Shown here in pieces: positions 1 to 64,000 of a stretch of DNA of 64,000 nt. Every line of letters starts with the position of its first letter. Within the stretch, counting starts at the first letter, position 1. The stretch lies in the IMG/VR virus record IMGVR_UViG_3300025030_000039, positions 60,878-124,877 of that record. The stretch is one strand, 5' to 3'. Below the pieces are notes generated by a model that saw only the letters and a list, made by a program, of their open reading frames with translations, searched no databases and had not been told where the DNA came from. The position numbers and the translations under genes were made by a program. The stretch comes from a virus.

Positions 1-269
1 TTATTATTCCATATTATTAATCCTTTTTCATTTCCATATTTATCTAAATAATATTGTTTAGATGAATAATATTTACACTTTAATTTATATTCTTTATATT
101 TTTTATTTCCTTCTATTTCACCGTATTTTAGTATATACTTTTCTAAACTTACTCCTCTAATAAATTTATGATATAATTTATATGCTTCTTCAATAGAAAA
201 TTTATTAATTAATTCATTCCATTTACTAGGATATGTTTTAACATCTATTCCTTTTAACATCTGCTCCAT
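1..269 (-). CDS. Hypothetical protein, partial. The ATG is at 267..269 and the ORF runs off the window start without a stop. It lies immediately downstream of the NrdJ split-intein N-fragment ORF and could be a free-standing endonuclease sitting between intein halves.
   Basis: Open minus-strand frame from the ATG at 267..269 to position 1 with no stop; translation begins MEQMLKGIDVKTYPSKWNELINKF. It is absent from the ORF track because it is unterminated. Confidence 0.3.
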   Translation of the reverse strand, partial: MEQMLKGIDVKTYPSKWNELINKFSIEEAYKLYHKFIRGVSLEKYILKYGEIEGNKKYKEYKLKCKYYSSKQYYLDKYGNEKGLIIWNN

Positions 270-305
270 TATTTAATTTTATTTTATATATTAATGGAGC
301 AACTG

Positions 306-2150
306 TTAATTTATTTTTTTAATTATTTTATCACCTACTTTTAATTCTTCAGCATTCTTCCAAATTGCTTCTTTATCATTAATTAAAACTAAAAATTTAT
401 GAACTTTACTTGTAAAAATATTGTAATCTTTATCTAATTTAAATCTATAACCCTCTGTTTTTCCATTCCAATATAATTTTGTTATTTTATTATAGTTTCC
501 ATTTATATCTAAAATATTAATAGGTTTAATTAAATCAAACCATATATTATTTTTAGTCTCAAGTTCTTTAATATTAACACCATTTATATTAAATATTTCT
601 TCTAATGAAATATCACCTATATCAGTTTTAATTATAGCATCTTTTTCTAAACATCCCGTGGGGGCGGCTGTTAGTAAACCTATATTTCTTCTTCCGTGTT
701 TAATTAACAGTTCACTTACTTCAGAATCTGCTTTAATTAATCTTTGAATAAATGAATTTCCAATTTCTTTATCTCCATCATATATTTTAAAAGATCCTCT
801 ATCTTTTGCTAATAAACATGATGATTTATAAACTTCAATTGCCATTATTTTATGAACTTCTTCAGAAAATTTTATAGCATCATCTGTAGCATAAGTTAAA
901 CCTAATGCAGCTAACATGTCTCCTTCAGCAGTAATACCGATTCCAACTCTTCTGCCTAATAAAGCTTTTTCTTTAATTTTTTTCCATAAATTTAACTCTA
1001 TTAATTTAACTTCATCAGATTCTTTATCATTATTAATTTTTTCTAATATTTTATCAATTTTTTCTATTTCTAAATCAATAATATCATCTGATATTTTTAC
1101 TGCATATTTTATATGTTCTTTAAATAACTCAAAATTAAATTTTGCTTCTTTTGTAAATGGATTATCTATATATGAATATAAATTTATAGCAAGTAACCGA
1201 CAGCTGTCATACTTACATAGGGCGATTTCCCCGCACGGATTTGTAGAAACAGATTTAAATCCAACATCTGCATAACAATCTGGCACTGATTCACGTATTA
1301 TAGTATCCCAAAATAATATTCCAGGTTCAGCTGATTTCCATGCGTTGTGAATAATTTTTTTCCATAATTTTTTAGCATCTATTTCTTTAACTATTTTTGC
1401 TTTTTCTTTTTGTACGTTTATGGGATATTGTTGAAAATATGATGTATTATTTAAAACTGCCGTCATAAATTCATCATCTAATTTAACTGATATATTAGCA
1501 CCAGTAACTTTACCTTCTGCTAATTTAGCATCAATAAATTCTTCTGTATCTGGATGTTTTATAGATATGCTAAGCATAAGGGCCCCCCTTCTGCCGTCTT
1601 GAGCTACTTCTCTAGTAGAATTAGAGTATCTTTCCATAAAAGGAACTATACCTGTAGATGTCAGTGCAGAATTTTTAACAGCAGATCCTTTTGGTCTAAT
1701 ATGACTTAAGTCGTGACCAACACCGCCTCTTCTTTTCATTAATTGTATTTGTTCTTGATCTATTTTTAAAATAGATCCATAAGAATCACCTTCATCACCA
1801 ATGACAAAACAATTAGATAATGAAACAATTTGTAAATTATTTCCAATACCCGACATAGGACCGCCTTGTGGAACAATATACTTAAAATCCTTAATTAATT
1901 CAAATATTTTATCTTCTGATATTGGATTAACATAATTATTTTCTATTCTTGAAATTTCACCTGCTAATCTGTGATGCATATCATCAGGTGTTTTTTCATA
2001 AAATTTTCCATCAGAATCTTTAATAGCATATTTATTTAAAAATACTTTTGCTATCATTTCATCTCCTTTAAAATATTTTAAAGATTCTTCTAAAGCTTCA
2101 TTATAAGTATACGTATTAATAACTTCTTTATTAATTTTAGTCATTTCCAT
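306..2150 (-). CDS. nrdJ: Class II (B12-dependent) ribonucleotide reductase NrdJ, N-terminal extein of about 499 aa fused to a 115 aa split-intein N-fragment. The C-terminal extein is not in this ORF.
   Basis: STNPCGEIAL matches the NPCGE active-site motif of class II RNRs. The ORF ends shortly after the conserved APTG motif, where a Cys-initiated intein-like sequence begins. Confidence 0.75.
   Translation of the reverse strand: MEMTKINKEVINTYTYNEALEESLKYFKGDEMIAKVFLNKYAIKDSDGKFYEKTPDDMHHRLAGEISRIENNYVNPISEDKIFELIKDFKYIVPQGGPMSGIGNNLQIVSLSNCFVIGDEGDSYGSILKIDQEQIQLMKRRGGVGHDLSHIRPKGSAVKNSALTSTGIVPFMERYSNSTREVAQDGRRGALMLSISIKHPDTEEFIDAKLAEGKVTGANISVKLDDEFMTAVLNNTSYFQQYPINVQKEKAKIVKEIDAKKLWKKIIHNAWKSAEPGILFWDTIIRESVPDCYADVGFKSVSTNPCGEIALCKYDSCRLLAINLYSYIDNPFTKEAKFNFELFKEHIKYAVKISDDIIDLEIEKIDKILEKINNDKESDEVKLIELNLWKKIKEKALLGRRVGIGITAEGDMLAALGLTYATDDAIKFSEEVHKIMAIEVYKSSCLLAKDRGSFKIYDGDKEIGNSFIQRLIKADSEVSELLIKHGRRNIGLLTAAPTGCLEKDAIIKTDIGDISLEEIFNINGVNIKELETKNNIWFDLIKPINILDINGNYNKITKLYWNGKTEGYRFKLDKDYNIFTSKVHKFLVLINDKEAIWKNAEELKVGDKIIKKIN
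309..653 (-). mobile_element. Split intein N-fragment (IntN), 115 aa, containing intein blocks A and B and followed by a stop codon.
   Basis: Starts CLEKDAII (block A, C-x-x-x-D-x-x-I) directly after extein TAAPTG. TSKVHKFLV resembles block B. The tail HKFLVLINDKEAIWKNAEEL resembles the Npu DnaE IntN tail HKFMTVDGQMLPIDEIFERELDL. Length and stop position are typical of naturally split inteins. Confidence 0.6.
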
Positions 2151-2164
2151 TATTATTTATTTTT

Positions 2165-4108
2165 TTATTTTTTATATTCAAATTTATAGTTACCTGTTCC
2201 AAAACACCTATAACAACCTCTATCATGCATTATATCTACCTCTGTTAAACTTGGATCTGCTCCTTCTTTAATTAATTTATCCTTCCTAAACTTAAACCTA
2301 TTCTCCCTTAAACCATCTACTACCCACCAATAATTCAAACCAGTATGCCCTATATATTTAAAACCTAATTTTATATATAAGTTATCTTGCTCATCAACCG
2401 TCCAATCACAATCGGCATAACTTATTATTCTATTCGGTATATACTCCTTTATAAAATGCTTAAATAAGCGACTAGCTCCACCAATAACTGAAGTATCTAA
2501 TTTATTAGCAAATCTAGTCAACTCATACTCTCCTTCTTTAGCTACTTGATTTAAATTTTTACGTAGTTTACCAAAGGTCATTAATGATACTAACTCATCA
2601 TTATAATATAAACCTAATTTAACAGCTGCATTAACATTACCTTGTAAATGGTTCCTATTTAAAAACTCTCTACTATCACTAGAGGACACCTTTTTAACTA
2701 TACACTTTCTAGCGTATATTTTATTATATGTTAAATTTAAAATTTGTTTTAGTCTCGATTTAACTATTTCTTGCTTATTTAACCAATCATCTTCCCATAT
2801 ATGTATGAGTTTAACTCCTTTTTCTTTAGCTAATGCTGTCTTATTTAAATGATAATCTTTAAGTTTATTGAATTCATTGTGCCAATAAACTCCATTATGT
2901 TCTATTCCAATCTTATTATTTGGTATATAAATATCTATCTCATTACCATTTAAAATAGTTCGATCTTTTTTAGTTTCTATATTTAAATCATTTATAAATA
3001 ATTTAATCTCTTCTTCATTTTTACTTTCAAAAGAATTTGTAGAATTTAAAGGATTACATATTGTACAAATATTAACATTATAATGATGTCTTTGATGTAA
3101 AAGATGTATATTTATATTTTTATAATCTTTGCATTCACTACAATAAAAATCCAATGTTCCATTTTCATATACCTGTTTAATATCTAAATTATTATATCGT
3201 TCTTTTATTTTATTTTTATGTTTTTCAAATATAATTTTTTTAAAATATATACTCTTAAAAATAATTTTGTTTTTGTATCGTTCTAAATTAGTATCCTTAA
3301 TTTTTTCTTGTATATCTTTACACTGTGCTACATTTTCAACTCCATAACGTTCTAAATTAGTATCCTTAATTTTTTCCTTAATATCTTCTCTTTGTAATGT
3401 ATTTTCAACTCTATAACGTTCTAAATTAGTATCCTTAATTTTTTCTTGTATATCTTTACACTGTGCTACATTTTCAACTCCATAACGTTCTAAATTAGTT
3501 TTTTTAATTTTTTCTTGTACATCTTTTCTTTGTATAGCATGCTCTACTCCATATAGTTCCAAATTATTTTTAATAATCTTATCTTTTATATCTTTATATT
3601 GTAAACTACATTCAACTCCATATTTTTTAAAATTAGTTTCTTTAATTTTTTCCTTAACATCTTTTGCTTGAAAACTATGCTCAACTCCATATCGTTTTAA
3701 AAATGTTTTTTTAATTTTTTCTTTTACAATATTACTTGATCCTGAATTTTCACATCCATATCTTTCTAAATTAGTTTTTTTAATTTTTTCTTGTACATCT
3801 TTTCTTTGTAAAACAGATGTAATTCCTTCATTTTTTAAAAGTCTTTCTTTAGTTTTTATATGTGCACATTTTAAACATGAATATTTATCTGTTAATTTAT
3901 TGGTCTGTGAAAAATATTTATTATATACAACTTTTTTTTCAATACCACAATAATCACATTTAACATTAATTTTAATACCACAGCCGGAATTTAAATTATT
4001 AATATCTAAAATTATTATTGATTTTATTTTAATATCTAAATATAAATTTTTATAAAATCTTATATTATTTGAAGTAATATTAATTTCAACATTTTTATCT
4101 AAAATCAT
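2165..4108 (-). CDS. Homing-endonuclease-like protein of 647 aa. It has an N-terminal Cys-rich zinc-finger-like region, an array of about six tandem 33 aa KIKxTNLERYGVEN repeats, a Vsr/DUF559-like PD-(D/E)xK nuclease-like domain, and a C-terminal domain of unknown function.
   Basis: CDYCG...CLKCAH Cys pairs; repeated EKIKKTNLERYGVE modules; IDIYIPNNKIGIEHNGVYWHNE...KLIHIWEDDW resembles Vsr/DUF559 endonuclease motifs. The ATG overlaps the stop of the upstream polB fragment as ATGA. Confidence 0.55.
   Translation of the reverse strand: MILDKNVEINITSNNIRFYKNLYLDIKIKSIIILDINNLNSGCGIKINVKCDYCGIEKKVVYNKYFSQTNKLTDKYSCLKCAHIKTKERLLKNEGITSVLQRKDVQEKIKKTNLERYGCENSGSSNIVKEKIKKTFLKRYGVEHSFQAKDVKEKIKETNFKKYGVECSLQYKDIKDKIIKNNLELYGVEHAIQRKDVQEKIKKTNLERYGVENVAQCKDIQEKIKDTNLERYRVENTLQREDIKEKIKDTNLERYGVENVAQCKDIQEKIKDTNLERYKNKIIFKSIYFKKIIFEKHKNKIKERYNNLDIKQVYENGTLDFYCSECKDYKNINIHLLHQRHHYNVNICTICNPLNSTNSFESKNEEEIKLFINDLNIETKKDRTILNGNEIDIYIPNNKIGIEHNGVYWHNEFNKLKDYHLNKTALAKEKGVKLIHIWEDDWLNKQEIVKSRLKQILNLTYNKIYARKCIVKKVSSSDSREFLNRNHLQGNVNAAVKLGLYYNDELVSLMTFGKLRKNLNQVAKEGEYELTRFANKLDTSVIGGASRLFKHFIKEYIPNRIISYADCDWTVDEQDNLYIKLGFKYIGHTGLNYWWVVDGLRENRFKFRKDKLIKEGADPSLTEVDIMHDRGCYRCFGTGNYKFEYKK
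3240..3830 (-). repeat. Tandem 99 nt coding repeats, about six copies, some nearly identical (for example 3296..3350 versus 3435..3500).
   Basis: Direct sequence repetition seen in the DNA, for example ttttttcttgtatatctttacactgtgctacattttcaactccataacgttctaaattagt twice. It encodes the 33 aa repeat array of the 647 aa protein. Confidence 0.7.
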
Positions 4109-5523
4109 GCACTTTTTCTTTTTTCTAATATATGTTTAATTTCATCTGCTTCCATTTCATATTTAAACATTTCTTTTTTATATTCTTTTCTTTGACTATA
4201 AAGTCTATTCAATATACCTTTTAATATTGAATCTTTTGTACTATATACACACCCATTAACTGCTACAATTCTATCATCTTGTTTATATTCATTTCTTACA
4301 TCAGGATCAACTTTCATTATAAATGAATCAGGAGATACATTCATCTGTCTCATAATCGAAGGATAAAGTGATGCAAAATCAAAGCAAGCTACTGCTTTAT
4401 GACGTCCTGTAATTGGTTTTTTAACATAAGCACCTTCATATTGTTCATCTTTATTTTCTTTTCTAATATTAAAATCTGAGGCTAATATTTTGTTATCTTT
4501 TAAAAATTCTCTTGCTAATAATGATTCAGTAATTGAAACTGGTGAATCAGCTTTATAAATACTAATTTTACATAGATTAGCTAATGTTAAAACTATTTCC
4601 ATTGTTTTAAGTTTTTCATGAATTAGCATTACTAATAATGTATCAACTGCAGTATAAAATACATATTTTTCAAAATCTTTTTCTAATAGATCTTTTAAAC
4701 TTCCATCGTAACTAATTTTCTTTAAACCTACTACTACCTCTGCTACCGTATTTAATTTAAAATTTTCTTTGACATCTACACTTCTATCCCATGCTTTATA
4801 AAGATCCATATAGTCCATTATTCCAACATGTAGTGGAATATCATTATTTTGATTATTTAATTTTCCGCTTGGTGATGCTATAGAAGGATCAATTCCTAAT
4901 CGACGAGCTCTATTTATAATATATTTCCAATCATAACCAATTACATTCCAACCACTCATCATTGGTATTTTTTTCTGTACTATTTCACTTAAAAAAGTAT
5001 ACAGCATGTCATATTCTGTATCAAACTTTTTATAAATAAAGGTAAATTTTTTACCAGTTTGTTCAAAGTATTTATCTATACTAGATTGAACATTAGCAAT
5101 ACTTTTTGCAGGCAAATTCAAATGTGAAAATACGATTACTTGATTTTTAGGAGTTGTAAAAGTAATTGTAGTAATTTTTTCTTTTGCAGAATCTGCTTCT
5201 GGAAATCCATCAACAATTTCAACTTCTATATCAATAAAATAAATATCTGGATAGTGTGTTCCAAAAATTTCATCTTGATCTTCTTTAGATAATCTTTCAA
5301 ATAATTCTGTTATTGAATGTTTATTTAAAAATTTTGAAGTATATTTTTTAACAGCACGTCCATCCCAATTTGTAAACTTCTTATCTTTTGATTTATCACT
5401 TTCACGACAAATCATCCAATTAGATATATTTTTTAATGGTATTGTTTTAAATGAAACTTTTCCTTCACTATTATAATAAGATATAATTAATGAATTACCT
5501 TCATTCTCAATGTCTAATAGCAT
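4105..5523 (-). CDS. Family B DNA polymerase, N-terminal fragment of 472 aa carrying the exonuclease region and polymerase motif A. It is truncated before motif B.
   Basis: FIDIEV contains the Exo I DxE motif. CFDFASLYPSIM is the motif A DxxSLYPS. KGILNRLYSQRKEYKKEM corresponds to the GILPxILExLLxARKxxKxEL linker that precedes motif B in pol delta-type enzymes. The ORF then stops; no KxxxNSxYG or YGDTDS motif follows. Confidence 0.8.
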   Translation of the reverse strand: MLLDIENEGNSLIISYYNSEGKVSFKTIPLKNISNWMICRESDKSKDKKFTNWDGRAVKKYTSKFLNKHSITELFERLSKEDQDEIFGTHYPDIYFIDIEVEIVDGFPEADSAKEKITTITFTTPKNQVIVFSHLNLPAKSIANVQSSIDKYFEQTGKKFTFIYKKFDTEYDMLYTFLSEIVQKKIPMMSGWNVIGYDWKYIINRARRLGIDPSIASPSGKLNNQNNDIPLHVGIMDYMDLYKAWDRSVDVKENFKLNTVAEVVVGLKKISYDGSLKDLLEKDFEKYVFYTAVDTLLVMLIHEKLKTMEIVLTLANLCKISIYKADSPVSITESLLAREFLKDNKILASDFNIRKENKDEQYEGAYVKKPITGRHKAVACFDFASLYPSIMRQMNVSPDSFIMKVDPDVRNEYKQDDRIVAVNGCVYSTKDSILKGILNRLYSQRKEYKKEMFKYEMEADEIKHILEKRKSA

Positions 5524-5542
5524 AAAATTTAAGATTTAAATA

Positions 5543-6106
5543 TTAATTACCAGTATGTCCGAATCCACCTTCTCCTCTTTGTGTTTTTTCTGTATAAAGT
5601 TCATTTTCAGGTACTTCGATTATGTCAGATAAATAAATAGGAATTTCTAAAAATTGAATTAATTTCATATTAGGAGTTAATGTAACTATATTTTCATTTG
5701 AAGTGTTATATACATTTAAATGAATTTCGCCCTGATAATCCTGATCAACTACACTTGCCAGGAAGGAAATGCCTAATTTAGAACCTACACCTGATTTAGT
5801 ATGAGCTATTAAAGCTCTATCTTTTCCCATTTTTACTTTTATTCCAGAAGGAATATTTATTCTTTCACCTGGACCTAATACTATACCTATTACTTTATCT
5901 AATTCATAGGTCATTGGCATGCTATTCATTATATCTTTATTTTTAGATACAATATCATCAATAAATTCTTGTGTAAATTCTGGAATAAAAAAATCAATAC
6001 CTGCTGATTCAGATGTTCCACGTGTTGGAAGTTTTACTTCTCTTGTTTTAGAAAAAAATATTTTATTTTCTTGCATATTAAGATTTTTTAGAGTTAGACT
6101 TTTCAT
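5543..6106 (-). CDS. dut: dUTPase-family trimeric pyrophosphatase (dUTPase or dCTPase). The true start may be the internal Met at 6076.
   Basis: SAGIDF (motif 1), TKSG (motif 2) and VVDQDYQGEI (motif 3, GxxDxDYRGE-like). Confidence 0.8.
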   Translation of the reverse strand: MKSLTLKNLNMQENKIFFSKTREVKLPTRGTSESAGIDFFIPEFTQEFIDDIVSKNKDIMNSMPMTYELDKVIGIVLGPGERINIPSGIKVKMGKDRALIAHTKSGVGSKLGISFLASVVDQDYQGEIHLNVYNTSNENIVTLTPNMKLIQFLEIPIYLSDIIEVPENELYTEKTQRGEGGFGHTGN

Positions 6107-6293
6107 TTTTCTTTTCAGCTTTTCTTTCAGCTATTTCATCAGCTCTTTTTTCAGCAGCTTGTTTAGAGATATCTCTAATTTTTAATTTCCATTCCTTTTT
6201 AGGAGTATAAAAATAACCATTAGTATTAACTAATTTTTCGGCTATTTCATTATTTACTCGTAAAATTTCATCATTCTTTTTTACTGTTTTCAT
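6078..6293 (-). CDS. Small Lys-rich basic protein of 71 aa.
   Basis: ORF with a highly basic C-terminus, KAEKKNEKSNSKKS. It overlaps the annotated dUTPase start by 29 nt, which argues for the internal dUTPase start. Confidence 0.35.
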   Translation of the reverse strand: MKTVKKNDEILRVNNEIAEKLVNTNGYFYTPKKEWKLKIRDISKQAAEKRADEIAERKAEKKNEKSNSKKS

Positions 6294-6354
6294 AATTATA
6301 ACATATTAAAATTTAAATTTATATGCATTATTATGCTTTTGTTTCACCTGAGAC

Positions 6355-6390
6355 AATTGTGGCTTCTAAAGTATATTAGAAGCCACAATT
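6355..6390. repeat. Perfect 14 bp inverted repeat aattgtggcttcta / tagaagccacaatt with an 8 nt loop, in the intergenic region between two minus-strand genes.
   Basis: Read directly from the sequence at 6355..6368 and 6377..6390. Confidence 0.7.
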
Positions 6391-6395
6391 TTAAA

Positions 6396-6860
6396 TTAAC
6401 CTTCAAGATTTTGTGAAGCATTAATATCTCCAATATAAGCTTCTACATCATCATCTGTCAATTCAGCTTGTTTACCGTTTTCTAATTGTACTAAATATTT
6501 TCCTGTATCTTCACTCCATGAAATAATATCGCCTACTAATCCATCAGCTTTACATTTAACTTTAGATCCAGGTATTAAATGACTTTCACCAACCAATTTT
6601 TGAGTTTTAGCTCCTAATCTATTATTATCATCATTAACTATAACTTCAATTTCAGTTTCATTAAATTGTTGTTGTCCACTATCATCTAAACTAACATTAT
6701 ATTTTTTAATATCTTCACTCCAAGAGTTTAAATATCCTAATTGACCACTAGCTTTTACTTTTATTCTAGTACCTGGTGTTATAACATCGGCTTCTTTAAC
6801 CAAATGCTGATTAGTTTTAACGTCGTTTACAAACTCTTCAAATAATTTTACGTATTCCAT
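6396..6860 (-). CDS. Hypothetical protein with a leader-like N-terminus (MEYVKLFEEFVND) and two tandem copies of a roughly 50 aa small beta-domain.
   Basis: Internal duplication TRIKVKASGQLGYLNSWSEDIKKYNV / SKVKCKADGLVGDIISWSEDTGKYLV. Confidence 0.45.
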   Translation of the reverse strand: MEYVKLFEEFVNDVKTNQHLVKEADVITPGTRIKVKASGQLGYLNSWSEDIKKYNVSLDDSGQQQFNETEIEVIVNDDNNRLGAKTQKLVGESHLIPGSKVKCKADGLVGDIISWSEDTGKYLVQLENGKQAELTDDDVEAYIGDINASQNLEG

Positions 6861-6880
6861 TGTATATTGTTTTTATTTAT

Positions 6881-7264
6881 TTATTTGTATTCTGTTTTAA
6901 ATTCATTAAACGTTTTAATGAATTTTAATTTCTTTTTTTTATTTAATAGTATATCACCTGATCCTAGTATTTGTTTTGAAAAATTAGTTGACAAATCAGG
7001 ATCACCAGGCAATTTAACTGAACCTATTCCATTAACATTAATTGGAGTACTTGCTACTGGGGCAGTGCTTGTAATAGAAGTATTTTCATTAGCTTTTTTC
7101 ATTTCTTCATCAGTAGTATGCGCATAATCTTTTATTTCTTTTATAGTCATTCCATTTGCAGCATCAATTACTTCTTTACTAACTTCTGATTCTTTCTTTT
7201 TACCTTCTTTATATGCTAAAACTATATTAAAAAAAGCTCTCTGTTTTACACTAGTTGATGGCAT
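6881..7264 (-). CDS. Hypothetical protein.
   Basis: ORF only; N-terminus MPSTSVKQRAFFNIVLAYKEGK. Confidence 0.4.
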   Translation of the reverse strand: MPSTSVKQRAFFNIVLAYKEGKKKESEVSKEVIDAANGMTIKEIKDYAHTTDEEMKKANENTSITSTAPVASTPINVNGIGSVKLPGDPDLSTNFSKQILGSGDILLNKKKKLKFIKTFNEFKTEYK

Positions 7265-7272
7265 AATATAAT

Positions 7273-7557
7273 TTATTTTGTCATATCTATTCCTAATAAA
7301 TCTTTAGCTAATTTTAATGCATCAGGTTCATCTACTATTCCACTCTTAACTAATTCAGAATAGTATTTAGGATTTTCTGTTAAATGATCGATTGCAACTT
7401 CTTTTGCTGTTGATTTATCACTAGAGTGTTCAGCTTCTACTGCAATTCCAACTTCTAATTCATTTTTATCGATAGTTGATTCATCAGTATCATCACCTTT
7501 ACCTCCAATTAAAACTTGTTCATTAATAAATTCTAAATAAGTTTTTACAAATTCCAT
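7273..7557 (-). CDS. Hypothetical small acidic protein with a leader-like N-terminus (MEFVKTYLEFINEQ).
   Basis: ORF; N-terminal similarity to the MKYILEYEEFLLE leader family. Confidence 0.4.
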   Translation of the reverse strand: MEFVKTYLEFINEQVLIGGKGDDTDESTIDKNELEVGIAVEAEHSSDKSTAKEVAIDHLTENPKYYSELVKSGIVDEPDALKLAKDLLGIDMTK

Positions 7558-7567
7558 ATTATTGTTT

Positions 7568-9529
7568 TTATTTATATATTTCTTTTTTTAATTCATCATA
7601 AAATGAATGTAATACTGTTGGAACCATAACTTTAAATACTTCATAATTATCATCTTTAATTGCAGTTCTAACAACCGATGCACTAATATCTTCATCTGCT
7701 CTTTTAATTTCAAATAACTCAAAATCATTTAGCATATTTAATTCATCTTTATATTTATCTATTTGTATTTTGAATGTTTTTAATCTATCTGTACCTACTC
7801 CCCATTTTAGAGGTTCATATTCAGGACGTAATGAATTAAATATTTTATCTACTGATGCTGAATCAATAATAAATACATTTTCTAGAAACTCATAATTTAA
7901 TTTTAGTGCATCAAACATTCTTAATTGTAATTCTTTATCGAAAGGATTTAAATCTTTATCTTGTGAAGTCTCTTTACCTTTAACTATAAAAATTATAACA
8001 GGGAGTTTATTTGTCATATGTAATTTATTTAAAACTTTTATATGACCTAATGTAAAAGGTTGAAATCTTCCTACAAATATATTTACTTGTTGTTTTCCAT
8101 GTTCTTTATCTTTAATATTTAATGCTTCGAATGTTGAATCTTCTAATTTTTCTATATTACTTTCTAATTTATTTAATTCTTTTTTTAAAAAATCAATAGT
8201 TGGAATATTTATAGGATTACTTTCTATTGTTATAGTTATACTATTTTCAGAAACGTCTTCCTCTTCTTCATATATATTATCATTCATTTCTTTCATAATA
8301 ATATAATCACCAAAAGTTTTAAATGAATCATCAGATTCAGCTTCTGTTGCATCTTTTATTTTTCCTATTATAATATTAATTTCTTTAATAATAGGTTCTG
8401 TTAATACATTGGTAGTCTTTTTTCTCTTTTTTCTTAATGATGATAAAAATATTTTAAATAAATCTTTTAATTTATCTGATGAATTTAAATATTCTTTTGT
8501 CTTTTGATTTTTAATTAATTCAATATTTAAATCAAATTCTTTCTTTTTTGCAAAACTTGGAGTTTCAAAATCTATATCTTTGTATTTATCTATATTTTTA
8601 TTAACATACTTATTAAATATATCACAAATAATTTCAATATATCTTTCATCAGGTTTAATAGATAAAATGCCAACAGATAAAACGGATTTATTTCTTTCTA
8701 TAAATTCAATTATATCTAATAATATTATTGAATAAATATCTTTAATAGTTCTAGTATCTTGTACTTTATTTTTCTCTTGTATATTTTTTATAATTGGATC
8801 TATTATTTTTCCAATATATGTTTTATCATTGTGCTCATCAAAAAATTTAAATACAATTGAATCTATAGGTTTAATTAAATCATTATTTAATGTAGTTTTT
8901 TTAAGAGATGGATTTAAAATACTTATAATATATTTAGTAAATGAATCTGTTCCAAATATATCACCTAAAGAATCTTTATCAGTTTTTATAAAATCTTTTA
9001 TTTGATTTTTTTGCTTATCATTTAATACACCTTCAAAAATAATAGGAGGACCTTGTACTTCTAGTTTATTAGCCCATTCATTTAAAATTTTAGAATTATC
9101 TATAACTTTAATTGTTTTATTTTGATTATTTTTTACCAATATATGTGTTAATACTAAATTATTAGTAGGTAAATTATCATAAACAATATTTACTGGACTT
9201 TTATTTACAAAATATTGAAAACTAAATCTCCAATTATCTGGTATTTCTTTTAAAACAGATTTATCAATTTTATTAACAAAATGATTTCTAACAGATTCAT
9301 AATATATCATTAATGTTCTATCTATAATACTTAATGGAATTCTATCATCCCTTTTAAATATATCTATTGGGTCATTAACGATATTTTTTCTATCAGCATC
9401 TATTTTTTGAACATATACTGTAGATCCATCTAAATTTTCACTTATAATCGTATATTTTTCGAGTAATTCTTCAATAAACTTATTACCCTGTTCTTTATAA
9501 ATATCTTTTATTTCTTGTATTCCTGCCAT
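7568..9529 (-). CDS. 653 aa protein. The C-terminal roughly 190 aa form an NMN/NaMN adenylyltransferase-like (HxGH cytidylyltransferase) domain. The N-terminal roughly 450 aa are unassigned.
   Basis: NIFVGRFQPFTLGHIKVL matches the GRFQPFHxGH signature of NadM/NMNAT-type adenylyltransferases. The N-terminal part contains ISENLDGSTVYVQK, weakly reminiscent of the KxDG nucleotidyltransferase motif but lacking the Lys. Confidence 0.55.
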   Translation of the reverse strand: MAGIQEIKDIYKEQGNKFIEELLEKYTIISENLDGSTVYVQKIDADRKNIVNDPIDIFKRDDRIPLSIIDRTLMIYYESVRNHFVNKIDKSVLKEIPDNWRFSFQYFVNKSPVNIVYDNLPTNNLVLTHILVKNNQNKTIKVIDNSKILNEWANKLEVQGPPIIFEGVLNDKQKNQIKDFIKTDKDSLGDIFGTDSFTKYIISILNPSLKKTTLNNDLIKPIDSIVFKFFDEHNDKTYIGKIIDPIIKNIQEKNKVQDTRTIKDIYSIILLDIIEFIERNKSVLSVGILSIKPDERYIEIICDIFNKYVNKNIDKYKDIDFETPSFAKKKEFDLNIELIKNQKTKEYLNSSDKLKDLFKIFLSSLRKKRKKTTNVLTEPIIKEINIIIGKIKDATEAESDDSFKTFGDYIIMKEMNDNIYEEEEDVSENSITITIESNPINIPTIDFLKKELNKLESNIEKLEDSTFEALNIKDKEHGKQQVNIFVGRFQPFTLGHIKVLNKLHMTNKLPVIIFIVKGKETSQDKDLNPFDKELQLRMFDALKLNYEFLENVFIIDSASVDKIFNSLRPEYEPLKWGVGTDRLKTFKIQIDKYKDELNMLNDFELFEIKRADEDISASVVRTAIKDDNYEVFKVMVPTVLHSFYDELKKEIYK

Positions 9530-9560
9530 CAGTATTAAAATTTAATGATTATATTATATA

Positions 9561-10826
9561 TCAAAAACGAAGCAAACCCATAATTTGGTTTACAGGAGAA
9601 AAGGATCCCGTTAATTTATATCTCTTTGAATTATAAACAAATACAATTCCTTCAGAAGGCATTATTGAATCAAATCCACCTAAAGCTTCTATTTTATTTA
9701 AGTTTAATTGTAATACATCTAATAATCCTTTTCCACCAGTATTTTCTATTTCTTTAATCTTTTTATCTAAATTATCTTTAATAACTTTCACTGTATCATT
9801 AGAATTAACGGATAAAAATCCACTTATATTTTTTAAAACAGTAACACCTAATTCTGTAAAAATACTCTCAAATTTATCTCTTATATTTTGTCTAATATTT
9901 TTAATTGAATCAGATTTTTCTAGCATTTTAATAAATCCTAAATTATTTAGTTCTAATTCTTTTATTGATATAATAGTTCCATTTTTAAAAGCTAAACGTT
10001 TAGCTGCTCGTTCAAACACATCTCCGTCAAAATCAGTTTCATGTTTAGCAATACTATTTAAAATAATTTTTTTCCAAAATTCTATATGCCATTCTTCTAA
10101 TGTAGAATTATCATTCATATCCATTGAATCTCTAATATCATCAATTTTTTTATGAAAATAATTTTGTTTAACAGAAAAATCGTTATGCTTAGAAATATTT
10201 AAATAATTTGGTTCATGAACTTTAAATATGCTATTAATACTTTTATTTACTAAATTTATTACATCAACAATATTTTTAGATATTTTATTATTTTCATCAA
10301 TTGGATTTCCATCAAAATCATAACTTATAAATCCATGCATAATTATTTTAGGTGAATCATATACAATAACATTTGGAGAACTTGGATATATTATTTCAAT
10401 ATTCATAAACTTTTTACCTGTTTCAAATTCAACATCTAATATTGATTGATCTATTTTAGAAAATATTTTATTTAATTCGGTTATAGCTAATGAAAATGCT
10501 TTAGATAATTCTCCTCTATTTTCAAATTTTTGTATTAATTGATCTACTGTTAAAGCATCTTTACCATAATTTTTTAAATGACCTTTATTTCTTGCTGTAA
10601 ATAATTGTCCATGTTTCCATGTTATTGATAAAGCATATCCATCCAATTTTTCAGATATTAATTCTTCTTTATCTAAATATCCTCCAAGTGCTCTATCAAC
10701 TATCGTTTTTAAATCTTTAAATGTTAAACTATAATCTTCAAAAGGATGATTTAAATGTCCGTAACTTCCACCTTCTAAAATTAAATTTTCATTTAAAAAT
10801 TCTTCATAAGATTTTAAAAATTTCAT
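9561..10826 (-). CDS. RNA ligase, Rnl1-like, 421 aa, with a leader-like N-terminus (MKFLKSYEEFLNENL).
   Basis: Motif I EKLDGYALSI (KxDG); FMNIEIIY resembles motif III; SEGIVFVYNSKRYKLTG resembles motif IV (EGxV) plus the motif V Lys. Confidence 0.6.
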   Translation of the reverse strand: MKFLKSYEEFLNENLILEGGSYGHLNHPFEDYSLTFKDLKTIVDRALGGYLDKEELISEKLDGYALSITWKHGQLFTARNKGHLKNYGKDALTVDQLIQKFENRGELSKAFSLAITELNKIFSKIDQSILDVEFETGKKFMNIEIIYPSSPNVIVYDSPKIIMHGFISYDFDGNPIDENNKISKNIVDVINLVNKSINSIFKVHEPNYLNISKHNDFSVKQNYFHKKIDDIRDSMDMNDNSTLEEWHIEFWKKIILNSIAKHETDFDGDVFERAAKRLAFKNGTIISIKELELNNLGFIKMLEKSDSIKNIRQNIRDKFESIFTELGVTVLKNISGFLSVNSNDTVKVIKDNLDKKIKEIENTGGKGLLDVLQLNLNKIEALGGFDSIMPSEGIVFVYNSKRYKLTGSFSPVNQIMGLLRF

Positions 10827-10834
10827 TTATAAGA

Positions 10835-11320
10835 TTATTTTATGCATTCAATTATTAAATCACATTTATGTGGTCTAATTTCTAAATTGTTTAAATATTC
10901 AATTTCACTTTTTCTATAATCAGTTTCAAATGCATTTTTAAAACCAATATCTTTAACAGTTCCTATTAAATGATCAGCATCCCAAATATATTGATGTCCC
11001 CATTTTTTCATTCCTTCATTCATTAAATCAGCAGCACAAGAAGGAGTCCATCCTACTTCACTCCAATATTCTAAATCATTTTCTAAATATTTTGTTGCTA
11101 ATGTTTTTAAATTTGGCATACTCATTCTCATTCTACACCCAGGTTTTAAAACTCTAAAACATTCATTTAAAAAAGTGATAGCAGTTTCTTTGGGTAAATG
11201 TTCCATGAAGTGTTCAGAAAAAATACAATCAACTGAACTATCCTTATATGGTAATTTAGGAGCAGTCCAGTTGATTATATTTTTTTTATTAGCTTTATCT
11301 AAATTATGCCATCCATTCAT
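10835..11320 (-). CDS. Class I SAM-dependent methyltransferase-like protein (Methyltransf_11-like C-terminal motifs). The N-terminal glycine-rich SAM loop was not seen, so it is possibly truncated.
   Basis: LPYKDSSVDCIFSEHFMEHL and FRVLKPGCRMRMS match the acidic/hydrophobic motif and the RVLKPGG motif of type 11 methyltransferases. The ORF is only 161 aa and lacks the GxGxG motif. Confidence 0.45.
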   Translation of the reverse strand: MNGWHNLDKANKKNIINWTAPKLPYKDSSVDCIFSEHFMEHLPKETAITFLNECFRVLKPGCRMRMSMPNLKTLATKYLENDLEYWSEVGWTPSCAADLMNEGMKKWGHQYIWDADHLIGTVKDIGFKNAFETDYRKSEIEYLNNLEIRPHKCDLIIECIK

Positions 11321-11385
11321 AGCGTTTGGACCTGCACCTATATTTAATCTAATAGCATCTGTAGGATCAATATCAACGACAGTAG

Positions 11386-12249
11386 TTACTTTTTTTTTGA
11401 ATATTCGTCGTTTAATTCTTCTAATCTATGTTGTTTATAAAAAGTTAAGGCATCTTTAGATTCCCAGTCAGGTAACATTGAATATGCTTTTTCATATATC
11501 ATATGAATATCAGATTCTGTATTTAATTTAGCAAATATTTTTTCATTAAGATGAGTATACTTTGTTAAAAATTTATCTACTTGATTACTATCAAATACTT
11601 TATCTTTTTTGCCTTTACATGCTTCTATAATTTTTGCATCAAAATCTTCTTTTACTTTGCTATCACCTTTCCATTCAGATTTAATTTCATCCCAGAATTT
11701 TTTCTTTTTTTCTGGATCTAATTGCATTGGAGAATTAACATTATATTTTTTTAATTTACTCTTAAAAAAATCTTTATATTCTTCTTCATTAATTACTGCT
11801 TCTTTTAATTGATCTTTTTCAATTGCATCAGGAACTTTTTGATCAGCTGCATTAGTTATTTTTTTATCAGCTTCAGTATTTACAACAACTGGATCAATTT
11901 TAATTTGATCAGTAGCAGTAGCTGGAGTTTCTTTTACAACATCAATTGGATCAGGAACTTTTTGATCAGCTGCATTAGTTATTTTTTTATCAGCTTCAGT
12001 ATTTACAACTTTAGGATCAATTTGGCCTTCAATTTTATTTGGAAGTTCAGCTTCTTTTTTCTTTGCAGTTAAACCTTTATGAATTTCATCATAAAATTTT
12101 TTTCTATCATCATCACTTAGATTACTTAAATCTTTAATTTGAAATGCTTTCATTACATCATTAAATATTCCTGCAATAGCATCAGCTTCAAGAATAGAAG
12201 TTTCTTTAAACTTATTATAAATGTCAGACATTTTACCGATTTTATTCAT
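11386..12249 (-). CDS. Hypothetical protein with an internal duplicated segment.
   Basis: ORF; the duplicated peptide VVNTEADKKITNAADQKVPD is encoded by a 60 nt direct repeat. Confidence 0.4.
   Translation of the reverse strand: MNKIGKMSDIYNKFKETSILEADAIAGIFNDVMKAFQIKDLSNLSDDDRKKFYDEIHKGLTAKKKEAELPNKIEGQIDPKVVNTEADKKITNAADQKVPDPIDVVKETPATATDQIKIDPVVVNTEADKKITNAADQKVPDAIEKDQLKEAVINEEEYKDFFKSKLKKYNVNSPMQLDPEKKKKFWDEIKSEWKGDSKVKEDFDAKIIEACKGKKDKVFDSNQVDKFLTKYTHLNEKIFAKLNTESDIHMIYEKAYSMLPDWESKDALTFYKQHRLEELNDEYSKKK
11829..12008 (-). repeat. 60 nt direct repeat in two copies at 11829..11888 and 11949..12008 (120 nt period) inside the coding sequence.
   Basis: tcaggaactttttgatcagctgcattagttatttttttatcagcttcagtatttacaaca occurs twice. 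Confidence 0.7.
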
Positions 12250-12270
12250 AATTTATATTTTTTTCTTTTT

Positions 12271-12870
12271 TTATATATCACCCGTTCGTATCAAATATTC
12301 CTTAATTATCTCTAATGTAGTTATTGATGGTCTCCAATATAATTTTATTTTACTTTCAATATTATCTAATAATGTATCATAATATTCATTTTTATTATGT
12401 ATTCTATTAGGAGCTGATGATATCCAATATTCTATATCATCAAAATTAAATGTTGATTGTGCACCATATAATATATGAAATTTATTTTCTAATTCTGTAT
12501 AAGCTTTATTAAATTTAATATCTTTTAATCTATTATTTAGTCTAATTAATTCGTCATATAATATTTCTAATGTTTTATCGACATCATGTTGTGTATTATT
12601 ATCTGCAATTGTGTGATACCTCAAAAAATTTCCTATTTTATCCCTATTTATATCAAATGGTATTTTCCAATCCGTATGAATATTAAATCCAATTTTTTTA
12701 CTTACTTCTTTGGGAGCATAATTTTGTTTTAAATCTATAGGAAACTTTCTTCCATTAACCAGCCATTTAAATGTTCCATCTTGTGATTTATTCACAATAT
12801 CTTTAACAAAAGATTCATCACTAATATTTGATTTATTTAAAAATTTTTCATATTCTAATATAAATTTCAT
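12271..12870 (-). CDS. Hypothetical protein with a leader N-terminus (MKFILEYEKFLNK).
   Basis: ORF; member of the conserved N-terminal leader family. Confidence 0.45.
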   Translation of the reverse strand: MKFILEYEKFLNKSNISDESFVKDIVNKSQDGTFKWLVNGRKFPIDLKQNYAPKEVSKKIGFNIHTDWKIPFDINRDKIGNFLRYHTIADNNTQHDVDKTLEILYDELIRLNNRLKDIKFNKAYTELENKFHILYGAQSTFNFDDIEYWISSAPNRIHNKNEYYDTLLDNIESKIKLYWRPSITTLEIIKEYLIRTGDI

Positions 12871-12895
12871 TATAAATACTTATTTGATTTATATA

Positions 12896-14410
12896 TTAAA
12901 ATTTTATATTTTGCATAGTGTATGAAAATTTTTGTTCTTTATAAATTTCTTTTCTAGCTTCAGCATGCTTAAACAAATAATTAACAAAAGTTTTGCCGTT
13001 TTCTAGTTTATATCGCATATCATCAACAAAATCAATTATAATTAATTTATCTTTTCTATTATGCAAACGTAATCCACGTCCGATACTTTGACGAATTATA
13101 ATTTCTGATTTAAAACTTTCTGTAAAAAATACATTATGTATATTAGTTATATTAATTCCGGTCGAAAAAGTTCCAAATGAAGCAACTAATAATCGTTTAT
13201 CCCCTACTTCCATTAATTTTTTATAATCTTCTCTTAAATCTTTATCTGTACCACCATCAACATAATATACATCTCCTTCATAAATATTTCTTAATAAATC
13301 ATAAAGTTTTTTACCATGTTCTATTCTATGAAATAATATTAAACTATTTTTAGTTGATTTTTTAATTACATTAGCAATAAATTTTAATCTCTTATTACTT
13401 TCTGCTACATAATCTTGTTCTAATTTAAAAACTTTTTTCCTTTCATCTTCATTAGATGATTTAGATAACCATAAAAATGCCTCTTTTTGTTCATCTGAAA
13501 CATAATCCATATAAATCATTTTTACTTCACATGGACTTATAAATCCTTTATTAATTAAATAATCTGCACTAATATTTGTAATTAATGGACCTGTATTAGA
13601 CATTAAATTATATCTATCTATTGTTTGTGGTTTAGGAATAGTTCCACTTACCCCGAAACGATAATCACAATGCCAACACCTATCTAGTATTTTACAGATT
13701 GACGAACTATTTGCTTTATGTGTTTCATCTATTATAACAATATTAAATTGTTTAAAATATTCTTCATCTTTTTTAACTAATGATTGATATGTTCCTATTA
13801 CGAGATTAGTATTTTCTTTTAATTTCATTCCAGAAAATATCTGTTGTATTTTAAGTGTTACTTTTTCATCAGTATTATAATCATTAAAATCTTCAGTTGC
13901 TTGTAATACTAAAGATACATTTGGAACTATTAATAATATTTTTTCAGCTACATCATATTCTAAAAGATATGCAATAACCATAAACACTATTAACGATTTA
14001 CCGGCACTAGTAGCTAATTCAGCTAAACATCTTCTATAACGTAATATTTTATATGCGGTATCAACTTGATAATCACGCGGCTTTTTTTCGTTACCTTCAA
14101 AAAATTTATCAACCCATTTATAAAATTCTTCTTTTTCAATATCTATATTGAATAATTTTATAGTATCAATTAATTTTAATGGTAAATTATGCTCTTTAAA
14201 AACTTCCATAACTTCCATCCATAAACCAGAAGGAAGTTTATTACCCTTAACAAAACAAACGTCCCCACTCCACACACCTCGCTTCACAAGTGGATGAAAT
14301 CTCCAATTATCTATACGTTTAGTAAAACTAAGCTTAAGTTGTTCATATTCATGTTCAGTTGCTTTAGTTATGTATAAATATCTTCTATCAGGACTTAATT
14401 GTAATTCCAT
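12896..14410 (-). CDS. SF2 DNA helicase (UvsW/DEAH-like).
   Basis: Walker A ATSAGKS, motif II IIDETH, motif III SGT and motif VI QSIGRGLR. Confidence 0.8.
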   Translation of the reverse strand: MELQLSPDRRYLYITKATEHEYEQLKLSFTKRIDNWRFHPLVKRGVWSGDVCFVKGNKLPSGLWMEVMEVFKEHNLPLKLIDTIKLFNIDIEKEEFYKWVDKFFEGNEKKPRDYQVDTAYKILRYRRCLAELATSAGKSLIVFMVIAYLLEYDVAEKILLIVPNVSLVLQATEDFNDYNTDEKVTLKIQQIFSGMKLKENTNLVIGTYQSLVKKDEEYFKQFNIVIIDETHKANSSSICKILDRCWHCDYRFGVSGTIPKPQTIDRYNLMSNTGPLITNISADYLINKGFISPCEVKMIYMDYVSDEQKEAFLWLSKSSNEDERKKVFKLEQDYVAESNKRLKFIANVIKKSTKNSLILFHRIEHGKKLYDLLRNIYEGDVYYVDGGTDKDLREDYKKLMEVGDKRLLVASFGTFSTGINITNIHNVFFTESFKSEIIIRQSIGRGLRLHNRKDKLIIIDFVDDMRYKLENGKTFVNYLFKHAEARKEIYKEQKFSYTMQNIKF

Positions 14411-14712
14411 TAAATTTTATTTTTACATTCTGTACATTCTATCTTTTTAATGCATTTTTTACAATCAAAATTGTCATCAAACACATCTATCCAATAATCT
14501 GCTTTAAAGGTAATAGAAATTTCTCCTTCTTTAAAATCAGTATCAACTTCACTTGCATATAATCCTTGAAATTCATAAGGTCCTATTTGAATAGGTTCTT
14601 TAGTTTTAAAAATACTTTCTTTATTATCAAAAATACTTTCTTTATTATCTTGCTTTTGAACTTCTATTATATTAACCCATTCTCTAAGAAAGTTATATAC
14701 TGTATTATCCAT
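14410..14712 (-). CDS. Hypothetical protein with a C-terminal zinc-ribbon-like Cys cluster.
   Basis: CKKCIKKIECTECKNKI at the C-terminus. Confidence 0.4.
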   Translation of the reverse strand: MDNTVYNFLREWVNIIEVQKQDNKESIFDNKESIFKTKEPIQIGPYEFQGLYASEVDTDFKEGEISITFKADYWIDVFDDNFDCKKCIKKIECTECKNKI

Positions 14713-15148
14713 GATGTTTAATATTTAATAAATATTTTCTGTTAGAAATAGATTTAGAAGTTCTTTTTAATATTAATGAGAGTTCTCGTGGATTTAAATT
14801 ACTATTTAAAATTTTTAAATCTTCTTTTAATGAAAATCTTTTAAATTTATTTTCGTTTATTTTTTTAATTAAATACTTTATTCTAGATTTTTTAGAATAT
14901 TCTTCTTTATGTATATCATAACTTCTTTTCTGTATAGCATGCCAAGTATCTTTATGTGTTTGTCTCCATTTATAATATATCTTATTAGATTGTTCTTTAT
15001 TATTATCTCTCCAATTTTTAAAATTATTATAAGGAAAATTTGGGTCTTCTAATTTCTTTTTTTCATAAGACTTTTTCGAATATATTCGTTGATATCCAGG
15101 ATGCTTTTTTCTCCATTCTCTTTGATATTCTGCACTAGTTTGTTTCAT
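14705..15148 (-). CDS. Hypothetical basic (Lys/Arg/Tyr-rich) protein.
   Basis: ORF; composition only. Confidence 0.4.
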   Translation of the reverse strand: MKQTSAEYQREWRKKHPGYQRIYSKKSYEKKKLEDPNFPYNNFKNWRDNNKEQSNKIYYKWRQTHKDTWHAIQKRSYDIHKEEYSKKSRIKYLIKKINENKFKRFSLKEDLKILNSNLNPRELSLILKRTSKSISNRKYLLNIKHHG

Positions 15149-15782
15149 TTTCTTTAAACTTTAATGTTAATAATTTATTATCTATTTCTTTTTGATTTTG
15201 TCTTATTTTATTTACAATAATTTTATCTTCTAATAATTTAATATCTCTATTTAATCCTAAGATAATTTTTATTTTTTTATTTATCAAATCTTCTGTATTA
15301 TTATTTATTATAATAGCATCATTTAATTGTTTTAACTCATCATTTCTTATATTAATAAATTGATTTAAATCACTGCTTAATTTTATATTGTTATTTATTA
15401 ATTCCATAACATAATTTTCACTAAATAATTTAAGTACTTCGGCTTCTACATCTATGCTAGAAAATAAATGTGTGAATGTTGGAAGATGATAACATAATTC
15501 ATTAATTCTTAATGTAATATCATTTACATTTACTAATAATATCAAATCTTCTTTATCTAACATATATCCAAATTCATTTCTGAATATAATGTCTAATATT
15601 CGTCTAATAACTGGAGGAGTTAATTGAAAAGCCTTATCATTTGTTATTAAACTAAAATCAATTTTATTTAAAAATTCTTTAGCTATAATTTTATTTTTAT
15701 CATTCAAACCATTTAATAAATCACTATCTTTCCAATTAGATAATTTTAAATATTTAATTGTTTCTTCATGCATGTGTTCCAT
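15135..15782 (-). CDS. Hypothetical protein.
   Basis: ORF in a tightly packed operon. Confidence 0.4.
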   Translation of the reverse strand: MEHMHEETIKYLKLSNWKDSDLLNGLNDKNKIIAKEFLNKIDFSLITNDKAFQLTPPVIRRILDIIFRNEFGYMLDKEDLILLVNVNDITLRINELCYHLPTFTHLFSSIDVEAEVLKLFSENYVMELINNNIKLSSDLNQFINIRNDELKQLNDAIIINNNTEDLINKKIKIILGLNRDIKLLEDKIIVNKIRQNQKEIDNKLLTLKFKENETN

Positions 15783-16206
15783 CTGTTGTGTTTTTAAGTG
15801 TATACTCAGGGTAAACTAGTTCTATATTAGGACATCCTTCTACAGGTACTAAATTTGGAACAGTAAATGTTTTAGCAATAATAGTTCCAAATCTAAAAGC
15901 AAATCCAAAAAATTCAACATCTTTACTTTCTTTTTCTAGCATTGATAAAATATTTTCCCAATCATTTGGATATTCAATCTTTAACCAATCTATAAAATTT
16001 TCTTTATATGATTTTTCAATTTTTTCAGGTTTATTATATCCATTCATTTCAAATAATTCATAACTTAATTCTTCAACTCTATTAGAATATGAATTTAAAT
16101 ATGAGCATTTAACTCCTTTATCGGTAAATTCTAAAGTTTTAACTTCTACTGGAGCTAAACTTCCTAAATCTAATGAATATTTTTTATTTAGTTTTATTTC
16201 TTTCAT
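15766..16206 (-). CDS. Hypothetical protein.
   Basis: ORF in a tightly packed operon. Confidence 0.4.
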   Translation of the reverse strand: MKEIKLNKKYSLDLGSLAPVEVKTLEFTDKGVKCSYLNSYSNRVEELSYELFEMNGYNKPEKIEKSYKENFIDWLKIEYPNDWENILSMLEKESKDVEFFGFAFRFGTIIAKTFTVPNLVPVEGCPNIELVYPEYTLKNTTDGTHA

Positions 16207-16436
16207 AATATTTTTTCTATTGTTATTCTGTATAAATTAGTTCCTATTTCTCGATCTACTCTATTTTTAGCTAAATTTACCGCAAACATTAAACTTTTTT
16301 TATCATTTTTAACTATTAATGGTCCGTAATTTCCAAAAGAATTTAATATTTCAACTGCTAAATCATAATGTTCATCTTCTATGTTGATGATTTCTTTTTC
16401 AAAAGTGTGTTCACTTATATATTCTATTTGTTTCAT
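16203..16436 (-). CDS. Hypothetical protein.
   Basis: ORF; starts 45 nt downstream of a TATAAATA motif. Confidence 0.4.
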   Translation of the reverse strand: MKQIEYISEHTFEKEIINIEDEHYDLAVEILNSFGNYGPLIVKNDKKSLMFAVNLAKNRVDREIGTNLYRITIEKIL

Positions 16437-16480
16437 TTTGTTTTATTTTAAGATTTATAAATAATTGAATTATAGTATAA

Positions 16481-16488
16481 TATTTATA
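16481..16488 (-). promoter_or_regulatory. T4-type late promoter-like TATAAATA element on the minus strand, upstream of the gene starting at 16436.
   Basis: Exact tatttata on the plus strand (TATAAATA on the minus strand) in an intergenic region. Confidence 0.35.
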
Positions 16489-16490
16489 AA

Positions 16491-16568
16491 TTATTTTTCT
16501 TTATACGGAAATGTATAGACATAAATAATCATACAAATTAAAATTAATACTATAATAATAGCTGTCAT
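16491..16568 (-). CDS. Putative 25 aa hydrophobic micropeptide, MTAIIIVLILICMIIYVYTFPYKEK. Its ATG overlaps the stop of the DHH gene as ATGA.
   Basis: ORF read from the sequence; the ATG at 16566..16568 overlaps the TGA at 16565..16567. Single predicted transmembrane helix. Confidence 0.25.
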   Translation of the reverse strand: MTAIIIVLILICMIIYVYTFPYKEK

Positions 16569-17440
16569 TCCATAAACTCAAAGGGTATTTTGTCGCTTAC
16601 AAATCCTGCTGCACCTTTATGACCTCCACCTCCATACTTTCCAGCAATGTTTGAACAGTCTATACCATCTTTATAACTATATATTGAGAAACCCCAATTT
16701 TTACTATCTGTTCTATAGAATGATATAAGTGCATCGTAGCCATCTTCAATATAATTAATTCCAAATACGCTAGGGTTATAATGTCTTTCGTTTATAACAC
16801 ATATTTTTAAGTCACCAATTTTTGTTTCTAATCTAGATTCATATTTTAATTTAGCATCAGTTTTTAGATAATTTAAAATAATTTTACCTTCAGCTATCCA
16901 ATTTGTTATTGTATATGGACCAAAATCTAAATATTCATCTTTAAAAGTATCTAATGAATTAATTTTTGATCTAGAAGCATATTGAAATGCTTCTATTTCT
17001 TCAACATTCTTTTCCTTTTTATGTCTAAATGAATCGTATTTACCTAAATAGGTTACTAATTTAGGATGAACTCCTCCAAAAAAATATTCCCAGGTTAATT
17101 CGCAAGCAGCAAAATTAGTACTTCGTATTCCATTTAGTTTATCATATGGATAAATATATTCTTTTGATTTCTTAATACTTGATAAATGATGATCTAACCA
17201 AATAATTTCTTTTCCTTTAATTTCATATTCTCTTAATTTATACATATCTTTTTCAGGAAAAGAAATATCACACATTATAATAGTATCATAATTATTAAAA
17301 TTTGGTACAGGTAAATTATAATCCCAACCTTCTAATATTATTTTAGTATTTTTAATAGTTTCATAAAATCTTCGAACTATAGCTCCACTACACCATCCAT
17401 CTAAATCACGATTATGATAATAACATATTACATTTTTCAT
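16565..17440 (-). CDS. DHH-DHHA1 family phosphoesterase, NrnA/nanoRNase-like and of that size.
   Basis: HNRDLDGWCSGA (motif I/II), IWLDHHLSSI (DHH motif) and KYGGGGHKGAAGF (DHHA1 GGGH motif). Confidence 0.8.
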   Translation of the reverse strand: MKNVICYYHNRDLDGWCSGAIVRRFYETIKNTKIILEGWDYNLPVPNFNNYDTIIMCDISFPEKDMYKLREYEIKGKEIIWLDHHLSSIKKSKEYIYPYDKLNGIRSTNFAACELTWEYFFGGVHPKLVTYLGKYDSFRHKKEKNVEEIEAFQYASRSKINSLDTFKDEYLDFGPYTITNWIAEGKIILNYLKTDAKLKYESRLETKIGDLKICVINERHYNPSVFGINYIEDGYDALISFYRTDSKNWGFSIYSYKDGIDCSNIAGKYGGGGHKGAAGFVSDKIPFEFME

Positions 17441-17442
17441 TT

Positions 17443-17910
17443 TTATCTATTTAATTCATCTGATAATTCCATTCTTCTTTTTATCGCAAATCCTAAATTA
17501 TCAAGAGTCTTAACAACTTCTTGATAATATTCAATATGTGATTCAATAATTTTTTGTTGTCTTCTTAATAAAGTTATATCGGCAGCAACAAATTTACTTG
17601 TTTCTCCGCCATTAAGTTTAAGATCATATTCACTATCTGATCTTCTATAATATCTATATTGTTGTTTAAAGTAAAAATCATATCTACTTTGGACTTTATA
17701 TAAACTTAATTTAAGTTCAGCCATTTTATCTGTTAATTGATGCCTATAAGATAACATAAAAATTTGAGCTTCTGCCACCTTATTGATATCTTTAATAGAT
17801 TCAATTAACGAAATAATTTTTTGATTCCAGCTTGCTCTACTTTTATTTACTCTATCTTCTAATTGAGTATTAGCATCTTCTAACTCAGTTTTATTAATTA
17901 TATTTGACAT
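17443..17910 (-). CDS. Hypothetical protein.
   Basis: ORF. Confidence 0.4.
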   Translation of the reverse strand: MSNIINKTELEDANTQLEDRVNKSRASWNQKIISLIESIKDINKVAEAQIFMLSYRHQLTDKMAELKLSLYKVQSRYDFYFKQQYRYYRRSDSEYDLKLNGGETSKFVAADITLLRRQQKIIESHIEYYQEVVKTLDNLGFAIKRRMELSDELNR

Positions 17911-18105
17911 TTAAAATAAACCTTTCTTATTATTTATTTTTTTATTTACTATTTTTAGTTTAATTTGTTTTCTTTTAACTGGTTCTCCTAAAAATATTTC
18001 TTTTGTATCATAATCTATATTAACATTTTCAAAATAATCTATAAATAATTTAAATCTTTTATCTCTTAAATCTTTTTCTTTAAAAAATTCTTCAATTTCA
18101 CTCAT
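17911..18105 (-). CDS. Hypothetical small protein.
   Basis: ORF. Confidence 0.3.
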   Translation of the reverse strand: MSEIEEFFKEKDLRDKRFKLFIDYFENVNIDYDTKEIFLGEPVKRKQIKLKIVNKKINNKKGLF

Positions 18106-18113
18106 ATTAATTT

Positions 18114-19832
18114 TTATTTATATTCGATATCATCAAATAAAATAGGTATACGTTTCTTGAATTCATCTAAAAGTGGACGCATTAATTCTCTCATTTGAGG
18201 ATGGGCTGCATTTGCAACTCTTAGTTTAAAAATATGTCTCCAATCTCTAATATTAGTTGACATATTTATTTCAGTCTTTAATGAATTTGGTAATACTGAT
18301 CTTGCTTGTTGTGGAGACCATTTGTAATCATTCATTAATTTATTATAATATTGTTCAGATTTTAACATTGATGTTAACCATTGTACATTTACCGAAGGAT
18401 AATCAAAATCTTTTGCTAAAGCATTAACATCAAATTCTGTATAAATATGTTCTTTAATATCTAACCATTCTGGTATAATAAAAGTAATATTATCATCTTT
18501 ACTATAATTACAATAACGGGTACTATTATGAACTATAAATCCATTAGCAATATAATTAGAATATGGTTCTTTCATTTCTATATCATAAGTATCTTCTACA
18601 CCAATATATGTAATACTTATAATTTCATCTATTATTCCTTTAACACCTATATGCCAACCGTGATGTAATAAATTATGACAACTACAGCATACTTTTGTAA
18701 GATTTATATCTTCATTATTGTTTAGATCTTTATCTTTATGATGAACTTCTAATTTAATATTACTTCCACATAATTCACATGAAAATATATTTTCTTTCTT
18801 AAATCTTGCTTCATCTCTACCTCTCAGTCCGCCACTCCAATTAGAATTATCTTCTCCAAATCCATTGTTATGATGGTTAAGCCTTAACGAATTTGCTTGC
18901 CTTTTAACTGATACATTATTATCCTCGGTTAATCCTTTATTCCAGACAACTCTCCCATCATTGTACTGTTTTTGTATTGTATTTTTAATTTTAATATATG
19001 AATCAGCAGTATGATTTTTATTGTACTTATCTTTATCTTTATCATTTTTTCGTTTAACAAAAATATTAAGTGTTTGAAGTTTAGTAAGAATTGTTCTATA
19101 TGGAATAGAAAATTCTTCACTAATTTCCGTAGGAGATAACCCAACTATATTATATAATCTAATTAATTCATTATCAGATAACGTGCATAAATTAGGTCTG
19201 CCATTAACTATAACCTTACTACCAATACTTAAATTTCGTAATTCTTCATATTTGTGAGTACTTGTCAAAAATCTATGAGTATTAGTACACTTTATTTTAT
19301 ACCCCAATTTAGTAACAACTTCAAATATTACATTATTACCCTTAAAGAATATAGCATTAAAATGATTAGATACTATTTCATTATTTTCATTTATACTTCG
19401 TAAAGTTAATGTCTTATTATGAGTTCTGTCATAATTTGTACCATGTTCTTGTCTTTCATATAATTCTTTGATAGTAATATTTTTATTAGAGGTTGACTTA
19501 ATAATAGTATCACCTGTTACACATTCTTGGGCAAAACTAGCTATTCTGTGTCTAACTAATTCATGACTAACTCCTCTATCACATGTAAATTTAACAGTAA
19601 TATTACCACCGAATTCTAACATTGCTTCGTGACCCATTTTAATAAGTTTAGCAATAAGTACTCTTGCTGATATAGCATCTAAATCATATAATTCACCATT
19701 AGGTGTTCTATGACCTATTTCTATTTTACCTTCGCTTTTATAACAAGTTCTAGCCGCTATTTCAATTTCTTTTAAAATACTTTCTCCATCAATAGGAGTT
19801 AATATTTCATATTTTGATTTGATTAAATTCAT
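18114..19832 (-). CDS. thyX: FAD-dependent thymidylate synthase ThyX, interrupted in-frame by a 333 aa intein that contains an HNH endonuclease motif.
   Basis: Joining the exteins gives RHRIASFAQE|STRY, the ThyX RHRxxSxxxxSxRY signature. The intein begins CVTGDTII and ends GFIVHN followed by Ser. Inside it are VHHKDKD...CCSCHNLLHH (HNH) and a helix-turn-helix-like segment. Confidence 0.85.
   Translation of the reverse strand: MNLIKSKYEILTPIDGESILKEIEIAARTCYKSEGKIEIGHRTPNGELYDLDAISARVLIAKLIKMGHEAMLEFGGNITVKFTCDRGVSHELVRHRIASFAQECVTGDTIIKSTSNKNITIKELYERQEHGTNYDRTHNKTLTLRSINENNEIVSNHFNAIFFKGNNVIFEVVTKLGYKIKCTNTHRFLTSTHKYEELRNLSIGSKVIVNGRPNLCTLSDNELIRLYNIVGLSPTEISEEFSIPYRTILTKLQTLNIFVKRKNDKDKDKYNKNHTADSYIKIKNTIQKQYNDGRVVWNKGLTEDNNVSVKRQANSLRLNHHNNGFGEDNSNWSGGLRGRDEARFKKENIFSCELCGSNIKLEVHHKDKDLNNNEDINLTKVCCSCHNLLHHGWHIGVKGIIDEIISITYIGVEDTYDIEMKEPYSNYIANGFIVHNSTRYCNYSKDDNITFIIPEWLDIKEHIYTEFDVNALAKDFDYPSVNVQWLTSMLKSEQYYNKLMNDYKWSPQQARSVLPNSLKTEINMSTNIRDWRHIFKLRVANAAHPQMRELMRPLLDEFKKRIPILFDDIEYK
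18525..19523 (-). mobile_element. Intein (Hint domain plus HNH homing endonuclease) inserted in thyX.
   Basis: The Cys codon at 19521..19523 starts the intein and the His-Asn codons at 18525..18530 end it, followed by the +1 Ser extein residue. Confidence 0.8.
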
Positions 19833-19847
19833 TTTAATTATTTTAAA

Positions 19848-20942
19848 TTACATAAAAACTATGTCTAAAGGATTATCACTAAAATAATCATTTAAATTTT
19901 TTAATATTGGTTTCTTTTCAAAATAAGCTATTTTTATAAGATCATTTAAATCTTTAATTTTCCTATTAATTAGAAAATTATCTCTTAAATACTTATCCCA
20001 TAAAAATACTCTTTTATTTTTTTTAATTTTTTGTATCATTTTTTCTTTGCCTGCTTTATCATTATCGAAAAAATATTTTACAGTAGGTAATTCATCAAAA
20101 TCAAAAGGTTCCTTTCCAACTCCTGTTAATGAAAGAGAATTTGAAAGGAACATTGAATCAATAGGTCCTTCAAACATAGTAAAATCTTTTGTTAAATCTA
20201 TGCTAAGTATACCGAATATTAAAGATAATTTATCTAATCTATCTCTATCTTTAGCGATTAATTCTAAGCCCATTAAATCTCTTAATTTAGATATATCATA
20301 ACTTAAATATTTACTTCTAGTCGTTTTAGTTGAATCTAAATTTCTTGTTTGAAACCCAAGTATTTTATTACCATTATGATTAAGATTAAATATTGCTAAT
20401 AATTTTTTAGTTGGATTATAAGCAAAATTATTTAATTTATGATGTAATAATCTACTTTTTAAATAAGGATAAGCTCTGTATGTTTTTTCATTAATAGGAT
20501 AGTAATCGAATTTTGTAAAAAAATCCTCTTTACTAATAGCCAAATCATTTATATTTTTAAACATTTCTATATCTAATGAATCAACTGCTGCTATTTCAGA
20601 TTGATTTTCTTTAATATATTTAAGTACAGTAAAATGATTACTATCTGTAAAGTATCTATTAAAATCTGATAAAAATTTAACTAAGCTTTTATGTTTATTA
20701 CAGTTATAACAATGAAAATATAATGTATCCCACCAAATATTGCCCCGTTTTTTTGTAGCATCTGCATACGAATCTCCGCAATACGGACATGCAAATTGTA
20801 GTCTATCCTCGTGTGTATTTATGTTTCTCTTTTCAGAAGAGCGATGCTCTGTATTGAGCACCGCTTGTACTTCTGATTCAATAAGAGTTTTGAGTTGAGG
20901 AGTTATGACTATTTTTTCCACTGACTCAAATAATGATGTCAT
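19848..20942 (-). CDS. DnaG-type DNA primase (T4 gp61-like) with a zinc ribbon and a TOPRIM domain.
   Basis: CPYCGDS...HCYNC zinc ribbon; TOPRIM motifs MFEGPIDSM (ExxD) and DNDKAGKE (DxDxxG). Confidence 0.8.
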   Translation of the reverse strand: MTSLFESVEKIVITPQLKTLIESEVQAVLNTEHRSSEKRNINTHEDRLQFACPYCGDSYADATKKRGNIWWDTLYFHCYNCNKHKSLVKFLSDFNRYFTDSNHFTVLKYIKENQSEIAAVDSLDIEMFKNINDLAISKEDFFTKFDYYPINEKTYRAYPYLKSRLLHHKLNNFAYNPTKKLLAIFNLNHNGNKILGFQTRNLDSTKTTRSKYLSYDISKLRDLMGLELIAKDRDRLDKLSLIFGILSIDLTKDFTMFEGPIDSMFLSNSLSLTGVGKEPFDFDELPTVKYFFDNDKAGKEKMIQKIKKNKRVFLWDKYLRDNFLINRKIKDLNDLIKIAYFEKKPILKNLNDYFSDNPLDIVFM

Positions 20943-20943
20943 C

Positions 20944-21852
20944 TTATAAATCTAAATCTGCTAAGAATTCATTCATATCATTTTTTTCGCTATCTTCACT
21001 ACCAGCATCTTCGTCATTATTAATTGACATATGAATATTATCTAATTCAGTATCAACATTAATGTCTTCTTTTTCTGTTTTAATAGTATTAATAGCTCTA
21101 CCTGGTGAACCGTAAGATGCTAATATATCTGCTACTTTTTTAGTAGTTGCATCATCCCATGGTTTAAAATCAAAATCTTCGATTTTAGGAGCATCTGCTA
21201 ATAAATCCATTATTAGTTTTCTACCACTTTCAGTATTTTCAACATTTTCTCCATTAATTTGTATTGGAGATTTTTTACCTTGAAATTTACAGGAATCATA
21301 ATTATTAAAACCAAAAGCTTTAGTAATTGTTAATTCAAAATTTTTACCTTCAAATAAATCAAATACTTGTGTAGGTTCTTCGAATTGAGGAGTTAATTCT
21401 TCATCAATTTTAAGTTTTAATTTTTGTCCGTATTTAAAAATTTTAACTTTTCCATCTAATTCAGGATTATGTGGGTCTTTAATTATCTGAACAAGAGAAT
21501 AATAAACTTCTCTTCTTTTTAAATCATCAGACATTTTTTTATCTACTGCAGAAGTACTATTTCTTAGTTTAAAGAATTTATCTTGAACTGGATCTTTATC
21601 ACCAATAGTATGAGGTGCATCATAAAGACCAAAGTTACCAGCAGAATCTTTTAACCAGTAAACAAATTTTCTAATAATAGATTTTCTTGGATTTCTAGGA
21701 TTAGGTAAGAATCTAATTAATGATCTATAAACTGAATCTTTACCTTCGTCAGCTGTAGGTTTGTACAGTACTGTTTCTTTTTTTCCTTCGTTGTAAGAAT
21801 CGATATCTTTAATGCCTAGATCAAAGATACTCATTGGATTGTCATTTGCCAT
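20944..21852 (-). CDS. gp32-like single-stranded DNA binding protein (tentative).
   Basis: 302 aa; IRFLP resembles the T4 gp32 VIRFLPSK segment; strongly acidic C-terminal tail DEDAGSEDSEKNDMNEFLADLDL; sits in a replication-gene neighbourhood. Confidence 0.5.
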   Translation of the reverse strand: MANDNPMSIFDLGIKDIDSYNEGKKETVLYKPTADEGKDSVYRSLIRFLPNPRNPRKSIIRKFVYWLKDSAGNFGLYDAPHTIGDKDPVQDKFFKLRNSTSAVDKKMSDDLKRREVYYSLVQIIKDPHNPELDGKVKIFKYGQKLKLKIDEELTPQFEEPTQVFDLFEGKNFELTITKAFGFNNYDSCKFQGKKSPIQINGENVENTESGRKLIMDLLADAPKIEDFDFKPWDDATTKKVADILASYGSPGRAINTIKTEKEDINVDTELDNIHMSINNDEDAGSEDSEKNDMNEFLADLDL

Positions 21853-22048
21853 TTGTTGCCTTTTTTATTTTTAATTGTTAAACACTTGACAAATCAAGAA
21901 AAATTTCGATGTTTCCAACAATTAAACCATTTAATGCCTCTAGAAAGCTGGTTAATTTTCCTTAATTTGCCTTTTTATTTTCGTTAAATATACATTAATA
22001 TACAAAAATTAACATATGTAATAGTATATTTATAAGATATCAATCATT

Positions 22049-22072
22049 AATGGTTATACTATTAACCATTAT
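22049..22072. repeat. Inverted repeat taatggtta / taaccatta with a 6 nt spacer in the 386 nt intergenic leader upstream of the gp32-like gene.
   Basis: Read from the sequence at 22049..22057 and 22064..22072. Confidence 0.4.
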
Positions 22073-22238
22073 CAACTATCTTTAAAGAATTGTTGACTAC
22101 TTTTCTTATTACTTTAATATAAAGTTAAGAATAATTTCTATATTAATCTTTGTATATTTTATATATTTAATTATATTTTAAATTATATACCAAACCATGT
22201 GGTTGTTACATAATTTTAAATTTATTTTTAAAATATTT

Positions 22239-22583
22239 TTAAACCTTTTCACTTACATTAATATCCATATCATTAGGTATAATTAACATAACATCTGAAG
22301 GTCTCATACTTATTAATTCTTGCTCACTAAATCCTTTTAAATGGACTTTTATTCCTGAAAAAGGTTGAAATAATATTCTATCTCCTATATTTAGATCAGG
22401 ATCTTCTTCTTTAGCTTTATTTCCAATATGAACTATTATACCAGTATGCTTAAGTTCATTTTGTAATAAAACAATTCCTGATGCTGTTTCCATTTCAGAT
22501 TCTTCTCTAATTACTAAAAGTCTTGATGAAATAGCTTTCACTCCTTTTAATAATTCCAATTTTTTATTCATTTTATTATCCAT
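22239..22583 (-). CDS. GroES-like co-chaperonin (T4 gp31-like).
   Basis: Mobile-loop-like ETASGIVL; GDRILFQPFSGIKVHLKG...LISMRPSDVMLII resembles GroES KVGDKVLFGKYAG..I....YLIMREDDILAVI. Size is 114 aa. Confidence 0.65.
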   Translation of the reverse strand: MDNKMNKKLELLKGVKAISSRLLVIREESEMETASGIVLLQNELKHTGIIVHIGNKAKEEDPDLNIGDRILFQPFSGIKVHLKGFSEQELISMRPSDVMLIIPNDMDINVSEKV

Positions 22584-22827
22584 ATGTAAAATTTTTAAAT
22601 TATATGCTACAAAAACAAATAGTTTTAATTTTTAAAATTTATTTTTATTTTTAATTTTTTATCTGAATCTCGAAACTTTATAGTAAAAACCCAATATAAA
22701 ATTTACAGTTAAAGGGCCGGTGAAATGTAATATTAAAAGGAGCTATTATAGTATTTAAACGGCCTCTGACGGTAATCCTAGATGCATTTATTTATTATTA
22801 ATATAGTATCTATAATTAAATAATACG

Positions 22828-23505
22828 CTATTTCCTAATATCATACAAATATTTACAAATGAAATATGCATCAACTAAGTCATCAATTGGTTTAACAATA
22901 TCCTTTTTAGCATTTACACATTTATTATCATTATTAGTTAGCCATTTCCAAAATAGAGATTGTCCTAATATTATATCTTTTAATACGTTTTTCTTAAAAT
23001 ATTCATACATCATTAATTTATTTGCATTACCCTTCCCAGCGTGCATTTTTATAGCAGAAGGACTAAATACACTAATATTATTCCCAAAATTATCATATAA
23101 CTTACTTCTTAAAAATGAGTTAAAAATAATTAAATCGATAAACGCATTTCCCTTCGATCCGTAGGAAAAACCCTCAATAGCAATATTTATATTTTTTGAA
23201 TTATTAACCTTTTTGGTTAGTATATTTATAATATCATTAGCTAGATTAGTCGCATCCTGTATTTTTTGAAATTGATCAATCGCATAATCATCATTTTTAC
23301 GTCTTCTATCATATAGATAAATATCAGCATATTTATTATCTAATAATTCTTTATGAATTTCTAGAGCCTTTGGTATTTTCTTTTTAATTAGTGAATCCTT
23401 TTCATAATTTGAAAAGGATATAAATTCATATTCAGTACTATTAAAAATACAAAGTGAAGGAGAGTTTAAAGAAAAATCTATTCCTACATAATAGGTAATA
23501 TCCAT
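22828..23505 (-). CDS. RuvC/RNase H-fold nuclease, Holliday junction resolvase-like.
   Basis: YYVGIDFSLNSP (N-terminal catalytic Asp motif), NIAIEGFSYGS (catalytic Glu) and IDDLVDAYFICKY (D..DA motif). Confidence 0.5.
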   Translation of the reverse strand: MDITYYVGIDFSLNSPSLCIFNSTEYEFISFSNYEKDSLIKKKIPKALEIHKELLDNKYADIYLYDRRRKNDDYAIDQFQKIQDATNLANDIINILTKKVNNSKNINIAIEGFSYGSKGNAFIDLIIFNSFLRSKLYDNFGNNISVFSPSAIKMHAGKGNANKLMMYEYFKKNVLKDIILGQSLFWKWLTNNDNKCVNAKKDIVKPIDDLVDAYFICKYLYDIRK

Positions 23506-23528
23506 TGTTAAATTGTTTAAGAAATAAA

Positions 23529-23555
23529 AGCCCTATTAATTTAGGGCTTTTATTT
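23529..23555 (-). terminator. Rho-independent terminator-like hairpin (aaagccct / agggcttt stem) flanked by T-runs on both strands.
   Basis: aaaagccctattaatttagggcttttatttt located between a gene end at 23578 and a gene start at 23505. Confidence 0.55.
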
Positions 23556-23577
23556 TATGATTTATAAATTTTAGTAA

Positions 23578-24429
23578 TTATTTTACTATATCAATAATTT
23601 GTTGAGCTTTAATTTCAATTGAAGCTTTAACTTCGGTTGGAAGTTTTGCCATAACATCTGCATCTATTTTAGATAAAGATTCAATTATAAATTGTTTATC
23701 TTTAATTTGTAAATGTTTAACATTATCAATATATTTTTTAATATCTTTTTGTTCTTCTACTGATTCTGTTATTGCTAAAGATTCTTTTGCTTCATTTGCT
23801 TTTTTCTTTTTTCTAGCTAATGCTGCTACACCTAAACCTGCACCTGCAACAACTCCTGTACCTATAGCAACTTTTTTGCCAACTGGAGTCATAGCAATCT
23901 TTCCTCCTTTTCTATAAGCAAAAAGTTTTTTACCACCTTTACCACCTATAGTTTTAGTTAAAACTTTTTTAGATCCATGAGCTACTTTTTTAGCAATTGT
24001 TCCAATTCCTTCTTCTAATTTATTTAATTCTTCTTCAGCTAATGGAGTAATTCCTTCTTCATCTGATAAATGATAATATTCAATATCTTCATTTTCTTCG
24101 ATTGCTTCTAATTCAGCTTTTTCTTCTTCAGTTAATGATTCAAATTCTTCATCAGTTAAACCAAAGTATACGTTTTCAGATGTAATATCATCTTGATTTT
24201 CATTTTCATTTTCATCTAATTGTTCTAATTCATTTAATTTAGATTCAAATAAATCTTGATCTAATATAAAATCTTCTTCGATTTTAGTATCATACCATTC
24301 ATTTAAAAAGCTTTGTGCATCTTCATCTGAATTTAACCATTCATATGCTAATAAAGAAGAAACTTCTTCTTGTGTAAATTCTCTATTTACAACGTTAAAA
24401 TAATCTGTAAAATTTAATACATTTTCCAT
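23578..24429 (-). CDS. Acidic protein with a C-terminal Gly/Ala-rich hydrophobic anchor followed by KKKK. Paralogous to 61819..62346.
   Basis: AIGTGVVAGAGLGVAALARKKKKANE compared with GVGAAVVGGTAAIAALAKKRKKEA in the other ORF. Confidence 0.4.
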   Translation of the reverse strand: MENVLNFTDYFNVVNREFTQEEVSSLLAYEWLNSDEDAQSFLNEWYDTKIEEDFILDQDLFESKLNELEQLDENENENQDDITSENVYFGLTDEEFESLTEEEKAELEAIEENEDIEYYHLSDEEGITPLAEEELNKLEEGIGTIAKKVAHGSKKVLTKTIGGKGGKKLFAYRKGGKIAMTPVGKKVAIGTGVVAGAGLGVAALARKKKKANEAKESLAITESVEEQKDIKKYIDNVKHLQIKDKQFIIESLSKIDADVMAKLPTEVKASIEIKAQQIIDIVK

Positions 24430-24469
24430 AATTTAATATTTTGTTTTAATTTATTTTATATATTTGGAA

Positions 24470-24847
24470 TTATTTGGCTTTTTTACTACTACCACTTCCT
24501 ATAGCAGCACCTATAGCTGTACCAACTAATCTGCTAGTTAAAAGGTCAAAAAATACTCCTTTTTCAATTCCTAATATTTTAGCAATTAGTTTTCCAACTG
24601 ATTTACCTAATGCAAATCCAACTAAACCCCCAAATATTGCTCCTAAAAATCCTTCATTAATTTCATCAAAATTAATTTCCTCTAATTTTTTTCCTTCAAA
24701 TTGTTTGACATACAAATTAATTGCTTCATCAATTTTATTTTCTAACTCTTCTGTTAGCACTATATCTTCATTAATATTTTCATTAACGAATGAATTAAAT
24801 GTTTTAAATTCATTATCATTATTTTTATATTCTATAAAAGTTTCCAT
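24470..24847 (-). CDS. Small glycine-zipper membrane protein.
   Basis: GFLGAIFGGLVGFALG...LVGTAIGAAIGSG. Confidence 0.4.
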   Translation of the reverse strand: METFIEYKNNDNEFKTFNSFVNENINEDIVLTEELENKIDEAINLYVKQFEGKKLEEINFDEINEGFLGAIFGGLVGFALGKSVGKLIAKILGIEKGVFFDLLTSRLVGTAIGAAIGSGSSKKAK

Positions 24848-24877
24848 TATTAAATTCTATTTATGTTATATATTTTT

Positions 24878-25432
24878 TTAATCTAATTCTACTTTAGTAA
24901 TTAATTCATCATATCCAAATGTACAATCAAATGTTGTAAAGTCTTGTGAGTTATTTGAAAAAGACATTTCTAAAGAACCTATTTCTTTAAATAACAGTTT
25001 TCTGAACTCTGAAGTAACAATAATATTACCTTCTGAATCTAATATTCTCAAACTTGTACCTTCAGGTATAAAAGGTTTAGGTTGTGGAAATTGATACCAA
25101 AAAGCTAAAGTATCCAATAATATCCAATAATTAATATTACCATCTAATAATTGTAATGTTATAGTAAGTTCTTTAGACATTAATTCTTGTTCTGGAACAG
25201 ATGCCCTATATTGACGGGTTCTTCCGTGCTTTCCAACTTGTGTTGCAGGATCATAAGAAACTGCGGGTAAATTTACTGACTGAACTGAATAATTTATAAA
25301 ATCAATCGGTCTAGTTATCATATTACCTGGAATTCTATTTAAATATTTACTATATCTATCCTTTATTTCATCAGGTATAAATGCTATAGGAAAGTTAAAT
25401 AAAAATAAATTATTTCTGCTATTTAATATCAT
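24878..25432 (-). CDS. Hypothetical protein, probably virion or structural.
   Basis: ORF within the late module. Confidence 0.35.
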   Translation of the reverse strand: MILNSRNNLFLFNFPIAFIPDEIKDRYSKYLNRIPGNMITRPIDFINYSVQSVNLPAVSYDPATQVGKHGRTRQYRASVPEQELMSKELTITLQLLDGNINYWILLDTLAFWYQFPQPKPFIPEGTSLRILDSEGNIIVTSEFRKLLFKEIGSLEMSFSNNSQDFTTFDCTFGYDELITKVELD

Positions 25433-25435
25433 ATT

Positions 25436-26314
25436 TTAAAAATTAGTTGTTTTAAATGATTTTGCTTGTGCTTCTAAATCTTTTATATTATTTCCTTCTG
25501 TTAAAGAATTATTAATATTCGTAGAATAATTTAAAGCTTCTCTATCTTTTTCAATCAATACTTGTTGATCCTTAGTTAATTTATCAGCATCTTTAGCTGA
25601 TAATTTAGGCTTAACACTATCTAATAATTGTTGTAAATTTTTATTTGATTCTGTTAAACTCTTTAAATATTTTTTAAGAGTAATTATTTCTTGATCTTTT
25701 TTAGATGATATAGTATTTTGTTCTACTACAGTTAAACTTAAATCATTAAGTATAGTTTCACTATTATTTTTTAAATTACTATAATCTCTTTTAAGGGTAT
25801 TAGTAGGTATTTCATTAAATGGAAAAAACTTACCTGTGTATAAAACAGACTCATCAGATTCTTCACCATTAGTTGTTAATTTAGATGATATGTAAAAATT
25901 ATTATCTTTAAAAGCTAATATTTTTTTAGATTGATCTTTATTAATCTTGAACAATACTTGTCCATGTTTAGGATCTATTCCATTACTTTCTTTAATATTC
26001 TGAATTTTAACTTCACTGTTATTACTTAAAAAGCTTAAATATAAATCGCCAGTGTTAGTTAAATCTATTGGAATATCTTCTCCATTTTTTTCTTGTACTA
26101 AATTGAATAAAAAATAATCATCAAATGGAGAAATTCCAATATAAGCTTCTCCTTGATAATAATAAGTTTCATTATCACTTAGATTAGCAACTTGTGCTAC
26201 ATTATAATTTAAAGGCTTTTCATTTAAATTAGATAAATTTAAATTACTGTCTTTAGCCATAGCTTGTATATTTGCTAAGGAATTATTTCTTTGTATTTTG
26301 TTTGACAAACTCAT
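25436..26314 (-). CDS. Hypothetical protein, probably structural.
   Basis: ORF within the late module. Confidence 0.35.
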   Translation of the reverse strand: MSLSNKIQRNNSLANIQAMAKDSNLNLSNLNEKPLNYNVAQVANLSDNETYYYQGEAYIGISPFDDYFLFNLVQEKNGEDIPIDLTNTGDLYLSFLSNNSEVKIQNIKESNGIDPKHGQVLFKINKDQSKKILAFKDNNFYISSKLTTNGEESDESVLYTGKFFPFNEIPTNTLKRDYSNLKNNSETILNDLSLTVVEQNTISSKKDQEIITLKKYLKSLTESNKNLQQLLDSVKPKLSAKDADKLTKDQQVLIEKDREALNYSTNINNSLTEGNNIKDLEAQAKSFKTTNF

Positions 26315-27722
26315 TTTTATTTTCCTTTTTAATTTTATCTAGTTTAACTTTTGAAAAACTTACTTTTATATTTACTCTATCTCTATAGACATTTACAAAT
26401 TCTGTTTTAATTTGAATTTTTGAATTATTAAGAGATGTTTCATTTTGGCTTAAAACTGAATTTTCAGAATTAATTTTTTCAATTTTATTATATATGTGTA
26501 CTATTTTAGGTGATACACCCATATTTAATTGTTGCATTTTAGGACCATATTTTTTAACATTAAATGATGTTAAAGTAGATGTTTTTATTATTTGAGTATT
26601 ATCTACTCTATTTATAATTCTTAATGCATAATTAATAGTATATGATACTGCAGAGGATGCATTCATTACAACAGGTCTATATATAACAGGCTTATCCCAA
26701 TATTCTGTTTGTATTAAAGTTTGACGAGTTGTTTCAACAAATTCTGTATCTATTTGTTCCTCTAAAAAAAATTCATGAAACACCATATAATTAGAATTTG
26801 GCTGATTATTTAATGTTGTAATAAAATCTTCAAATATAATACCGTTATATTCACCATATAATTCATAATAATCGCCTGATTCAGATTCTTTTATTTTTGC
26901 TACTAATTGTTCAAATTCATCTTTTTGATTAAATGATACAGAATTATTTTCTCTTACAGAAAAATATGTAAATCCATTTTCCTTTTTAGATTCAAATATT
27001 TCTAATAATTTAATATCTATCATTGTAGACTTTAATAAACCTACACCTAAATTTCTATTAGTTGGAGCTATATCAGTTTGAACGTTTTTAGATGTTAACC
27101 TTGAATTTAATGTATCACTACTAATAGGAGGATTTGCTGTATTAGGGCTTAATAAATAATTTACAGCTGGAATTTTAACCTCAATATATGAAGAATATTC
27201 TTTTTCACCAACTATAAATGGATTTGAATTAAATGTTTGATAACTATCAGTTTTTCTATATACTAACGACATCAAATTAATAACTGCTCCACCTCTTTGT
27301 GTAATAGTAATATTAAAGATATATCCATCTAAGTCACTAAATGTAAAACCTGTTTGTAAATGTATTTTAATTGTATCATACTTTATATTAGTTGTAGTAG
27401 GACTATCAAAATTTTGAACTAAATTTGTAGTCTTAGTTAAATTAGAATCATAATCTATATAATTTATAGGTAAATCCTTATTTAAATAAACATATTTTGA
27501 ATATTTATTATTTACAGGAATTGCACTTCTATCTCTTATATTACCCATGTCAATAGGTGCACTATCACTATTAAAATAATAGTTAGTGTTGGTATATCCA
27601 TTCGATAATATTTCAACTGGATGAGAATCTACTTCATATGATTCTGGGTTAAGAGTATCAGTATAAATATATTCTATTAATATTTGTTTATCTATTTGTA
27701 CATATTTTGAAGATCTAGCCAT
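26283..27722 (-). CDS. Hypothetical protein, probably structural.
   Basis: ORF within the late module. Confidence 0.35.
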   Translation of the reverse strand: MARSSKYVQIDKQILIEYIYTDTLNPESYEVDSHPVEILSNGYTNTNYYFNSDSAPIDMGNIRDRSAIPVNNKYSKYVYLNKDLPINYIDYDSNLTKTTNLVQNFDSPTTTNIKYDTIKIHLQTGFTFSDLDGYIFNITITQRGGAVINLMSLVYRKTDSYQTFNSNPFIVGEKEYSSYIEVKIPAVNYLLSPNTANPPISSDTLNSRLTSKNVQTDIAPTNRNLGVGLLKSTMIDIKLLEIFESKKENGFTYFSVRENNSVSFNQKDEFEQLVAKIKESESGDYYELYGEYNGIIFEDFITTLNNQPNSNYMVFHEFFLEEQIDTEFVETTRQTLIQTEYWDKPVIYRPVVMNASSAVSYTINYALRIINRVDNTQIIKTSTLTSFNVKKYGPKMQQLNMGVSPKIVHIYNKIEKINSENSVLSQNETSLNNSKIQIKTEFVNVYRDRVNIKVSFSKVKLDKIKKENKNEFVKQNTKK

Positions 27723-27735
27723 ATCATTTATTAAT

Positions 27736-28581
27736 TTAAAATTGTAAAAATTTTGGTGTATAACTTACACCTACTCCAACATATGGAGATAATTTTAAAG
27801 GATTATTAATACCTATTCCATATCCAACTTGAAATCCGATACCCCATGTTTTTCTTGTTTTCTTTAAAGCATCCATCGAAGCATTGTTATCAATAATATC
27901 TGCTCCAGCTATTTCTGTAAATTTAACTCCAGGATATTTAGTTTCTACCCATATAATAGGTTTTTTAGTTTTTTTATCATAAGATAAACCAGTAAGTAAA
28001 CTTATATTTTGTTTAATATCAAAAGTAGCTAATCCTGGATTAGGTTTAGAAAAATAATTTAGACTATCTAAACTTATTTCTGTAGAATCCTTTTTATTAT
28101 AATATTGTTGTTGAAAAGGAATTAAACCAACTAAAGATCTTGAATTACCATCACTAAAAAGTGTATCAGTTTTAAATGTAAATTTTCCACTTCCATCTTT
28201 ACTTAAATCAACTTTTATTGTTACATATTTAATAACCTCAGTAATTTCAGTTGTTGTTTTAATTATAGTTTTAGGTGGAGTTTTTTTCCATTCATCTAAA
28301 TCACCGAACAAATCTTTATAATCAGTAGCTAATTCATCAAGAGTTAATTGATATGCTTGAATTTCTCCATGCATTGCTCCATTAGTTTTAAGATATTGTT
28401 TTATTGTATCCTGAGATGCATCCCAATTATTTTGAATTCTTTTAGATTCTTGCTCAGCTCTTTTAGTTGCATTGCATTGTTGTAAATATAATAATGCAAA
28501 AACTATACCTATTATTAATAATAAGATACTTCTATTTTTAGGATCAAACATCCATTTAATTATATTTGTTACAAAATTCAT
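27736..28581 (-). CDS. Membrane-anchored protein with an N-terminal transmembrane or signal segment and a Gly/Tyr-rich beta-strand-like C-terminus ending in Phe.
   Basis: ILLLIIGIVFALLYL near the N-terminus; C-terminus WGIGFQVGYGIGINNPLKLSPYVGVGVSYTPKFLQF. Confidence 0.35.
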   Translation of the reverse strand: MNFVTNIIKWMFDPKNRSILLLIIGIVFALLYLQQCNATKRAEQESKRIQNNWDASQDTIKQYLKTNGAMHGEIQAYQLTLDELATDYKDLFGDLDEWKKTPPKTIIKTTTEITEVIKYVTIKVDLSKDGSGKFTFKTDTLFSDGNSRSLVGLIPFQQQYYNKKDSTEISLDSLNYFSKPNPGLATFDIKQNISLLTGLSYDKKTKKPIIWVETKYPGVKFTEIAGADIIDNNASMDALKKTRKTWGIGFQVGYGIGINNPLKLSPYVGVGVSYTPKFLQF

Positions 28582-28817
28582 AATAATATATCTTTTAAAA
28601 AGTTTGGTGTAATTATATTTCCATATTTTTCTATTAACTTATTAATTAAATAAGTTTCTTCTTCTTGTGTTTCCTTTATTTTAATTAACATCTTATCTTT
28701 TTTTGATTCGAGAATTTTCATTTGACTTTCTATCCATTCTATATCAATATTTATACCTCTATAAATAGAAATAATTTCTTTTAATTCTTCTTTTTCTTTT
28801 TCTGTTATAGTATTCAT
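28578..28817 (-). CDS. Small coiled-coil protein.
   Basis: ORF; 79 aa and predominantly charged and helical by composition. Confidence 0.3.
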   Translation of the reverse strand: MNTITEKEKEELKEIISIYRGINIDIEWIESQMKILESKKDKMLIKIKETQEEETYLINKLIEKYGNIITPNFLKDILL

Positions 28818-28829
28818 TTTTATAAAATA

Positions 28830-31800
28830 TTAAATTAAACCTAATTTTTCCTCTATTAATCTTAATCTTTTTTCTAAATCATTAATTTTAGTATCTTTTT
28901 CCTCAATTAATTTTTGTTGTTCTTGAATCGCAGGAATAGATAATAAAGCTAATTTTTTATAATCGATTGCTTTAATATTTTTATGTACTTCTCCATCAAT
29001 TGTTACTTCATCTAAAAATTCATTAATCATTTCAGGAAATAATTTTTCTAAATCCTGTGCTATTAATCCTAATTCTGAATCATCTAATTTATTAGTTTTC
29101 CATGCAAAATTAACTAACTGTAATTTATTAAATTTTTCTAATATTGATTCATTTTCTCTATAATTTCTAATATTAGTTTTTAATCTTTTATCTGATGGCG
29201 GAGTTGTATCAAAACTTACAATACTAGTTTCTTTTTTTCCATAATATACACAACCTCCAAGTGTTGCTCCATTATTATACCAAAATGATCCATTTGCGTC
29301 ATTGCCTGCAGTAGTACTTAAATGTCCTAAATAAACAGCACCTGTTCCTCCAACTGAAAATACATCAGTTGATCCATTTCTTAATTTTAAAATTTTTTCC
29401 GTTGATACTATTGAATCAATATCTATTAATAGTCCAGATCCTGTGGAATCATTTTGATATATTTTAACAGCATAATCTGCTTTATTTCCATAGAATAAAC
29501 TAGTAGTATCTCCCATTACCCTAAATACTTCACCATCATTATTTTCAGTATTTAATATAAAAGCTGATGCACTTGTATTATATATTTTAGAAGATAATCC
29601 AGATCCATCGACATTATCAAAATTATAAATTTGAGTTGTAAAATTTCCATTAATTGATGATGTAAATATAGATGATCCACTTCCATACACTCTAAATCTT
29701 ACATTTGAACCACTTTTCAGACTAATTAATTCTCCTGTTGATGAACTAGGAACTGTTATCTGTAATCCATCTCCATTAATATGTTCATTTTCAACTAATA
29801 GTGAAAATTTATTATTCATATCGGCAATAAAAGTACTTTCTCCTTCACCAGTTATCTTAAATATTTCGGAAATATTATTTCTACATGAAATAATATTTCT
29901 TGTAGCTAAAACATTTTCTATTTTAACATATAAACCATCTCCATTTGCATTATGATTTACTATTGCACAACTTGAATTATTTAATGCATTACTATCTATA
30001 GTAAAAAAATTAGTATATGTTCTTATATAATTAATTCTATTTGTAAAAGAACCAAATTCAACATCTCCACTTAATTTATTAATGTATAAAGTAGTAGGAG
30101 TATTTGAAGCACTTTTACACATTATTTGATTTTCATCAAATGCTATATGTTGTCCTGATGGATCTCCTATAATTAAATCTCCTGTAGGATCAGTAGCACT
30201 TAATGTTATAGGATTTAATGAATTAATTACTAAACCTGTAATATTAGTTGCTGCTTCAATTTTCATATTATATCTATCAAAAGCACTAACTGCATAATTA
30301 CCCATTGTAATAATACCTGTTTTATCTTTATAAGATTTAAATGTTAATTTAGTATCTATCACTGATCCGTCTCCTTGCTCAATAAATATAGCAGGATTAG
30401 TACTAGTCTCAGATGGAGATATAATAACATTTGATGAATCATTATCAGAATAAAATCTAACACTTTTATTTGAAGTAGATTGAATATTAAAGTTTGCTAT
30501 ATACGATCCTAATCCTGCACTACTATTTACCCAAACAGATGAAGTGCTAAATACTGCATCATTATAAAAATAAGAATTGTTATTAGCTATTAATAATGCA
30601 TTAAAAGTAGAATTATCATTAAATATAGTTAATCCATTAAAGGTAGAGTCATCATTAAATATAGTTAATCCATTAAATGTTGTAGTATTTGTAAAATCAT
30701 TTAATGCATTAAAAGTAGTATCATTTTCAAATACAGCTAATTCATTAAATGTTGATTCTCCATTAAAAATAATTTGATTTTCAAATGTAGCTATTCCATT
30801 TAATGTTATACTTGAATTAAATATTACAGCATCATTAAAATCAACTAATGCATTAAATATAACGTCACCGTCAAAATTAACTATTGCATAAATATTAATA
30901 TCATCATAAAAATTAACTGTTGCATTAAACGTAGTTATATTATTAAATTCATTTATATTATTAAATGTAGTTGTTCCATCAAATATCGATGCTGCTGTAA
31001 AAGAAGAACTTCCTAATACTGTTATTGTGTTAGAATTAGTAAATTCAATTAAAGGCTGGTTAAATTGATTATTAATAGATAATTTATGTGTAACTGAATT
31101 ATAATTAATAGCCATCCATCCTGTAGTAACATTACTATAATCTCTAAATCTTAAATGTGTTGCTACTGGAGAATCATAATATGTATTTAAAGTAGCTATC
31201 GTATTAACTGCATGTATATCAGTAGTAGGATTGCTTGTAAATAATCCTATTTTACCTCTTTCATTTGTTCCAGTATGACCTAAAATTACATTTCCATTTA
31301 ATGCAGTGCTTGATCCTAGTCCTCCATATAATTTAACATCACCACCAGATACTGTAACAAAACTTAAAAAATCTCCAACATTTCCACCACTTAAAATTAA
31401 ATCACCACCTTGTTCAGGAAATCCGCCGGAAAACGGTTCATCTTTTCCTTTTCCAGCAATTATAGAAAGATTAGGTTTGTTAGTATTAGTAGATTGACCA
31501 ACTGATATTATTTTAGCAGAAGGTAATAAAGCATTAGTAGAATTAGGAAGGAAAATATTTCCTAAATAATCAAGTTCAAATAATGATTGAGGCACAAATG
31601 TTGTATCACCAATTTTAATTTGAAATTTATTTTTTCTTCCACCATTATCTGTTGGTATAGCATTAAGTTCTACTCTATTTCTTTCATTTGTTACTGACCC
31701 AGATAATGTAGATAATTTTATACCTATGCCATTAGTTGTTGCTCCTGGATTATTATGTACAAATTTAATATATTGAGTTTGATTTAATTCTTCAGATATT

Positions 31801-34199
31801 GCTTCTATAAATTCACTTGGAGTAGATGTTCTAAATCCAAATAAACCTGTTTTAGTAATAGCAAATCTATCAATAGATTCAGTATTATCTTTTATTACAA
31901 ATCCAACATTGTTATTTAATATTCTATACTCGTGATCAGTGTTACCTAAAATTATTCCCACTATATTTGTATCACCTTGTTGTAAAGCCATATACATAGC
32001 AGATCCTATATTATAAGCATGAATATTATAAGTAGGAACATTAATTCCTATACCTAATTTTCCACCTCTATCTGTTCCATTATGACATAATATTACATCA
32101 TTTAAAGATATACCTGTAGTAGCACTATCACCGCCATAAATATAAACTTTACCACCTATAGGATTAGCATGTGTCCCTCCATAAATAGTTCCAGCATTAC
32201 CGCCCTGTAAATATAAATTAGCACCAGCACCAGGATCTACTTCAATTAATGATAATGATAGAAATCCATCTGATCCGGCTCCTGCTTTTATATAAAGATT
32301 TGTTCCATTTGTAGGAATAGATGTACTAGGTGTTCCTTTTTCAACATCTAATATTCTACTAATAGCATCATTAGTAAATCTAATATCACCATTAATATTT
32401 AATAATACATCAGTATTTAAAGTATTAATACCAATTTTGCCATTAAAATAATTATATGTATTTGAACCTGTTTGATATATACCATATTTTTTTGATATAA
32501 CATTTCCATCAATAGTATCTAAATATAATTGATAAACATTTGTAATATATCCACCTACTGCATTATCTTTAATTTTAATATAATGTCCGTAAGCATTAGA
32601 TATAAATTTTGTTGATGAATTTATAATTTTAATTTTTGTTCCATATGTATTTGTTATACTCCCACTTACTGCATAAATATCTTGATCAAATCCTATTATT
32701 TCAGTTACATTATTTGTTCCAATTTGTTTAATAAAAGAATATATAGTACTTATTGATGATGAAGATGCTATAGTACCTGTACCAGATTTATTAATATTAA
32801 ATATCATACCTGATCTCTTAGGATATTCTGAAGTAACAAATCCTAAATCATTATAATTTAATGTAGCATAATATGCAGCTGCTCCTGTATTTCCAGCAGT
32901 TGATGTTGTATTATTAACATGAATAAATTGAATATCATCATTAGAATTAAAAGATCCGAGAGGTGTATTAAATATACCTTGTCCTGTTATACTTGTTGTT
33001 TTAGAAACACAAATTCTTCCGTACTTATCAAAAATAATATATCTATTTTCTGAATCATATTGTATAAATTTAGTTTTTTCTTTAGTAAAAATAGATATAT
33101 CGTCATCAGAAGTATCATTTAATTTAATATAATTGTTAATACCAGTATTTAAACTATCAGTTACTAAATGTATATAACGTCTACCTAATTTACTATCAGC
33201 ACCTAACTTTATATAAGTATTTTGTTTTTTAGTTATTTCATTATATAAAGCGTTTTCTAATATAATACTATTTCCACCTGTATATGTATCACCAGAAGAA
33301 GTTCCACTATCATTAGTATAATCAAATGATTTAAAATTAATATTTCCAGTTGTATTCGATAATCCAGATGTGTAATTTGAAATAGGATTACCACTAACAA
33401 TAACATTAAAATCTCTTGATGAGAAAAATTCAATATCTGAATCAGTAGTAATAAATTTTATACCTGATAAAATAGAGGTATCAATTAATTCTCTTGAATT
33501 ATAAATATTTAATTCATCATATAATCCTGTTGAAATTGTAGGCATTTTATCAGTATCAACAGTATTAGTTGTGCTACCTCCTGATAATTTAATTTGAGGT
33601 ACAGATCCATTATAACTATGAATAAATAATACTCCACTTGATCCTGCTGATATATCATTTGCATATGAATTACTAATTGCATTTAGCCATGGACCTCCAA
33701 CACTTGGATCAGGAGCACCTTGTGGATATCCACCAATTAAAACTGATAATATATCAATAGGATTATTTAAATTTCTTAAATTTATAGAAGGTTGAATAAA
33801 TAAAAAATCTTCTCCATCATAAGGAGCACTTCCAGAAACTACATTAACTCCACCTCTTTTAAAATCACTTATTCCACTATCTCCAGTATCTCCTTTTAAA
33901 TTAATCGATGTTTCTAACCATACATTATTAGTATATGTCCAAACACTACCATTGCTTTGTAAATAATTATCATTATTAAATAATTCATCAGAAACAATTA
34001 CTGTATTTGGGTCAGATGATCCTCCAAACCATTTAGATCCTCTTCTTCCATTAGGTCCAATAGTACCAGGGCCTCCTTTATTACCTAAGAATCCTCTTGG
34101 TCCACCACCATGTAATAATACTTGGTCAAAATTATAATTTAGTTTGTTAACAAGATCTGAAACATTATCAGAAGCTAAAATTTCTTTAATTCTTATCAT
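28830..34199 (-). CDS. Tail fibre or tailspike protein of 1789 aa with a C-terminal intramolecular chaperone (Peptidase S74) autoproteolytic domain.
   Basis: C-terminal SDKRLKTNI...LGLIAQDLEKLFPEM matches the S74 chaperone domain. N-terminal collagen-like stretch of seven consecutive G-X-Y triplets. Mid-region of periodic xFNxLxxF beta-repeats. Confidence 0.85.
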   Translation of the reverse strand: MIRIKEILASDNVSDLVNKLNYNFDQVLLHGGGPRGFLGNKGGPGTIGPNGRRGSKWFGGSSDPNTVIVSDELFNNDNYLQSNGSVWTYTNNVWLETSINLKGDTGDSGISDFKRGGVNVVSGSAPYDGEDFLFIQPSINLRNLNNPIDILSVLIGGYPQGAPDPSVGGPWLNAISNSYANDISAGSSGVLFIHSYNGSVPQIKLSGGSTTNTVDTDKMPTISTGLYDELNIYNSRELIDTSILSGIKFITTDSDIEFFSSRDFNVIVSGNPISNYTSGLSNTTGNINFKSFDYTNDSGTSSGDTYTGGNSIILENALYNEITKKQNTYIKLGADSKLGRRYIHLVTDSLNTGINNYIKLNDTSDDDISIFTKEKTKFIQYDSENRYIIFDKYGRICVSKTTSITGQGIFNTPLGSFNSNDDIQFIHVNNTTSTAGNTGAAAYYATLNYNDLGFVTSEYPKRSGMIFNINKSGTGTIASSSSISTIYSFIKQIGTNNVTEIIGFDQDIYAVSGSITNTYGTKIKIINSSTKFISNAYGHYIKIKDNAVGGYITNVYQLYLDTIDGNVISKKYGIYQTGSNTYNYFNGKIGINTLNTDVLLNINGDIRFTNDAISRILDVEKGTPSTSIPTNGTNLYIKAGAGSDGFLSLSLIEVDPGAGANLYLQGGNAGTIYGGTHANPIGGKVYIYGGDSATTGISLNDVILCHNGTDRGGKLGIGINVPTYNIHAYNIGSAMYMALQQGDTNIVGIILGNTDHEYRILNNNVGFVIKDNTESIDRFAITKTGLFGFRTSTPSEFIEAISEELNQTQYIKFVHNNPGATTNGIGIKLSTLSGSVTNERNRVELNAIPTDNGGRKNKFQIKIGDTTFVPQSLFELDYLGNIFLPNSTNALLPSAKIISVGQSTNTNKPNLSIIAGKGKDEPFSGGFPEQGGDLILSGGNVGDFLSFVTVSGGDVKLYGGLGSSTALNGNVILGHTGTNERGKIGLFTSNPTTDIHAVNTIATLNTYYDSPVATHLRFRDYSNVTTGWMAINYNSVTHKLSINNQFNQPLIEFTNSNTITVLGSSSFTAASIFDGTTTFNNINEFNNITTFNATVNFYDDINIYAIVNFDGDVIFNALVDFNDAVIFNSSITLNGIATFENQIIFNGESTFNELAVFENDTTFNALNDFTNTTTFNGLTIFNDDSTFNGLTIFNDNSTFNALLIANNNSYFYNDAVFSTSSVWVNSSAGLGSYIANFNIQSTSNKSVRFYSDNDSSNVIISPSETSTNPAIFIEQGDGSVIDTKLTFKSYKDKTGIITMGNYAVSAFDRYNMKIEAATNITGLVINSLNPITLSATDPTGDLIIGDPSGQHIAFDENQIMCKSASNTPTTLYINKLSGDVEFGSFTNRINYIRTYTNFFTIDSNALNNSSCAIVNHNANGDGLYVKIENVLATRNIISCRNNISEIFKITGEGESTFIADMNNKFSLLVENEHINGDGLQITVPSSSTGELISLKSGSNVRFRVYGSGSSIFTSSINGNFTTQIYNFDNVDGSGLSSKIYNTSASAFILNTENNDGEVFRVMGDTTSLFYGNKADYAVKIYQNDSTGSGLLIDIDSIVSTEKILKLRNGSTDVFSVGGTGAVYLGHLSTTAGNDANGSFWYNNGATLGGCVYYGKKETSIVSFDTTPPSDKRLKTNIRNYRENESILEKFNKLQLVNFAWKTNKLDDSELGLIAQDLEKLFPEMINEFLDEVTIDGEVHKNIKAIDYKKLALLSIPAIQEQQKLIEEKDTKINDLEKRLRLIEEKLGLI
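30550..30980 (-). repeat. Tandem degenerate repeats of roughly 21 to 24 nt encoding the FN-x-L-x-x-F beta-repeat region of the tail fibre.
   Basis: Visible DNA periodicity, for example ttaatccattaaaggtagagtcatcattaaatatagttaatccattaaatgttg; this also produces the spurious plus-strand ORF 30577..30777. Confidence 0.6.
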
Positions 34200-34208
34200 T
34201 TTATATCT

Positions 34209-37200
34209 TTACTTTTTGTCAATTTTTATGGATAATCCTATGCTAGTTTTATATCCTAATATTTTATTATATATCAACGAGATATCAAAACTACTATTGT
34301 TTAAACCTTTAACTTGAAAGTTATTAAATATTTTCATTCCAGATCTTAGTTTATCTGAGTTATTAATAGTTAATGGCAAATAGTTTGTTGCTCCATCCAT
34401 TTTTTCTTGCTTAATATAAAGATCAATTCCACTTATTTTATATCTAGGCAAAATATTTTGGTTAATATATTCAGTAACATCGTCTTCAATTGATTCTTTT
34501 GAACCATATGAATATAATGGATTAATATATTTTACAAAAGTATTATATACTCCATCATGCAAATAGTTTCTTAATTTCTTTTCTATAAAAATATTTAAGG
34601 TAATTACAGAATTAATTTCAGAATAAAATATTTCTTCATTTAAATTATTTAAATCTATATTTATATCAAAAGTATTTAATGCATACGTAAATGTATCTAA
34701 TATAAATTGACTAGGTATAGTCATTACTTTAGATGCAAAAAAGGAAGGAATTTCCTTTTGAGATCTTGTACCTAATACTAATTCAGTTAATATTTTACTT
34801 TTTTGATATGTATAATAGCCTTGATCCCAATTTGAACTAAATAAATAAAAGTTCTTTTTATCAATTCCTATTTCATGTATTAAAGGATAAACGCTAGTAT
34901 TTGAATTATTTTTAGATAATTCTAATATACTATCAGGATTATCTACATTAACTTTATGATAAAACATATTATTAATTATTCCAAAATAAGAATTTAAATT
35001 GAATTGAGTATTAGTATGTCTTACTAAATCAAATACTTGTTTTTCATACCATGTTAAATCTTCGCTGTATGTTCCAACATAACCTTTTGTTATATAAGGA
35101 TCTTCATATTTAATTACATCTATAAATTTAGGTTCATAATATCCTTTTTGTCTATAATATGGTGTAAGTTTAATATTAGTATCCATAATTAATTTATAAC
35201 CAATGGTTGAGCTTAAGTTTAATGAAACTGGTTTATTATCATCTTCTACTCTAGTAATATATGTAGGTTTAATAACTTCATTAGGTGTTATTAATTCAAC
35301 TAGAAATTGATCATAATTAATTGTTCCATCTTCTTCAACAGATTCATATATAACTTCAGGATCACCCTGATTAACCATTTTTTGAATATTAGAAAAGGAT
35401 GCTTTCTTTAATCTATCTTTAAATACTTCATATCCACCGTCAATAACATAATAATTAACTTCTTTTAGTTTTTGTAACATTGGTAAGCTAGATGGAAATG
35501 ATACACTCGTACTTCCATTTCTAGATATTACTCCAGCTATTAAAGTATTATCATTTACTATTTTTACTATTTCATCTATTACATAAACTCCAGCTCCACC
35601 ACCACTATTAATAGTAAATGTAATTTTATTATATTTACCATTTGGGCCAACTTTAATATCATCTAAAAATTTAGTAGGAACGCCATCTTTATCAGTCATT
35701 CCCTTAATTGTAAATGGACCTGGAAATGTTCCTCTACTACTAATAAAATCTATCGCGCCTTGCATTTTAATATCTTCATAATTGTATGGTGATGGAAACG
35801 GTTGATCACCAGTAGAAGGTGCTATGTTATGTTTTAATGCATATAATAATGTTCTATCAATAAAATCTAAATTATTATCAAAATAAGGATAATCTATTGT
35901 TAAGAAAATCATCATAGTAATAGTTTTCCATTTTTTATTTTCAACTATTTTTATTTGAAATGTTGGATGTTTTGTTATAATTGGATTTTCGATTGTAGCT
36001 ATATTTTGATGCGGTATTAATACACATGAAAATTTATAGCCGTTAAATTTAGTATTTTTAACAAAATTTAATGACGACAAATTATAATTAATATTTATTT
36101 TATCATTAATAAAAGCATCACTTCTTTGTTTAACTAAAATTTTAATTCCTCTAAAAAAAGTTTCAGCAAATCTATTTGTATTTCCAAATTTAAAAGTATT
36201 ATATCTAAATTGTTTATCAATAGTAATATAATTAGTTCCATTATTTAATCTATCAACAACAAAATAATTTAAAAAATTATCCTTTGTAATATCTTGAAAA
36301 AATCCGTTTTGAAATTCTATAAAACCTTTTTGTTCAATATTATCGTATACTTTAGTATCAAAATAACTCCAAGATTTTTGTAAATCTGAATCTGTAAAAT
36401 AATTAGGATATTTAGATAATAAATACCACTCATGAGTAAATGAATCTGGATCTTGTCCATTAACTTCTGCTGATGGTGAAAAATTATATAATCCAAATGC
36501 ATCAGAAAAATTTAATCTATAATCATTATTTCTAACATCTTTTCCATCTTGATAAACCCATTTATTTACATAAGGAATTACTCTAGATATAGTTGATAGT
36601 TCTTTTAAATAATTTTCTTTTAATCTATCATATTCATTCGTTAATTCATCTCTTCCGTTTGCATCAGCATTATCTTTTTCTAATATACCTTCTAATCTAC
36701 CAAAACCAGTTGAATAAAAATCTAAAATATCAGGATTAGAAGATTTTTCAATAGGTTGTTCATATATAGAATCTACTTTATTATATTCATCCGCTTCTGC
36801 AAATAATTCTCCTTGTTCAAAATACTCTGTTGAATAAAAATCAGTATCAAAATCTTTTATAGGATACATACTAAAACGTCCAAATGTAGGTTCAAATAAT
36901 TCAAATAAAGATACTTGTTTTAATGAATCAACATAAGGTTGATTTCCATCTATTATTACAATTCTATAATCTTGATATAATGATATATTGTCATTATAAT
37001 ATACAATATCTTTTATTTTTCCATATCCAGTATCAGTTTTAACATACCTATTAATATTAAATCTAGATATATCTTCATATTTAATTTTTAATCTAGATTG
37101 ATTTTTATCTGTTCCACCAACAAAATTATTTTCTAACTCATTTGTATTTGGAAAATATGAAATATGATCTCCTAATGTTAATTCATTTAATACAAATCTT

Positions 37201-38792
37201 AATCTATTAAAATTACTTCCTGCAAATTTTGCTTGTATTATGATAGTATTTTTATTAACAATGGCTTCAAATAATCTTTTATTAGGATCTATATTATTAA
37301 TAGCATCTGTCATTGCTTCAGCTATTTCTTCTATTGTTCCGGCATTACTAAAATAATGATAATTAGATTGACCTGGAATAGTTAAAGTACTATCAGCGGA
37401 TACTTCACCAATATAACTTTCATCTCCAGTTAATTGTAATATATTATTTCCATCATAAAATTTAATAGTAAATCCATGTGGTAAAGTATCGTTAATAGTA
37501 AATATAGAATGTGATTTTCCTAATGATTCTAGAATTTCAACATTAGCATATGTTAAAGGATCAGATACACCTACAAAATTTCCAATATTTATTTTTGTTT
37601 CGGCTAATCTTAATTCATTATTCTTCCAAGTTGAACCATTTTTAATATTATAAAAAATATTATTTTTATCTTTAACATAAAAATAACTAGCTAAACTATT
37701 TAATATTGAAGATGATGGTAAATCTGTTATAGTATTAATATTTTTTAAATACAATAATATACCATTATCATTATTTAGAGTATAATTTAAATTATTTGTA
37801 TTAACAATAGTTTTAGTAGATGGAGGTTTAGGTAATTGAGATTTTTCTATATTCCATTTAGTATTAAATGCTTCCCCATCAATCACGAAGGATCCTTCTT
37901 CTATTTCATTAACATATAATCCAAAATATCTATGTAAATCATAATCATTAGCATTTTCATCTGAGAATAAAAATTCTAAATTAATTAAATTACTTGCTAT
38001 AATAGCATTTCGTTCAAACCCTTTTGTTATAAAGTATTCTGTCTCAATAATAGTCTTATCCTCAGTAATTAATTGTTGATATATCATTTCTCCTTTAGAA
38101 GCAAATCCTCCTTTATCATACGATATACCGTTCCAAGTTGTTAATCCGTATTTATCATTATCAAAGAATAAAGTTGATTGTGGATATAATGGATGATTAA
38201 TATGATTTCTTAAATATTTTCCAATATTACTATTTTCTTTTAAATTAAATGTTTTAATTAGTGTAGATTTCTTAATTATATTATCTACAAATTTAGTTTG
38301 ATCTAATATATCATTAATTTTACTTGTCTCAGAACTCTCATTTGCTGTATTAATTGTTACAGGACCATCAACTCTAAATATTATAAAATAGTTCGGTATG
38401 TTATTTTTATTTAACCATATAGGTGCAAACAATTTCATGTCTTCTGTATAGTTTTCAGATATATTTGCTCTTGTTCCATAATTATAAAACATTTCATATT
38501 GATCAGAATACTTATCTAATACTTTGGTAGTACTAGTAGACTCATATAATGCATATGCTAATTCTTTAGGAAATTTTCCTTTATCATAAAAATTAAAAAC
38601 ATCTTGACTATAATCTGATGCTGGATTAATTTTATATGCTTTAAATTTAGAACTTGACAATTCCTTATTACTATCAAATGATTCTAAATAAAGATTATCA
38701 AAAGAATCAACTAATAATTTAACATTTGACGTAATTTTTACATTAGTTCTTACTAATCCAAATGAAGTATCTAACAGAATTTGGTTGGCCAT
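34209..38792 (-). CDS. Large structural protein of 1527 aa, likely a tail fibre or baseplate component.
   Basis: Size and position between the late promoter-like element and the tail fibre gene, 9 nt upstream of it. Confidence 0.5.
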   Translation of the reverse strand: MANQILLDTSFGLVRTNVKITSNVKLLVDSFDNLYLESFDSNKELSSSKFKAYKINPASDYSQDVFNFYDKGKFPKELAYALYESTSTTKVLDKYSDQYEMFYNYGTRANISENYTEDMKLFAPIWLNKNNIPNYFIIFRVDGPVTINTANESSETSKINDILDQTKFVDNIIKKSTLIKTFNLKENSNIGKYLRNHINHPLYPQSTLFFDNDKYGLTTWNGISYDKGGFASKGEMIYQQLITEDKTIIETEYFITKGFERNAIIASNLINLEFLFSDENANDYDLHRYFGLYVNEIEEGSFVIDGEAFNTKWNIEKSQLPKPPSTKTIVNTNNLNYTLNNDNGILLYLKNINTITDLPSSSILNSLASYFYVKDKNNIFYNIKNGSTWKNNELRLAETKINIGNFVGVSDPLTYANVEILESLGKSHSIFTINDTLPHGFTIKFYDGNNILQLTGDESYIGEVSADSTLTIPGQSNYHYFSNAGTIEEIAEAMTDAINNIDPNKRLFEAIVNKNTIIIQAKFAGSNFNRLRFVLNELTLGDHISYFPNTNELENNFVGGTDKNQSRLKIKYEDISRFNINRYVKTDTGYGKIKDIVYYNDNISLYQDYRIVIIDGNQPYVDSLKQVSLFELFEPTFGRFSMYPIKDFDTDFYSTEYFEQGELFAEADEYNKVDSIYEQPIEKSSNPDILDFYSTGFGRLEGILEKDNADANGRDELTNEYDRLKENYLKELSTISRVIPYVNKWVYQDGKDVRNNDYRLNFSDAFGLYNFSPSAEVNGQDPDSFTHEWYLLSKYPNYFTDSDLQKSWSYFDTKVYDNIEQKGFIEFQNGFFQDITKDNFLNYFVVDRLNNGTNYITIDKQFRYNTFKFGNTNRFAETFFRGIKILVKQRSDAFINDKININYNLSSLNFVKNTKFNGYKFSCVLIPHQNIATIENPIITKHPTFQIKIVENKKWKTITMMIFLTIDYPYFDNNLDFIDRTLLYALKHNIAPSTGDQPFPSPYNYEDIKMQGAIDFISSRGTFPGPFTIKGMTDKDGVPTKFLDDIKVGPNGKYNKITFTINSGGGAGVYVIDEIVKIVNDNTLIAGVISRNGSTSVSFPSSLPMLQKLKEVNYYVIDGGYEVFKDRLKKASFSNIQKMVNQGDPEVIYESVEEDGTINYDQFLVELITPNEVIKPTYITRVEDDNKPVSLNLSSTIGYKLIMDTNIKLTPYYRQKGYYEPKFIDVIKYEDPYITKGYVGTYSEDLTWYEKQVFDLVRHTNTQFNLNSYFGIINNMFYHKVNVDNPDSILELSKNNSNTSVYPLIHEIGIDKKNFYLFSSNWDQGYYTYQKSKILTELVLGTRSQKEIPSFFASKVMTIPSQFILDTFTYALNTFDINIDLNNLNEEIFYSEINSVITLNIFIEKKLRNYLHDGVYNTFVKYINPLYSYGSKESIEDDVTEYINQNILPRYKISGIDLYIKQEKMDGATNYLPLTINNSDKLRSGMKIFNNFQVKGLNNSSFDISLIYNKILGYKTSIGLSIKIDKK

Positions 38793-38812
38793 ATTACAAT
38801 ATTACATAATTT

Positions 38813-38820
38813 ATTTATAT
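38813..38820 (-). promoter_or_regulatory. T4-type late promoter-like TATAAATA about 20 nt upstream of the 1527 aa structural gene.
   Basis: Exact tatttata on the plus strand in the 108 nt intergenic gap. Confidence 0.4.
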
Positions 38821-38842
38821 ATTAGAATTTTATAAAATTAAT

Positions 38843-38867
38843 AAAAAAGTCCCTATTACTAGAGACT
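38843..38867 (-). terminator. Hairpin with a G-U wobble followed by a U-run on the minus-strand transcript, downstream of the 1231 aa gene.
   Basis: The minus strand reads agtctctagtaatagggact followed by ttttttatt. Confidence 0.45.
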
Positions 38868-38900
38868 CTTTATTTATTTTATTTTTAAAAAATTAAATCG

Positions 38901-41900
38901 TTATTTACTTCCACTTCTATTAGAAGTACTAGATTCTGAACTTGTTTCAACTATACTTGGAGAAATAGATGATAATGTTTGTCTAACATCATCTAATGCA
39001 GCTTGTATATTTCTAGTTGGTATTTTATCTAGATTTAAATTATCTGATTTATATTTAGCAGAAATTTCTATATCAAATGAAAATATATTTTGATTATAAT
39101 CATATAAGTCAATACCCATTTTTTTAGCATAAATAATATTAGTAACAGTTGCATTTTTTTCGCCTGCAATATTTCCTAATCCTGTACTGCCTTGACCCCA
39201 ATAATCTGTCATTCTAAATTGGAATATAATTGGAATACGAATAGAATTAGTCGAACCAAATTTTAATTCTTTTATAGATATAGCACTTTTTCCATCAACT
39301 ATTAAATCATCATGTGTATTTGAAGCTAAAAATAAATAACAACCACAAGATCTTTTTCCTAATAAATATTGATCATTAGAATCAAAAGATGTTTTAATAG
39401 TTCTATTATATACTATATCAGATATTGTACCACCTGCATTTGTTATATCAATAGCATTTGTTACCGATGCATCATATAAATACAAATTTTGTTTTTTACC
39501 TAATTTAGATGATGCACTTAAAGGTGCAAATCTTGATTGTATAAATAATTGTTTTGCTAAAGTACTCCATGGATCAACAATAACATCAGGTAAAGTAGTT
39601 CCTGTAATAGTGTTATACATTGAAATAAAAGTAGTTTTATTTTTAATATATGGATGTTCTATATGAAGTTCAATAGTATCATCAATAGATGAATCAAAAT
39701 CATTAGCTCTATATGGATCACCAGATGGATTAAAATTAGCACCCCATATAAAATCAGTAGTTAAACTACTTGTACCTAATATAGTTCTTCCATAAGAATA
39801 TTCAGCGTCATTAACATTAGTAATTTTAGTACCTGTTTCAATACCATTCATATCAGGTTGATCATATGAATAAAATATTTCCTCTGATGCAACATCTTTA
39901 TATCTACAATAGATAAATTGTGATTTAACTTGTGATGATTGAAATGGATTTTTAACATTTATTTCTGAATCAACTGTTGTAGGATTAGCTAATACTATTG
40001 GAACTAAATCATATTTTAATTTAGTATTATAAGTATCATCTGTACTTGAATATGAAGGATTACCTTCTATTAAAATACTGTTATTATTATAATATGAATA
40101 AGAAGCTGGAATTATATTTGGAGAAGTTGATGGTTCTGATGCATTAACTTTTCTAGTGTAACTGCCTGGTATTCTAGATATTAATTCTAATGTAGTTGCT
40201 TCAGAATTTTCTAATGTAAGGAAGAATGTTTTGCTCACAATAACTCCTTTTTTAATATCTAAATCTTTAACAATATCAGAATAATATCCAGCAAAGAATT
40301 TATTTAATTGATTTTTCTTAATTAAAGTTTCATTTCCATTTTCATCAATCATTTTAATAACCAAATTACCTTTAGCTTTCTTAAGTATTTCTTCTAATTG
40401 AGCTAATCTTGTTTCATAAGATACTAATTTATCAAATAATGTAATAGGAGTTTGTTCTGGACTTAAAAATCCTGATGCGATTTTAGTTGAGTCATGCGCA
40501 AAATAATTCTCTTTAGCAGTAAATGAATCAGAAATATGTTGTAATACTCCTTTAGAAGATAAATCTTCTTGCATATTTACTTGTGCTAATTGAATAGTAT
40601 TATTTTCAACTATTTGAGATAAAGCATCTTCATTACCTAAATTATCTGGAAAATCTTTTCTTATTATAGTAGACCAATCAGATTTTGCAGGGTTGCTTGG
40701 CCAGCCCGCTTCACTTACTGTTCTAACTTTTATTTCAATTGATTCACCTTTGCTTATAGGAATATCAATTGTATTAATATTATTTTGATCTCCATCTTCT
40801 GGATTTTCTTCTTTCCAAATATATCTATTTAGTACTTCATCAAATATTCTTTCTCTAATTTTTCCTTCTACTTCAACCCATGGAGACCATGTACCTCTTT
40901 TTTCAACACCACCATCAGAAAAATTATATTGTTTAGTATTAGATAAATTGCCGTCTTTAGATAAATATCTATAAGCATATATAAATTGAATAATAGTTTG
41001 ATCTCCAGTTTCAATAGAGTATTTAGGTTTAGGCATTGGAAAATAACCTCTTAAATGGTATTTTCTTTTTACATCAGTTAAATTTTGATCTTTTACTTTA
41101 GCATCTACTTGTTTAATGAGTGAAGAAAATAATTGAGATTTTGAATTTCTTTCAGTTATTAATTTATTTTGTTCTGTTTTATCAGTTTCTTTTTGCGATG
41201 AATTACCTTTATAATTCTTTGTTGCTATAGTTTCTTTTTTATTAAAAATAGCTTTATCAATTTCTTTAATTTCATTTTCTAATGAAATCTTATCTTTATG
41301 TAAAGTTTCTAATTCTTTAATAGACTTATTAGCAGTAATATGATCATTAATTTGTACAACTTCAAAATTAGTATCTACTAAAATAGGTATATCAGGTGTA
41401 ATAGCTAATATAGATGGTGGTATATTATCTTTAGCCATTGATCTTAAAAATACACTAAAATCAGTTACCTCATTTTTATAATAAGTTTCTAATTTTTGAG
41501 TTTGACCATTAACATTTATTTGTAATTCATTTGTATAAAATGAAGAACCTAATGACCAATTTTTAGCAGGTATTTTAGAATCAGGATCAATTGGTTTTAA
41601 AAATACAACGCAATATTGATCATATCCTATTCCTATTTGAGCTTCAATTGTATCAGCTTTCTCATTAAAGAATATTAAAGTATTTGTACCTATTTGAATA
41701 CTTCTTTGACCTTCTAATAATTCCAGTACAATACTGTTTGTTGATGAATCTATAGAAGTAATTTTGTATTTAGTGTCCAATGGACTAGAATTTACTATAA
41801 GATGATCACCTACTCTTAAACTAACTGTATCGGAAAATTTAGAATCATTATCAGTATAAGTTAATTTATTTAATTTATAAAGTTTTCTTCTTTTAATTAT

Positions 41901-42596
41901 TGTTACACCATTAATAGTTTCTTCTACATTAGTATCATTAATTCTTAATACATTAAATGTTCCGGTATATCTAATTGTTCTTGGTGGAATATCCATTATT
42001 TCATCATCTGGTATATAAGATATTTTCATATCTATAATATCTTTTAAGAATGTTGAATATTGTATATCAGATTTATTTTTATAATTGTTATCATACCATG
42101 TTTTTTTAGTAAGTGTATCTAGATTCAAAATAAATTTTGATACCATTATTTTTTCAATATCATTAGAAACCTGTCCAGTGATATCAAAAGAAACATACAT
42201 AAATGGATTAATAAAATTTTCAAAGAAATAATTATTTTGTATATCGAAATTGGTTATAGTATTTAGTTCCTTTAAATCATTTGCTTCTCTTTTTATATCG
42301 GTAACAAATATCTTTCTGAATGTTCCATCTGGCATTCTTAAATTACTTTGACTAGTACTAATTCCTCCTAATGATTCAATATTATTATTTAATCTTTCAA
42401 TTTCGCCTTTAAGAAAACCAAAACTTGGAATAAATATTCTTTTAATATTATTATTACTATCAACAAGATCAAGAGCAACTGTTTCATTACTAGTAGTAAT
42501 TGCTTCAGTTACTTTGTCGAATGATTCCATAGAATTATTAAATTGCTTTAATAATTCAGGTAACATTGTAGATATACTATTTATGCTTTCTTTCAT
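38901..42596 (-). CDS. Large structural protein of 1231 aa (tail fibre or baseplate).
   Basis: Size and operon context. Confidence 0.5.
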   Translation of the reverse strand: MKESINSISTMLPELLKQFNNSMESFDKVTEAITTSNETVALDLVDSNNNIKRIFIPSFGFLKGEIERLNNNIESLGGISTSQSNLRMPDGTFRKIFVTDIKREANDLKELNTITNFDIQNNYFFENFINPFMYVSFDITGQVSNDIEKIMVSKFILNLDTLTKKTWYDNNYKNKSDIQYSTFLKDIIDMKISYIPDDEIMDIPPRTIRYTGTFNVLRINDTNVEETINGVTIIKRRKLYKLNKLTYTDNDSKFSDTVSLRVGDHLIVNSSPLDTKYKITSIDSSTNSIVLELLEGQRSIQIGTNTLIFFNEKADTIEAQIGIGYDQYCVVFLKPIDPDSKIPAKNWSLGSSFYTNELQINVNGQTQKLETYYKNEVTDFSVFLRSMAKDNIPPSILAITPDIPILVDTNFEVVQINDHITANKSIKELETLHKDKISLENEIKEIDKAIFNKKETIATKNYKGNSSQKETDKTEQNKLITERNSKSQLFSSLIKQVDAKVKDQNLTDVKRKYHLRGYFPMPKPKYSIETGDQTIIQFIYAYRYLSKDGNLSNTKQYNFSDGGVEKRGTWSPWVEVEGKIRERIFDEVLNRYIWKEENPEDGDQNNINTIDIPISKGESIEIKVRTVSEAGWPSNPAKSDWSTIIRKDFPDNLGNEDALSQIVENNTIQLAQVNMQEDLSSKGVLQHISDSFTAKENYFAHDSTKIASGFLSPEQTPITLFDKLVSYETRLAQLEEILKKAKGNLVIKMIDENGNETLIKKNQLNKFFAGYYSDIVKDLDIKKGVIVSKTFFLTLENSEATTLELISRIPGSYTRKVNASEPSTSPNIIPASYSYYNNNSILIEGNPSYSSTDDTYNTKLKYDLVPIVLANPTTVDSEINVKNPFQSSQVKSQFIYCRYKDVASEEIFYSYDQPDMNGIETGTKITNVNDAEYSYGRTILGTSSLTTDFIWGANFNPSGDPYRANDFDSSIDDTIELHIEHPYIKNKTTFISMYNTITGTTLPDVIVDPWSTLAKQLFIQSRFAPLSASSKLGKKQNLYLYDASVTNAIDITNAGGTISDIVYNRTIKTSFDSNDQYLLGKRSCGCYLFLASNTHDDLIVDGKSAISIKELKFGSTNSIRIPIIFQFRMTDYWGQGSTGLGNIAGEKNATVTNIIYAKKMGIDLYDYNQNIFSFDIEISAKYKSDNLNLDKIPTRNIQAALDDVRQTLSSISPSIVETSSESSTSNRSGSK

Positions 42597-42611
42597 TATT
42601 AATAAAATTAA

Positions 42612-43712
42612 TTATTTTGATTCTTCTTTCCATGCATCTATTGCAGCCTGCATTGTTTCATAATCTTCTTTATGTTCTTTATAAAATTTCTCGGCTTCAG
42701 CTGCATCATTTAAAGATAATTTATATGTTCTACTTATAATTAAATGATTAACGCATTTATTCAAAAATACTTTATAATTGTCACTTTCTCTTAATGCAAG
42801 TGCAGCATCACCTATTAAACTATTATATCTATCCCATACTTCTTTTACTTCTCTTTCTTTAATATTACTATCTAATAGTTTTAAATCATCTTCCATATCA
42901 ACAAAACTAAATGCTTCTATTGCAGTAAATCCATATTTTTGTTGTAGGTCAATCCATCGTTGACTATGTTTATAAGGATCTGAACCTATTTGAGATTTTC
43001 TTTCAGATGATCTTTCTCTATGTAATGAATTATAAACATTTTGTAAAACACTACTAACTTCGCCTGGTTTATCTTTCATTAATTCATCAAGTTTTAATAA
43101 TATAGGACTTATGTTTTTTTCATATCTATTATAATCTTCTGGATTACCTGAAGTTCTACCTCTTGTAGCATCATTAACATCCTTATAATCTTTTTTAATT
43201 TGTCCATCTGCCATTTTATCAAAATTTCCATATGCAAATTTTTCATCATCAGTTGCAGTATCGGTCTTTAATGCATTAGCATCTTTAATTCCTTTTAATT
43301 GTTCTCCCCTAAAAACTTTTCTTAAATATACATTAGTGCCTGCTATTTGCTGCGCATCCTTTTCCATTTCGTTTGCTGTATCTAAAATTGGATCATTTTT
43401 CTTTTTAATTATTTGATCTAATTTAGATATATCAAAATATTCATTAGCTAAAATCATTTCTCTAACTTTACGTCTAGCTGCATCAGTATTTTGAGCTGCT
43501 TCTAATCTTAGTGCATTTACTTTCTTCATTATTTTTCTAATCTTAGGAGCAGTAAACATCCAATTTCCTATTTTACTAAAAATACCTTCTTCAATTAATT
43601 CCATTAAAATTTCATAATCTTCAATAGATTCAATTAAATAATTTTCATTATTTTTAATTTCAATTTTTTTAGAAAAATTTTCATATTTATTAATATATTT
43701 CATTTCTTTCAT
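42612..43712 (-). CDS. Hypothetical protein, probably structural or assembly.
   Basis: ORF. Confidence 0.4.
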   Translation of the reverse strand: MKEMKYINKYENFSKKIEIKNNENYLIESIEDYEILMELIEEGIFSKIGNWMFTAPKIRKIMKKVNALRLEAAQNTDAARRKVREMILANEYFDISKLDQIIKKKNDPILDTANEMEKDAQQIAGTNVYLRKVFRGEQLKGIKDANALKTDTATDDEKFAYGNFDKMADGQIKKDYKDVNDATRGRTSGNPEDYNRYEKNISPILLKLDELMKDKPGEVSSVLQNVYNSLHRERSSERKSQIGSDPYKHSQRWIDLQQKYGFTAIEAFSFVDMEDDLKLLDSNIKEREVKEVWDRYNSLIGDAALALRESDNYKVFLNKCVNHLIISRTYKLSLNDAAEAEKFYKEHKEDYETMQAAIDAWKEESK

Positions 43713-43716
43713 TTTT

Positions 43717-45819
43717 TTATCTAATTATATCTACATCAAATGTATAGCTTTGACTATTTAAACAAATTAATTCAAATATAGGTCTTGCACTTAATAAATC
43801 TAAATATGATATAGTTGCTATTTTTAATCCATATTGTCCATTTCCAAATACATTTGCTTTATCTGTATATATTTCTATACTGTATTCTTGTAAAAGTAAT
43901 TCTGTAGGAAATACAAATTTAATAATTTGACCCTTTTCAAAACTTCTATTAGCATCATTTATATAAATTTTAAGAGTATTTAAAGCAGTATTAATTGTAT
44001 ATAATCTACACATATTAGTAAATTCCAATAACTCAAAATATACTCTAATATCAGATCTATTTAAATCTAACTCATGATTAAATTCAGCTGAAATTTCTTT
44101 ATCATTTATATCATACGGAATAACAATATTATATTCTTGATTTACGTTGTTTATAATAACTCTATTTGGAACACTTTTATCTAATCGTACTCCTTTTCCA
44201 CTTTGTAATACATTTGTATTATAAGTTAAATTAATTGAAAGATTTCCACTTATAATATTTTGTATCTCGTCAGAATTAGCAGCTATTAAATCTAATAATG
44301 TTGTACTACTAGCAAAAGCTAATTGAGCATTATTTAATTGTGTTTGTAAATCTTCAATTCTAGTTTCTAATGTTTGAATTGAATCTAATGCATAAGATGT
44401 ATTTTCTAAATCTGTAACTCTTATTTTTAAATCTCCTAATTCTAATATTCCATTTGTTAATATAACTGAAGCCTCCTGTAATTTAGCAGTAGCTTCAGAA
44501 AATAAACCCATTGAAAAATTATTATATTCATTTACTATTGTAAATACTCCACCTTGTTCAATAGAAACATCTTGTTTAGTATTAAGACTTAATCCATATG
44601 AATTTCCATTTAATTTAGTAATTTCATTCGGTTTATATTTTTTAAATCTTGGTATATAACCACCATCACTAGTAGATTTAACATTATCTAAAAATAATAT
44701 TCCATAAAGATTTGTAGCTCTATCTAATACTTGTGTTGCATCAAAAATATCATAATAAATAAGAACGGCATTAAATTCAAAATTTTTAGATTTTGCCATT
44801 GAATTATATTGTTGAATATTTTGAATATTAGAATCATTAATAATATCATAATAACTTTCAGGTTCAAAATCAACAGAAATTCCGTCTAATTTTGATCTTT
44901 TATATGCAACTCCACCACTTTGTCCAGCTACATAATCATCATAATATTTTTTAATATTAACATTAGTAGGATCTGTAAATGAATTTAGTTCTGTAAAATA
45001 ACTATTTACGTTACCGCCACTAATTGATTCATTATGCCAATTAGCATTAGGATCAGTATAGTCAACTGATGCATCATAATCATAAAAAGCATTAATGCTT
45101 AATCCATCAGGATGTATAGTACCTGAAGTTCTTCCTTGTAAATATTCTCCAGATCCTGTTATAATAAGATTAGGTTTATAATTAGTATCTGAAAGTGCAT
45201 CAAATAAAACCATTGGTGTATTACCAACTAATGTAGGTATTCTAATATAAACTTCCGTATACGTTTCTCCTGCAAGTTCTACACTATTCATTACATCTAA
45301 TTCACCTATATATGTTACAACTTTTTGGTATCTTGTTGTTCCTGTTAAATTTTCATCTTCTTCTACAAATCTAGGTGCTCCTATATTAGTATTTACTTCC
45401 GTAGAAGTAGCTTCTCTAAATCTTATTGCACCTATTTCTTTTAACCATTTAAAAAATATTCTTTCAGAAGTAGATTTCTTAGATGATGCATCATAATCAG
45501 TATCAGATAATACTAAAGCTTCCATATTTAAAACGTAATTTTGAAAACTTTGTATTAAATCAACATTTGGATCACCCGTTAATCCACCATTAAATAAAGT
45601 ACCATCAATAGTTTCTAATTGAACATAATTTTCATAATGTCCAAATGTAGCAAAATCTAATTTACTTATATTTGGAATATTCAAACATACAAATTTTGAA
45701 AATTCAAGTTTTAAATTTTCATTTGCTTTTATTTTTGTAAAATCTCGAGCAGCAGAAGAAAAAGCATAGAAAGTTCCGCCTTGTATATTTAAATTCTTAA
45801 TAAGTGGACCGGATGCCAT
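43717..45819 (-). CDS. Hypothetical structural protein of 700 aa.
   Basis: ORF in the late module. Confidence 0.4.
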   Translation of the reverse strand: MASGPLIKNLNIQGGTFYAFSSAARDFTKIKANENLKLEFSKFVCLNIPNISKLDFATFGHYENYVQLETIDGTLFNGGLTGDPNVDLIQSFQNYVLNMEALVLSDTDYDASSKKSTSERIFFKWLKEIGAIRFREATSTEVNTNIGAPRFVEEDENLTGTTRYQKVVTYIGELDVMNSVELAGETYTEVYIRIPTLVGNTPMVLFDALSDTNYKPNLIITGSGEYLQGRTSGTIHPDGLSINAFYDYDASVDYTDPNANWHNESISGGNVNSYFTELNSFTDPTNVNIKKYYDDYVAGQSGGVAYKRSKLDGISVDFEPESYYDIINDSNIQNIQQYNSMAKSKNFEFNAVLIYYDIFDATQVLDRATNLYGILFLDNVKSTSDGGYIPRFKKYKPNEITKLNGNSYGLSLNTKQDVSIEQGGVFTIVNEYNNFSMGLFSEATAKLQEASVILTNGILELGDLKIRVTDLENTSYALDSIQTLETRIEDLQTQLNNAQLAFASSTTLLDLIAANSDEIQNIISGNLSINLTYNTNVLQSGKGVRLDKSVPNRVIINNVNQEYNIVIPYDINDKEISAEFNHELDLNRSDIRVYFELLEFTNMCRLYTINTALNTLKIYINDANRSFEKGQIIKFVFPTELLLQEYSIEIYTDKANVFGNGQYGLKIATISYLDLLSARPIFELICLNSQSYTFDVDIIR

Positions 45820-47023
45820 AATTGTAATTTTTATTATTTATTATATATTCATTTTTATAAACCCAGAAGTACCCATTATATATACTTTTATCAGATATTG
45901 ATTTCCTAATTTTTATTAAATTATAATTAAGCTCTTTTATTTCTCCTATGTTATACCATTCTTTTACTATATTACTATTAATATCTAATTGTAAAATAGG
46001 TTTAGATGAATGGTTATTTTTTCCTTTTTTACCATACATTCCATTTTTACTACCCATTTTAGATTCGCTTAATTTTTTTCTATATTCTGTACTATTCATT
46101 GCATTTCTCCATGCTTCTGAATTCTTAATTGCCTCACTCATTTTTTTGCTATATTCTTTACTTTGCATAGCAATCTTGTGTGCCTCAGAATTTTTAATTA
46201 TTTCAGATCTTTTTGTTCTATATTCTTCACTTTGCATAACAATCTTATGTGCATTTGAATTTTTAAGTGCTTCACTTTGCTTTTTTCTATTAGCATCTAT
46301 ACTATAATATTTTTTTAAACTATTACTTACTTTTTTATTGCGCTCTTTACTTCGCATAGCGATCTTATGTGCCTCAGAATTTTTAATAATTTTACTCATT
46401 AATATACTTCTTTCTTCACTATGTATATAAGTTTGAAATTTTTCTGAGTTTTTTAATGATTCACTTATTTTTTTACCATGTTCTTCACTATGTATGCTAT
46501 TTTGAAATTTTTCAGAATTTTTTAATGATTCGCTTAATTTTTTTCTATATTCTGTACTTTTCATAAGAGTCTTATGAATTTCAGAATTTTTTAATCCATC
46601 TGAAAGCTTTTTTAAATATACTGGATCTAAATATAATTGTTTTCTTATTATTGAATTTTTTAATCCATCTGAAATTTTTTTTCTTATTTCTTCGCTCGGA
46701 TTTAATTTTATTAAACTTATTTTTTTCTTAGTTTCTTCACTATGCTTTAAGTTAGTCATAGGAGCTTCACCACCTAAAGAAATGTTATAACCTATACTTT
46801 TATTACTTGAATTATAATAAGATATCCAATATATTTCTCTATCATTTAAATACTCTCTTTTTTCACATTCCTCAAGTATTTCTTTCTTAAAGTTTTCTTT
46901 TCCATATTTATTTATTGCTTTTATAATAAGCAAACCTGATCCTAAATATTCAGGATCATTTTTGTATGATTGTCCAATATAAATTTTATTGTTAATCAAA
47001 TTTGTAGTTTTATAAATTATCAT
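45797..47023 (-). CDS. GIY-YIG homing endonuclease with an unusually long array of about 12 NUMOD3-like DNA-binding repeats.
   Basis: IYKTTN...KIYIGQS gives the GIY and YIG motifs; repeated SEExRKKISExLKNS modules. The ORF overlaps the start of the adjacent structural gene by 23 nt. Confidence 0.85.
   Translation of the reverse strand: MIIYKTTNLINNKIYIGQSYKNDPEYLGSGLLIIKAINKYGKENFKKEILEECEKREYLNDREIYWISYYNSSNKSIGYNISLGGEAPMTNLKHSEETKKKISLIKLNPSEEIRKKISDGLKNSIIRKQLYLDPVYLKKLSDGLKNSEIHKTLMKSTEYRKKLSESLKNSEKFQNSIHSEEHGKKISESLKNSEKFQTYIHSEERSILMSKIIKNSEAHKIAMRSKERNKKVSNSLKKYYSIDANRKKQSEALKNSNAHKIVMQSEEYRTKRSEIIKNSEAHKIAMQSKEYSKKMSEAIKNSEAWRNAMNSTEYRKKLSESKMGSKNGMYGKKGKNNHSSKPILQLDINSNIVKEWYNIGEIKELNYNLIKIRKSISDKSIYNGYFWVYKNEYIINNKNYNYGIRSTY
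46060..46740 (-). repeat. Tandem degenerate coding repeats of about 48 to 51 nt each (NUMOD3-like modules).
   Basis: Repetitive DNA; it produces the spurious plus-strand ORF 45948..46307 with a repeated peptide. Confidence 0.6.
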
Positions 47024-47098
47024 AATGACATATTTTATTATATATCATATAACCAACATGTAATTGTATAATTTATATATAAGTGCTATGTGACTTAT

Positions 47099-47716
47099 TT
47101 ATACTATTGAATATAAATGTCCTCCAAGTATATACCATTCTTTAGTTCCAACATCGTTTGTAATACACAATAATTTTACAGTCTGTCCAACAGTATTTAA
47201 ATCTATTTGACTTGTTCCCATAAAAGGAACACTACCTCCTGCTATAATTGATACTGTACCACTATTAGCTTTATCATATACAAAAGTAATTTCTTGTCCT
47301 ATTTCGCCTTCAAATAATTCAATTATTACAGGTTGTGTACCATTAGGATTTGTAACTCTATAAATACCATACTCTGGTACAGAGGTTCCGGAACCAATAC
47401 TTGTATCATCACTTATTGTATTTGAAAAAATATTATTTGATAATATTTTTCCTGTTAAATTTACATCTCCATTAATAGTTATATCAGTATTTAATGAAGA
47501 GTTTGATGCTGATATAGATAATAATGTTGTATTTAATCCAACTACAAGATTATCACTAGATATACTATTCATATTATCTAAGATTGCACTTGATGGATCA
47601 AAATATGTTTCAATTAAATTTATCTCATTTTTTAAAACAGTAAAATTTGTATTAATTACTGTTCTAGATCCAGATAATGAATCTGTACCTAAAATTTCCG
47701 TTACGGCTATACTCAT
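47099..47716 (-). CDS. Hypothetical Ser/Thr/Asn-rich structural protein.
   Basis: ORF. Confidence 0.4.
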   Translation of the reverse strand: MSIAVTEILGTDSLSGSRTVINTNFTVLKNEINLIETYFDPSSAILDNMNSISSDNLVVGLNTTLLSISASNSSLNTDITINGDVNLTGKILSNNIFSNTISDDTSIGSGTSVPEYGIYRVTNPNGTQPVIIELFEGEIGQEITFVYDKANSGTVSIIAGGSVPFMGTSQIDLNTVGQTVKLLCITNDVGTKEWYILGGHLYSIV

Positions 47717-47730
47717 AGTTTATATTTTAT

Positions 47731-50727
47731 TTATTCTATTATTATTAAATTTTTATCAATTTGTTTTCTATTTCCATTAGTATCTTCAATTGCTAAAGAA
47801 ATTGTATAATTTCCATTTTCAGTGAACATATAATTTAATTGCTTTTGGTTAAAATATATATTAGAAAAATTATCGTTAGTATTGTTTTTTATAGTCCAAA
47901 GTGGTTTAGTTTTTCCAGGAATTTTACATTTATCATAAGAAAAACTAATATATGTAAATGGTTTTAAAATTTTATATGTATCTAACAAATTTAAATTATC
48001 CCATGTTGGATTTGTAACTCGACTATTTTTCCATTTCTCAATAATTACTTTTCCTGGAGTACCAGATATTGAATTAATATCAGCTCCTTTTCCAGCAAAT
48101 TTAGCTACTGCTAAAATATATTTAACTTCATTATTTTCATCTAATACTGCATTATATACATATCTAGAAAATATAGTATCTTTACTATTATTCAATTCCG
48201 TTGCAGCATTAATTAAATCATAGCATTTAAAGGTATGTACGTGGGTATTAATACCGTCATCTAGGATTAAATCAGAACCATAGTATATATTGGTAATTTT
48301 AAAATACGTATTGCTATCACCGCTTACATCCGTTGAATCCCACCATAAATGTGTAGTGTCATTCCATAATCCATCAGTTAAATTATCCCAGAAATAAGGA
48401 CCTGGATAACTTATTTCATCATAAGCAGTAAATGTTTGTATATATGTTTTAGGATCAATATTATTAGGTAATGAATTTGCTCTATCTAAAACATCATACC
48501 AACTTAAATCACAATTATTCCATATTGTATCTTGAACTAATGGTAAATCCCAGTATGATCCATATTTATCCCAGGAAGTATTAGCATTTTTCCATTCATA
48601 TTTTTCATTTCTATATTTATAAAATCCTATAAAATCACTTTCTTTATCTTCAACAGTAATATGATTATATTTTATATCATAAGACATATGATTAAACGTA
48701 TCATATAATTTTAATTCTATTGTATATTCTCCTACATAAGGAAGATTTACTGGATATACTTCATAATCTGCAATTGCACCTCTTACATTATGATAAAATT
48801 CTGGAGTGGTATCAGCAGATTTGAAAACAGTCCATTCTATATCGTAAAAGCTACCTCTCAGAATACTATCCCAAGTATACATATTAGATAAAGAAATATT
48901 TTTTGTTTTAAAATCAGTATATATACTTCCTATATTATCAACACTTGTTACAAAGTTAAAATGTATTTGTTGTGATGCAACATTTATTCCTTTAACTCTA
49001 ACAGCATATCCTAAATCTGTTTCTACTACAGTAGGATAAAATCGTTCCCATGGAAGTCCATCACTAGTTATTTTTGTCCACCATAATACAACTAAATTTT
49101 CACTTATTTCTTTACTTGTATCTCCAGGTTGTGCTTGATATTCAATTTCTTGTCCAGAAATAGTTTCACTAATTTTAAATATTGTATATGACGTAACACT
49201 AATAGGTTCAAAATCATAAATATGATTTGCATCAGTATCTAAATTATTCCAAGTTAACATATAAGAATTATCCCAAGTTATATCAAAACTTGTATTTTCT
49301 AAAACTATTGGATATCCTACTGGTATGCCTTCTTTATCTGGAAATTGTTCTACTGTATTTAAATTTGGATAATAATTTTGAAAATATGCTAATAAAACAT
49401 TGGAGATATCTCCAAGTGTTATATCAGTAGCTTGAATTAATTCTCTAAAATCATGAGGAATATTCCATCCAGTATTTTCAGGCCATTGTAAATCTTCTAT
49501 ATTTCTCAAATCTATTACATAACCTGATGTTGAAGGGAGTACTTTAAATTTAGGATGTATACCAACATCAATATGTTGTCTTTCACTTATACATGGAAGA
49601 ACTATTTCTTTTATCTTTGTAAAATAATCGGCTTCTGCTGTAATGTCTAATATTCTAGCATTTAATGGTAAGAAATGATTTTTTAAAATCTTTTGCAAAC
49701 CCATAAACTTTATTAAAGCTTCTTCAATAGTATAATCGAAAGACTCTTCTGTTATTGGAATATCATATTCATCATAATATCCTTCTTTATGTCTATTTAT
49801 TCTAAATGATAAATTAAACATATTAGTTTTTCTATATGAATCACTTTTATCATTTATAATAGCGTCATTTAATTTAATAGAATTATCTTTTATACTAATA
49901 GATTTATTAGGAATATACTTACCATACTTAGAAGAATAAATATTTATATTTTTCCAATATTCTTTTATTACTAAATCATTATATCCAAAGTATTTAATAC
50001 TATTTATAAGTGCTTTATATGATCCAATATAAGGAACAATTTTATGGCCTTCTAATAATATTTCTTTTCTTTTTTCATTTAGAATAATATTATCTGATAG
50101 TTCTTCGTATATATCAGATTCTTTAAACATTGATAAATCATTTGCTATAAAATCATAACCCAAATTTTTAGTTAAGACTTTTAATCTTTCGTCTTCATCG
50201 ACAGTTTCACCATAAAACTTTATTTGTGCAAATATATTTCCAGTATTTAAATCTCTTAATAATAATACTCTTTCATAAATATCTTCTTCATCAGAATTAA
50301 TTGCTACATATAAAGATATAGGTTCATTATTAATAACATCAGTTATTTTTAATTCATCTATATTTAATGTTTCAGTTGGATCAAGATCCAATTCTATTTC
50401 TAAAGTATCTATATTTTCTATAGTAGGAGAAGTAGTACTTTGATTAAATTGAAATAAAAATATTTTTAATGTACTATCACTATACCACTCAGCTTGTATA
50501 TTTTTATTAGTAGCAGATGGATCACTAATATGAGGTTTACCGTATTTTATAACAGAATTAGTAGTGACAAATTTTTCAACTATAAATAGACTTTCTACCT
50601 CATATAAATTAGTAGAAACCTTAGGTAAAAATAAATTACCTATCCATTGATTACTTTCTGTATCAAATTCAAAATTGCAATTTTGACCCAGCTTATTAAA
50701 AAAAAATAAATTTTTATAATCAGTCAT
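47731..50727 (-). CDS. Large structural protein of 998 aa, possibly a baseplate wedge (gp7-like) by position.
   Basis: Size and position downstream of the gp25-like and 588 aa genes. Confidence 0.4.
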   Translation of the reverse strand: MTDYKNLFFFNKLGQNCNFEFDTESNQWIGNLFLPKVSTNLYEVESLFIVEKFVTTNSVIKYGKPHISDPSATNKNIQAEWYSDSTLKIFLFQFNQSTTSPTIENIDTLEIELDLDPTETLNIDELKITDVINNEPISLYVAINSDEEDIYERVLLLRDLNTGNIFAQIKFYGETVDEDERLKVLTKNLGYDFIANDLSMFKESDIYEELSDNIILNEKRKEILLEGHKIVPYIGSYKALINSIKYFGYNDLVIKEYWKNINIYSSKYGKYIPNKSISIKDNSIKLNDAIINDKSDSYRKTNMFNLSFRINRHKEGYYDEYDIPITEESFDYTIEEALIKFMGLQKILKNHFLPLNARILDITAEADYFTKIKEIVLPCISERQHIDVGIHPKFKVLPSTSGYVIDLRNIEDLQWPENTGWNIPHDFRELIQATDITLGDISNVLLAYFQNYYPNLNTVEQFPDKEGIPVGYPIVLENTSFDITWDNSYMLTWNNLDTDANHIYDFEPISVTSYTIFKISETISGQEIEYQAQPGDTSKEISENLVVLWWTKITSDGLPWERFYPTVVETDLGYAVRVKGINVASQQIHFNFVTSVDNIGSIYTDFKTKNISLSNMYTWDSILRGSFYDIEWTVFKSADTTPEFYHNVRGAIADYEVYPVNLPYVGEYTIELKLYDTFNHMSYDIKYNHITVEDKESDFIGFYKYRNEKYEWKNANTSWDKYGSYWDLPLVQDTIWNNCDLSWYDVLDRANSLPNNIDPKTYIQTFTAYDEISYPGPYFWDNLTDGLWNDTTHLWWDSTDVSGDSNTYFKITNIYYGSDLILDDGINTHVHTFKCYDLINAATELNNSKDTIFSRYVYNAVLDENNEVKYILAVAKFAGKGADINSISGTPGKVIIEKWKNSRVTNPTWDNLNLLDTYKILKPFTYISFSYDKCKIPGKTKPLWTIKNNTNDNFSNIYFNQKQLNYMFTENGNYTISLAIEDTNGNRKQIDKNLIIIE

Positions 50728-50969
50728 TAGTTAATCTTTTTATAGTTATATGGAACTGTGTAATTAAAAAATGTTCGTATATATTTAACATTTTCAATAT
50801 GATGAACCATTATATCATTAATATATTTTAGAAATCCATCCATATTAATATTTTTGAAAAGATAATTAGAACTAGTTTTTCTTATTAATACATCTTTATA
50901 ATCAAAGCCTAAATTTTTTAAACTTTCATTACGATAATATGTTAAATTATATAAACTTACTTTTGCCAT
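50727..50969 (-). CDS. Small hypothetical protein.
   Basis: ORF; start and stop overlap the neighbouring genes. Confidence 0.35.
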   Translation of the reverse strand: MAKVSLYNLTYYRNESLKNLGFDYKDVLIRKTSSNYLFKNINMDGFLKYINDIMVHHIENVKYIRTFFNYTVPYNYKKIN

Positions 50970-52735
50970 TATTTTAATTTCTTTCTATTATTTTCAGTTA
51001 TTCTATTATATAAATCGTATTTAACTTCACCTTTAAAAATAATATTTAAAGAAGATAGTTTAGTAGGTTCAGGATATATTTCATAAAATTTATTATTTCT
51101 ATCTCTCCATCCACCTCTTATAATTGGAACTTCTTTCTCTTTAATAACTATATCACCAAATTCATCTAATCCTAAATTTGGATTTTCATTTTGTTTAAGT
51201 GTTATTTTTTTATTTGTTAATAGTTTTTTTGTATTAGTTTTAGTATCATATCCTTCAACTGGAACATAATAATATCCTCTTATTAATGCTAATTCGTTTT
51301 CTTTAGAAACAAATGTAACATTTACAGAATCAATACCATCAATATTTTCTATTAAAGCTATTATATCAGATCTAGGTATTTTGTCTCTTCTTCTAACCGT
51401 TAAAAAATATTCACTTAATTTAGTTCTAATTTCAGATCTTAAATTACTTTCTGATTTATTTTCAAAATGAGTAATAATAATATTAATTGCATAATATTTA
51501 ATTATTGGATCAACTAATCTTAATTCTGAACTAATTAATTGTTGTTGACTTTCTTCGATTATATTGAATATATGTTCTTTTTCTAAAGGAGTTAATGTAA
51601 ATTCAGATTGATCTAAAGTAAAATAATCAACATCAGTTGTTACTTTTCTAGATATATCAGGTAATAAAAATAAATAAACAATATTATCATCATTTAAATA
51701 TTGATCATCAAATGTTGAATATGCATCAATAACAGAAAAGAAATTATATCTTCTTAAAAAATAAATATAATTATCAGGTCTTGCTAATACAAAAGATTTA
51801 CTAGCTTTAGGAGCTATCAATCTTGTAAAATCTAAAGGTTCAGAATCTGATCCAAATGAAGGTGGCATTAATATGCTTGTCATTAATACTTCATTTAAAT
51901 CTATTTCATTTCCATATTTATCAAATCCAGAATCTTCATATTTTAAAATTACTTCATTACTATTTCCAATATTTCCGCTTCTTCCATTTATCTTAATATA
52001 CTGTATTTCAATAATAGATCCTTCAGCTGGAATGGTTCCAAAATTTTCAGATCCAAAATATACGTCTAAACCTCCACTAATACCAGTTTTAACAATTACT
52101 CCTTCATCACCTCGCATCATATCATAAAGGCTTTCATATTTTTCCCATTTCTTTCCATTTATAAATACTTCGACTTGAAAATGATCTGTCATATCTTTAG
52201 TAGTTAAAGAATGACTTTCCATTGATCTTCCCTGTGATACAAATTGTTGTGATTCAATAGTTCCCTGATATATTTGAGCATGATGAAATGACGTATCTCC
52301 TTTTTCTAAAATAATATTATCCTTATCTAAAAATAAAAAATAAGGTAAATTATTAGTTAAACACATTATCTTTGTATACTTTGGAATTATTATATAATCA
52401 CCGACTATTTCTTTATCTATCCCGCTCTTTAATTTTAATGCAACCTTTCCAAATGCAGAAATACCTCTAGTAGGATTATGACCAGTTAATCGACTTAATC
52501 CATAAATAGATTCTCGATTTCTTGCAGTCATGAAATTTAATTCAGTTAATGCATTCTCAATATAATAAAATATTAATTCACTTATCTCAGATAATACATG
52601 AAGTATTTGAGAAAATGGACTAGCAGGTGTTAAAATATTTTTACTCTGTTCATATTTCTCAACTAAATATTTAAAAGCTTGTCCAAATATTTGAGCTGAT
52701 AATAAACGTTCCTTACTTAAAAATTTAAAATTCAT
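50969..52735 (-). CDS. Putative baseplate wedge protein (gp6/Baseplate_J-like by position).
   Basis: 588 aa ORF directly following a gp25-like gene, as in T4-type baseplate modules. No motif confirmation. Confidence 0.4.
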   Translation of the reverse strand: MNFKFLSKERLLSAQIFGQAFKYLVEKYEQSKNILTPASPFSQILHVLSEISELIFYYIENALTELNFMTARNRESIYGLSRLTGHNPTRGISAFGKVALKLKSGIDKEIVGDYIIIPKYTKIMCLTNNLPYFLFLDKDNIILEKGDTSFHHAQIYQGTIESQQFVSQGRSMESHSLTTKDMTDHFQVEVFINGKKWEKYESLYDMMRGDEGVIVKTGISGGLDVYFGSENFGTIPAEGSIIEIQYIKINGRSGNIGNSNEVILKYEDSGFDKYGNEIDLNEVLMTSILMPPSFGSDSEPLDFTRLIAPKASKSFVLARPDNYIYFLRRYNFFSVIDAYSTFDDQYLNDDNIVYLFLLPDISRKVTTDVDYFTLDQSEFTLTPLEKEHIFNIIEESQQQLISSELRLVDPIIKYYAINIIITHFENKSESNLRSEIRTKLSEYFLTVRRRDKIPRSDIIALIENIDGIDSVNVTFVSKENELALIRGYYYVPVEGYDTKTNTKKLLTNKKITLKQNENPNLGLDEFGDIVIKEKEVPIIRGGWRDRNNKFYEIYPEPTKLSSLNIIFKGEVKYDLYNRITENNRKKLK

Positions 52736-52800
52736 TCTATTGAATATATTATTTTATTATATATCCAAAACGAAAAAGTCTCTAAGAAATTATAAACTTT

Positions 52801-53160
52801 TTATAAAAGTATGCTTAAAGATTTTTTACCTTCAATTATAATATCAATTAAAGCAATATCTTTTTCAGTTCCTCTTAAAAAATAAGCTCTAACATCAACT
52901 GGATGAATTCTAGATAATGGACAATAGTTAATTATATTAGAAGATACTTTAGCAATTAATTCGTTTTCATTAACATTAAATGTAAATAATAATTCTTCTA
53001 AATTAACTCCCATCCCTGGAAATCCAATTACTTCTCTTCTTTTAGTAAATAAAATATTTTCTATTTGAATAATTAATAAAGAAACAGTATCAGATAATTC
53101 CATAATATCTGATTGATATTTAGGAGCAGTATCATCTCTTGTATAAAAATCTCTTGGCAT
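52801..53160 (-). CDS. gp25/GPW-like baseplate wedge protein.
   Basis: 119 aa; ENILFTKRREVIGFPGMGVNLEELLF resembles the T4 gp25 LLGIITTRKGSRPFDPEFGCDLSDQLFE region. Confidence 0.55.
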   Translation of the reverse strand: MPRDFYTRDDTAPKYQSDIMELSDTVSLLIIQIENILFTKRREVIGFPGMGVNLEELLFTFNVNENELIAKVSSNIINYCPLSRIHPVDVRAYFLRGTEKDIALIDIIIEGKKSLSILL

Positions 53161-53165
53161 ATCTT

Positions 53166-53552
53166 TTATTTATTTATTAGAATTTTAGAATAAAACAATT
53201 CAAATACTCCAGAAAATGCTACATATAAAATACCTAGTTCTAAAAATATATTTATTCCACATGATTCATAAAAAATTATTGCACAACATAAACATGTAAT
53301 CATTAAAGATTTTGCACAGTGCCAAGCATCTGTTACAGAAACTAAAAATGTCATTGATCCAAAAAATGCTGGACCTTTTTTTGGATCTTTATCTTTATAC
53401 TTATTTTTCCAACTAACTGCGGGATTAATCCATGATATTAATTTTTCATTTTTTATATCATTAAAAATAGATTTATAAAATCTAAATGAAAGCACGTCCA
53501 TTATAGCATTTAAAATTCCAGCAATTAAAATAAATATTAATGATACAATCAT
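53166..53552 (-). CDS. Small multi-pass membrane protein.
   Basis: Hydrophobic segments IVSLIFILIAGILNAIM and ITCLCCAIIFY. Confidence 0.4.
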   Translation of the reverse strand: MIVSLIFILIAGILNAIMDVLSFRFYKSIFNDIKNEKLISWINPAVSWKNKYKDKDPKKGPAFFGSMTFLVSVTDAWHCAKSLMITCLCCAIIFYESCGINIFLELGILYVAFSGVFELFYSKILINK

Positions 53553-53851
53553 TTTTTATTCATTTTATTTACAATAAATGCTACTAAAGTAATAATAGGT
53601 TTAACTATCCAAGCATATCCTATAAATACTAATGCTATAATAGATAATATTAATGCTCCTAAATTAAATATAGTTCCAACTATATTATCTATAGTTGTTC
53701 CTTCTGTTGTAAAATTTAATATAATTGATGTTATAATAACTAATGAAGCTCCAAACAATATTTGTGTAATAGTATTAAATAATAAACTCTGAAAAAACTT
53801 ACAAAATATATTTGTACATTTTTTCTCTTTAAATGATTTTAAAAAATTCAT
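53549..53851 (-). CDS. Small membrane protein with two to three transmembrane helices.
   Basis: Hydrophobic segments. Confidence 0.4.
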   Translation of the reverse strand: MNFLKSFKEKKCTNIFCKFFQSLLFNTITQILFGASLVIITSIILNFTTEGTTIDNIVGTIFNLGALILSIIALVFIGYAWIVKPIITLVAFIVNKMNKK

Positions 53852-54258
53852 ATATTTTTATTTTTTTCTATTTCTAAACTTACTAATTTTTTATACTCAT
53901 AATAATCTGAATTTTTAACTGTTTGAGTACAACATCTAAGACAATCTAAATCTAAATAATAAACTAATATCATAGGATTACTATTAGTTATACTTGGAAT
54001 TAATTGAAAGCATAAAGGATCTTTAATAGCATCTTTATTTTCATTAAAAGGATGATTATAATTTTTAAAAACTTTATTAAATATTTCAAGAGTATATATT
54101 TCATCAATAGTATTTGATGAAAATAATAATTCTATATCTTTACATATATTTGTACAACTATCATTAATATATCCAAAATTTTTAAAATAAGTATAAATTT
54201 TTTTAGATATAAATAAATCTGCGTATATTCTACTTCTAGTTTTTTCTTTGTAATTCAT
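53848..54258 (-). CDS. Hypothetical protein.
   Basis: ORF. Confidence 0.35.
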   Translation of the reverse strand: MNYKEKTRSRIYADLFISKKIYTYFKNFGYINDSCTNICKDIELLFSSNTIDEIYTLEIFNKVFKNYNHPFNENKDAIKDPLCFQLIPSITNSNPMILVYYLDLDCLRCCTQTVKNSDYYEYKKLVSLEIEKNKNI

Positions 54259-54259
54259 A

Positions 54260-54583
54260 TTAAATTTTTATAAAGTGATTATTGTATTTAGTTAATTCCG
54301 TTATATTTTTTTCTACCTTTCTACAAATTAATCCAAATTCTTCTAAGTCATTTTGATTAAGTTTAAAAAATTCTCCTTTAATTTGTTTATTTGAATAATT
54401 TCTTTTTAAATAAGCTTCAATTTTTGTAGCAAATTTTGTATTGTATTCTAATATTACTTTCCATTCTCCAGGATTACCGGTTGTCATTCCTTTAATTCTA
54501 TCTTCCATATTTTGACCAGTCCAACCTATTTTATATTGAACTTCTTCTCCTATTATATTTTCTATTAAATAAACTTTTTTCAT
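54260..54583 (-). CDS. Small GIY-YIG-superfamily (T5orf172/MUG113-like) domain protein.
   Basis: KKVYLIEN...YKIGWTGQNMEDRIKGMTTGNPGEWK...KGEFFKL matches the YKIGxT...R...GEWF pattern. Confidence 0.5.
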   Translation of the reverse strand: MKKVYLIENIIGEEVQYKIGWTGQNMEDRIKGMTTGNPGEWKVILEYNTKFATKIEAYLKRNYSNKQIKGEFFKLNQNDLEEFGLICRKVEKNITELTKYNNHFIKI

Positions 54584-54984
54584 CTACTAGGTATTGCTAA
54601 ATCTCCATAATATAAAACTTCTTTTTCATTTGGTATTTCTATAAATCCATTCTTTTTATAAAAATTAAATTGTTTCTTAGAATCTGCTCCATATCCACCA
54701 GGAGTAACATATATTGATTTTGGATCATATTTTTTTATTATTTCTTTTATAGCTATTTGTAAAATTTTAGATCCTACTCCTTTTCCTTTTCCTAATACAT
54801 CTGGAATATTTACTCTATTAATATACCATTCACAGTTATTAATATTTGAAATTTCACATACTCCTAAACTAAAATTTTCTTTATAATATACATTGACATA
54901 TTCCTTTGTTGAAACAATAGTTATATTGTTAGATTCACTTAATGTTTCGCTTTTAAATAATTTATATTCTTTTATGTATTTCAT
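54580..54984 (-). CDS. GNAT family N-acetyltransferase with a leader-like N-terminus (MKYIKEYKLFKSE).
   Basis: LGKGKGVGSKILQIAIKEI matches GNAT motif A (R/Q-x-x-G-x-G/A) and FYKKNGF matches motif B. Confidence 0.55.
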   Translation of the reverse strand: MKYIKEYKLFKSETLSESNNITIVSTKEYVNVYYKENFSLGVCEISNINNCEWYINRVNIPDVLGKGKGVGSKILQIAIKEIIKKYDPKSIYVTPGGYGADSKKQFNFYKKNGFIEIPNEKEVLYYGDLAIPSR

Positions 54985-55001
54985 TTTTCATGTTTTATTT
55001 T

Positions 55002-55532
55002 CTATAAAAATCCAAAATCATCAGCATTATACAAATGCTCGTATTTATTTTTTATTTTACTACTAACACTTAACTTTCTTATAAATTCATACTTTAAATA
55101 TAAATTGGGATCTTCACTCAACCAATTATCAACTATACTATCTATATCATTTCCAATTATATCTAATTGCTCTATCTTTAAAAATTCTTTTGGTAATTTT
55201 TTAAGATTATTATTATTTAAACTTAATATTCTTAATTTTTTTAACTGACTTATCTTTTTAGATATCAACGTTAATTTATTATTATTTAAATCTAATACGA
55301 CTAAATTTTTAAGTTTTAATATGTCATCAGGTACTGATGACAATTGATTATCAAATAAATAAAGTTGTATTAAATTTTTAAATTTATATACTCTATCTGG
55401 AATAGTTGTTATTTGATGTCCGTTTAAATATATTACATCATCATTTATATTTTTTTCAGCTATAATACTCATAGCTATATCAGGTCCTTTATTTTCTAAT
55501 AAAAATTCTTCATATTCTAAAATGTATTTCAT
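55002..55532 (-). CDS. Leucine-rich repeat (LRR) protein with the leader N-terminus MKYILEYEEFLLEN.
   Basis: Five or more LxxLxLxxNxL repeats: LIQLYLFDNQLSSVP, LKNLVVLDLNNNKLT and LKKLRILSLNNNNLKKLP. Confidence 0.7.
   Translation of the reverse strand: MKYILEYEEFLLENKGPDIAMSIIAEKNINDDVIYLNGHQITTIPDRVYKFKNLIQLYLFDNQLSSVPDDILKLKNLVVLDLNNNKLTLISKKISQLKKLRILSLNNNNLKKLPKEFLKIEQLDIIGNDIDSIVDNWLSEDPNLYLKYEFIRKLSVSSKIKNKYEHLYNADDFGFL
55494..55532 (-). repeat. Copy of the 39 to 41 nt leader-encoding DNA repeat, one mismatch relative to the other two copies.
   Basis: ttctaataaaaattcttcatattctaaaatgtatttcat. Confidence 0.7.
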
Positions 55533-56140
55533 TTTCCACGTCTTATATTAGTTAATATTCTCAAATCATTTGCACTATGTTGTGTATAATTTAAATTAAA
55601 TTTCTTAGAAAATATTTTAAAATCAAAAGGATCAGAATCTCCGCCACTATGAATTATTGTATACTTTAAAATTAATTCTGCCAAGTCTTTAGATGTACTA
55701 GCGTCAATTATTTTTCTTTCTAAATATAATCTTATTTGATTATCCATTAATACACTATCTAAAGCTACTAATAATTGTTGCCTACTTCTTTCAGGCCCTA
55801 TATCATCAAATCTTTGAAGCAATCTCATACTAGTTACTTTTTCTTTGAAAGGTCTTATTTGTTTTGTATAATATAACAAAGTAACTTCTAATTTATTTTC
55901 ATCTTTGTTTCCTTCTTTTTCTTTTGCTTTTCTTAAAACTTCATCAAATTCTTTTTGCGATGCAGTTCCTTTAACAGTATTAGGAGTTCTAAATGAGTTA
56001 CTTGATTTTGATTTATTTTTATCATTAGAAGTGTTTTTAAACTTATTCGCATATTCGGGTGGAATATAACGTCCACTATATCTTATTTTTTCATCATCTG
56101 CTTCTAATAAAAATTCTTCGTATTCTAAAATGTATTTCAT
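55529..56140 (-). CDS. Hypothetical protein with the leader MKYILEYEEFLLEA.
   Basis: ORF; leader family member. Confidence 0.45.
   Translation of the reverse strand: MKYILEYEEFLLEADDEKIRYSGRYIPPEYANKFKNTSNDKNKSKSSNSFRTPNTVKGTASQKEFDEVLRKAKEKEGNKDENKLEVTLLYYTKQIRPFKEKVTSMRLLQRFDDIGPERSRQQLLVALDSVLMDNQIRLYLERKIIDASTSKDLAELILKYTIIHSGGDSDPFDFKIFSKKFNLNYTQHSANDLRILTNIRRGK
56100..56140 (-). repeat. 41 nt leader-encoding DNA repeat, identical to the copy at 58273..58313.
   Basis: gcttctaataaaaattcttcgtattctaaaatgtatttcat. Confidence 0.8.
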
Positions 56141-56195
56141 ATGCTTACTCTATTTTAATTATATATTTTGAATATATAATTAAAAATAGAAGGTT

Positions 56196-57197
56196 ATGAA
56201 GTTTATATTAGAGTATGAAGAATTTTTGTTTGAGAATACTAGATATGTAGATGCTGAAAAAGACTTTTTAAAAACTAAAAGAATAGATAAAAAGACTTGG
56301 GATTATTTAATAACAAATATAAGTAATAAATATGTTTATTGGGCTGTAAGAGAGTATGTTTTAAATAAAGAAAATAATAGAATTGGTAATAAATTAGAAG
56401 ATTATGTTAATATATCACGAATGTATGATATCAAAGGAAATACATTTGCTAAAAATGAAAGAGATTTATATAATTTTTCAGATTTTAATAAAAATAACGA
56501 TTATACATTTAATAAAGTAAAAGATTTATATAATATTAATAACAGTTTAAAAATCAAACCAAAAGATATATTTAAAACTAGAACAGATTTAGTTGAAATA
56601 GGAAGTAATATTTTATATGAAGATAAAGAAGGTAATATTGTAGTTGAAGCATTAAATAGAGCTGCTGATTTATATTGGGGAAGTTGGTATAAAAAAAGAG
56701 AAGGTGCATTAGTTATAGATAACTGTATGACAAGTGAACCTTCATCTGATATAAAATATTTAAAAGATGTTCCAGAGGGTGGTAGACTTTATATTATATT
56801 ACCTAAAGAACCGATAATTATATTAAGAAGATTATTTATAATGGAATATGAAGATGCATGGGGATTCGTAGGTCATCAAGATTTTTCGATTGAAGAAACT
56901 AGTTATAAAAATATGTTAATTAAAAAATATCATGCTTTATATAAAGAATTAAATAAAAAATTAAATTATAAAAATGAAGAATTATATAATATAATTAAAA
57001 GACTTTTTGAGTTAGATAGTAAACATGTAATCTATGATTACATTTATAATGGTTATAATGAATTAGATATTAATATAGAATTTAATGAATTTATTAAACA
57101 ATTAAACAATAATTTTAATCATATACCATCATATATGTCAGAGTATTTTATAGAATTATATAATTATTATCATGGATTAACTAATAAAATAGTTTAA
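56196..57197 (+). CDS. Hypothetical protein with the leader MKFILEYEEFLFEN. It is the only plus-strand gene in the window.
   Basis: ORF; leader family member. Confidence 0.45.
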   Translation: MKFILEYEEFLFENTRYVDAEKDFLKTKRIDKKTWDYLITNISNKYVYWAVREYVLNKENNRIGNKLEDYVNISRMYDIKGNTFAKNERDLYNFSDFNKNNDYTFNKVKDLYNINNSLKIKPKDIFKTRTDLVEIGSNILYEDKEGNIVVEALNRAADLYWGSWYKKREGALVIDNCMTSEPSSDIKYLKDVPEGGRLYIILPKEPIIILRRLFIMEYEDAWGFVGHQDFSIEETSYKNMLIKKYHALYKELNKKLNYKNEELYNIIKRLFELDSKHVIYDYIYNGYNELDINIEFNEFIKQLNNNFNHIPSYMSEYFIELYNYYHGLTNKIV

Positions 57198-57296
57198 AAA
57201 TTAATTGAACATAAGTAATAAAAATAGAAAATGATATAAAAAAGTATTTACTTAAAGGTTATAATAAAATATATTTTAAATTATAACATTTAAAAA

Positions 57297-58313
57297 TTAT
57301 TTTCTTTGTTTGTATTTATTTTTTATATAATCATTAATATCTTCTTCACTCATACCTTTACGTCTTAAAATATTTTTCATAACATGTGTACGTTTTTCTT
57401 CTTTACTCATATTTTTTAAATTTACTGTTGGTGCTGGACCAGATTTAATTTGTTTATATTTAAATTTAATATAGTCGTTAATCTCTTCATCACTTGCGCC
57501 TTTACGTCTTAAATGAGTTTTAATAGTAGATATATTGAAATTTGATCTTTCTTCATCATTAAGAGATGAAGAAAGATTATTAAATTTACTCATAGTGTAT
57601 TCATTATATTTTTTAACGACTTCTTTAGCCATATTTAATGTCGGTTCATTAGCTAACCAAACATATAAATTATGTTTGGTTTTAGAAAATTCATGCTTAT
57701 CTATAACTTTAGAACTAAAATATTGTTCTACTTCTTTTAATGTTTTAGGATCTTTAGATAAAGAATATGAATCATAAAGCTTTAATATTTTAGTACATAT
57801 AATATTAAATTTAGGACTTAAATTAAAAAATACACGGCTTGGATATGCATTACCATTGTTTTGTTCTATTTCTCTGTATATAGTTTGGAGTGCAAGAAGT
57901 ACCGCTTCTTCTTGCGATAATCCATCATATTTAGGAGATGTATCTTTAAGTATATTACGTCTATCTATAAAATCGCTAGAAAGTTCATTTAGTATTTTTT
58001 CAGTTAATTCTTTAGTAGGGGCTTCATTTGTTTTTAAAGAATATAATGGTTTATTAGGCACTAAATCGCTATTTAAAAAATATTTAAATATTAAACGTAA
58101 TATTGCAGCATAATTTTTAATATTTTCTTTTTTAAGAAACTCTATAGGTTTAAACTCTTCGTTACTTAAATAAATTTTATTTGATTTTTTAAAAAGTTCA
58201 TATATTTTGGTTAAACTTTTGTATAAATCATTTATATTTTGTTGTTTATTTTTTTCTTTACGACCTGTATTAGCTTCTAATAAAAATTCTTCGTATTCTA
58301 AAATGTATTTCAT
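57297..58313 (-). CDS. Hypothetical protein with the leader MKYILEYEEFLLEAN. Its C-terminus contains two copies of a (E/D)EINDYIK(F/N)KYKQ motif.
   Basis: ORF; leader family member. Confidence 0.45.
   Translation of the reverse strand: MKYILEYEEFLLEANTGRKEKNKQQNINDLYKSLTKIYELFKKSNKIYLSNEEFKPIEFLKKENIKNYAAILRLIFKYFLNSDLVPNKPLYSLKTNEAPTKELTEKILNELSSDFIDRRNILKDTSPKYDGLSQEEAVLLALQTIYREIEQNNGNAYPSRVFFNLSPKFNIICTKILKLYDSYSLSKDPKTLKEVEQYFSSKVIDKHEFSKTKHNLYVWLANEPTLNMAKEVVKKYNEYTMSKFNNLSSSLNDEERSNFNISTIKTHLRRKGASDEEINDYIKFKYKQIKSGPAPTVNLKNMSKEEKRTHVMKNILRRKGMSEEDINDYIKNKYKQRK
58273..58313 (-). repeat. 41 nt leader-encoding DNA repeat, identical to the copy at 56100..56140.
   Basis: gcttctaataaaaattcttcgtattctaaaatgtatttcat. 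Confidence 0.8.
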
Positions 58314-58693
58314 TTATTTAATTCATTTAAGTTAAAGTATCTAAACCCTCTAAATCCTTTCATAGGAATTGGCTCTATTTCATTAAATTGTCCTGATCTT
58401 TCTATAAATTTACCACTCCAATTTTTTCCTGTAGTAGAACATGTAAAAGATTTTTCCTTTATTCCTGTTATTTTCATCCATCCCACAACATTACCATTAT
58501 AATTTAGGTAACATTTATTTCCTACTATATCTTTTTTAGGAAGAAATGGAACTTTAAAATTTAAATTATTAGATCCATTTTTAACAGAATCTAATTCTTT
58601 TCTATATTCATTCCAATCTATATTAGAAGGTATAGTTATTATTATATCACTCTTATCAGTAACAACTTCTTCATATTCTTTTATATACTTCAT
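58310..58693 (-). CDS. Hypothetical protein with the leader variant MKYIKEYEEV.
   Basis: ORF. Confidence 0.4.
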   Translation of the reverse strand: MKYIKEYEEVVTDKSDIIITIPSNIDWNEYRKELDSVKNGSNNLNFKVPFLPKKDIVGNKCYLNYNGNVVGWMKITGIKEKSFTCSTTGKNWSGKFIERSGQFNEIEPIPMKGFRGFRYFNLNELNK

Positions 58694-58707
58694 TACTTAA
58701 ATTATTT

Positions 58708-59340
58708 TTAGATAAATTTTATGTTTAAATATCTCAGTTCTGCTGCTTTAGCAAAATCTCTATCTGTTGATTTATCACCTATTATTCTTGAATTAGCTTT
58801 ATCTATTTTTCCATATTTTTCTATAGTTTTAGTAATAGCTCCTATATTAGGTTTTCTCATAGGATCGGTTCTTTTAGTTGTTATACTATAGAAATAATCT
58901 AATAATGGAATTCCTTTTGCTGCTAATGATTTTTTAATTTTATTCATTTTATATTTAAAATCATCTTCATTAACATATCCTGATTCAATTCCTCCCTGAT
59001 TAGTTACAATAATTATTTTATAATTTTTTTTAACCATTATTTTTAAATATGCAATACAATTACTTTTTAATATCCAATCATTTTTATCCTCTGAAAATGT
59101 TCCTCCTGATGCAGGTTCAATTAATGTATGATCTAAATCTACAAAAATATATTTATTACCAAAAATTTCAGTTCTTATATCATCTTTATTTTCAGTATCA
59201 TATGTTATTTCCTTTTGAATATCTAGAGTTTTTTCCTCTGCATCTTTCTTTATAATTTTTTTCTTTTTCTTTCTTCTAAAAAGTCTTTGAAAAAAATTAT
59301 CTTCATTCAAAAAATCATCATATGTTTGTATATATTTCAT
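58708..59340 (-). CDS. HAD-IIIA family phosphatase (HisB-N/GmhB/PNK-phosphatase-like) with the leader variant MKYIQTYDDFLNE.
   Basis: IFVDLDHTLI (DxDxT motif I), IIVTNQGGIESGY (motif II, IIIA-type) and RIIGDKSTD (motif IV). Confidence 0.65.
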   Translation of the reverse strand: MKYIQTYDDFLNEDNFFQRLFRRKKKKKIIKKDAEEKTLDIQKEITYDTENKDDIRTEIFGNKYIFVDLDHTLIEPASGGTFSEDKNDWILKSNCIAYLKIMVKKNYKIIIVTNQGGIESGYVNEDDFKYKMNKIKKSLAAKGIPLLDYFYSITTKRTDPMRKPNIGAITKTIEKYGKIDKANSRIIGDKSTDRDFAKAAELRYLNIKFI

Positions 59341-59351
59341 ATTTTTATAAT

Positions 59352-59675
59352 TTAAGTTAATCCACTATGAATTTTATCATATATAGGTTTTTGTAAAATT
59401 TTCCAATTAATATCTGGATTCTTTTCTTTGATTTTATTTAAAATTTTATCTATTCTTTTATTTAATTCATTAGAAGGTTCATCATTTTTCCAATAATCAT
59501 CATTTAAAGAAACATTATATATTTTATCTGCTTGCATTTCATCTTCTTTAGTAACTACTATATTTTCATAATCTGGTATTAACTCTTTAGCATATTTTAT
59601 AAATTTATCATTTTGTTCATTTAGTTCTTCGGAACTACATGCTATATACTCTTCATACTCTTTTATATACTTCAT
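59352..59675 (-). CDS. Hypothetical protein with the leader variant MKYIKEYEEYIA.
   Basis: ORF. Confidence 0.4.
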   Translation of the reverse strand: MKYIKEYEEYIACSSEELNEQNDKFIKYAKELIPDYENIVVTKEDEMQADKIYNVSLNDDYWKNDEPSNELNKRIDKILNKIKEKNPDINWKILQKPIYDKIHSGLT

Positions 59676-59678
59676 TAT

Positions 59679-60884
59679 CTATAATTTTATTATATCAAAT
59701 TCAAAATTCAATCCAGCATCTAAACAAGCTTTTCTTTTCAATTCATTAACTTCTTTATTCTTATTATACGTATATACACTCTTTACTTCAATTATCTTAT
59801 TCTCACTAACTATATAAATATCTGGATAATAACGATGCTCTTTACCATCAATTGTAATATATATTACTTTCCCTATATATCTTTCAATATCTTTATTCTC
59901 AATCATTATATCACTCTCATCATATCCCATCTCAAACAATTTATCCAATGCTTGTGGTTCATAGCCCTGCACTCTAGTTATTTTACCAGAAGGCAATTCG
60001 TAACCTTTAAATCTAAATGCATTCATCATTGCTCTTTCAAATATAACTAAATCTTTCATTTGATGATCTACTCCATATCTTTCAATTAATGTTTCTTTAA
60101 TTTTTTCACGAATAATTGATGATTTAAATATCTGATCTACACCATATCTTTCAATTAATGTATTTTTTATTTTTTCTTTTATTTCATCAATATTTAATTT
60201 TAATGAACAATCTACATTATATCTTTTCATTAGTGTTTCTTTTATTTTTTTAGTTATACCTTCCTTTTTATGTCCATAAATTTTATCTTTAGTTTCATTA
60301 CATTTATTTATAACTTCTTTTACTTTCCAATTATGATCAACTCCATGCTTTTCTAAATAATTTTTTTTATATACTTCTCTAACAGTATTTGATTCAAATG
60401 GAGTTTTAAAACCATATTTTTTAATATTTGTATTTTCAATTTTTTTTCGAAATTCAGGATGTTGAATTGGTGCCTCAACTCCATATTTTTCTAACATAGT
60501 TTTTTTATACTTTTTTGCCCTTTTAATATAATGATTAGGATCATTCTTTTTTGTATTAACTATCTCATTGTACATATTACTATTAATTTTACAAATTTTA
60601 CTACAATACTTTTGATATCCTAAAGCTCTTCCTTTAAATCCTAATTCATTTTCTTTACATATAGGACAAATTGAAATATTTTGTACTTTATTAATGTAAT
60701 TAAATAATTTTTGAGAAAATTTAAAATCTTTATCTTTAAAATACTTATTATGATATTCTAATATTATTTTGAACTCTTTATTAAGATTTATTTCAAACCA
60801 GCTTTCAGCAGTATTAGCAGCTTTAGTTGCTTTTGAATAATAATATGACATTTTTTCTTCATCTAAAATTATTATACTTTCCAT
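59679..60884 (-). CDS. Homing-endonuclease-like protein of 401 aa with a Cys cluster, about six KIKETLIERYGVD-type repeats and a C-terminal PD-(D/E)xK-like domain. Paralogous in architecture to 2165..4108.
   Basis: ICPICKEN...CSKICK; repeats TMLEKYGVEAP, NIKKYGFKTP, LIERYGVDQ and LIERYGVDH; C-terminus YYPDIYIVSENKIIEVKS. Confidence 0.55.
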   Translation of the reverse strand: MESIIILDEEKMSYYYSKATKAANTAESWFEINLNKEFKIILEYHNKYFKDKDFKFSQKLFNYINKVQNISICPICKENELGFKGRALGYQKYCSKICKINSNMYNEIVNTKKNDPNHYIKRAKKYKKTMLEKYGVEAPIQHPEFRKKIENTNIKKYGFKTPFESNTVREVYKKNYLEKHGVDHNWKVKEVINKCNETKDKIYGHKKEGITKKIKETLMKRYNVDCSLKLNIDEIKEKIKNTLIERYGVDQIFKSSIIREKIKETLIERYGVDHQMKDLVIFERAMMNAFRFKGYELPSGKITRVQGYEPQALDKLFEMGYDESDIMIENKDIERYIGKVIYITIDGKEHRYYPDIYIVSENKIIEVKSVYTYNKNKEVNELKRKACLDAGLNFEFDIIKL

Positions 60885-60979
60885 ATATTTATTAATTTAA
60901 ATATTTTTACTTGATTTATTTTCTAGAAAATAAATCCTATATCTAATTTTATATGATATTTTAATTAAAAGTTTAGAAA

Positions 60980-61011
60980 TAAAAAAGTCAATACTTTTAA
61001 AAATATTGACT
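60980..61011 (-). terminator. Rho-independent terminator-like hairpin (agtcaata / tattgact 8 bp stem, 10 nt loop) followed by a U-run on the minus-strand transcript.
   Basis: The plus strand reads aaaaaagtcaatacttttaaaaatattgact, downstream of the gene ending at 61053. Confidence 0.5.
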
Positions 61012-61052
61012 TAAATTATCTGTTTATATAAAATATTATAACATATTGATTA

Positions 61053-61811
61053 TTAACTCGCAAAAAACCAATCGGTTCCTTCTTCTGATTTTAGCTGTTC
61101 ACGTATGGATTCAATTTCTTCTTTACCTTCATCACGAATTAAATCATAATTTAAAGTTATAGATCCGGGTAATTCAAAATTGAACGTTCCTAGTACTCTT
61201 GATATTTGGACTTTGCATTGGGCTACTACATATCTGTAGAATATTTCATCACTGAAAAGGCTACAGTCATCTATGTATTGGTATATTCTTAGAACTACGT
61301 GTCTTTTAGGTTGATCACCCATAAATCTTAGATTATGAGTTAGTCTATTAAAATCATAGCTAATTTTATTTACTAGAATTCTTCTAGATAGATCATAAAA
61401 ACTTTCATTAACAACATAATACATTAAGCTTTCAGATTGAAGTCCAGGCTGATACATATTGCCATAAATAAATTTATCTAAAGAGAAATCTTTATCCATT
61501 GAATTCCATCCATTATTACCGAAATTTTCTTTTCCTAGTTCATATAATCCATGAACTGAAAAAATATTTTCTGGTAATTTTACGCTTCTTGTTTCTTTGT
61601 ATTCTGGTCTAGACCACATTTCATCAAGTATAACAAAATATTTTTCTTCAACGGCCGTTTCGTAATGCTTCCAAAACCACTGTTTAGCATATTTAATAAT
61701 ACGAGTTATTTCTTTTGTAGGTATATTAATAGGTAGTTGACAAGCAACTGTAAGTTCTTGTTTGACTTCTTTTATTAATAAATCTAGGCATTGTAATTGT
61801 TCATTAGCCAT
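61053..61811 (-). CDS. Hypothetical protein.
   Basis: ORF. Confidence 0.4.
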   Translation of the reverse strand: MANEQLQCLDLLIKEVKQELTVACQLPINIPTKEITRIIKYAKQWFWKHYETAVEEKYFVILDEMWSRPEYKETRSVKLPENIFSVHGLYELGKENFGNNGWNSMDKDFSLDKFIYGNMYQPGLQSESLMYYVVNESFYDLSRRILVNKISYDFNRLTHNLRFMGDQPKRHVVLRIYQYIDDCSLFSDEIFYRYVVAQCKVQISRVLGTFNFELPGSITLNYDLIRDEGKEEIESIREQLKSEEGTDWFFAS

Positions 61812-61818
61812 AATAAAA

Positions 61819-62346
61819 TTAATTTAATATATTGTATAAGTTTTTAATTTTTGTTATTAATTCATTATTTGATTCTTCTATTTTAAAATTTTCATTATAA
61901 TGAGTTAATAAATCATATTTAATATCAAAATCAAAAGATTCATCATAAGATGCTTCTTTTTTTCTTTTCTTGGCCAGAGCGGCTATAGCAGCAGTACCTC
62001 CAACAACAGCAGCTCCAACACCTAATTTTTTCTTTAAACTCCAAGGTCTTTTAATATTTTTACCACTTTGTTTAACTAAATTTTTAACTGCAGCTTTAGA
62101 TTTCATTTTTCTATATTGTGCATTAGTCATTTTTTTACCATCAACATTGATCAATTCTTTACTTTGTTTTTTAATTTTAGTATTATCAAATAAACCTTCT
62201 TCTATAGTAGCATCTAAAAGTTTTTCAAATTCTACTTTATCTTCTGATTCATTATAAATATTAAATAATGAGTTAACAAATAATTCTTCATCAACTATAA
62301 TAGAATCTATTTCATTATAGTCATTTAAATCTAATAAGTATTTCAT
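61819..62346 (-). CDS. Membrane-anchored protein with the leader variant MKYLLDLNDY and a Gly/Ala-rich hydrophobic segment followed by KKRKK.
   Basis: GVGAAVVGGTAAIAALAKKRKKEA; paralogous to 23578..24429. Confidence 0.4.
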   Translation of the reverse strand: MKYLLDLNDYNEIDSIIVDEELFVNSLFNIYNESEDKVEFEKLLDATIEEGLFDNTKIKKQSKELINVDGKKMTNAQYRKMKSKAAVKNLVKQSGKNIKRPWSLKKKLGVGAAVVGGTAAIAALAKKRKKEASYDESFDFDIKYDLLTHYNENFKIEESNNELITKIKNLYNILN

Positions 62347-62347
62347 A

Positions 62348-62653
62348 TTATTGTATCGTTTGTTTTATTTTATCTATTGTTTTTTGTCCATTAGCTTTTA
62401 TAAATTCTGCATTTTGTAATGCTTTTTCTTTTTCTTTTTGAGCTAATATATCAGCCTTTGCTTTAATTGCTAAAGCTTTTTCATTTCCTCTTTCTTTAGC
62501 TCTTGTTACTTTATCGTCTATAACTTGTTTAATTTTTTCGATATCTTGTTCATTTAGATTTTCTTCTTTAGAAAAAAATTCATCTATTTCCATATTTGAT
62601 GTAATAAATTTTTCGTATATTACATGTTGTTCATAAGTTAAAAGTATTTTCAT
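62348..62653 (-). CDS. Small coiled-coil protein.
   Basis: ORF; N-terminus MKILLTYEQHVIYEKF. Confidence 0.35.
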   Translation of the reverse strand: MKILLTYEQHVIYEKFITSNMEIDEFFSKEENLNEQDIEKIKQVIDDKVTRAKERGNEKALAIKAKADILAQKEKEKALQNAEFIKANGQKTIDKIKQTIQ

Positions 62654-62655
62654 AA

Positions 62656-63963
62656 TTATATTTTTTTAAATTCTATTACATCTGTTTCTGGTGATATTAT
62701 AGCAAAGTTTCCAACAAAACCTTCTCTAAATATACCACCTTTCATTTCACCATTAAAGGTTCCTTTTTTACCATATACATAAATATTATTAGCAGTACAG
62801 GTTTTTCCAAAATAACAATTATTAATTTTTGAATTTTTAATATCTGTTTCCATATAAAGTTTACAATCATCTAAAATTGAATTATCTACTTTGCAATGGA
62901 ATAATTCACAATTTGAAAGATTTCCTTCTATTGTACATTCAATTAAATCAACATTACTTATTTCGTGACAATTTGTTAAATTTGCATTTCTTATTTGTAT
63001 TTTTCCTTTATCAGAATCATAATTTATTTCACCTTGTTTTAATTGTGCTTCACATAATATTTTAAATATTCTATCTCTAACATTTAAGTAATAAAGATTT
63101 GTTATTTTTGGATCATCCTGCATATCACAATAGAATTTAATTTTAGGAAATTCTGTAAATAAACCGTTTAAATCTTTATATGCTCTAATTAATTTTAGAT
63201 GTTTGTTAAAAATCATTTTTAATTCTTCTTTATTATCAGCAGAATATTCTTTGTTATTAACAGATCTAAATAATGATATTAAAGATTCATCTACAACTTT
63301 AATAATATCATCATATTTTTCATGATAATTTTTACCTCCTAAATATCTAAATTCTAAATAGCCTTTAATTAACTTAGTGAAATTAACTCCATAGTATTTA
63401 GTATGAGGCATTATAAAATTTTTAGGAGATATATTGTTAAAATCATAATCAGATTCTAAGAAATATTTATTTTGAGGTATTATAAATTTTATAGACTTAG
63501 CATATACATTGCTTCTTCTTTTAGGAAATATTTCGTATACATATTCTTCATCAAATTCTAAAATGAATTTTAAAACATCCATATGAGATAGAAAACCTTC
63601 TCCATACTTTTTAGAATCGAAAGAAACATTGTAATGAATACCACATCTATTAGTTGTATTTGCATTATCTTTAATATAGTCAAACGCTTTTCCTAATATT
63701 AATTTAGCTTCTATATATTTCATTGGGCCTGTAATTAATTCTAGAGTTTTTTCACCTCCAGAATAGTCAGGTTCCATTTTAAATGTTTTATCGTCAGGTT
63801 TAAAATCACTATGAGCTTTATCAAAATATTGAATTTTTTTACCTAAAATTTTCTGTAAAGTTTTTCTAGTTTCTTCAACAGATTGTTTAGGTATAAATTC
63901 AATCTCCCATCCAACTTTAGCTGAATGTAAAATATCATGGCTTGTTAAATCATCTAATTTCAT
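62656..63963 (-). CDS. Glutamine-synthetase-like amidoligase (Amidoligase_2-like) N-terminal domain fused to a C-terminal Cys-rich repeat (beta-helix-like) region.
   Basis: VGWEIEFIP (GxExE), GGEKTLELITGP and TNRCGIHYNVSF (CGxHVHV-like) match the amidoligase_2 pattern; C-terminal NLTNCHEISNVDLIECTIEGNLSNCELFHCKVDNS repeats. Confidence 0.45.
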   Translation of the reverse strand: MKLDDLTSHDILHSAKVGWEIEFIPKQSVEETRKTLQKILGKKIQYFDKAHSDFKPDDKTFKMEPDYSGGEKTLELITGPMKYIEAKLILGKAFDYIKDNANTTNRCGIHYNVSFDSKKYGEGFLSHMDVLKFILEFDEEYVYEIFPKRRSNVYAKSIKFIIPQNKYFLESDYDFNNISPKNFIMPHTKYYGVNFTKLIKGYLEFRYLGGKNYHEKYDDIIKVVDESLISLFRSVNNKEYSADNKEELKMIFNKHLKLIRAYKDLNGLFTEFPKIKFYCDMQDDPKITNLYYLNVRDRIFKILCEAQLKQGEINYDSDKGKIQIRNANLTNCHEISNVDLIECTIEGNLSNCELFHCKVDNSILDDCKLYMETDIKNSKINNCYFGKTCTANNIYVYGKKGTFNGEMKGGIFREGFVGNFAIISPETDVIEFKKI

Positions 63964-64000
63964 ATTATAGATTATAATTTAAATATATATTAAAAGGTCA

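Follow-up and report, generated by a model that had tools for sequence, protein, structure and literature searches.

The capsid targeting sequences (CTS) of bacteriophage T4 are propeptides of 10-19 residues; in that of IPIII, positions 4 and 7 serve targeting and positions 8 and 10 serve processing by the gp21 protease, which cleaves after L/I-x-E (PMC9026906). In the T4 record the N-termini of IPII and IPIII both read MKTYQEFIAE. Restriction is countered by proteins that T4 injects (PMC3012670).

The gene described here was found in the unannotated genome of an uncultured phage (462,018 bp, 24% G+C, 626 genes), all of which was covered by our genome-wide scans. The window, i.e. the whole stretch of 64,000 nucleotides that was analysed, corresponds to positions 258381-322380 of LR756500.1. 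In the reading that we favor, to which we give an even chance, the product of the gene is an active adenylyltransferase of the polynucleotide ligase type, from an unnamed phage family; this enzyme bears a T4-type CTS and would be packaged, ejected with the DNA and used to join nucleic acid ends. The features of the gene and of its neighbor are as follows.

9561..10826, minus strand: ligase-like gene, 421 aa, ATG start, protein beginning MKFLKSYEEFLNENL
10788..10826, minus strand: leader MKFLKSYEEFLNE (residues 1-13), a propeptide resembling the T4 CTS, with cleavage predicted after L11-N12-E13
10743..10772, minus strand: family-specific motif GGSYGHLNHP (residues 19-28), directly after the leader; family consensus EGGAxGHMxHP
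10638..10652, minus strand: motif I, EKLDG (residues 59-63), with K60 as the predicted AMP-accepting lysine
9666..10178, minus strand: insert of about 170 residues (217-387), entirely helical, which separates motif IIIa (H164) from motif IV
9615..9653, minus strand: conserved residues of motif IV, EGIVF (392-396), and motif V, K404 (YKLTG)
7568..9529, minus strand: adjacent gene, 653 aa, no leader, 31 nt downstream of the ligase-like gene

Motifs and predicted fold of the ligase-like protein

The original prediction described the product of this ORF as an Rnl1-type RNA ligase, on the strength of the motifs EKLDGYALSI and EGIVF. Both are indeed present (residues 59-68 and 392-396 of the 421-aa ORF), and among 22 diverse homologues E59, K60, D62, G63, E144, E392, V395, F396, K404, T406 and G407 are invariant; R79, N80, K81, H164 and G393 are invariant or nearly so across diverse family members. 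Motif I is followed in order by motifs III (E144, in NIEI), IIIa (H164), IV (E392-G393) and V (K404). The ligase motif set (I, Ia, III, IIIa, IV, V) is complete, and to it is added the family-specific N-terminal motif, in which G19, G23 and H24 are invariant and G20 and H27 are kept in at least 90% of the sequences. The motifs were named from their order and from the output of hhalign, which is non-significant but in which the motif I and III regions are aligned in register and K60 stands opposite K99 of T4 Rnl1 and K35 of Rnl2. The protein ends 17 residues past K404, and both an OB domain and a C-terminal domain are absent.

An AlphaFold (AF2) model built from 55 sequences (pLDDT 87.7, pTM 0.86) contains the fold of a nucleotidyltransferase domain, with disorder confined to residues 1-22. 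In structure comparisons, the alignments of which cover just about 180 residues at 13-16% identity, the model scored highest against NgrRnl (Rnl5; 8.6), followed by T4 Rnl1 and TbREL1 (8.3 each), Trl1 (8.2), T4 Rnl2 (8.1) and the Rnl3 types (7.2-7.4); DNA ligases scored 5.5-6.8 and capping enzymes 5.6-5.9. Foldseek ranked T4 Rnl1 at the top, albeit weakly (E 1.1e-3, TM ~0.2).

Searches of the 421-aa protein against Pfam, PHROGs, NCBIfam and PDB sequences returned nothing meaningful (Pfam: none at E<=1), and the sole hint from sequence searches was a 12-bit LigA match across the KxDG region. A phmmer search with T4 RnlA over all ORFs of the genome was empty, T4 RnlB likewise missed the ligase-like protein, and the hhalign comparisons of the family profile with T4 Rnl1 and Rnl2 were non-significant (probabilities 0.2% and 1.5%, respectively). 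That the sequence links to any named ligase family are non-significant was counted against the favored reading. With no significant sequence or profile similarity to Rnl1, and with a helical domain placed before motif IV and none after motif V, membership in the Rnl1 family is not supported. The broader part of the prediction has held: the protein falls in the ligase superfamily, and the structures nearest to it are those of RNA ligases. The motifs and the model lend good support to the view that this is a very divergent adenylyltransferase of the covalent nucleotidyltransferase (ligase) superfamily, closest to the RNA ligases, in which catalysis is predicted to use K60 together with E144, E392 and K404.

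The leader peptide and the phage head

The ORF was also predicted to open with a capsid-targeting-like leader, and the comparison with T4 bears this out. Y7, F10, L11 and E13 of MKFLKSYEEFLNE correspond, at identical spacing, to Y4, F7, I8 and E10 of the T4 sequence, so that all four functionally mapped positions are matched; the leader differs in having three more residues after Met-Lys. In the model of the ligase-like protein it lies within the disordered N-terminal region (residues 1-22).

Genome-wide, 27 ORFs matched a strict leader pattern, 11 of them in the window, each time exactly at the initiator Met. Of the 19 occurrences of the leader core, [YF]x[ED][FY][LIV]xE, in ORFs totalling 127,326 aa, 16 begin within the first 12 residues; the frequency of the leader at N-termini is far beyond chance. 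In 18 of the 27 tagged ORFs the leader is closed by [LIVF]xE. Synonymous codons vary freely within it, indicating that the peptide is conserved and the DNA is not; conservation at the DNA or RNA level, as a translation signal or a recombination site, was rejected for this reason. The tagged proteins are mutually unrelated, and include six leucine-rich-repeat (LRR) proteins, an R2K-type ATP-grasp protein, a HAD phosphatase, a DUF5661 protein and the ligase-like protein, along with many that belong to no recognisable family. The leader-bearing ORFs of the window discussed here, other than the ligase-like gene itself, are listed below.

6396..6860, minus strand: leader-variant ORF starting MEYVKLFEEFVND, just downstream of the gene pair (region 6396..7557)
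7273..7557, minus strand: leader-variant ORF (DUF5661) starting MEFVKTYLEFINE, just downstream of the gene pair
12271..12870, minus strand: leader-tagged ORF upstream of the ligase-like gene, starting MKFILEYEKFLNK
55002..59675: cluster of seven leader-tagged ORFs, including the HAD gene
55002..55532: cluster ORF, LRR protein, leader-tagged
55529..56140: cluster ORF, leader-tagged
56196..57197, plus strand: cluster ORF, leader-tagged
57297..58313: cluster ORF, leader-tagged
58310..58693: cluster ORF, leader-tagged
58708..59340, minus strand: cluster ORF, HAD-IIIA / PNK3P-type phosphatase, 210 aa, leader-tagged, starting MKYIQTYDDFLNED / MKYIQTYDDFLNE
59352..59675: cluster ORF, leader-tagged

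The phage possesses T4-type head genes. A gp20-like portal (phmmer 4.8e-33), a gp21-like Peptidase_S77 prohead protease (6.3e-11) and a Gp23-family capsid protein (Pfam Gp23, 8e-34) are encoded side by side in the genome, and the protease carries a long fused region with many [LI]xE sites. An attempt to transfer the T4 gp23 cleavage site to the capsid protein failed, since the aligned stretch holds no obvious LxE; the specificity of the S77 protease is for this reason an assumption. The T4 late-promoter box TATAAATA was not enriched before leader genes (2 of 26, as against 25 of 600 other genes), an uninformative test that was nonetheless entered against packaging.

Relatives, the adjacent gene and other repair enzymes

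A word-indexed search yielded 64 homologues of the ligase-like protein, and a full profile search 2,652 clusters at E<=1e-3 (1,304 at E<=1e-30); the family is found in at least 577 IMG/VR loci. Most members are not stand-alone, the ligase domain usually being C-terminal in proteins of 600-1,900 residues. Seven long members contain a CTP_transf_like (HIGH-type) domain; in four of the seven it is joined by an AAA_33/Zeta_toxin P-loop kinase, and in one by a Zn-protease domain.

Downstream DNA of 4 kb or more was available at 42 family loci, and at 41 of them the gene is immediately followed, on the same strand, by TerL and portal; the head protease comes next wherever the contig extends that far. 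In one such locus (L037) PHROGs profiles identified TerL (2e-48), portal (1e-70) and protease (3e-41), with an endolysin upstream. The huge phage LR756508 has the same gene order, as does the cultured Microcystis phage Mel-JY01, where the family member is of the fused form (WWT39297.1). The exception is a 242-kb relative (L014), in which the gene accompanies gp32, UvsW, DNA polymerase and RNR and is then followed by the same partner gene. In the window phage, too, the ligase-like gene resides in a replication and nucleotide-metabolism block (UvsW, DNA polymerase, RNR) outside the head module, a position that was counted against packaging.

A strict leader pattern, searched at the DNA level in IMG/VR, gave 0 matches; a relaxed one gave 11 loci, all of them relatives of the window phage. 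In one contig (L105) an orthologue with 32% identity, in which EKTDG, EGIVF and KLTG are kept, starts MKTRILNFNRFITE; the partner gene comes next, and at least six flanking ORFs start MKHI(K/Q)L(Y/F)E(E/Q)F(L/V/I)NE. The N-termini of further stand-alone members, obtained from unrelated samples, read MRILRFKEFLSE, MNKIKTFDDFISE, MDLLNFNDFKLVE and MTFLSFNNYITE. The combination of a ligase with a CTS-like N-terminus is therefore recurrent, and no accident of one genome. A tblastn search of cultured phages with one leader cargo protein gave no match.

Taken together, the residue match to T4, the T4-type head, the modularity of the leader, the head-module synteny of the relatives and the recurrence in orthologues make the identification of the leader as a capsid-targeting signal well supported by inference, and the enzyme is probably injected together with the DNA, by analogy with T4. 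The leader might instead be a tag for some other shared partner, a chaperone, timing or turnover, with the ligase acting in the cytoplasm during replication beside its Rnl2-like/NMNAT-like neighbor. The location in a replication module, the tight linkage to an untagged partner and the absence of a late-promoter signal at leader genes would all agree with such a role; we nevertheless consider it unlikely, as it leaves aside the match at all four mapped T4 positions, the T4-type protease, capsid protein and portal of the phage, the head-module location of the relatives at 41 of 42 loci, and the presence of the same modular leader on unrelated folds.

The synteny also bears on the substrate of a packaged enzyme. 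It might act on DNA (nicks, cohesive ends or restriction breaks), serving anti-restriction or genome integrity and not RNA repair. This would fit a gene that adjoins terminase and portal in most relatives and sits in a DNA replication block here, a phage whose sole recognisable DNA ligase is an NAD-dependent LigA with an interrupted gene, and the restriction-countering role of the proteins that T4 injects. The protein, however, ends shortly after motif V and lacks an OB domain, which to our knowledge is common to all DNA ligases, and we regard a DNA substrate as rather doubtful. RNA is the more likely substrate, given that the nearest folds are RNA ligases and that there is no OB domain. The role of replicative DNA ligase was separately judged unlikely, because a LigA adenylation domain is encoded elsewhere in the genome and the ligase-like protein has no OB domain.

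The adjacent gene encodes a two-domain protein (model pLDDT 86). Its N-terminal domain has an Rnl2-like ligase fold in which Asn replaces the motif I lysine (ENLDG), and its C-terminal domain is NMN/NaMN-adenylyltransferase (NMNAT)-like, with the motif GRFQPFTLGH. The motif I Lys is present in just 86 of 121 homologues of this protein, one of which touches Pfam RNA_ligase (3e-5). Paralogy of the ligase-like protein and its neighbor was rejected, as BLASTP, hhalign and hmmsearch found no relation between the ligase parts; the possibility that the ~1,100-aa homologues of the neighbor are fusions with the target family was rejected after an empty hmmsearch. NMNAT-like domains are therefore tied to two different ligase-fold lineages, by fusion and by conserved adjacency.

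This pairing could reflect a new chemistry, including that of the lysine-less Rnl2-like domain. One option is that the NMNAT-like domain could adenylylate 5'-phosphate ends directly, for the lysine-less ligase domain to seal; another is that it could supply or recycle NAD+ for the ligase during host NAD+ depletion. It might also be argued that the protein is no polynucleotide ligase, and that its lysyl-NMP chemistry serves protein AMPylation, end capping or an NAD-linked, NMNAT-coupled reaction. The association of an NMNAT-like domain with two separate lineages would suit this, as would the GGxxGHxxHP motif and the helical insert, for which known ligases offer no counterpart. We think it quite improbable, though, in view of the complete and invariant ligase motif set, and of the kinases fused in relatives, which match AAA_33/Zeta_toxin as do, clearly, the HD-domain kinase of this genome and, weakly (E 0.0082), its Pnkp-like protein. 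A faint PSTK match (0.0036) was seen as well. The recurrent NMNAT-like partner points, in our view, to unexplored chemistry of ligases, with end joining by the ligase-like protein still the preferred reading.

A HAD-IIIA 3'-phosphatase-like protein with the same leader had been predicted at 58708..59340, and the profile searches agree: it matches Pfam PNK3P (2.4e-21, 76.6 bits, cut-off 22) and TIGR01662 HAD-IIIA (7.7e-22, 77.9 bits, cut-off 44.6), while its score against the DNA-3'-Pase equivalog (62.7) is below the cut-off of 107.65. The protein also contains a linker rich in Lys and the motif DLDHT (DxDxT). Its gene and that of the tagged ligase are 48 kb apart. The absence of a P-loop kinase from the window, also part of the original prediction, was confirmed in that no Walker-A ORF was found among the ORFs of at least 100 aa. 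A search for a polynucleotide kinase elsewhere in the genome, as had been proposed, revealed two proteins of this type outside the window, both without leader. A Pnkp-like kinase plus HAD protein (record positions 114322-115278) is encoded within an island that comprises 26 tRNA genes together with a tmRNA, and an HD plus P-loop kinase protein adjoins an HNH-PF09414 (Rnl2-type) RNA ligase; neither carries the leader. The two PF09414 ligases of the genome are located as follows.

Record positions 25610-26704: PF09414 RNA ligase with an HNH domain (Pfam 6e-28), no leader
Record positions 362785-364089: second PF09414 RNA ligase (Pfam 3e-9), no leader

No leader-tagged kinase was found in this genome; a leader-bearing P-loop kinase was observed on contig L070, where the ligase gene adjoins terminase and portal. 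The untagged repair sets look complete, and the lack of a leader on all canonical repair enzymes, as on the adjacent partner, was counted against the favored reading. Because the kinases of the genome have no leader, the idea of a complete pre-packaged kit in the style of T4, made up of the tagged ligase and the HAD protein, is weakened. Repair of tRNA is speculative, a loose fit and one possibility among several. We consider it a doubtful but related proposition that a large, mostly marine and freshwater clade of tailed phages has built an in-capsid end-repair kit around the new ligase family, delivered with the genome; such a kit may consist of a P-loop kinase, an NMNAT-like adenylyltransferase and the ligase, either fused or separately tagged.

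Proposed mechanism and comparison with known systems

In the mechanism that we infer from the ORF, its motifs and predicted fold, its leader and the synteny, the leader would bind the scaffolding core of the prohead, and the gp21-like S77 prohead protease would then cut after Leu-Asn-Glu13. The mature enzyme, beginning five residues ahead of the GGxxGHxxHP motif, would be retained in the capsid. Upon infection it would be ejected into the host with the DNA, and could join broken nucleic acid ends ahead of all phage gene expression. Each of these elements, from the activity and substrate of the enzyme to its cleavage, packaging and ejection, is predicted.

If the tag works as in T4, at least two dozen different proteins would be loaded into the capsid, among them a ligase, a 3'-phosphatase-type enzyme, an ATP-grasp ligase and several LRR proteins, an injected arsenal far richer than that known for T4. 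Delivered in the virion, a ligase would represent a novel form of immediate-early counter-defence, the targets of which could be ribonuclease or nuclease defences that strike ahead of phage gene expression. The ligase-like protein further offers a first entry point into a family, unnamed and with no solved structure, that spans more than 2,600 protein clusters and in many phages from the environment adjoins terminase and portal. The literature searched contained no report of a packaged ligase, and nothing specific on the family, on Mel-JY01 or on CTS-like leaders in huge phages or cyanophages. Within that literature a packaged ligase would be new. We regard the ligase family as new and the putative T4-style capsid-targeting system as much expanded.

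Among described ligases, T4 RNA ligase 1 (gp63, RnlA; PF09511) shares no significant sequence or profile similarity with the ligase-like protein. The T4 enzyme has a helical tRNA-binding domain after motif V, whereas here a helical insert precedes motif IV and motif V is the last element of the protein; the GGxxGHxxHP motif and the N-terminal leader are additional. T4 Rnl1 is not known to be packaged. The Rnl2/Rnl5/REL1 type (PF09414) is represented in the same genome by two ligases which Pfam recognises and which are untagged, unlike the ligase-like protein, which it does not recognise.

The long relatives resemble the heal-and-seal enzymes, namely bacterial Pnkp (kinase-phosphatase-ligase, with an Rnl4 ligase), fungal Trl1 and the baculovirus Pnk-ligase, in having a P-loop kinase upstream and the ligase at the C-terminus. 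Their middle domain, however, is an NMNAT-like HIGH nucleotidyltransferase and not a phosphoesterase, their genes lie beside terminase and portal, and the window protein consists of the ligase domain alone. They also resemble the polyvalent proteins (Iyer et al. 2017, PMC5512222) in that they are large multidomain products of genes interspersed with those for portal and terminase, for which packaging and injection are predicted. That study describes no association of the 2H phosphoesterase domains of polyvalent proteins with RNA ligases, and is silent on injected ligase domains (PMC5512222); the family would add to these proteins the combination of a ligase fold, a kinase and an NMNAT-like domain.

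The closest parallel for the leader is offered by the internal proteins IPII and IPIII of T4 (and by IPI and Alt), whose N-terminal propeptide is likewise short, has the core Y-x-E-F-[IL]-x-E and ends at a gp21-type cleavage site. In both cases one leader is found on unrelated cargo, in a phage having gp20, gp21 and gp23 homologues. The two systems differ in scale, with 27 tagged ORFs here and a handful in T4, and the present one is predicted from sequence. They differ as well in their cargo, which here, unlike the known internal proteins of phages, includes a ligase fold, a HAD phosphatase, an R2K ATP-grasp protein and LRR proteins.

Leader-bearing proteins

Leucine-rich-repeat (LRR) proteins made up six of the ORFs headed by the leader, the 13-residue N-terminal peptide resembling the T4 capsid targeting sequence (Pfam LRR_8/LRR_4/LRR_14, E down to 1e-33); as phage-injected cargo, such proteins would be an unusual class. 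An ATP-grasp protein of the R2K clade carried the leader as well. Record coordinates are those of LR756500.1.

Tagged LRR proteins (Pfam): window 55002..55532; record 13446-15077, 180972-181730, 198758-199531 and 331856-332545
Tagged ATP-grasp protein, R2K clade (PF18299, 8.9e-7): record 254760-255749, a short distance upstream of where the window starts

At the codon level, rare synonymous codons ending in G/C were over-represented in the leader of the 27 tagged ORFs: Lys2 was encoded by AAG in 9/25 (vs 10% genome-wide) and Tyr3 by TAC in 8/22 (vs 7% genome-wide).

Distinct shared N-termini of their own were also observed in other phages carrying the ligase family, on clusters of small ORFs close to head genes. 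That of LR756508 reads MK(I/V)xExKLRxIIRxEIK, while on 35-54-kb contigs it is MIKLKNI(I/M)xE, with one P-loop kinase among its bearers. Leaders specific to each clade may be a general feature.

Clusters with shared N-termini: LR756508.1 (L016) 22829-39000; phage sequence L037 17879-19749; phage sequence L070 6373-7107 and 19558-20013

Ligase neighbours, tRNA island and interrupted genes

The ligase gene begins 8 nt past the end of a truncated-looking SAM methyltransferase ORF, whose profile match covers only the C-terminal half of Methyltransf_11. Further upstream, the 287-aa protein of window 11386..12249 (-) contains two copies of an internal direct repeat, VVNTEADKKITNAADQKVPD.

Window 10835..11320, minus strand: SAM methyltransferase, 161 aa (Methyltransf_11, 3.6e-9)

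Elsewhere, record 61-119 kb (parts L003 and L004) holds 26 tRNA genes and a tmRNA with the tag GNNAEMRMAA. One of these tRNAs (L004 12652-12720) has a CTA anticodon and was called tRNA-Pyl by ARAGORN. The untagged Pnkp-like gene, encoding a kinase + HAD protein (record 114322-115278), lies inside this island.

The ORF for the NAD-dependent DNA ligase adenylation domain is 282 aa long, and after its stop comes a homing-endonuclease-like ORF which, judged by eye, looks like a paralogue of a 401-aa ORF in the window; a mobile element probably splits this DNA ligase gene. The terminase large subunit is likewise broken, into at least three pieces (record 193332-197824).

Record 358389-359237: NAD-dependent DNA ligase ORF
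Record 357317-358330: homing-endonuclease-like ORF
Window 59679..60884: 401-aa ORF

A shared C-terminal tail upstream of leader-bearing ORFs

Among the sequences upstream of leader-bearing ORFs, a common C-terminal tail was noticed: several ORFs immediately 5' of them end in NADDFGF(L/F)DN followed by the stop codon.

Tail-bearing ORFs (LR756500 record, outside the window): ~11.6-15.9 kb, 197.8-199.5 kb and ~323.0 kb

Since the tail recurs on several ORFs, some cargo proteins, chiefly the LRR set, may be conserved at both ends, with a C-terminal tail as well as the N-terminal leader. Such an arrangement would recall T4 Alt, which is processed at both ends.

Follow-up and report, generated by a model that had tools for sequence, protein, structure and literature searches.

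In phage T4, the prohead protease gp21 acts inside the prohead and cleaves after L/I-x-E (PMC9026906). It removes the capsid targeting sequence (CTS), a short N-terminal peptide on the otherwise unrelated proteins IPI, IPII, IPIII and Alt; experiments on the CTS have shown that targeting depends on residues 4 and 7 and processing on residues 8 and 10 (PMC9026906). The T4 internal proteins are a diverse set of defense proteins that have the CTS alone in common (PMC3012670). Here we describe another short N-terminal peptide on otherwise unrelated proteins, a 13-residue leader which, judging from sequence, is likely to be a T4-type capsid-targeting propeptide in a greatly expanded system.

The window, a stretch of 64,000 nt of viral DNA (IMGVR_UViG_3300025030_000039:60878-124877), is part of LR756500.1, the 462-kb genome of an uncultured phage, which comes without annotation. 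Membership was set by a position-specific score over all 663 ORFs of this genome, and 36 of the ∼663 carry a shared N-terminal leader with the consensus M-K-[YF]-I-x-x-Y-E-[ED]-F-[LIV]-x-E. The scores are bimodal, with 35 N termini above 11 and all others at or below 3.2; the 36th leader gene starts with GTG. When the initial Met was left out, scores above 10 were reached by 35 of the 663 gene starts and by 8 of 129,601 internal positions, and no internal position exceeded 17.2. The residues of the leader are those favored by A+T-rich codons, which the internal-position control covers in part, and the motif did not reach database-wide significance because it is too short. The peptide is not hydrophobic in character and does not look like a signal peptide. 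Within the window, where at least 14 ORFs had been claimed to start with the leader, 12 are clear members and the gene at 62348 is marginal (Table 1); the N terminus at 61819 (MKYLLDLNDY) scored 3.2 and was rejected as a leader gene. The array from 54.5 to 59.7 kb, taken by the earlier note for a single hotspot, is one of about seven clusters of leader genes in the genome.

Table 1. Leader genes and related features in the window. For minus-strand genes, the coordinate used in the earlier note is the stop-codon end, and the leader is thus encoded at the high-coordinate end. ↓, predicted cleavage position.
Feature	Position	Strand	Length (aa)	Leader or motif	Score	Remarks
Leader gene	6396..6860	-	154	MEYVKLFEEFVND↓V	20.3	
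DUF3008-like small protein (MPSTS...)	6881..7264	-		LKFIKTFNEFKTEYK		Last 15 residues before the stop, leader-like
Leader gene	7273..7557	-	94	MEFVKTYLEFINE↓Q	22.2	Body DUF5661 (2.3e-10); AATATATAA motif upstream at 7572-7580
Leader gene	9561..10826	-	421	MKFLKSYEEFLNE↓N	29.3	RNA-ligase-like nucleotidyltransferase body (fold level)
Leader gene	12271..12870	-	199	MKFILEYEKFLNK	25.6	Glu13 absent; AATATATAA motif upstream at 12889-12897
Possible member	24470..24847	-		METFIEYKNNDNE-FKTFNSFVNE↓N		Leader core shifted to residues 14-24; promoter-like motif at 24866-24874
Degenerate-leader protein	42612..43712	-	366	MKE-MKYINKYENFSKK	8.2	
Leader gene	54580..54984	-	134	MKYIKEYKLFKSE↓T	23.6	Weak GNAT-like body signal
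Leader gene	55002..55532	-	176	MKYILEYEEFLLE↓N	33.4	LRR body (LRR_8, 1.5e-17)
Leader gene	55529..56140	-	203	MKYILEYEEFLLE↓A	34.7	
Two divergent promoter-like motifs	56159-56167, 56171-56179	-, +		AATATATAA		In the 55-nt spacer between divergent leader genes; motif also found ahead of the capsid, protease, sheath and tube genes
Leader gene	56196..57197	+	333	MKFILEYEEFLFE↓N	31.1	
Leader gene	57297..58313	-	338	MKYILEYEEFLLE↓A	34.7	Lys-rich C-terminal repeats
Leader gene	58310..58693	-	127	MKYIKEYEEVVTD↓K	24.6	Predicted P1 Asp, not Glu
Leader gene	58708..59340	-	210	MKYIQTYDDFLNE↓D	30.4	PNK3P (2.4e-21)
Leader gene	59352..59675	-	107	MKYIKEYEEYIAC	28.2	Glu13 absent
Marginal member	62348..62653	-	101	MKILLTYEQHVIY	14.4	

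Alignment of the N termini delimited a motif of 13 to 14 residues with a putative cleavage after Glu13. Information peaks at positions 1 to 4, 7, 10 and 13 and collapses after residue 14, past which conservation stops. Tyr7 is present in 33/36 leaders, Phe10 in 30/36, Leu, Ile or Val at position 11 in 32/36, and Glu13 in 24/36. These four most conserved positions align with CTS residues 4, 7, 8 and 10 of T4, whose ipII and ipIII start with MKTYQEFIAE (AF158101), a sequence given correctly in the earlier note. The resemblance asserted there was borne out by a leader-only core profile, for which the ipIII and ipII CTSs outranked all others among the 62,342 nine-mers from a six-frame translation of 54 kb of T4. 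The two peptides share a core, K-T-Y-x-E-F-I-x-E (here MKYI-K[ET]YEEF[ILV]NE), and both end at an L/I-x-E↓small-residue site, which takes the form [LIV]-x-E followed by Ser, Ala or Asn in LR756500.1 and by Ala, Ser or Gly in its relatives (164 of 257 leaders at position 14). Glu13 is missing from 12/36 leaders, where Asp (4) or other residues (8) are found; these 12 would escape cutting at the canonical place. In the protein of 59352..59675, the next L-N-E↓Q is at residues 18 to 20. At the T4 CTS position that matches the P1 of 58310..58693, Asp blocks processing and leaves targeting intact (PMC9026906).

A gp21-type prohead protease was sought in the genome and found in a T4-type head module with matches to Portal_T4 (2.3e-70), Peptidase_S77 (PF03420; 6.3e-11, above the cutoff) and Gp23 (8e-34). 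It is a fusion, 632 aa in length, of the Peptidase_S77 protease with a long scaffold containing 14-residue repeats, and it adjoins the T4-type portal and the Gp23 capsid protein. His85 and Ser140 of T4 gp21, which we take to be its catalytic residues, align with His76 and Ser131 of this protease. Two predicted sites in the protease-scaffold have the motif of the leader ends; these, V168-N-E↓S/A and I/L602-N-E↓S/N, are invariant in 48/48 distinct homologs, which differ in the sequence around the second site, and a predicted H-x-L-N-E↓S/N junction is found in the capsid-protein propeptide of 74/78 homologs. Related contigs were chosen with similarity of the capsid protein as the sole criterion; in these, leader genes occur between the protease-scaffold gene and the capsid gene and also immediately after the latter. 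One of these head-operon leader genes is an ortholog of the gene at 213395..214183 of the genome (4e-57), and the degenerate-leader protein of the window is a paralog of the leader gene behind the capsid gene of related head operons (5e-22 to L144:5547-6308).

Three leader copies had been described as nearly identical in DNA, and this is the case: those at 56140 and 58313 are identical over 41 nt, and the copy at 55532 differs from them by one synonymous TAT/TAC change. Leader codons 2 to 6 are also enriched in rare G/C-ending codons (AAG, 32% versus 10% genome-wide; TAC, 36% versus 8%; GAG, 56% versus 8%). Both observations would fit conservation of the nucleic acid, with the first 40 nt serving as a translation-initiation or mRNA-stability element or as a recombination hotspot for gene conversion and the peptide having no function. 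We consider this very unlikely, since codons vary while residues are kept: the leader of 56196 differs from neighboring copies at 8/39 nt and retains 11/13 residues, and among the leaders K2 is encoded by AAA (23) or AAG (11), Y3 by TAT (16) or TAC (9) and I4 by ATA (18) or ATT (11). This retention of amino acids through synonymous change is protein-level selection. Moreover, contigs that range from 23 to 41% in G+C have the same peptide pattern, in which the exchanges (Y/F and I/L/V) are conservative, orthologs of the leader proteins retain it despite their divergence, and conservation stops exactly at the protease-type site.

The bodies behind the leader are for the most part unrelated, in line with the earlier note. 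By BLASTP (E 1e-3), the 36 leader proteins gave 24 singletons and one 12-member cluster, a single family with LRRs and/or a C-terminal tail in common; the protein of 55002..55532 ends in a conserved C-terminal tail, KYEHLYNADDFGFL. This cluster and the tandem arrays raise the idea that all leader proteins are one fast-evolving multigene family of which the N terminus alone is still recognizable and is preserved because each protein needs it for its own structure. Such a common origin is most improbable given that the bodies outside the cluster are different, well-defined folds; in all, the leader bodies include LRR, PNK3P, ATP-grasp R2K_2, DUF2201 metallopeptidase with VWA, DUF5661 and ligase-like proteins. 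The ligase-like and ATP-grasp families, furthermore, have members without the leader elsewhere, and in the ligase-like protein (9561..10826) the leader is predicted to stand apart from the fold: the AlphaFold2 model of this protein has a pLDDT of 82 but values below 50 for residues 1 to 22.

Among the cargo identities proposed before, the LRR domain and the HAD phosphatase were recovered, the latter as a polynucleotide-kinase-type 3' phosphatase (58708..59340). The proposed RNA ligase, encoded by 9561..10826, has a body with no sequence match in Pfam, PHROG or PDB, in which a KLDG motif can be seen by inspection; at the fold level, the top 23 Foldseek matches of its model in the PDB are all RNA or DNA ligases, with weak scores (E of 3e-3 to 0.1, TM ∼0.2). 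Its orthologs elsewhere begin at a conserved GGAYGH or bear other leader-like extensions. The GNAT acetyltransferase was not upheld: for the body of 54580..54984, the match to Acetyltransf_7 (0.0014, 19.4 bits) falls below the Pfam gathering threshold of 27, and together with an N-acetyltransferase sequence match in the PDB (E of 0.012) it is suggestive only. The body of 55529..56140, the first gene of a minus-strand operon and one that shares 4 nt with the gene behind it, has no Pfam or NCBIfam match.

We looked for the leader on core replication and structural enzymes, and none carry it. The replication module contains many of the leader genes, and their enzymes include an RNA-ligase-like protein, a PNK phosphatase, an ATP-grasp protein and, in relatives, a cytidylyltransferase, the T4 counterparts of which are cytoplasmic and not packaged. 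The leader gene for the DUF2201 metallopeptidase with VWA (genome 200318..201793) adjoins an AAA_5 ATPase. In some fusion proteins of relatives the leader motif is internal, behind a DUF3008-like domain, a position for which we know of no T4 precedent of a targeting role; in relatives, the N-terminal domain of 6881..7264 leads into a polybasic stretch, behind which lie an internal copy of the leader motif and one more domain. Of the promoter-like motifs upstream of each leader gene, the nearest belongs to the ATATATAW class in 36/36 cases and to a second, early-like class in 0/36, compared to a split of 372 to 256 among other genes (Fisher p = 1.5e-8). The ATATATAW class also lies upstream of capsid, protease, sheath and tube genes, and it precedes ribonucleotide reductase, other non-structural and some metabolic genes as well, so late timing of the leader genes is only a possibility. 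Taken together, the cytoplasmic-type cargo, the AAA_5 neighbor, the internal motifs and a promoter class not specific to structural genes could mean that the leader docks onto, or is recognized by, a different shared partner, or leads to a different destination: it might address a phage chaperone, an AAA+ system or a compartment for replication or assembly, mark proteins for timed degradation, or inhibit them as a pro-peptide until it is removed. The likeness to a protease site would then make the leader a substrate and not a packaging signal. We nevertheless find this unlikely, since the leader agrees with the experimentally defined T4 CTS at four functional positions, the candidate cutter is a prohead protease fused to scaffold and the T4 enzyme works inside the prohead, leader genes are found inside head operons, and the peptide is not of a hydrophobic or signal-peptide type.

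For the leader as a capsid-targeting propeptide, we infer the following docking, cleavage, packaging, ejection and timing. The leader proteins would be produced from promoters of the class that head and tail genes use. The leader is probably an amphipathic helix with Y/F3, I4, Y7, F10 and L/I/V11 on one face, and it would dock on the scaffolding core, the C-terminal part of the 632-aa protease-scaffold, during assembly of the prohead on the portal. Once the Gp23-type shell is closed, the Peptidase_S77 protease would cut after [LIV]-x-E13, and the cargo, freed inside the head, would stay with the DNA and be ejected into the next host. Recombination inside the leader DNA common to them may swap cargo genes and give rise to tandem arrays such as that at 54.5 to 59.7 kb, and since the tag is short and modular, we propose that fusion to it is how the phage acquires new cargo genes. 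If this is true, the proteins that are probably packed into the head and injected can be predicted from sequence.

The leader pattern occurs in at least 120 IMG/VR stretches, and three pooled leader-pattern scans gave 276 leader ORFs among the matches listed (129 IMG/VR loci). A partial sample of 257 leader proteins among the matches listed falls into 160 body clusters, and cargo domains in relatives include the Tad3 and Acb1-like anti-defense families, a parallel to the defense proteins among the T4 internal proteins. The leader pattern matched only 4 times in bacterial and archaeal genomes, 596 Gb in total. Relatives carry differing sets of leader genes in the same slot between conserved replication genes; the nearest are uncultured phages of 634 to 735 kb, Lak megaphages and Bacteroidota jumbo phages.

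Compared to T4, LR756500.1 has the Peptidase_S77 protease, T4-type portal and Gp23 capsid protein in common, and both phages encode a great variety of cargo in variable loci, here as read from the genome. The leader is longer, however, with 13 residues against 10 in T4, and those of relatives strongly prefer Asn at P2. About 36 proteins per genome carry it, whereas T4 has a handful, and among the cargo there are enzymes of some size, LRR proteins and proteins with membrane segments. Further differences from T4 are the fusion of the protease to a long, repeat-bearing scaffold and the internal leader motif of some fusion proteins.

Propeptides of phiKZ-like giant phages, processed by the phiKZ gp175 and SPN3US gp245 proteases, have been proposed to be CTS-like (PMC5694885, PMC9026906). 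These are also very large phages with many different head-loaded proteins, trimmed after Glu by a distant gp21 homolog, but they are not close relatives of LR756500.1. Unlike the leader, their propeptides are mostly longer than 100 residues with no single common short tag, and the cleavage motif is S/A-x-E instead of L/I/V-x-E. Encapsulin cargo-loading peptides are short terminal peptides that send diverse enzymes into an HK97-fold shell; they are C-terminal and uncleaved and bind the shell protein and not a scaffold, and neither DNA packaging nor ejection comes into play. The analogy is functional only. The hypervariable internal-protein loci of T-even phages, reportedly described by Repoila et al. 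in 1994, are said to consist of tandem or syntenic slots in which different small genes have the leader alone in common; here the scale is far larger, with the 160 body clusters of the partial sample of 257 proteins and several such arrays per genome.

The 13-residue N-terminal leader was turned into a position-specific score built from the N termini and applied to all ORFs of LR756500.1, the 462,018-bp unannotated "uncultured phage" assembly (24% G+C) that contains the window, without a mismatch, as bases 258381 to 322380. The standard code gives ∼663 nonoverlapping ORFs of at least 50 amino acids in this genome, with 91% coding; an alternative genetic code, as in the related Lak phages, was weighed, and code 11 already yields that density. 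Thirty-five N termini scored above 11, one gene with a GTG start was added to them, and the remaining ORFs scored 3.2 or less. Every ORF listed in the earlier note is present in the window; 12 are clear leader genes and 62348 is marginal, while 61819..62346, with a score of 3.2, was ruled out. Among 129,601 internal positions without an initiator Met, 8 scored above 10, all of them weak, which argues for a motif specific to N termini rather than a by-product of A+T-rich composition, although this control addresses composition only partly. The array at 54.5 to 59.7 kb, described before as a diversification hotspot, is real; since leader genes cluster at several places in the genome, it is the largest array among several.

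Locations of the leader clusters and of other features of the genome and its relatives (window, positions in the window; genome, positions in LR756500.1; L numbers, retrieved loci of relatives)
Feature	Reference	Position	Content
Protease-scaffold protein	genome	226725..228623	632 aa; Peptidase_S77 domain, then a long repeat-containing scaffold-like region
T4-type portal	genome	228664..230346	Portal_T4, 2.3e-70
Capsid protein			Gp23 family, 8e-34
Replication and nucleotide-metabolism module	window	1-22 kb	Ribonucleotide reductase, DNA polymerase fragment, dUTPase, helicase, primase, SSB, thymidylate synthase
Very large ORFs	window	25-53 kb	Up to 1,789 aa
Fragmented or endonuclease-invaded core genes	window	306-5523, 18114-19832	
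Fragmented or endonuclease-invaded core genes	genome	193332-197824, 223125-224924	
Leader clusters	genome	11.7-17.0, 180-182, 197.8-201.8, 264.8-271.3, 313.0-318.1, 322.4-323.4, 455.0-455.7 kb	Plus singletons elsewhere
RATATATAW examples	window	7572, 9554, 12889, 24866, 34267, 38815, 45841, 52757, 56159 (-), 56171 (+)	
C-terminal tail	window	55002-55046	C terminus of ORF 55002..55532
C-terminal tail	genome	11706..17016, 124308, 180972, 197835, 198758, 331856, 411169, 461001	
DUF3008-like protein with internal leader-like motif	window	6881-7264	
DUF3008-like protein with internal leader-like motif	relatives	L016:5200-5868, L024:203-1342, L100:6301-7440, L123:1858-2700	

Alignment of the N termini gave the consensus M-K-[YF]-I-[KL]-[ET]-Y-E-[ED]-F-[LIV]-[N/x]-E-[S/A/N], with maxima of information content at positions 1 to 4, 7, 10, and 13 and background level beyond position 14. 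Synonymous codons vary at the conserved residues, and the leader at 56196 (+) differs from neighboring copies at 8 of 39 nucleotides while keeping 11 of 13 residues; selection therefore acts on the peptide. An element working at the nucleic acid level is a very improbable reading of such a pattern, even with the leaders ending at 55532, 56140, and 58313 nearly identical in their DNA, as had been reported from the sequence; the near identity of these three copies fits a recent exchange at the leader. In an AlphaFold2 model of a 421-amino-acid leader protein (pLDDT 82), residues 1 to 22 form the sole segment below pLDDT 50, and the leader is modeled as an appendage outside the fold.

Codons 2 to 6 of the 36 leaders are also enriched in rare codons ending in G or C (e.g., genome 11706, 12212, and 13446), with AAG at 32% versus 10% genome-wide, TAC at 36% versus 8%, and GAG at 56% versus 8%, and codons 5 and 6 often spell AAGGAG. 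This may reflect mRNA-level selection or the shared ancestry of one cluster.

The bodies behind the leader are largely unrelated, as proposed, with 24 of the 36 being singletons and the other 12 forming one cluster of six LRR proteins and others joined mainly by a common C-terminal tail. Weighing that one cluster against the 24 singletons, we consider descent of the leader proteins from a single divergent gene family extremely improbable. Domains recognized among the 36 were LRR_8, PNK3P phosphatase, ATP-grasp R2K_2, DUF2201 metallopeptidase plus VWA, and DUF5661; the remaining proteins had no domain match, and NCBIfam gave nothing meaningful for 10 leader proteins of the window. The LRR and phosphatase (PNK3P) bodies named in the earlier note were thus recovered and its RNA ligase has weak fold-level support, but GNAT was dropped as a family assignment because the match lay below threshold. 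Metagenomic orthologues of the ligase-like protein start at a conserved GGAYGH box, some leaderless and some with other leader-like extensions (e.g., MNKIKTFDDFISE and MTFLSFNNYITES); the leader is thus a module that can be present or absent. It is missing from all core replication enzymes and all major structural proteins.

Homing endonucleases interrupt several genes of the replication module. A 647-amino-acid homing endonuclease is flanked by ribonucleotide reductase and the DNA polymerase fragment, an HNH insert lies inside thymidylate synthase, the large terminase is matched by three separate ORFs, and a 599-amino-acid endonuclease-like ORF comes after the capsid gene.

Queries with 40-amino-acid N-terminal pieces returned 22 candidates from the databases, and the leader profile gave 16 matches at E ≤1e-3 against 1.84 billion representatives, most of them the query proteins themselves (by length) and four of them unrelated repeat proteins. 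A motif this short cannot reach significance across a whole database, and we instead scanned with degenerate DNA patterns. The pattern encoding M-K-[YH]-I-x-x-[FY]-E-x-F-x-N-E was found in at least 120 stretches of IMG/VR and matched 4 times in 596 Gb of bacterial and archaeal genomes. Three leader-pattern scans, pooled, provided 129 IMG/VR loci (among the matches listed), which are syntenic with the LR756500 replication module; again among the matches listed, 276 of their 1,597 ORFs carry the leader and encode 257 unique proteins (median length, 146 amino acids) whose bodies fall into 160 clusters. The leader genes that occupy one slot between conserved genes vary from contig to contig, a pattern that reads as cassette-like turnover, and the ATP-grasp orthologue in relatives retains its leader. 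A Pfam census of 150 representatives from the alignment of relatives' leader proteins (A5, loci L014 to L133; among the matches listed) identified one member each of Tad3 (4.8e-22), Acb1/2H phosphoesterase (∼1e-6), Ferritin, cREC_REC, Zeta_toxin kinase, cytidylyltransferase, and ATP-grasp, with most representatives outside all families reported. Tad3 is a Thoeris inhibitor and Acb1 acts against CBASS.

The clade is abundant: IMG/VR contains related capsid genes at 590 loci or more, and 80 of these loci were gathered independently by capsid-protein similarity (56 to 75% identity). In this set of 80, the leader is present on 47 of 1,144 ORFs; some of these separate the protease-scaffold gene from the capsid gene, and a conserved one comes immediately after the latter. 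One of the head operon leader genes is the orthologue of LR756500 213395..214183 and a paralogue of window 42612..43712, for which a homologue search returned the self-match only; PHROGs gave nothing for the capsid-adjacent leader genes in these operons. More distant relatives have recurrent N-terminal motifs of their own: a looser LKTFE[NG]F or LKTYEEY stands at variable offsets near many N termini in LR756502 (L027, 233886-275343) and LR756501 (L028, 70278-111693), and xKLYxxISEN[FL][IV]xE is found on two ORFs of Tenacibaculum phage PTm1 (L228). These motifs suggest lineage-specific versions of the tag.

Two classes of promoter-like motifs lie upstream of LR756500 genes. RATATATAW is located 13 to 35 nucleotides 5' of the capsid, protease, sheath, and tube genes, of the giant putative structural genes, and of many others, and TTATTATATTTAC precedes ∼60 small genes in the genome arms. 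The very large ORFs at 25 to 53 kb are taken to be structural genes on the basis of their size and common upstream motif. RATATATAW is depleted in the window (25 observed versus 49.5 ± 6.4 expected), and its copies there sit mostly just 5' of annotated gene starts. It lies within 45 nucleotides upstream of 12 of 35 leader genes versus 59 of 628 others (p = 1e-4) and is the nearest upstream motif for 36 of 36 leader genes, the others being split 372 to 256 (p = 1.5e-8). This distribution fits a predicted coexpression of leader genes with virion genes.

The head genes of LR756500 stand in T4 order, and the search for a gp21-type prohead protease, which the earlier note had recommended, was successful. 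The first ∼165 residues of the protease-scaffold protein match Peptidase_S77 (6.3e-11), and His85 and Ser140 of T4 gp21 align with its His76 and Ser131. Among 48 distinct homologues from the capsid-selected loci (80 of at least 590), two sites are invariant (arrows, predicted cleavage): V-N-E↓S where the protease domain ends and I/L-N-E↓S ∼28 residues from the C terminus, where the neighboring sequence is variable. The capsid-protein propeptide has H-x-L-N-E↓S/N in 74 of 78 homologues, and the leaders of relatives end in F-[IVL]-N-E, with A, S, or G as the next residue in 164 of the 257 among the matches listed. The capsid protein of the cultured, distantly related phage PTm1 shares the I-N-E↓N/S sites, and many [LIV]-x-E↓S/A/G/N sites, several with Asn at P2, lie in the PTm1 protein annotated as "prohead core scaffolding protein and protease." The proposal that the leader ends at an L/I-x-E-type site is borne out by its [LIV]-x-E end, the motif also present in the protease-scaffold protein and the capsid propeptide, and the end of the tag therefore looks like a predicted site of the clade's prohead protease. 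A tag addressed to another partner or destination is unlikely, and the leader system is probably a T4-type capsid-targeting propeptide system, greatly expanded.

Within the scaffold-like part of the protease-scaffold protein (residues ∼259 to 413), a conserved [LIV]-x-E recurs each 14 residues (259, 273, 287, 301, 315, 371, 385, 399, and 413), a regular repeat that could act as a coiled-coil scaffold and, at the same time, offer a ladder of protease sites.

About 13 leader proteins end in a conserved acidic-aromatic tail, K-Y-E-H-L-x-N-A-D-D-F-G-F-(F/L)-D-N, directly before the stop codon; two ORFs only have the tail without a clear leader. It resembles the C terminus of the eukaryotic ribosomal stalk P proteins. 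NADDFGF was found in 0 of 2,283 ORFs of related contigs, so the tail looks lineage specific and was ruled out as part of the general leader system. Just past the window end, genome 322391..∼323000 (window 64011 onward) contains a 50-amino-acid leader ORF (MKYIKDYNDFINEA...) and then ...PDHLINADDFGFLDN and a stop in another frame, probably a frameshifted leader-plus-tail gene that is either a pseudogene or an assembly error. A further arrangement begins with a DUF3008-like domain (MPSTS..AQQ..) at the N terminus, runs through a polybasic stretch into the leader-like motif LKKFKTFEEFxNE↓A/S, here internal, and continues with another domain; the ORF in the window terminates directly behind the motif (LKFIKTFNEFKTEYK, then stop). 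This arrangement may be polyprotein-like, or recombination at the leader may have left it behind as a fossil.

We give about even odds to the broader proposal that an abundant uncultured clade of large and huge phages preloads its heads, via one sequence-readable tag, with a "first-strike" proteome, the tag doubling as a recombination handle. Under head loading, the load would be large and rapidly exchanged, amounting to ∼5% of LR756500 genes, and would consist of RNA-repair-type enzymes, peptide-ligase-type enzymes, and LRR binders, with the handle shuffling cargo cassettes; in relatives, the anti-Thoeris Tad3 and the anti-CBASS Acb1-like protein would be delivered with the DNA before phage gene expression, which suggests that some counterdefenses arrive premade. 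Provided that the tag acts as it does in T4, the packaged and injected proteome of an uncultured huge phage and many relatives could be listed from sequence alone, a task that ordinarily requires a host and purified particles. The 36 proteins here and hundreds in relatives, mostly without a known domain, would then be candidates for new antidefense or host takeover proteins, and the 13-residue tag, which is portable, could serve together with the protease and scaffold that match it for protein loading of large capsids. The interest of the system lies in its scale, its cargo, and this predictable injected proteome. Our literature search found no paper in which capsid targeting sequences are tied either to this clade or to huge phages from metagenomes, and the T4 principle would here reach a distant lineage, one whose members include those with the largest phage genomes known.

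In T4 itself, gp21 cleaves after L/I-x-E, and residues 1 to 10 of IPIII (MKTYQEFIAE) are sufficient for packaging, with residues 4 and 7 of the capsid targeting sequence serving targeting and residues 8 and 10 serving processing; with Asp at position 10, targeting persists but processing is blocked (PMC9026906). The resemblance of the leader to this sequence, proposed in the earlier note, was recovered when a nine-column profile made from huge-phage leaders only was scanned against all six-frame nine-mers in 54 kb of T4: the targeting sequences of ipIII and ipII ranked first and second of 62,342. The third-best match, M-L-LEFKQFLYE↓ASID in the uvsW/uvsW.1 region (L011:19217, +), apparently marks where the small UvsW.1 reading frame starts and is probably coincidental. 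RATATATAW resembles the T4 late promoter, TATAAATA. When YQEFIAE of T4 is aligned to YEEFINE of the leader, the four functional T4 positions fall on the four best-conserved leader positions.
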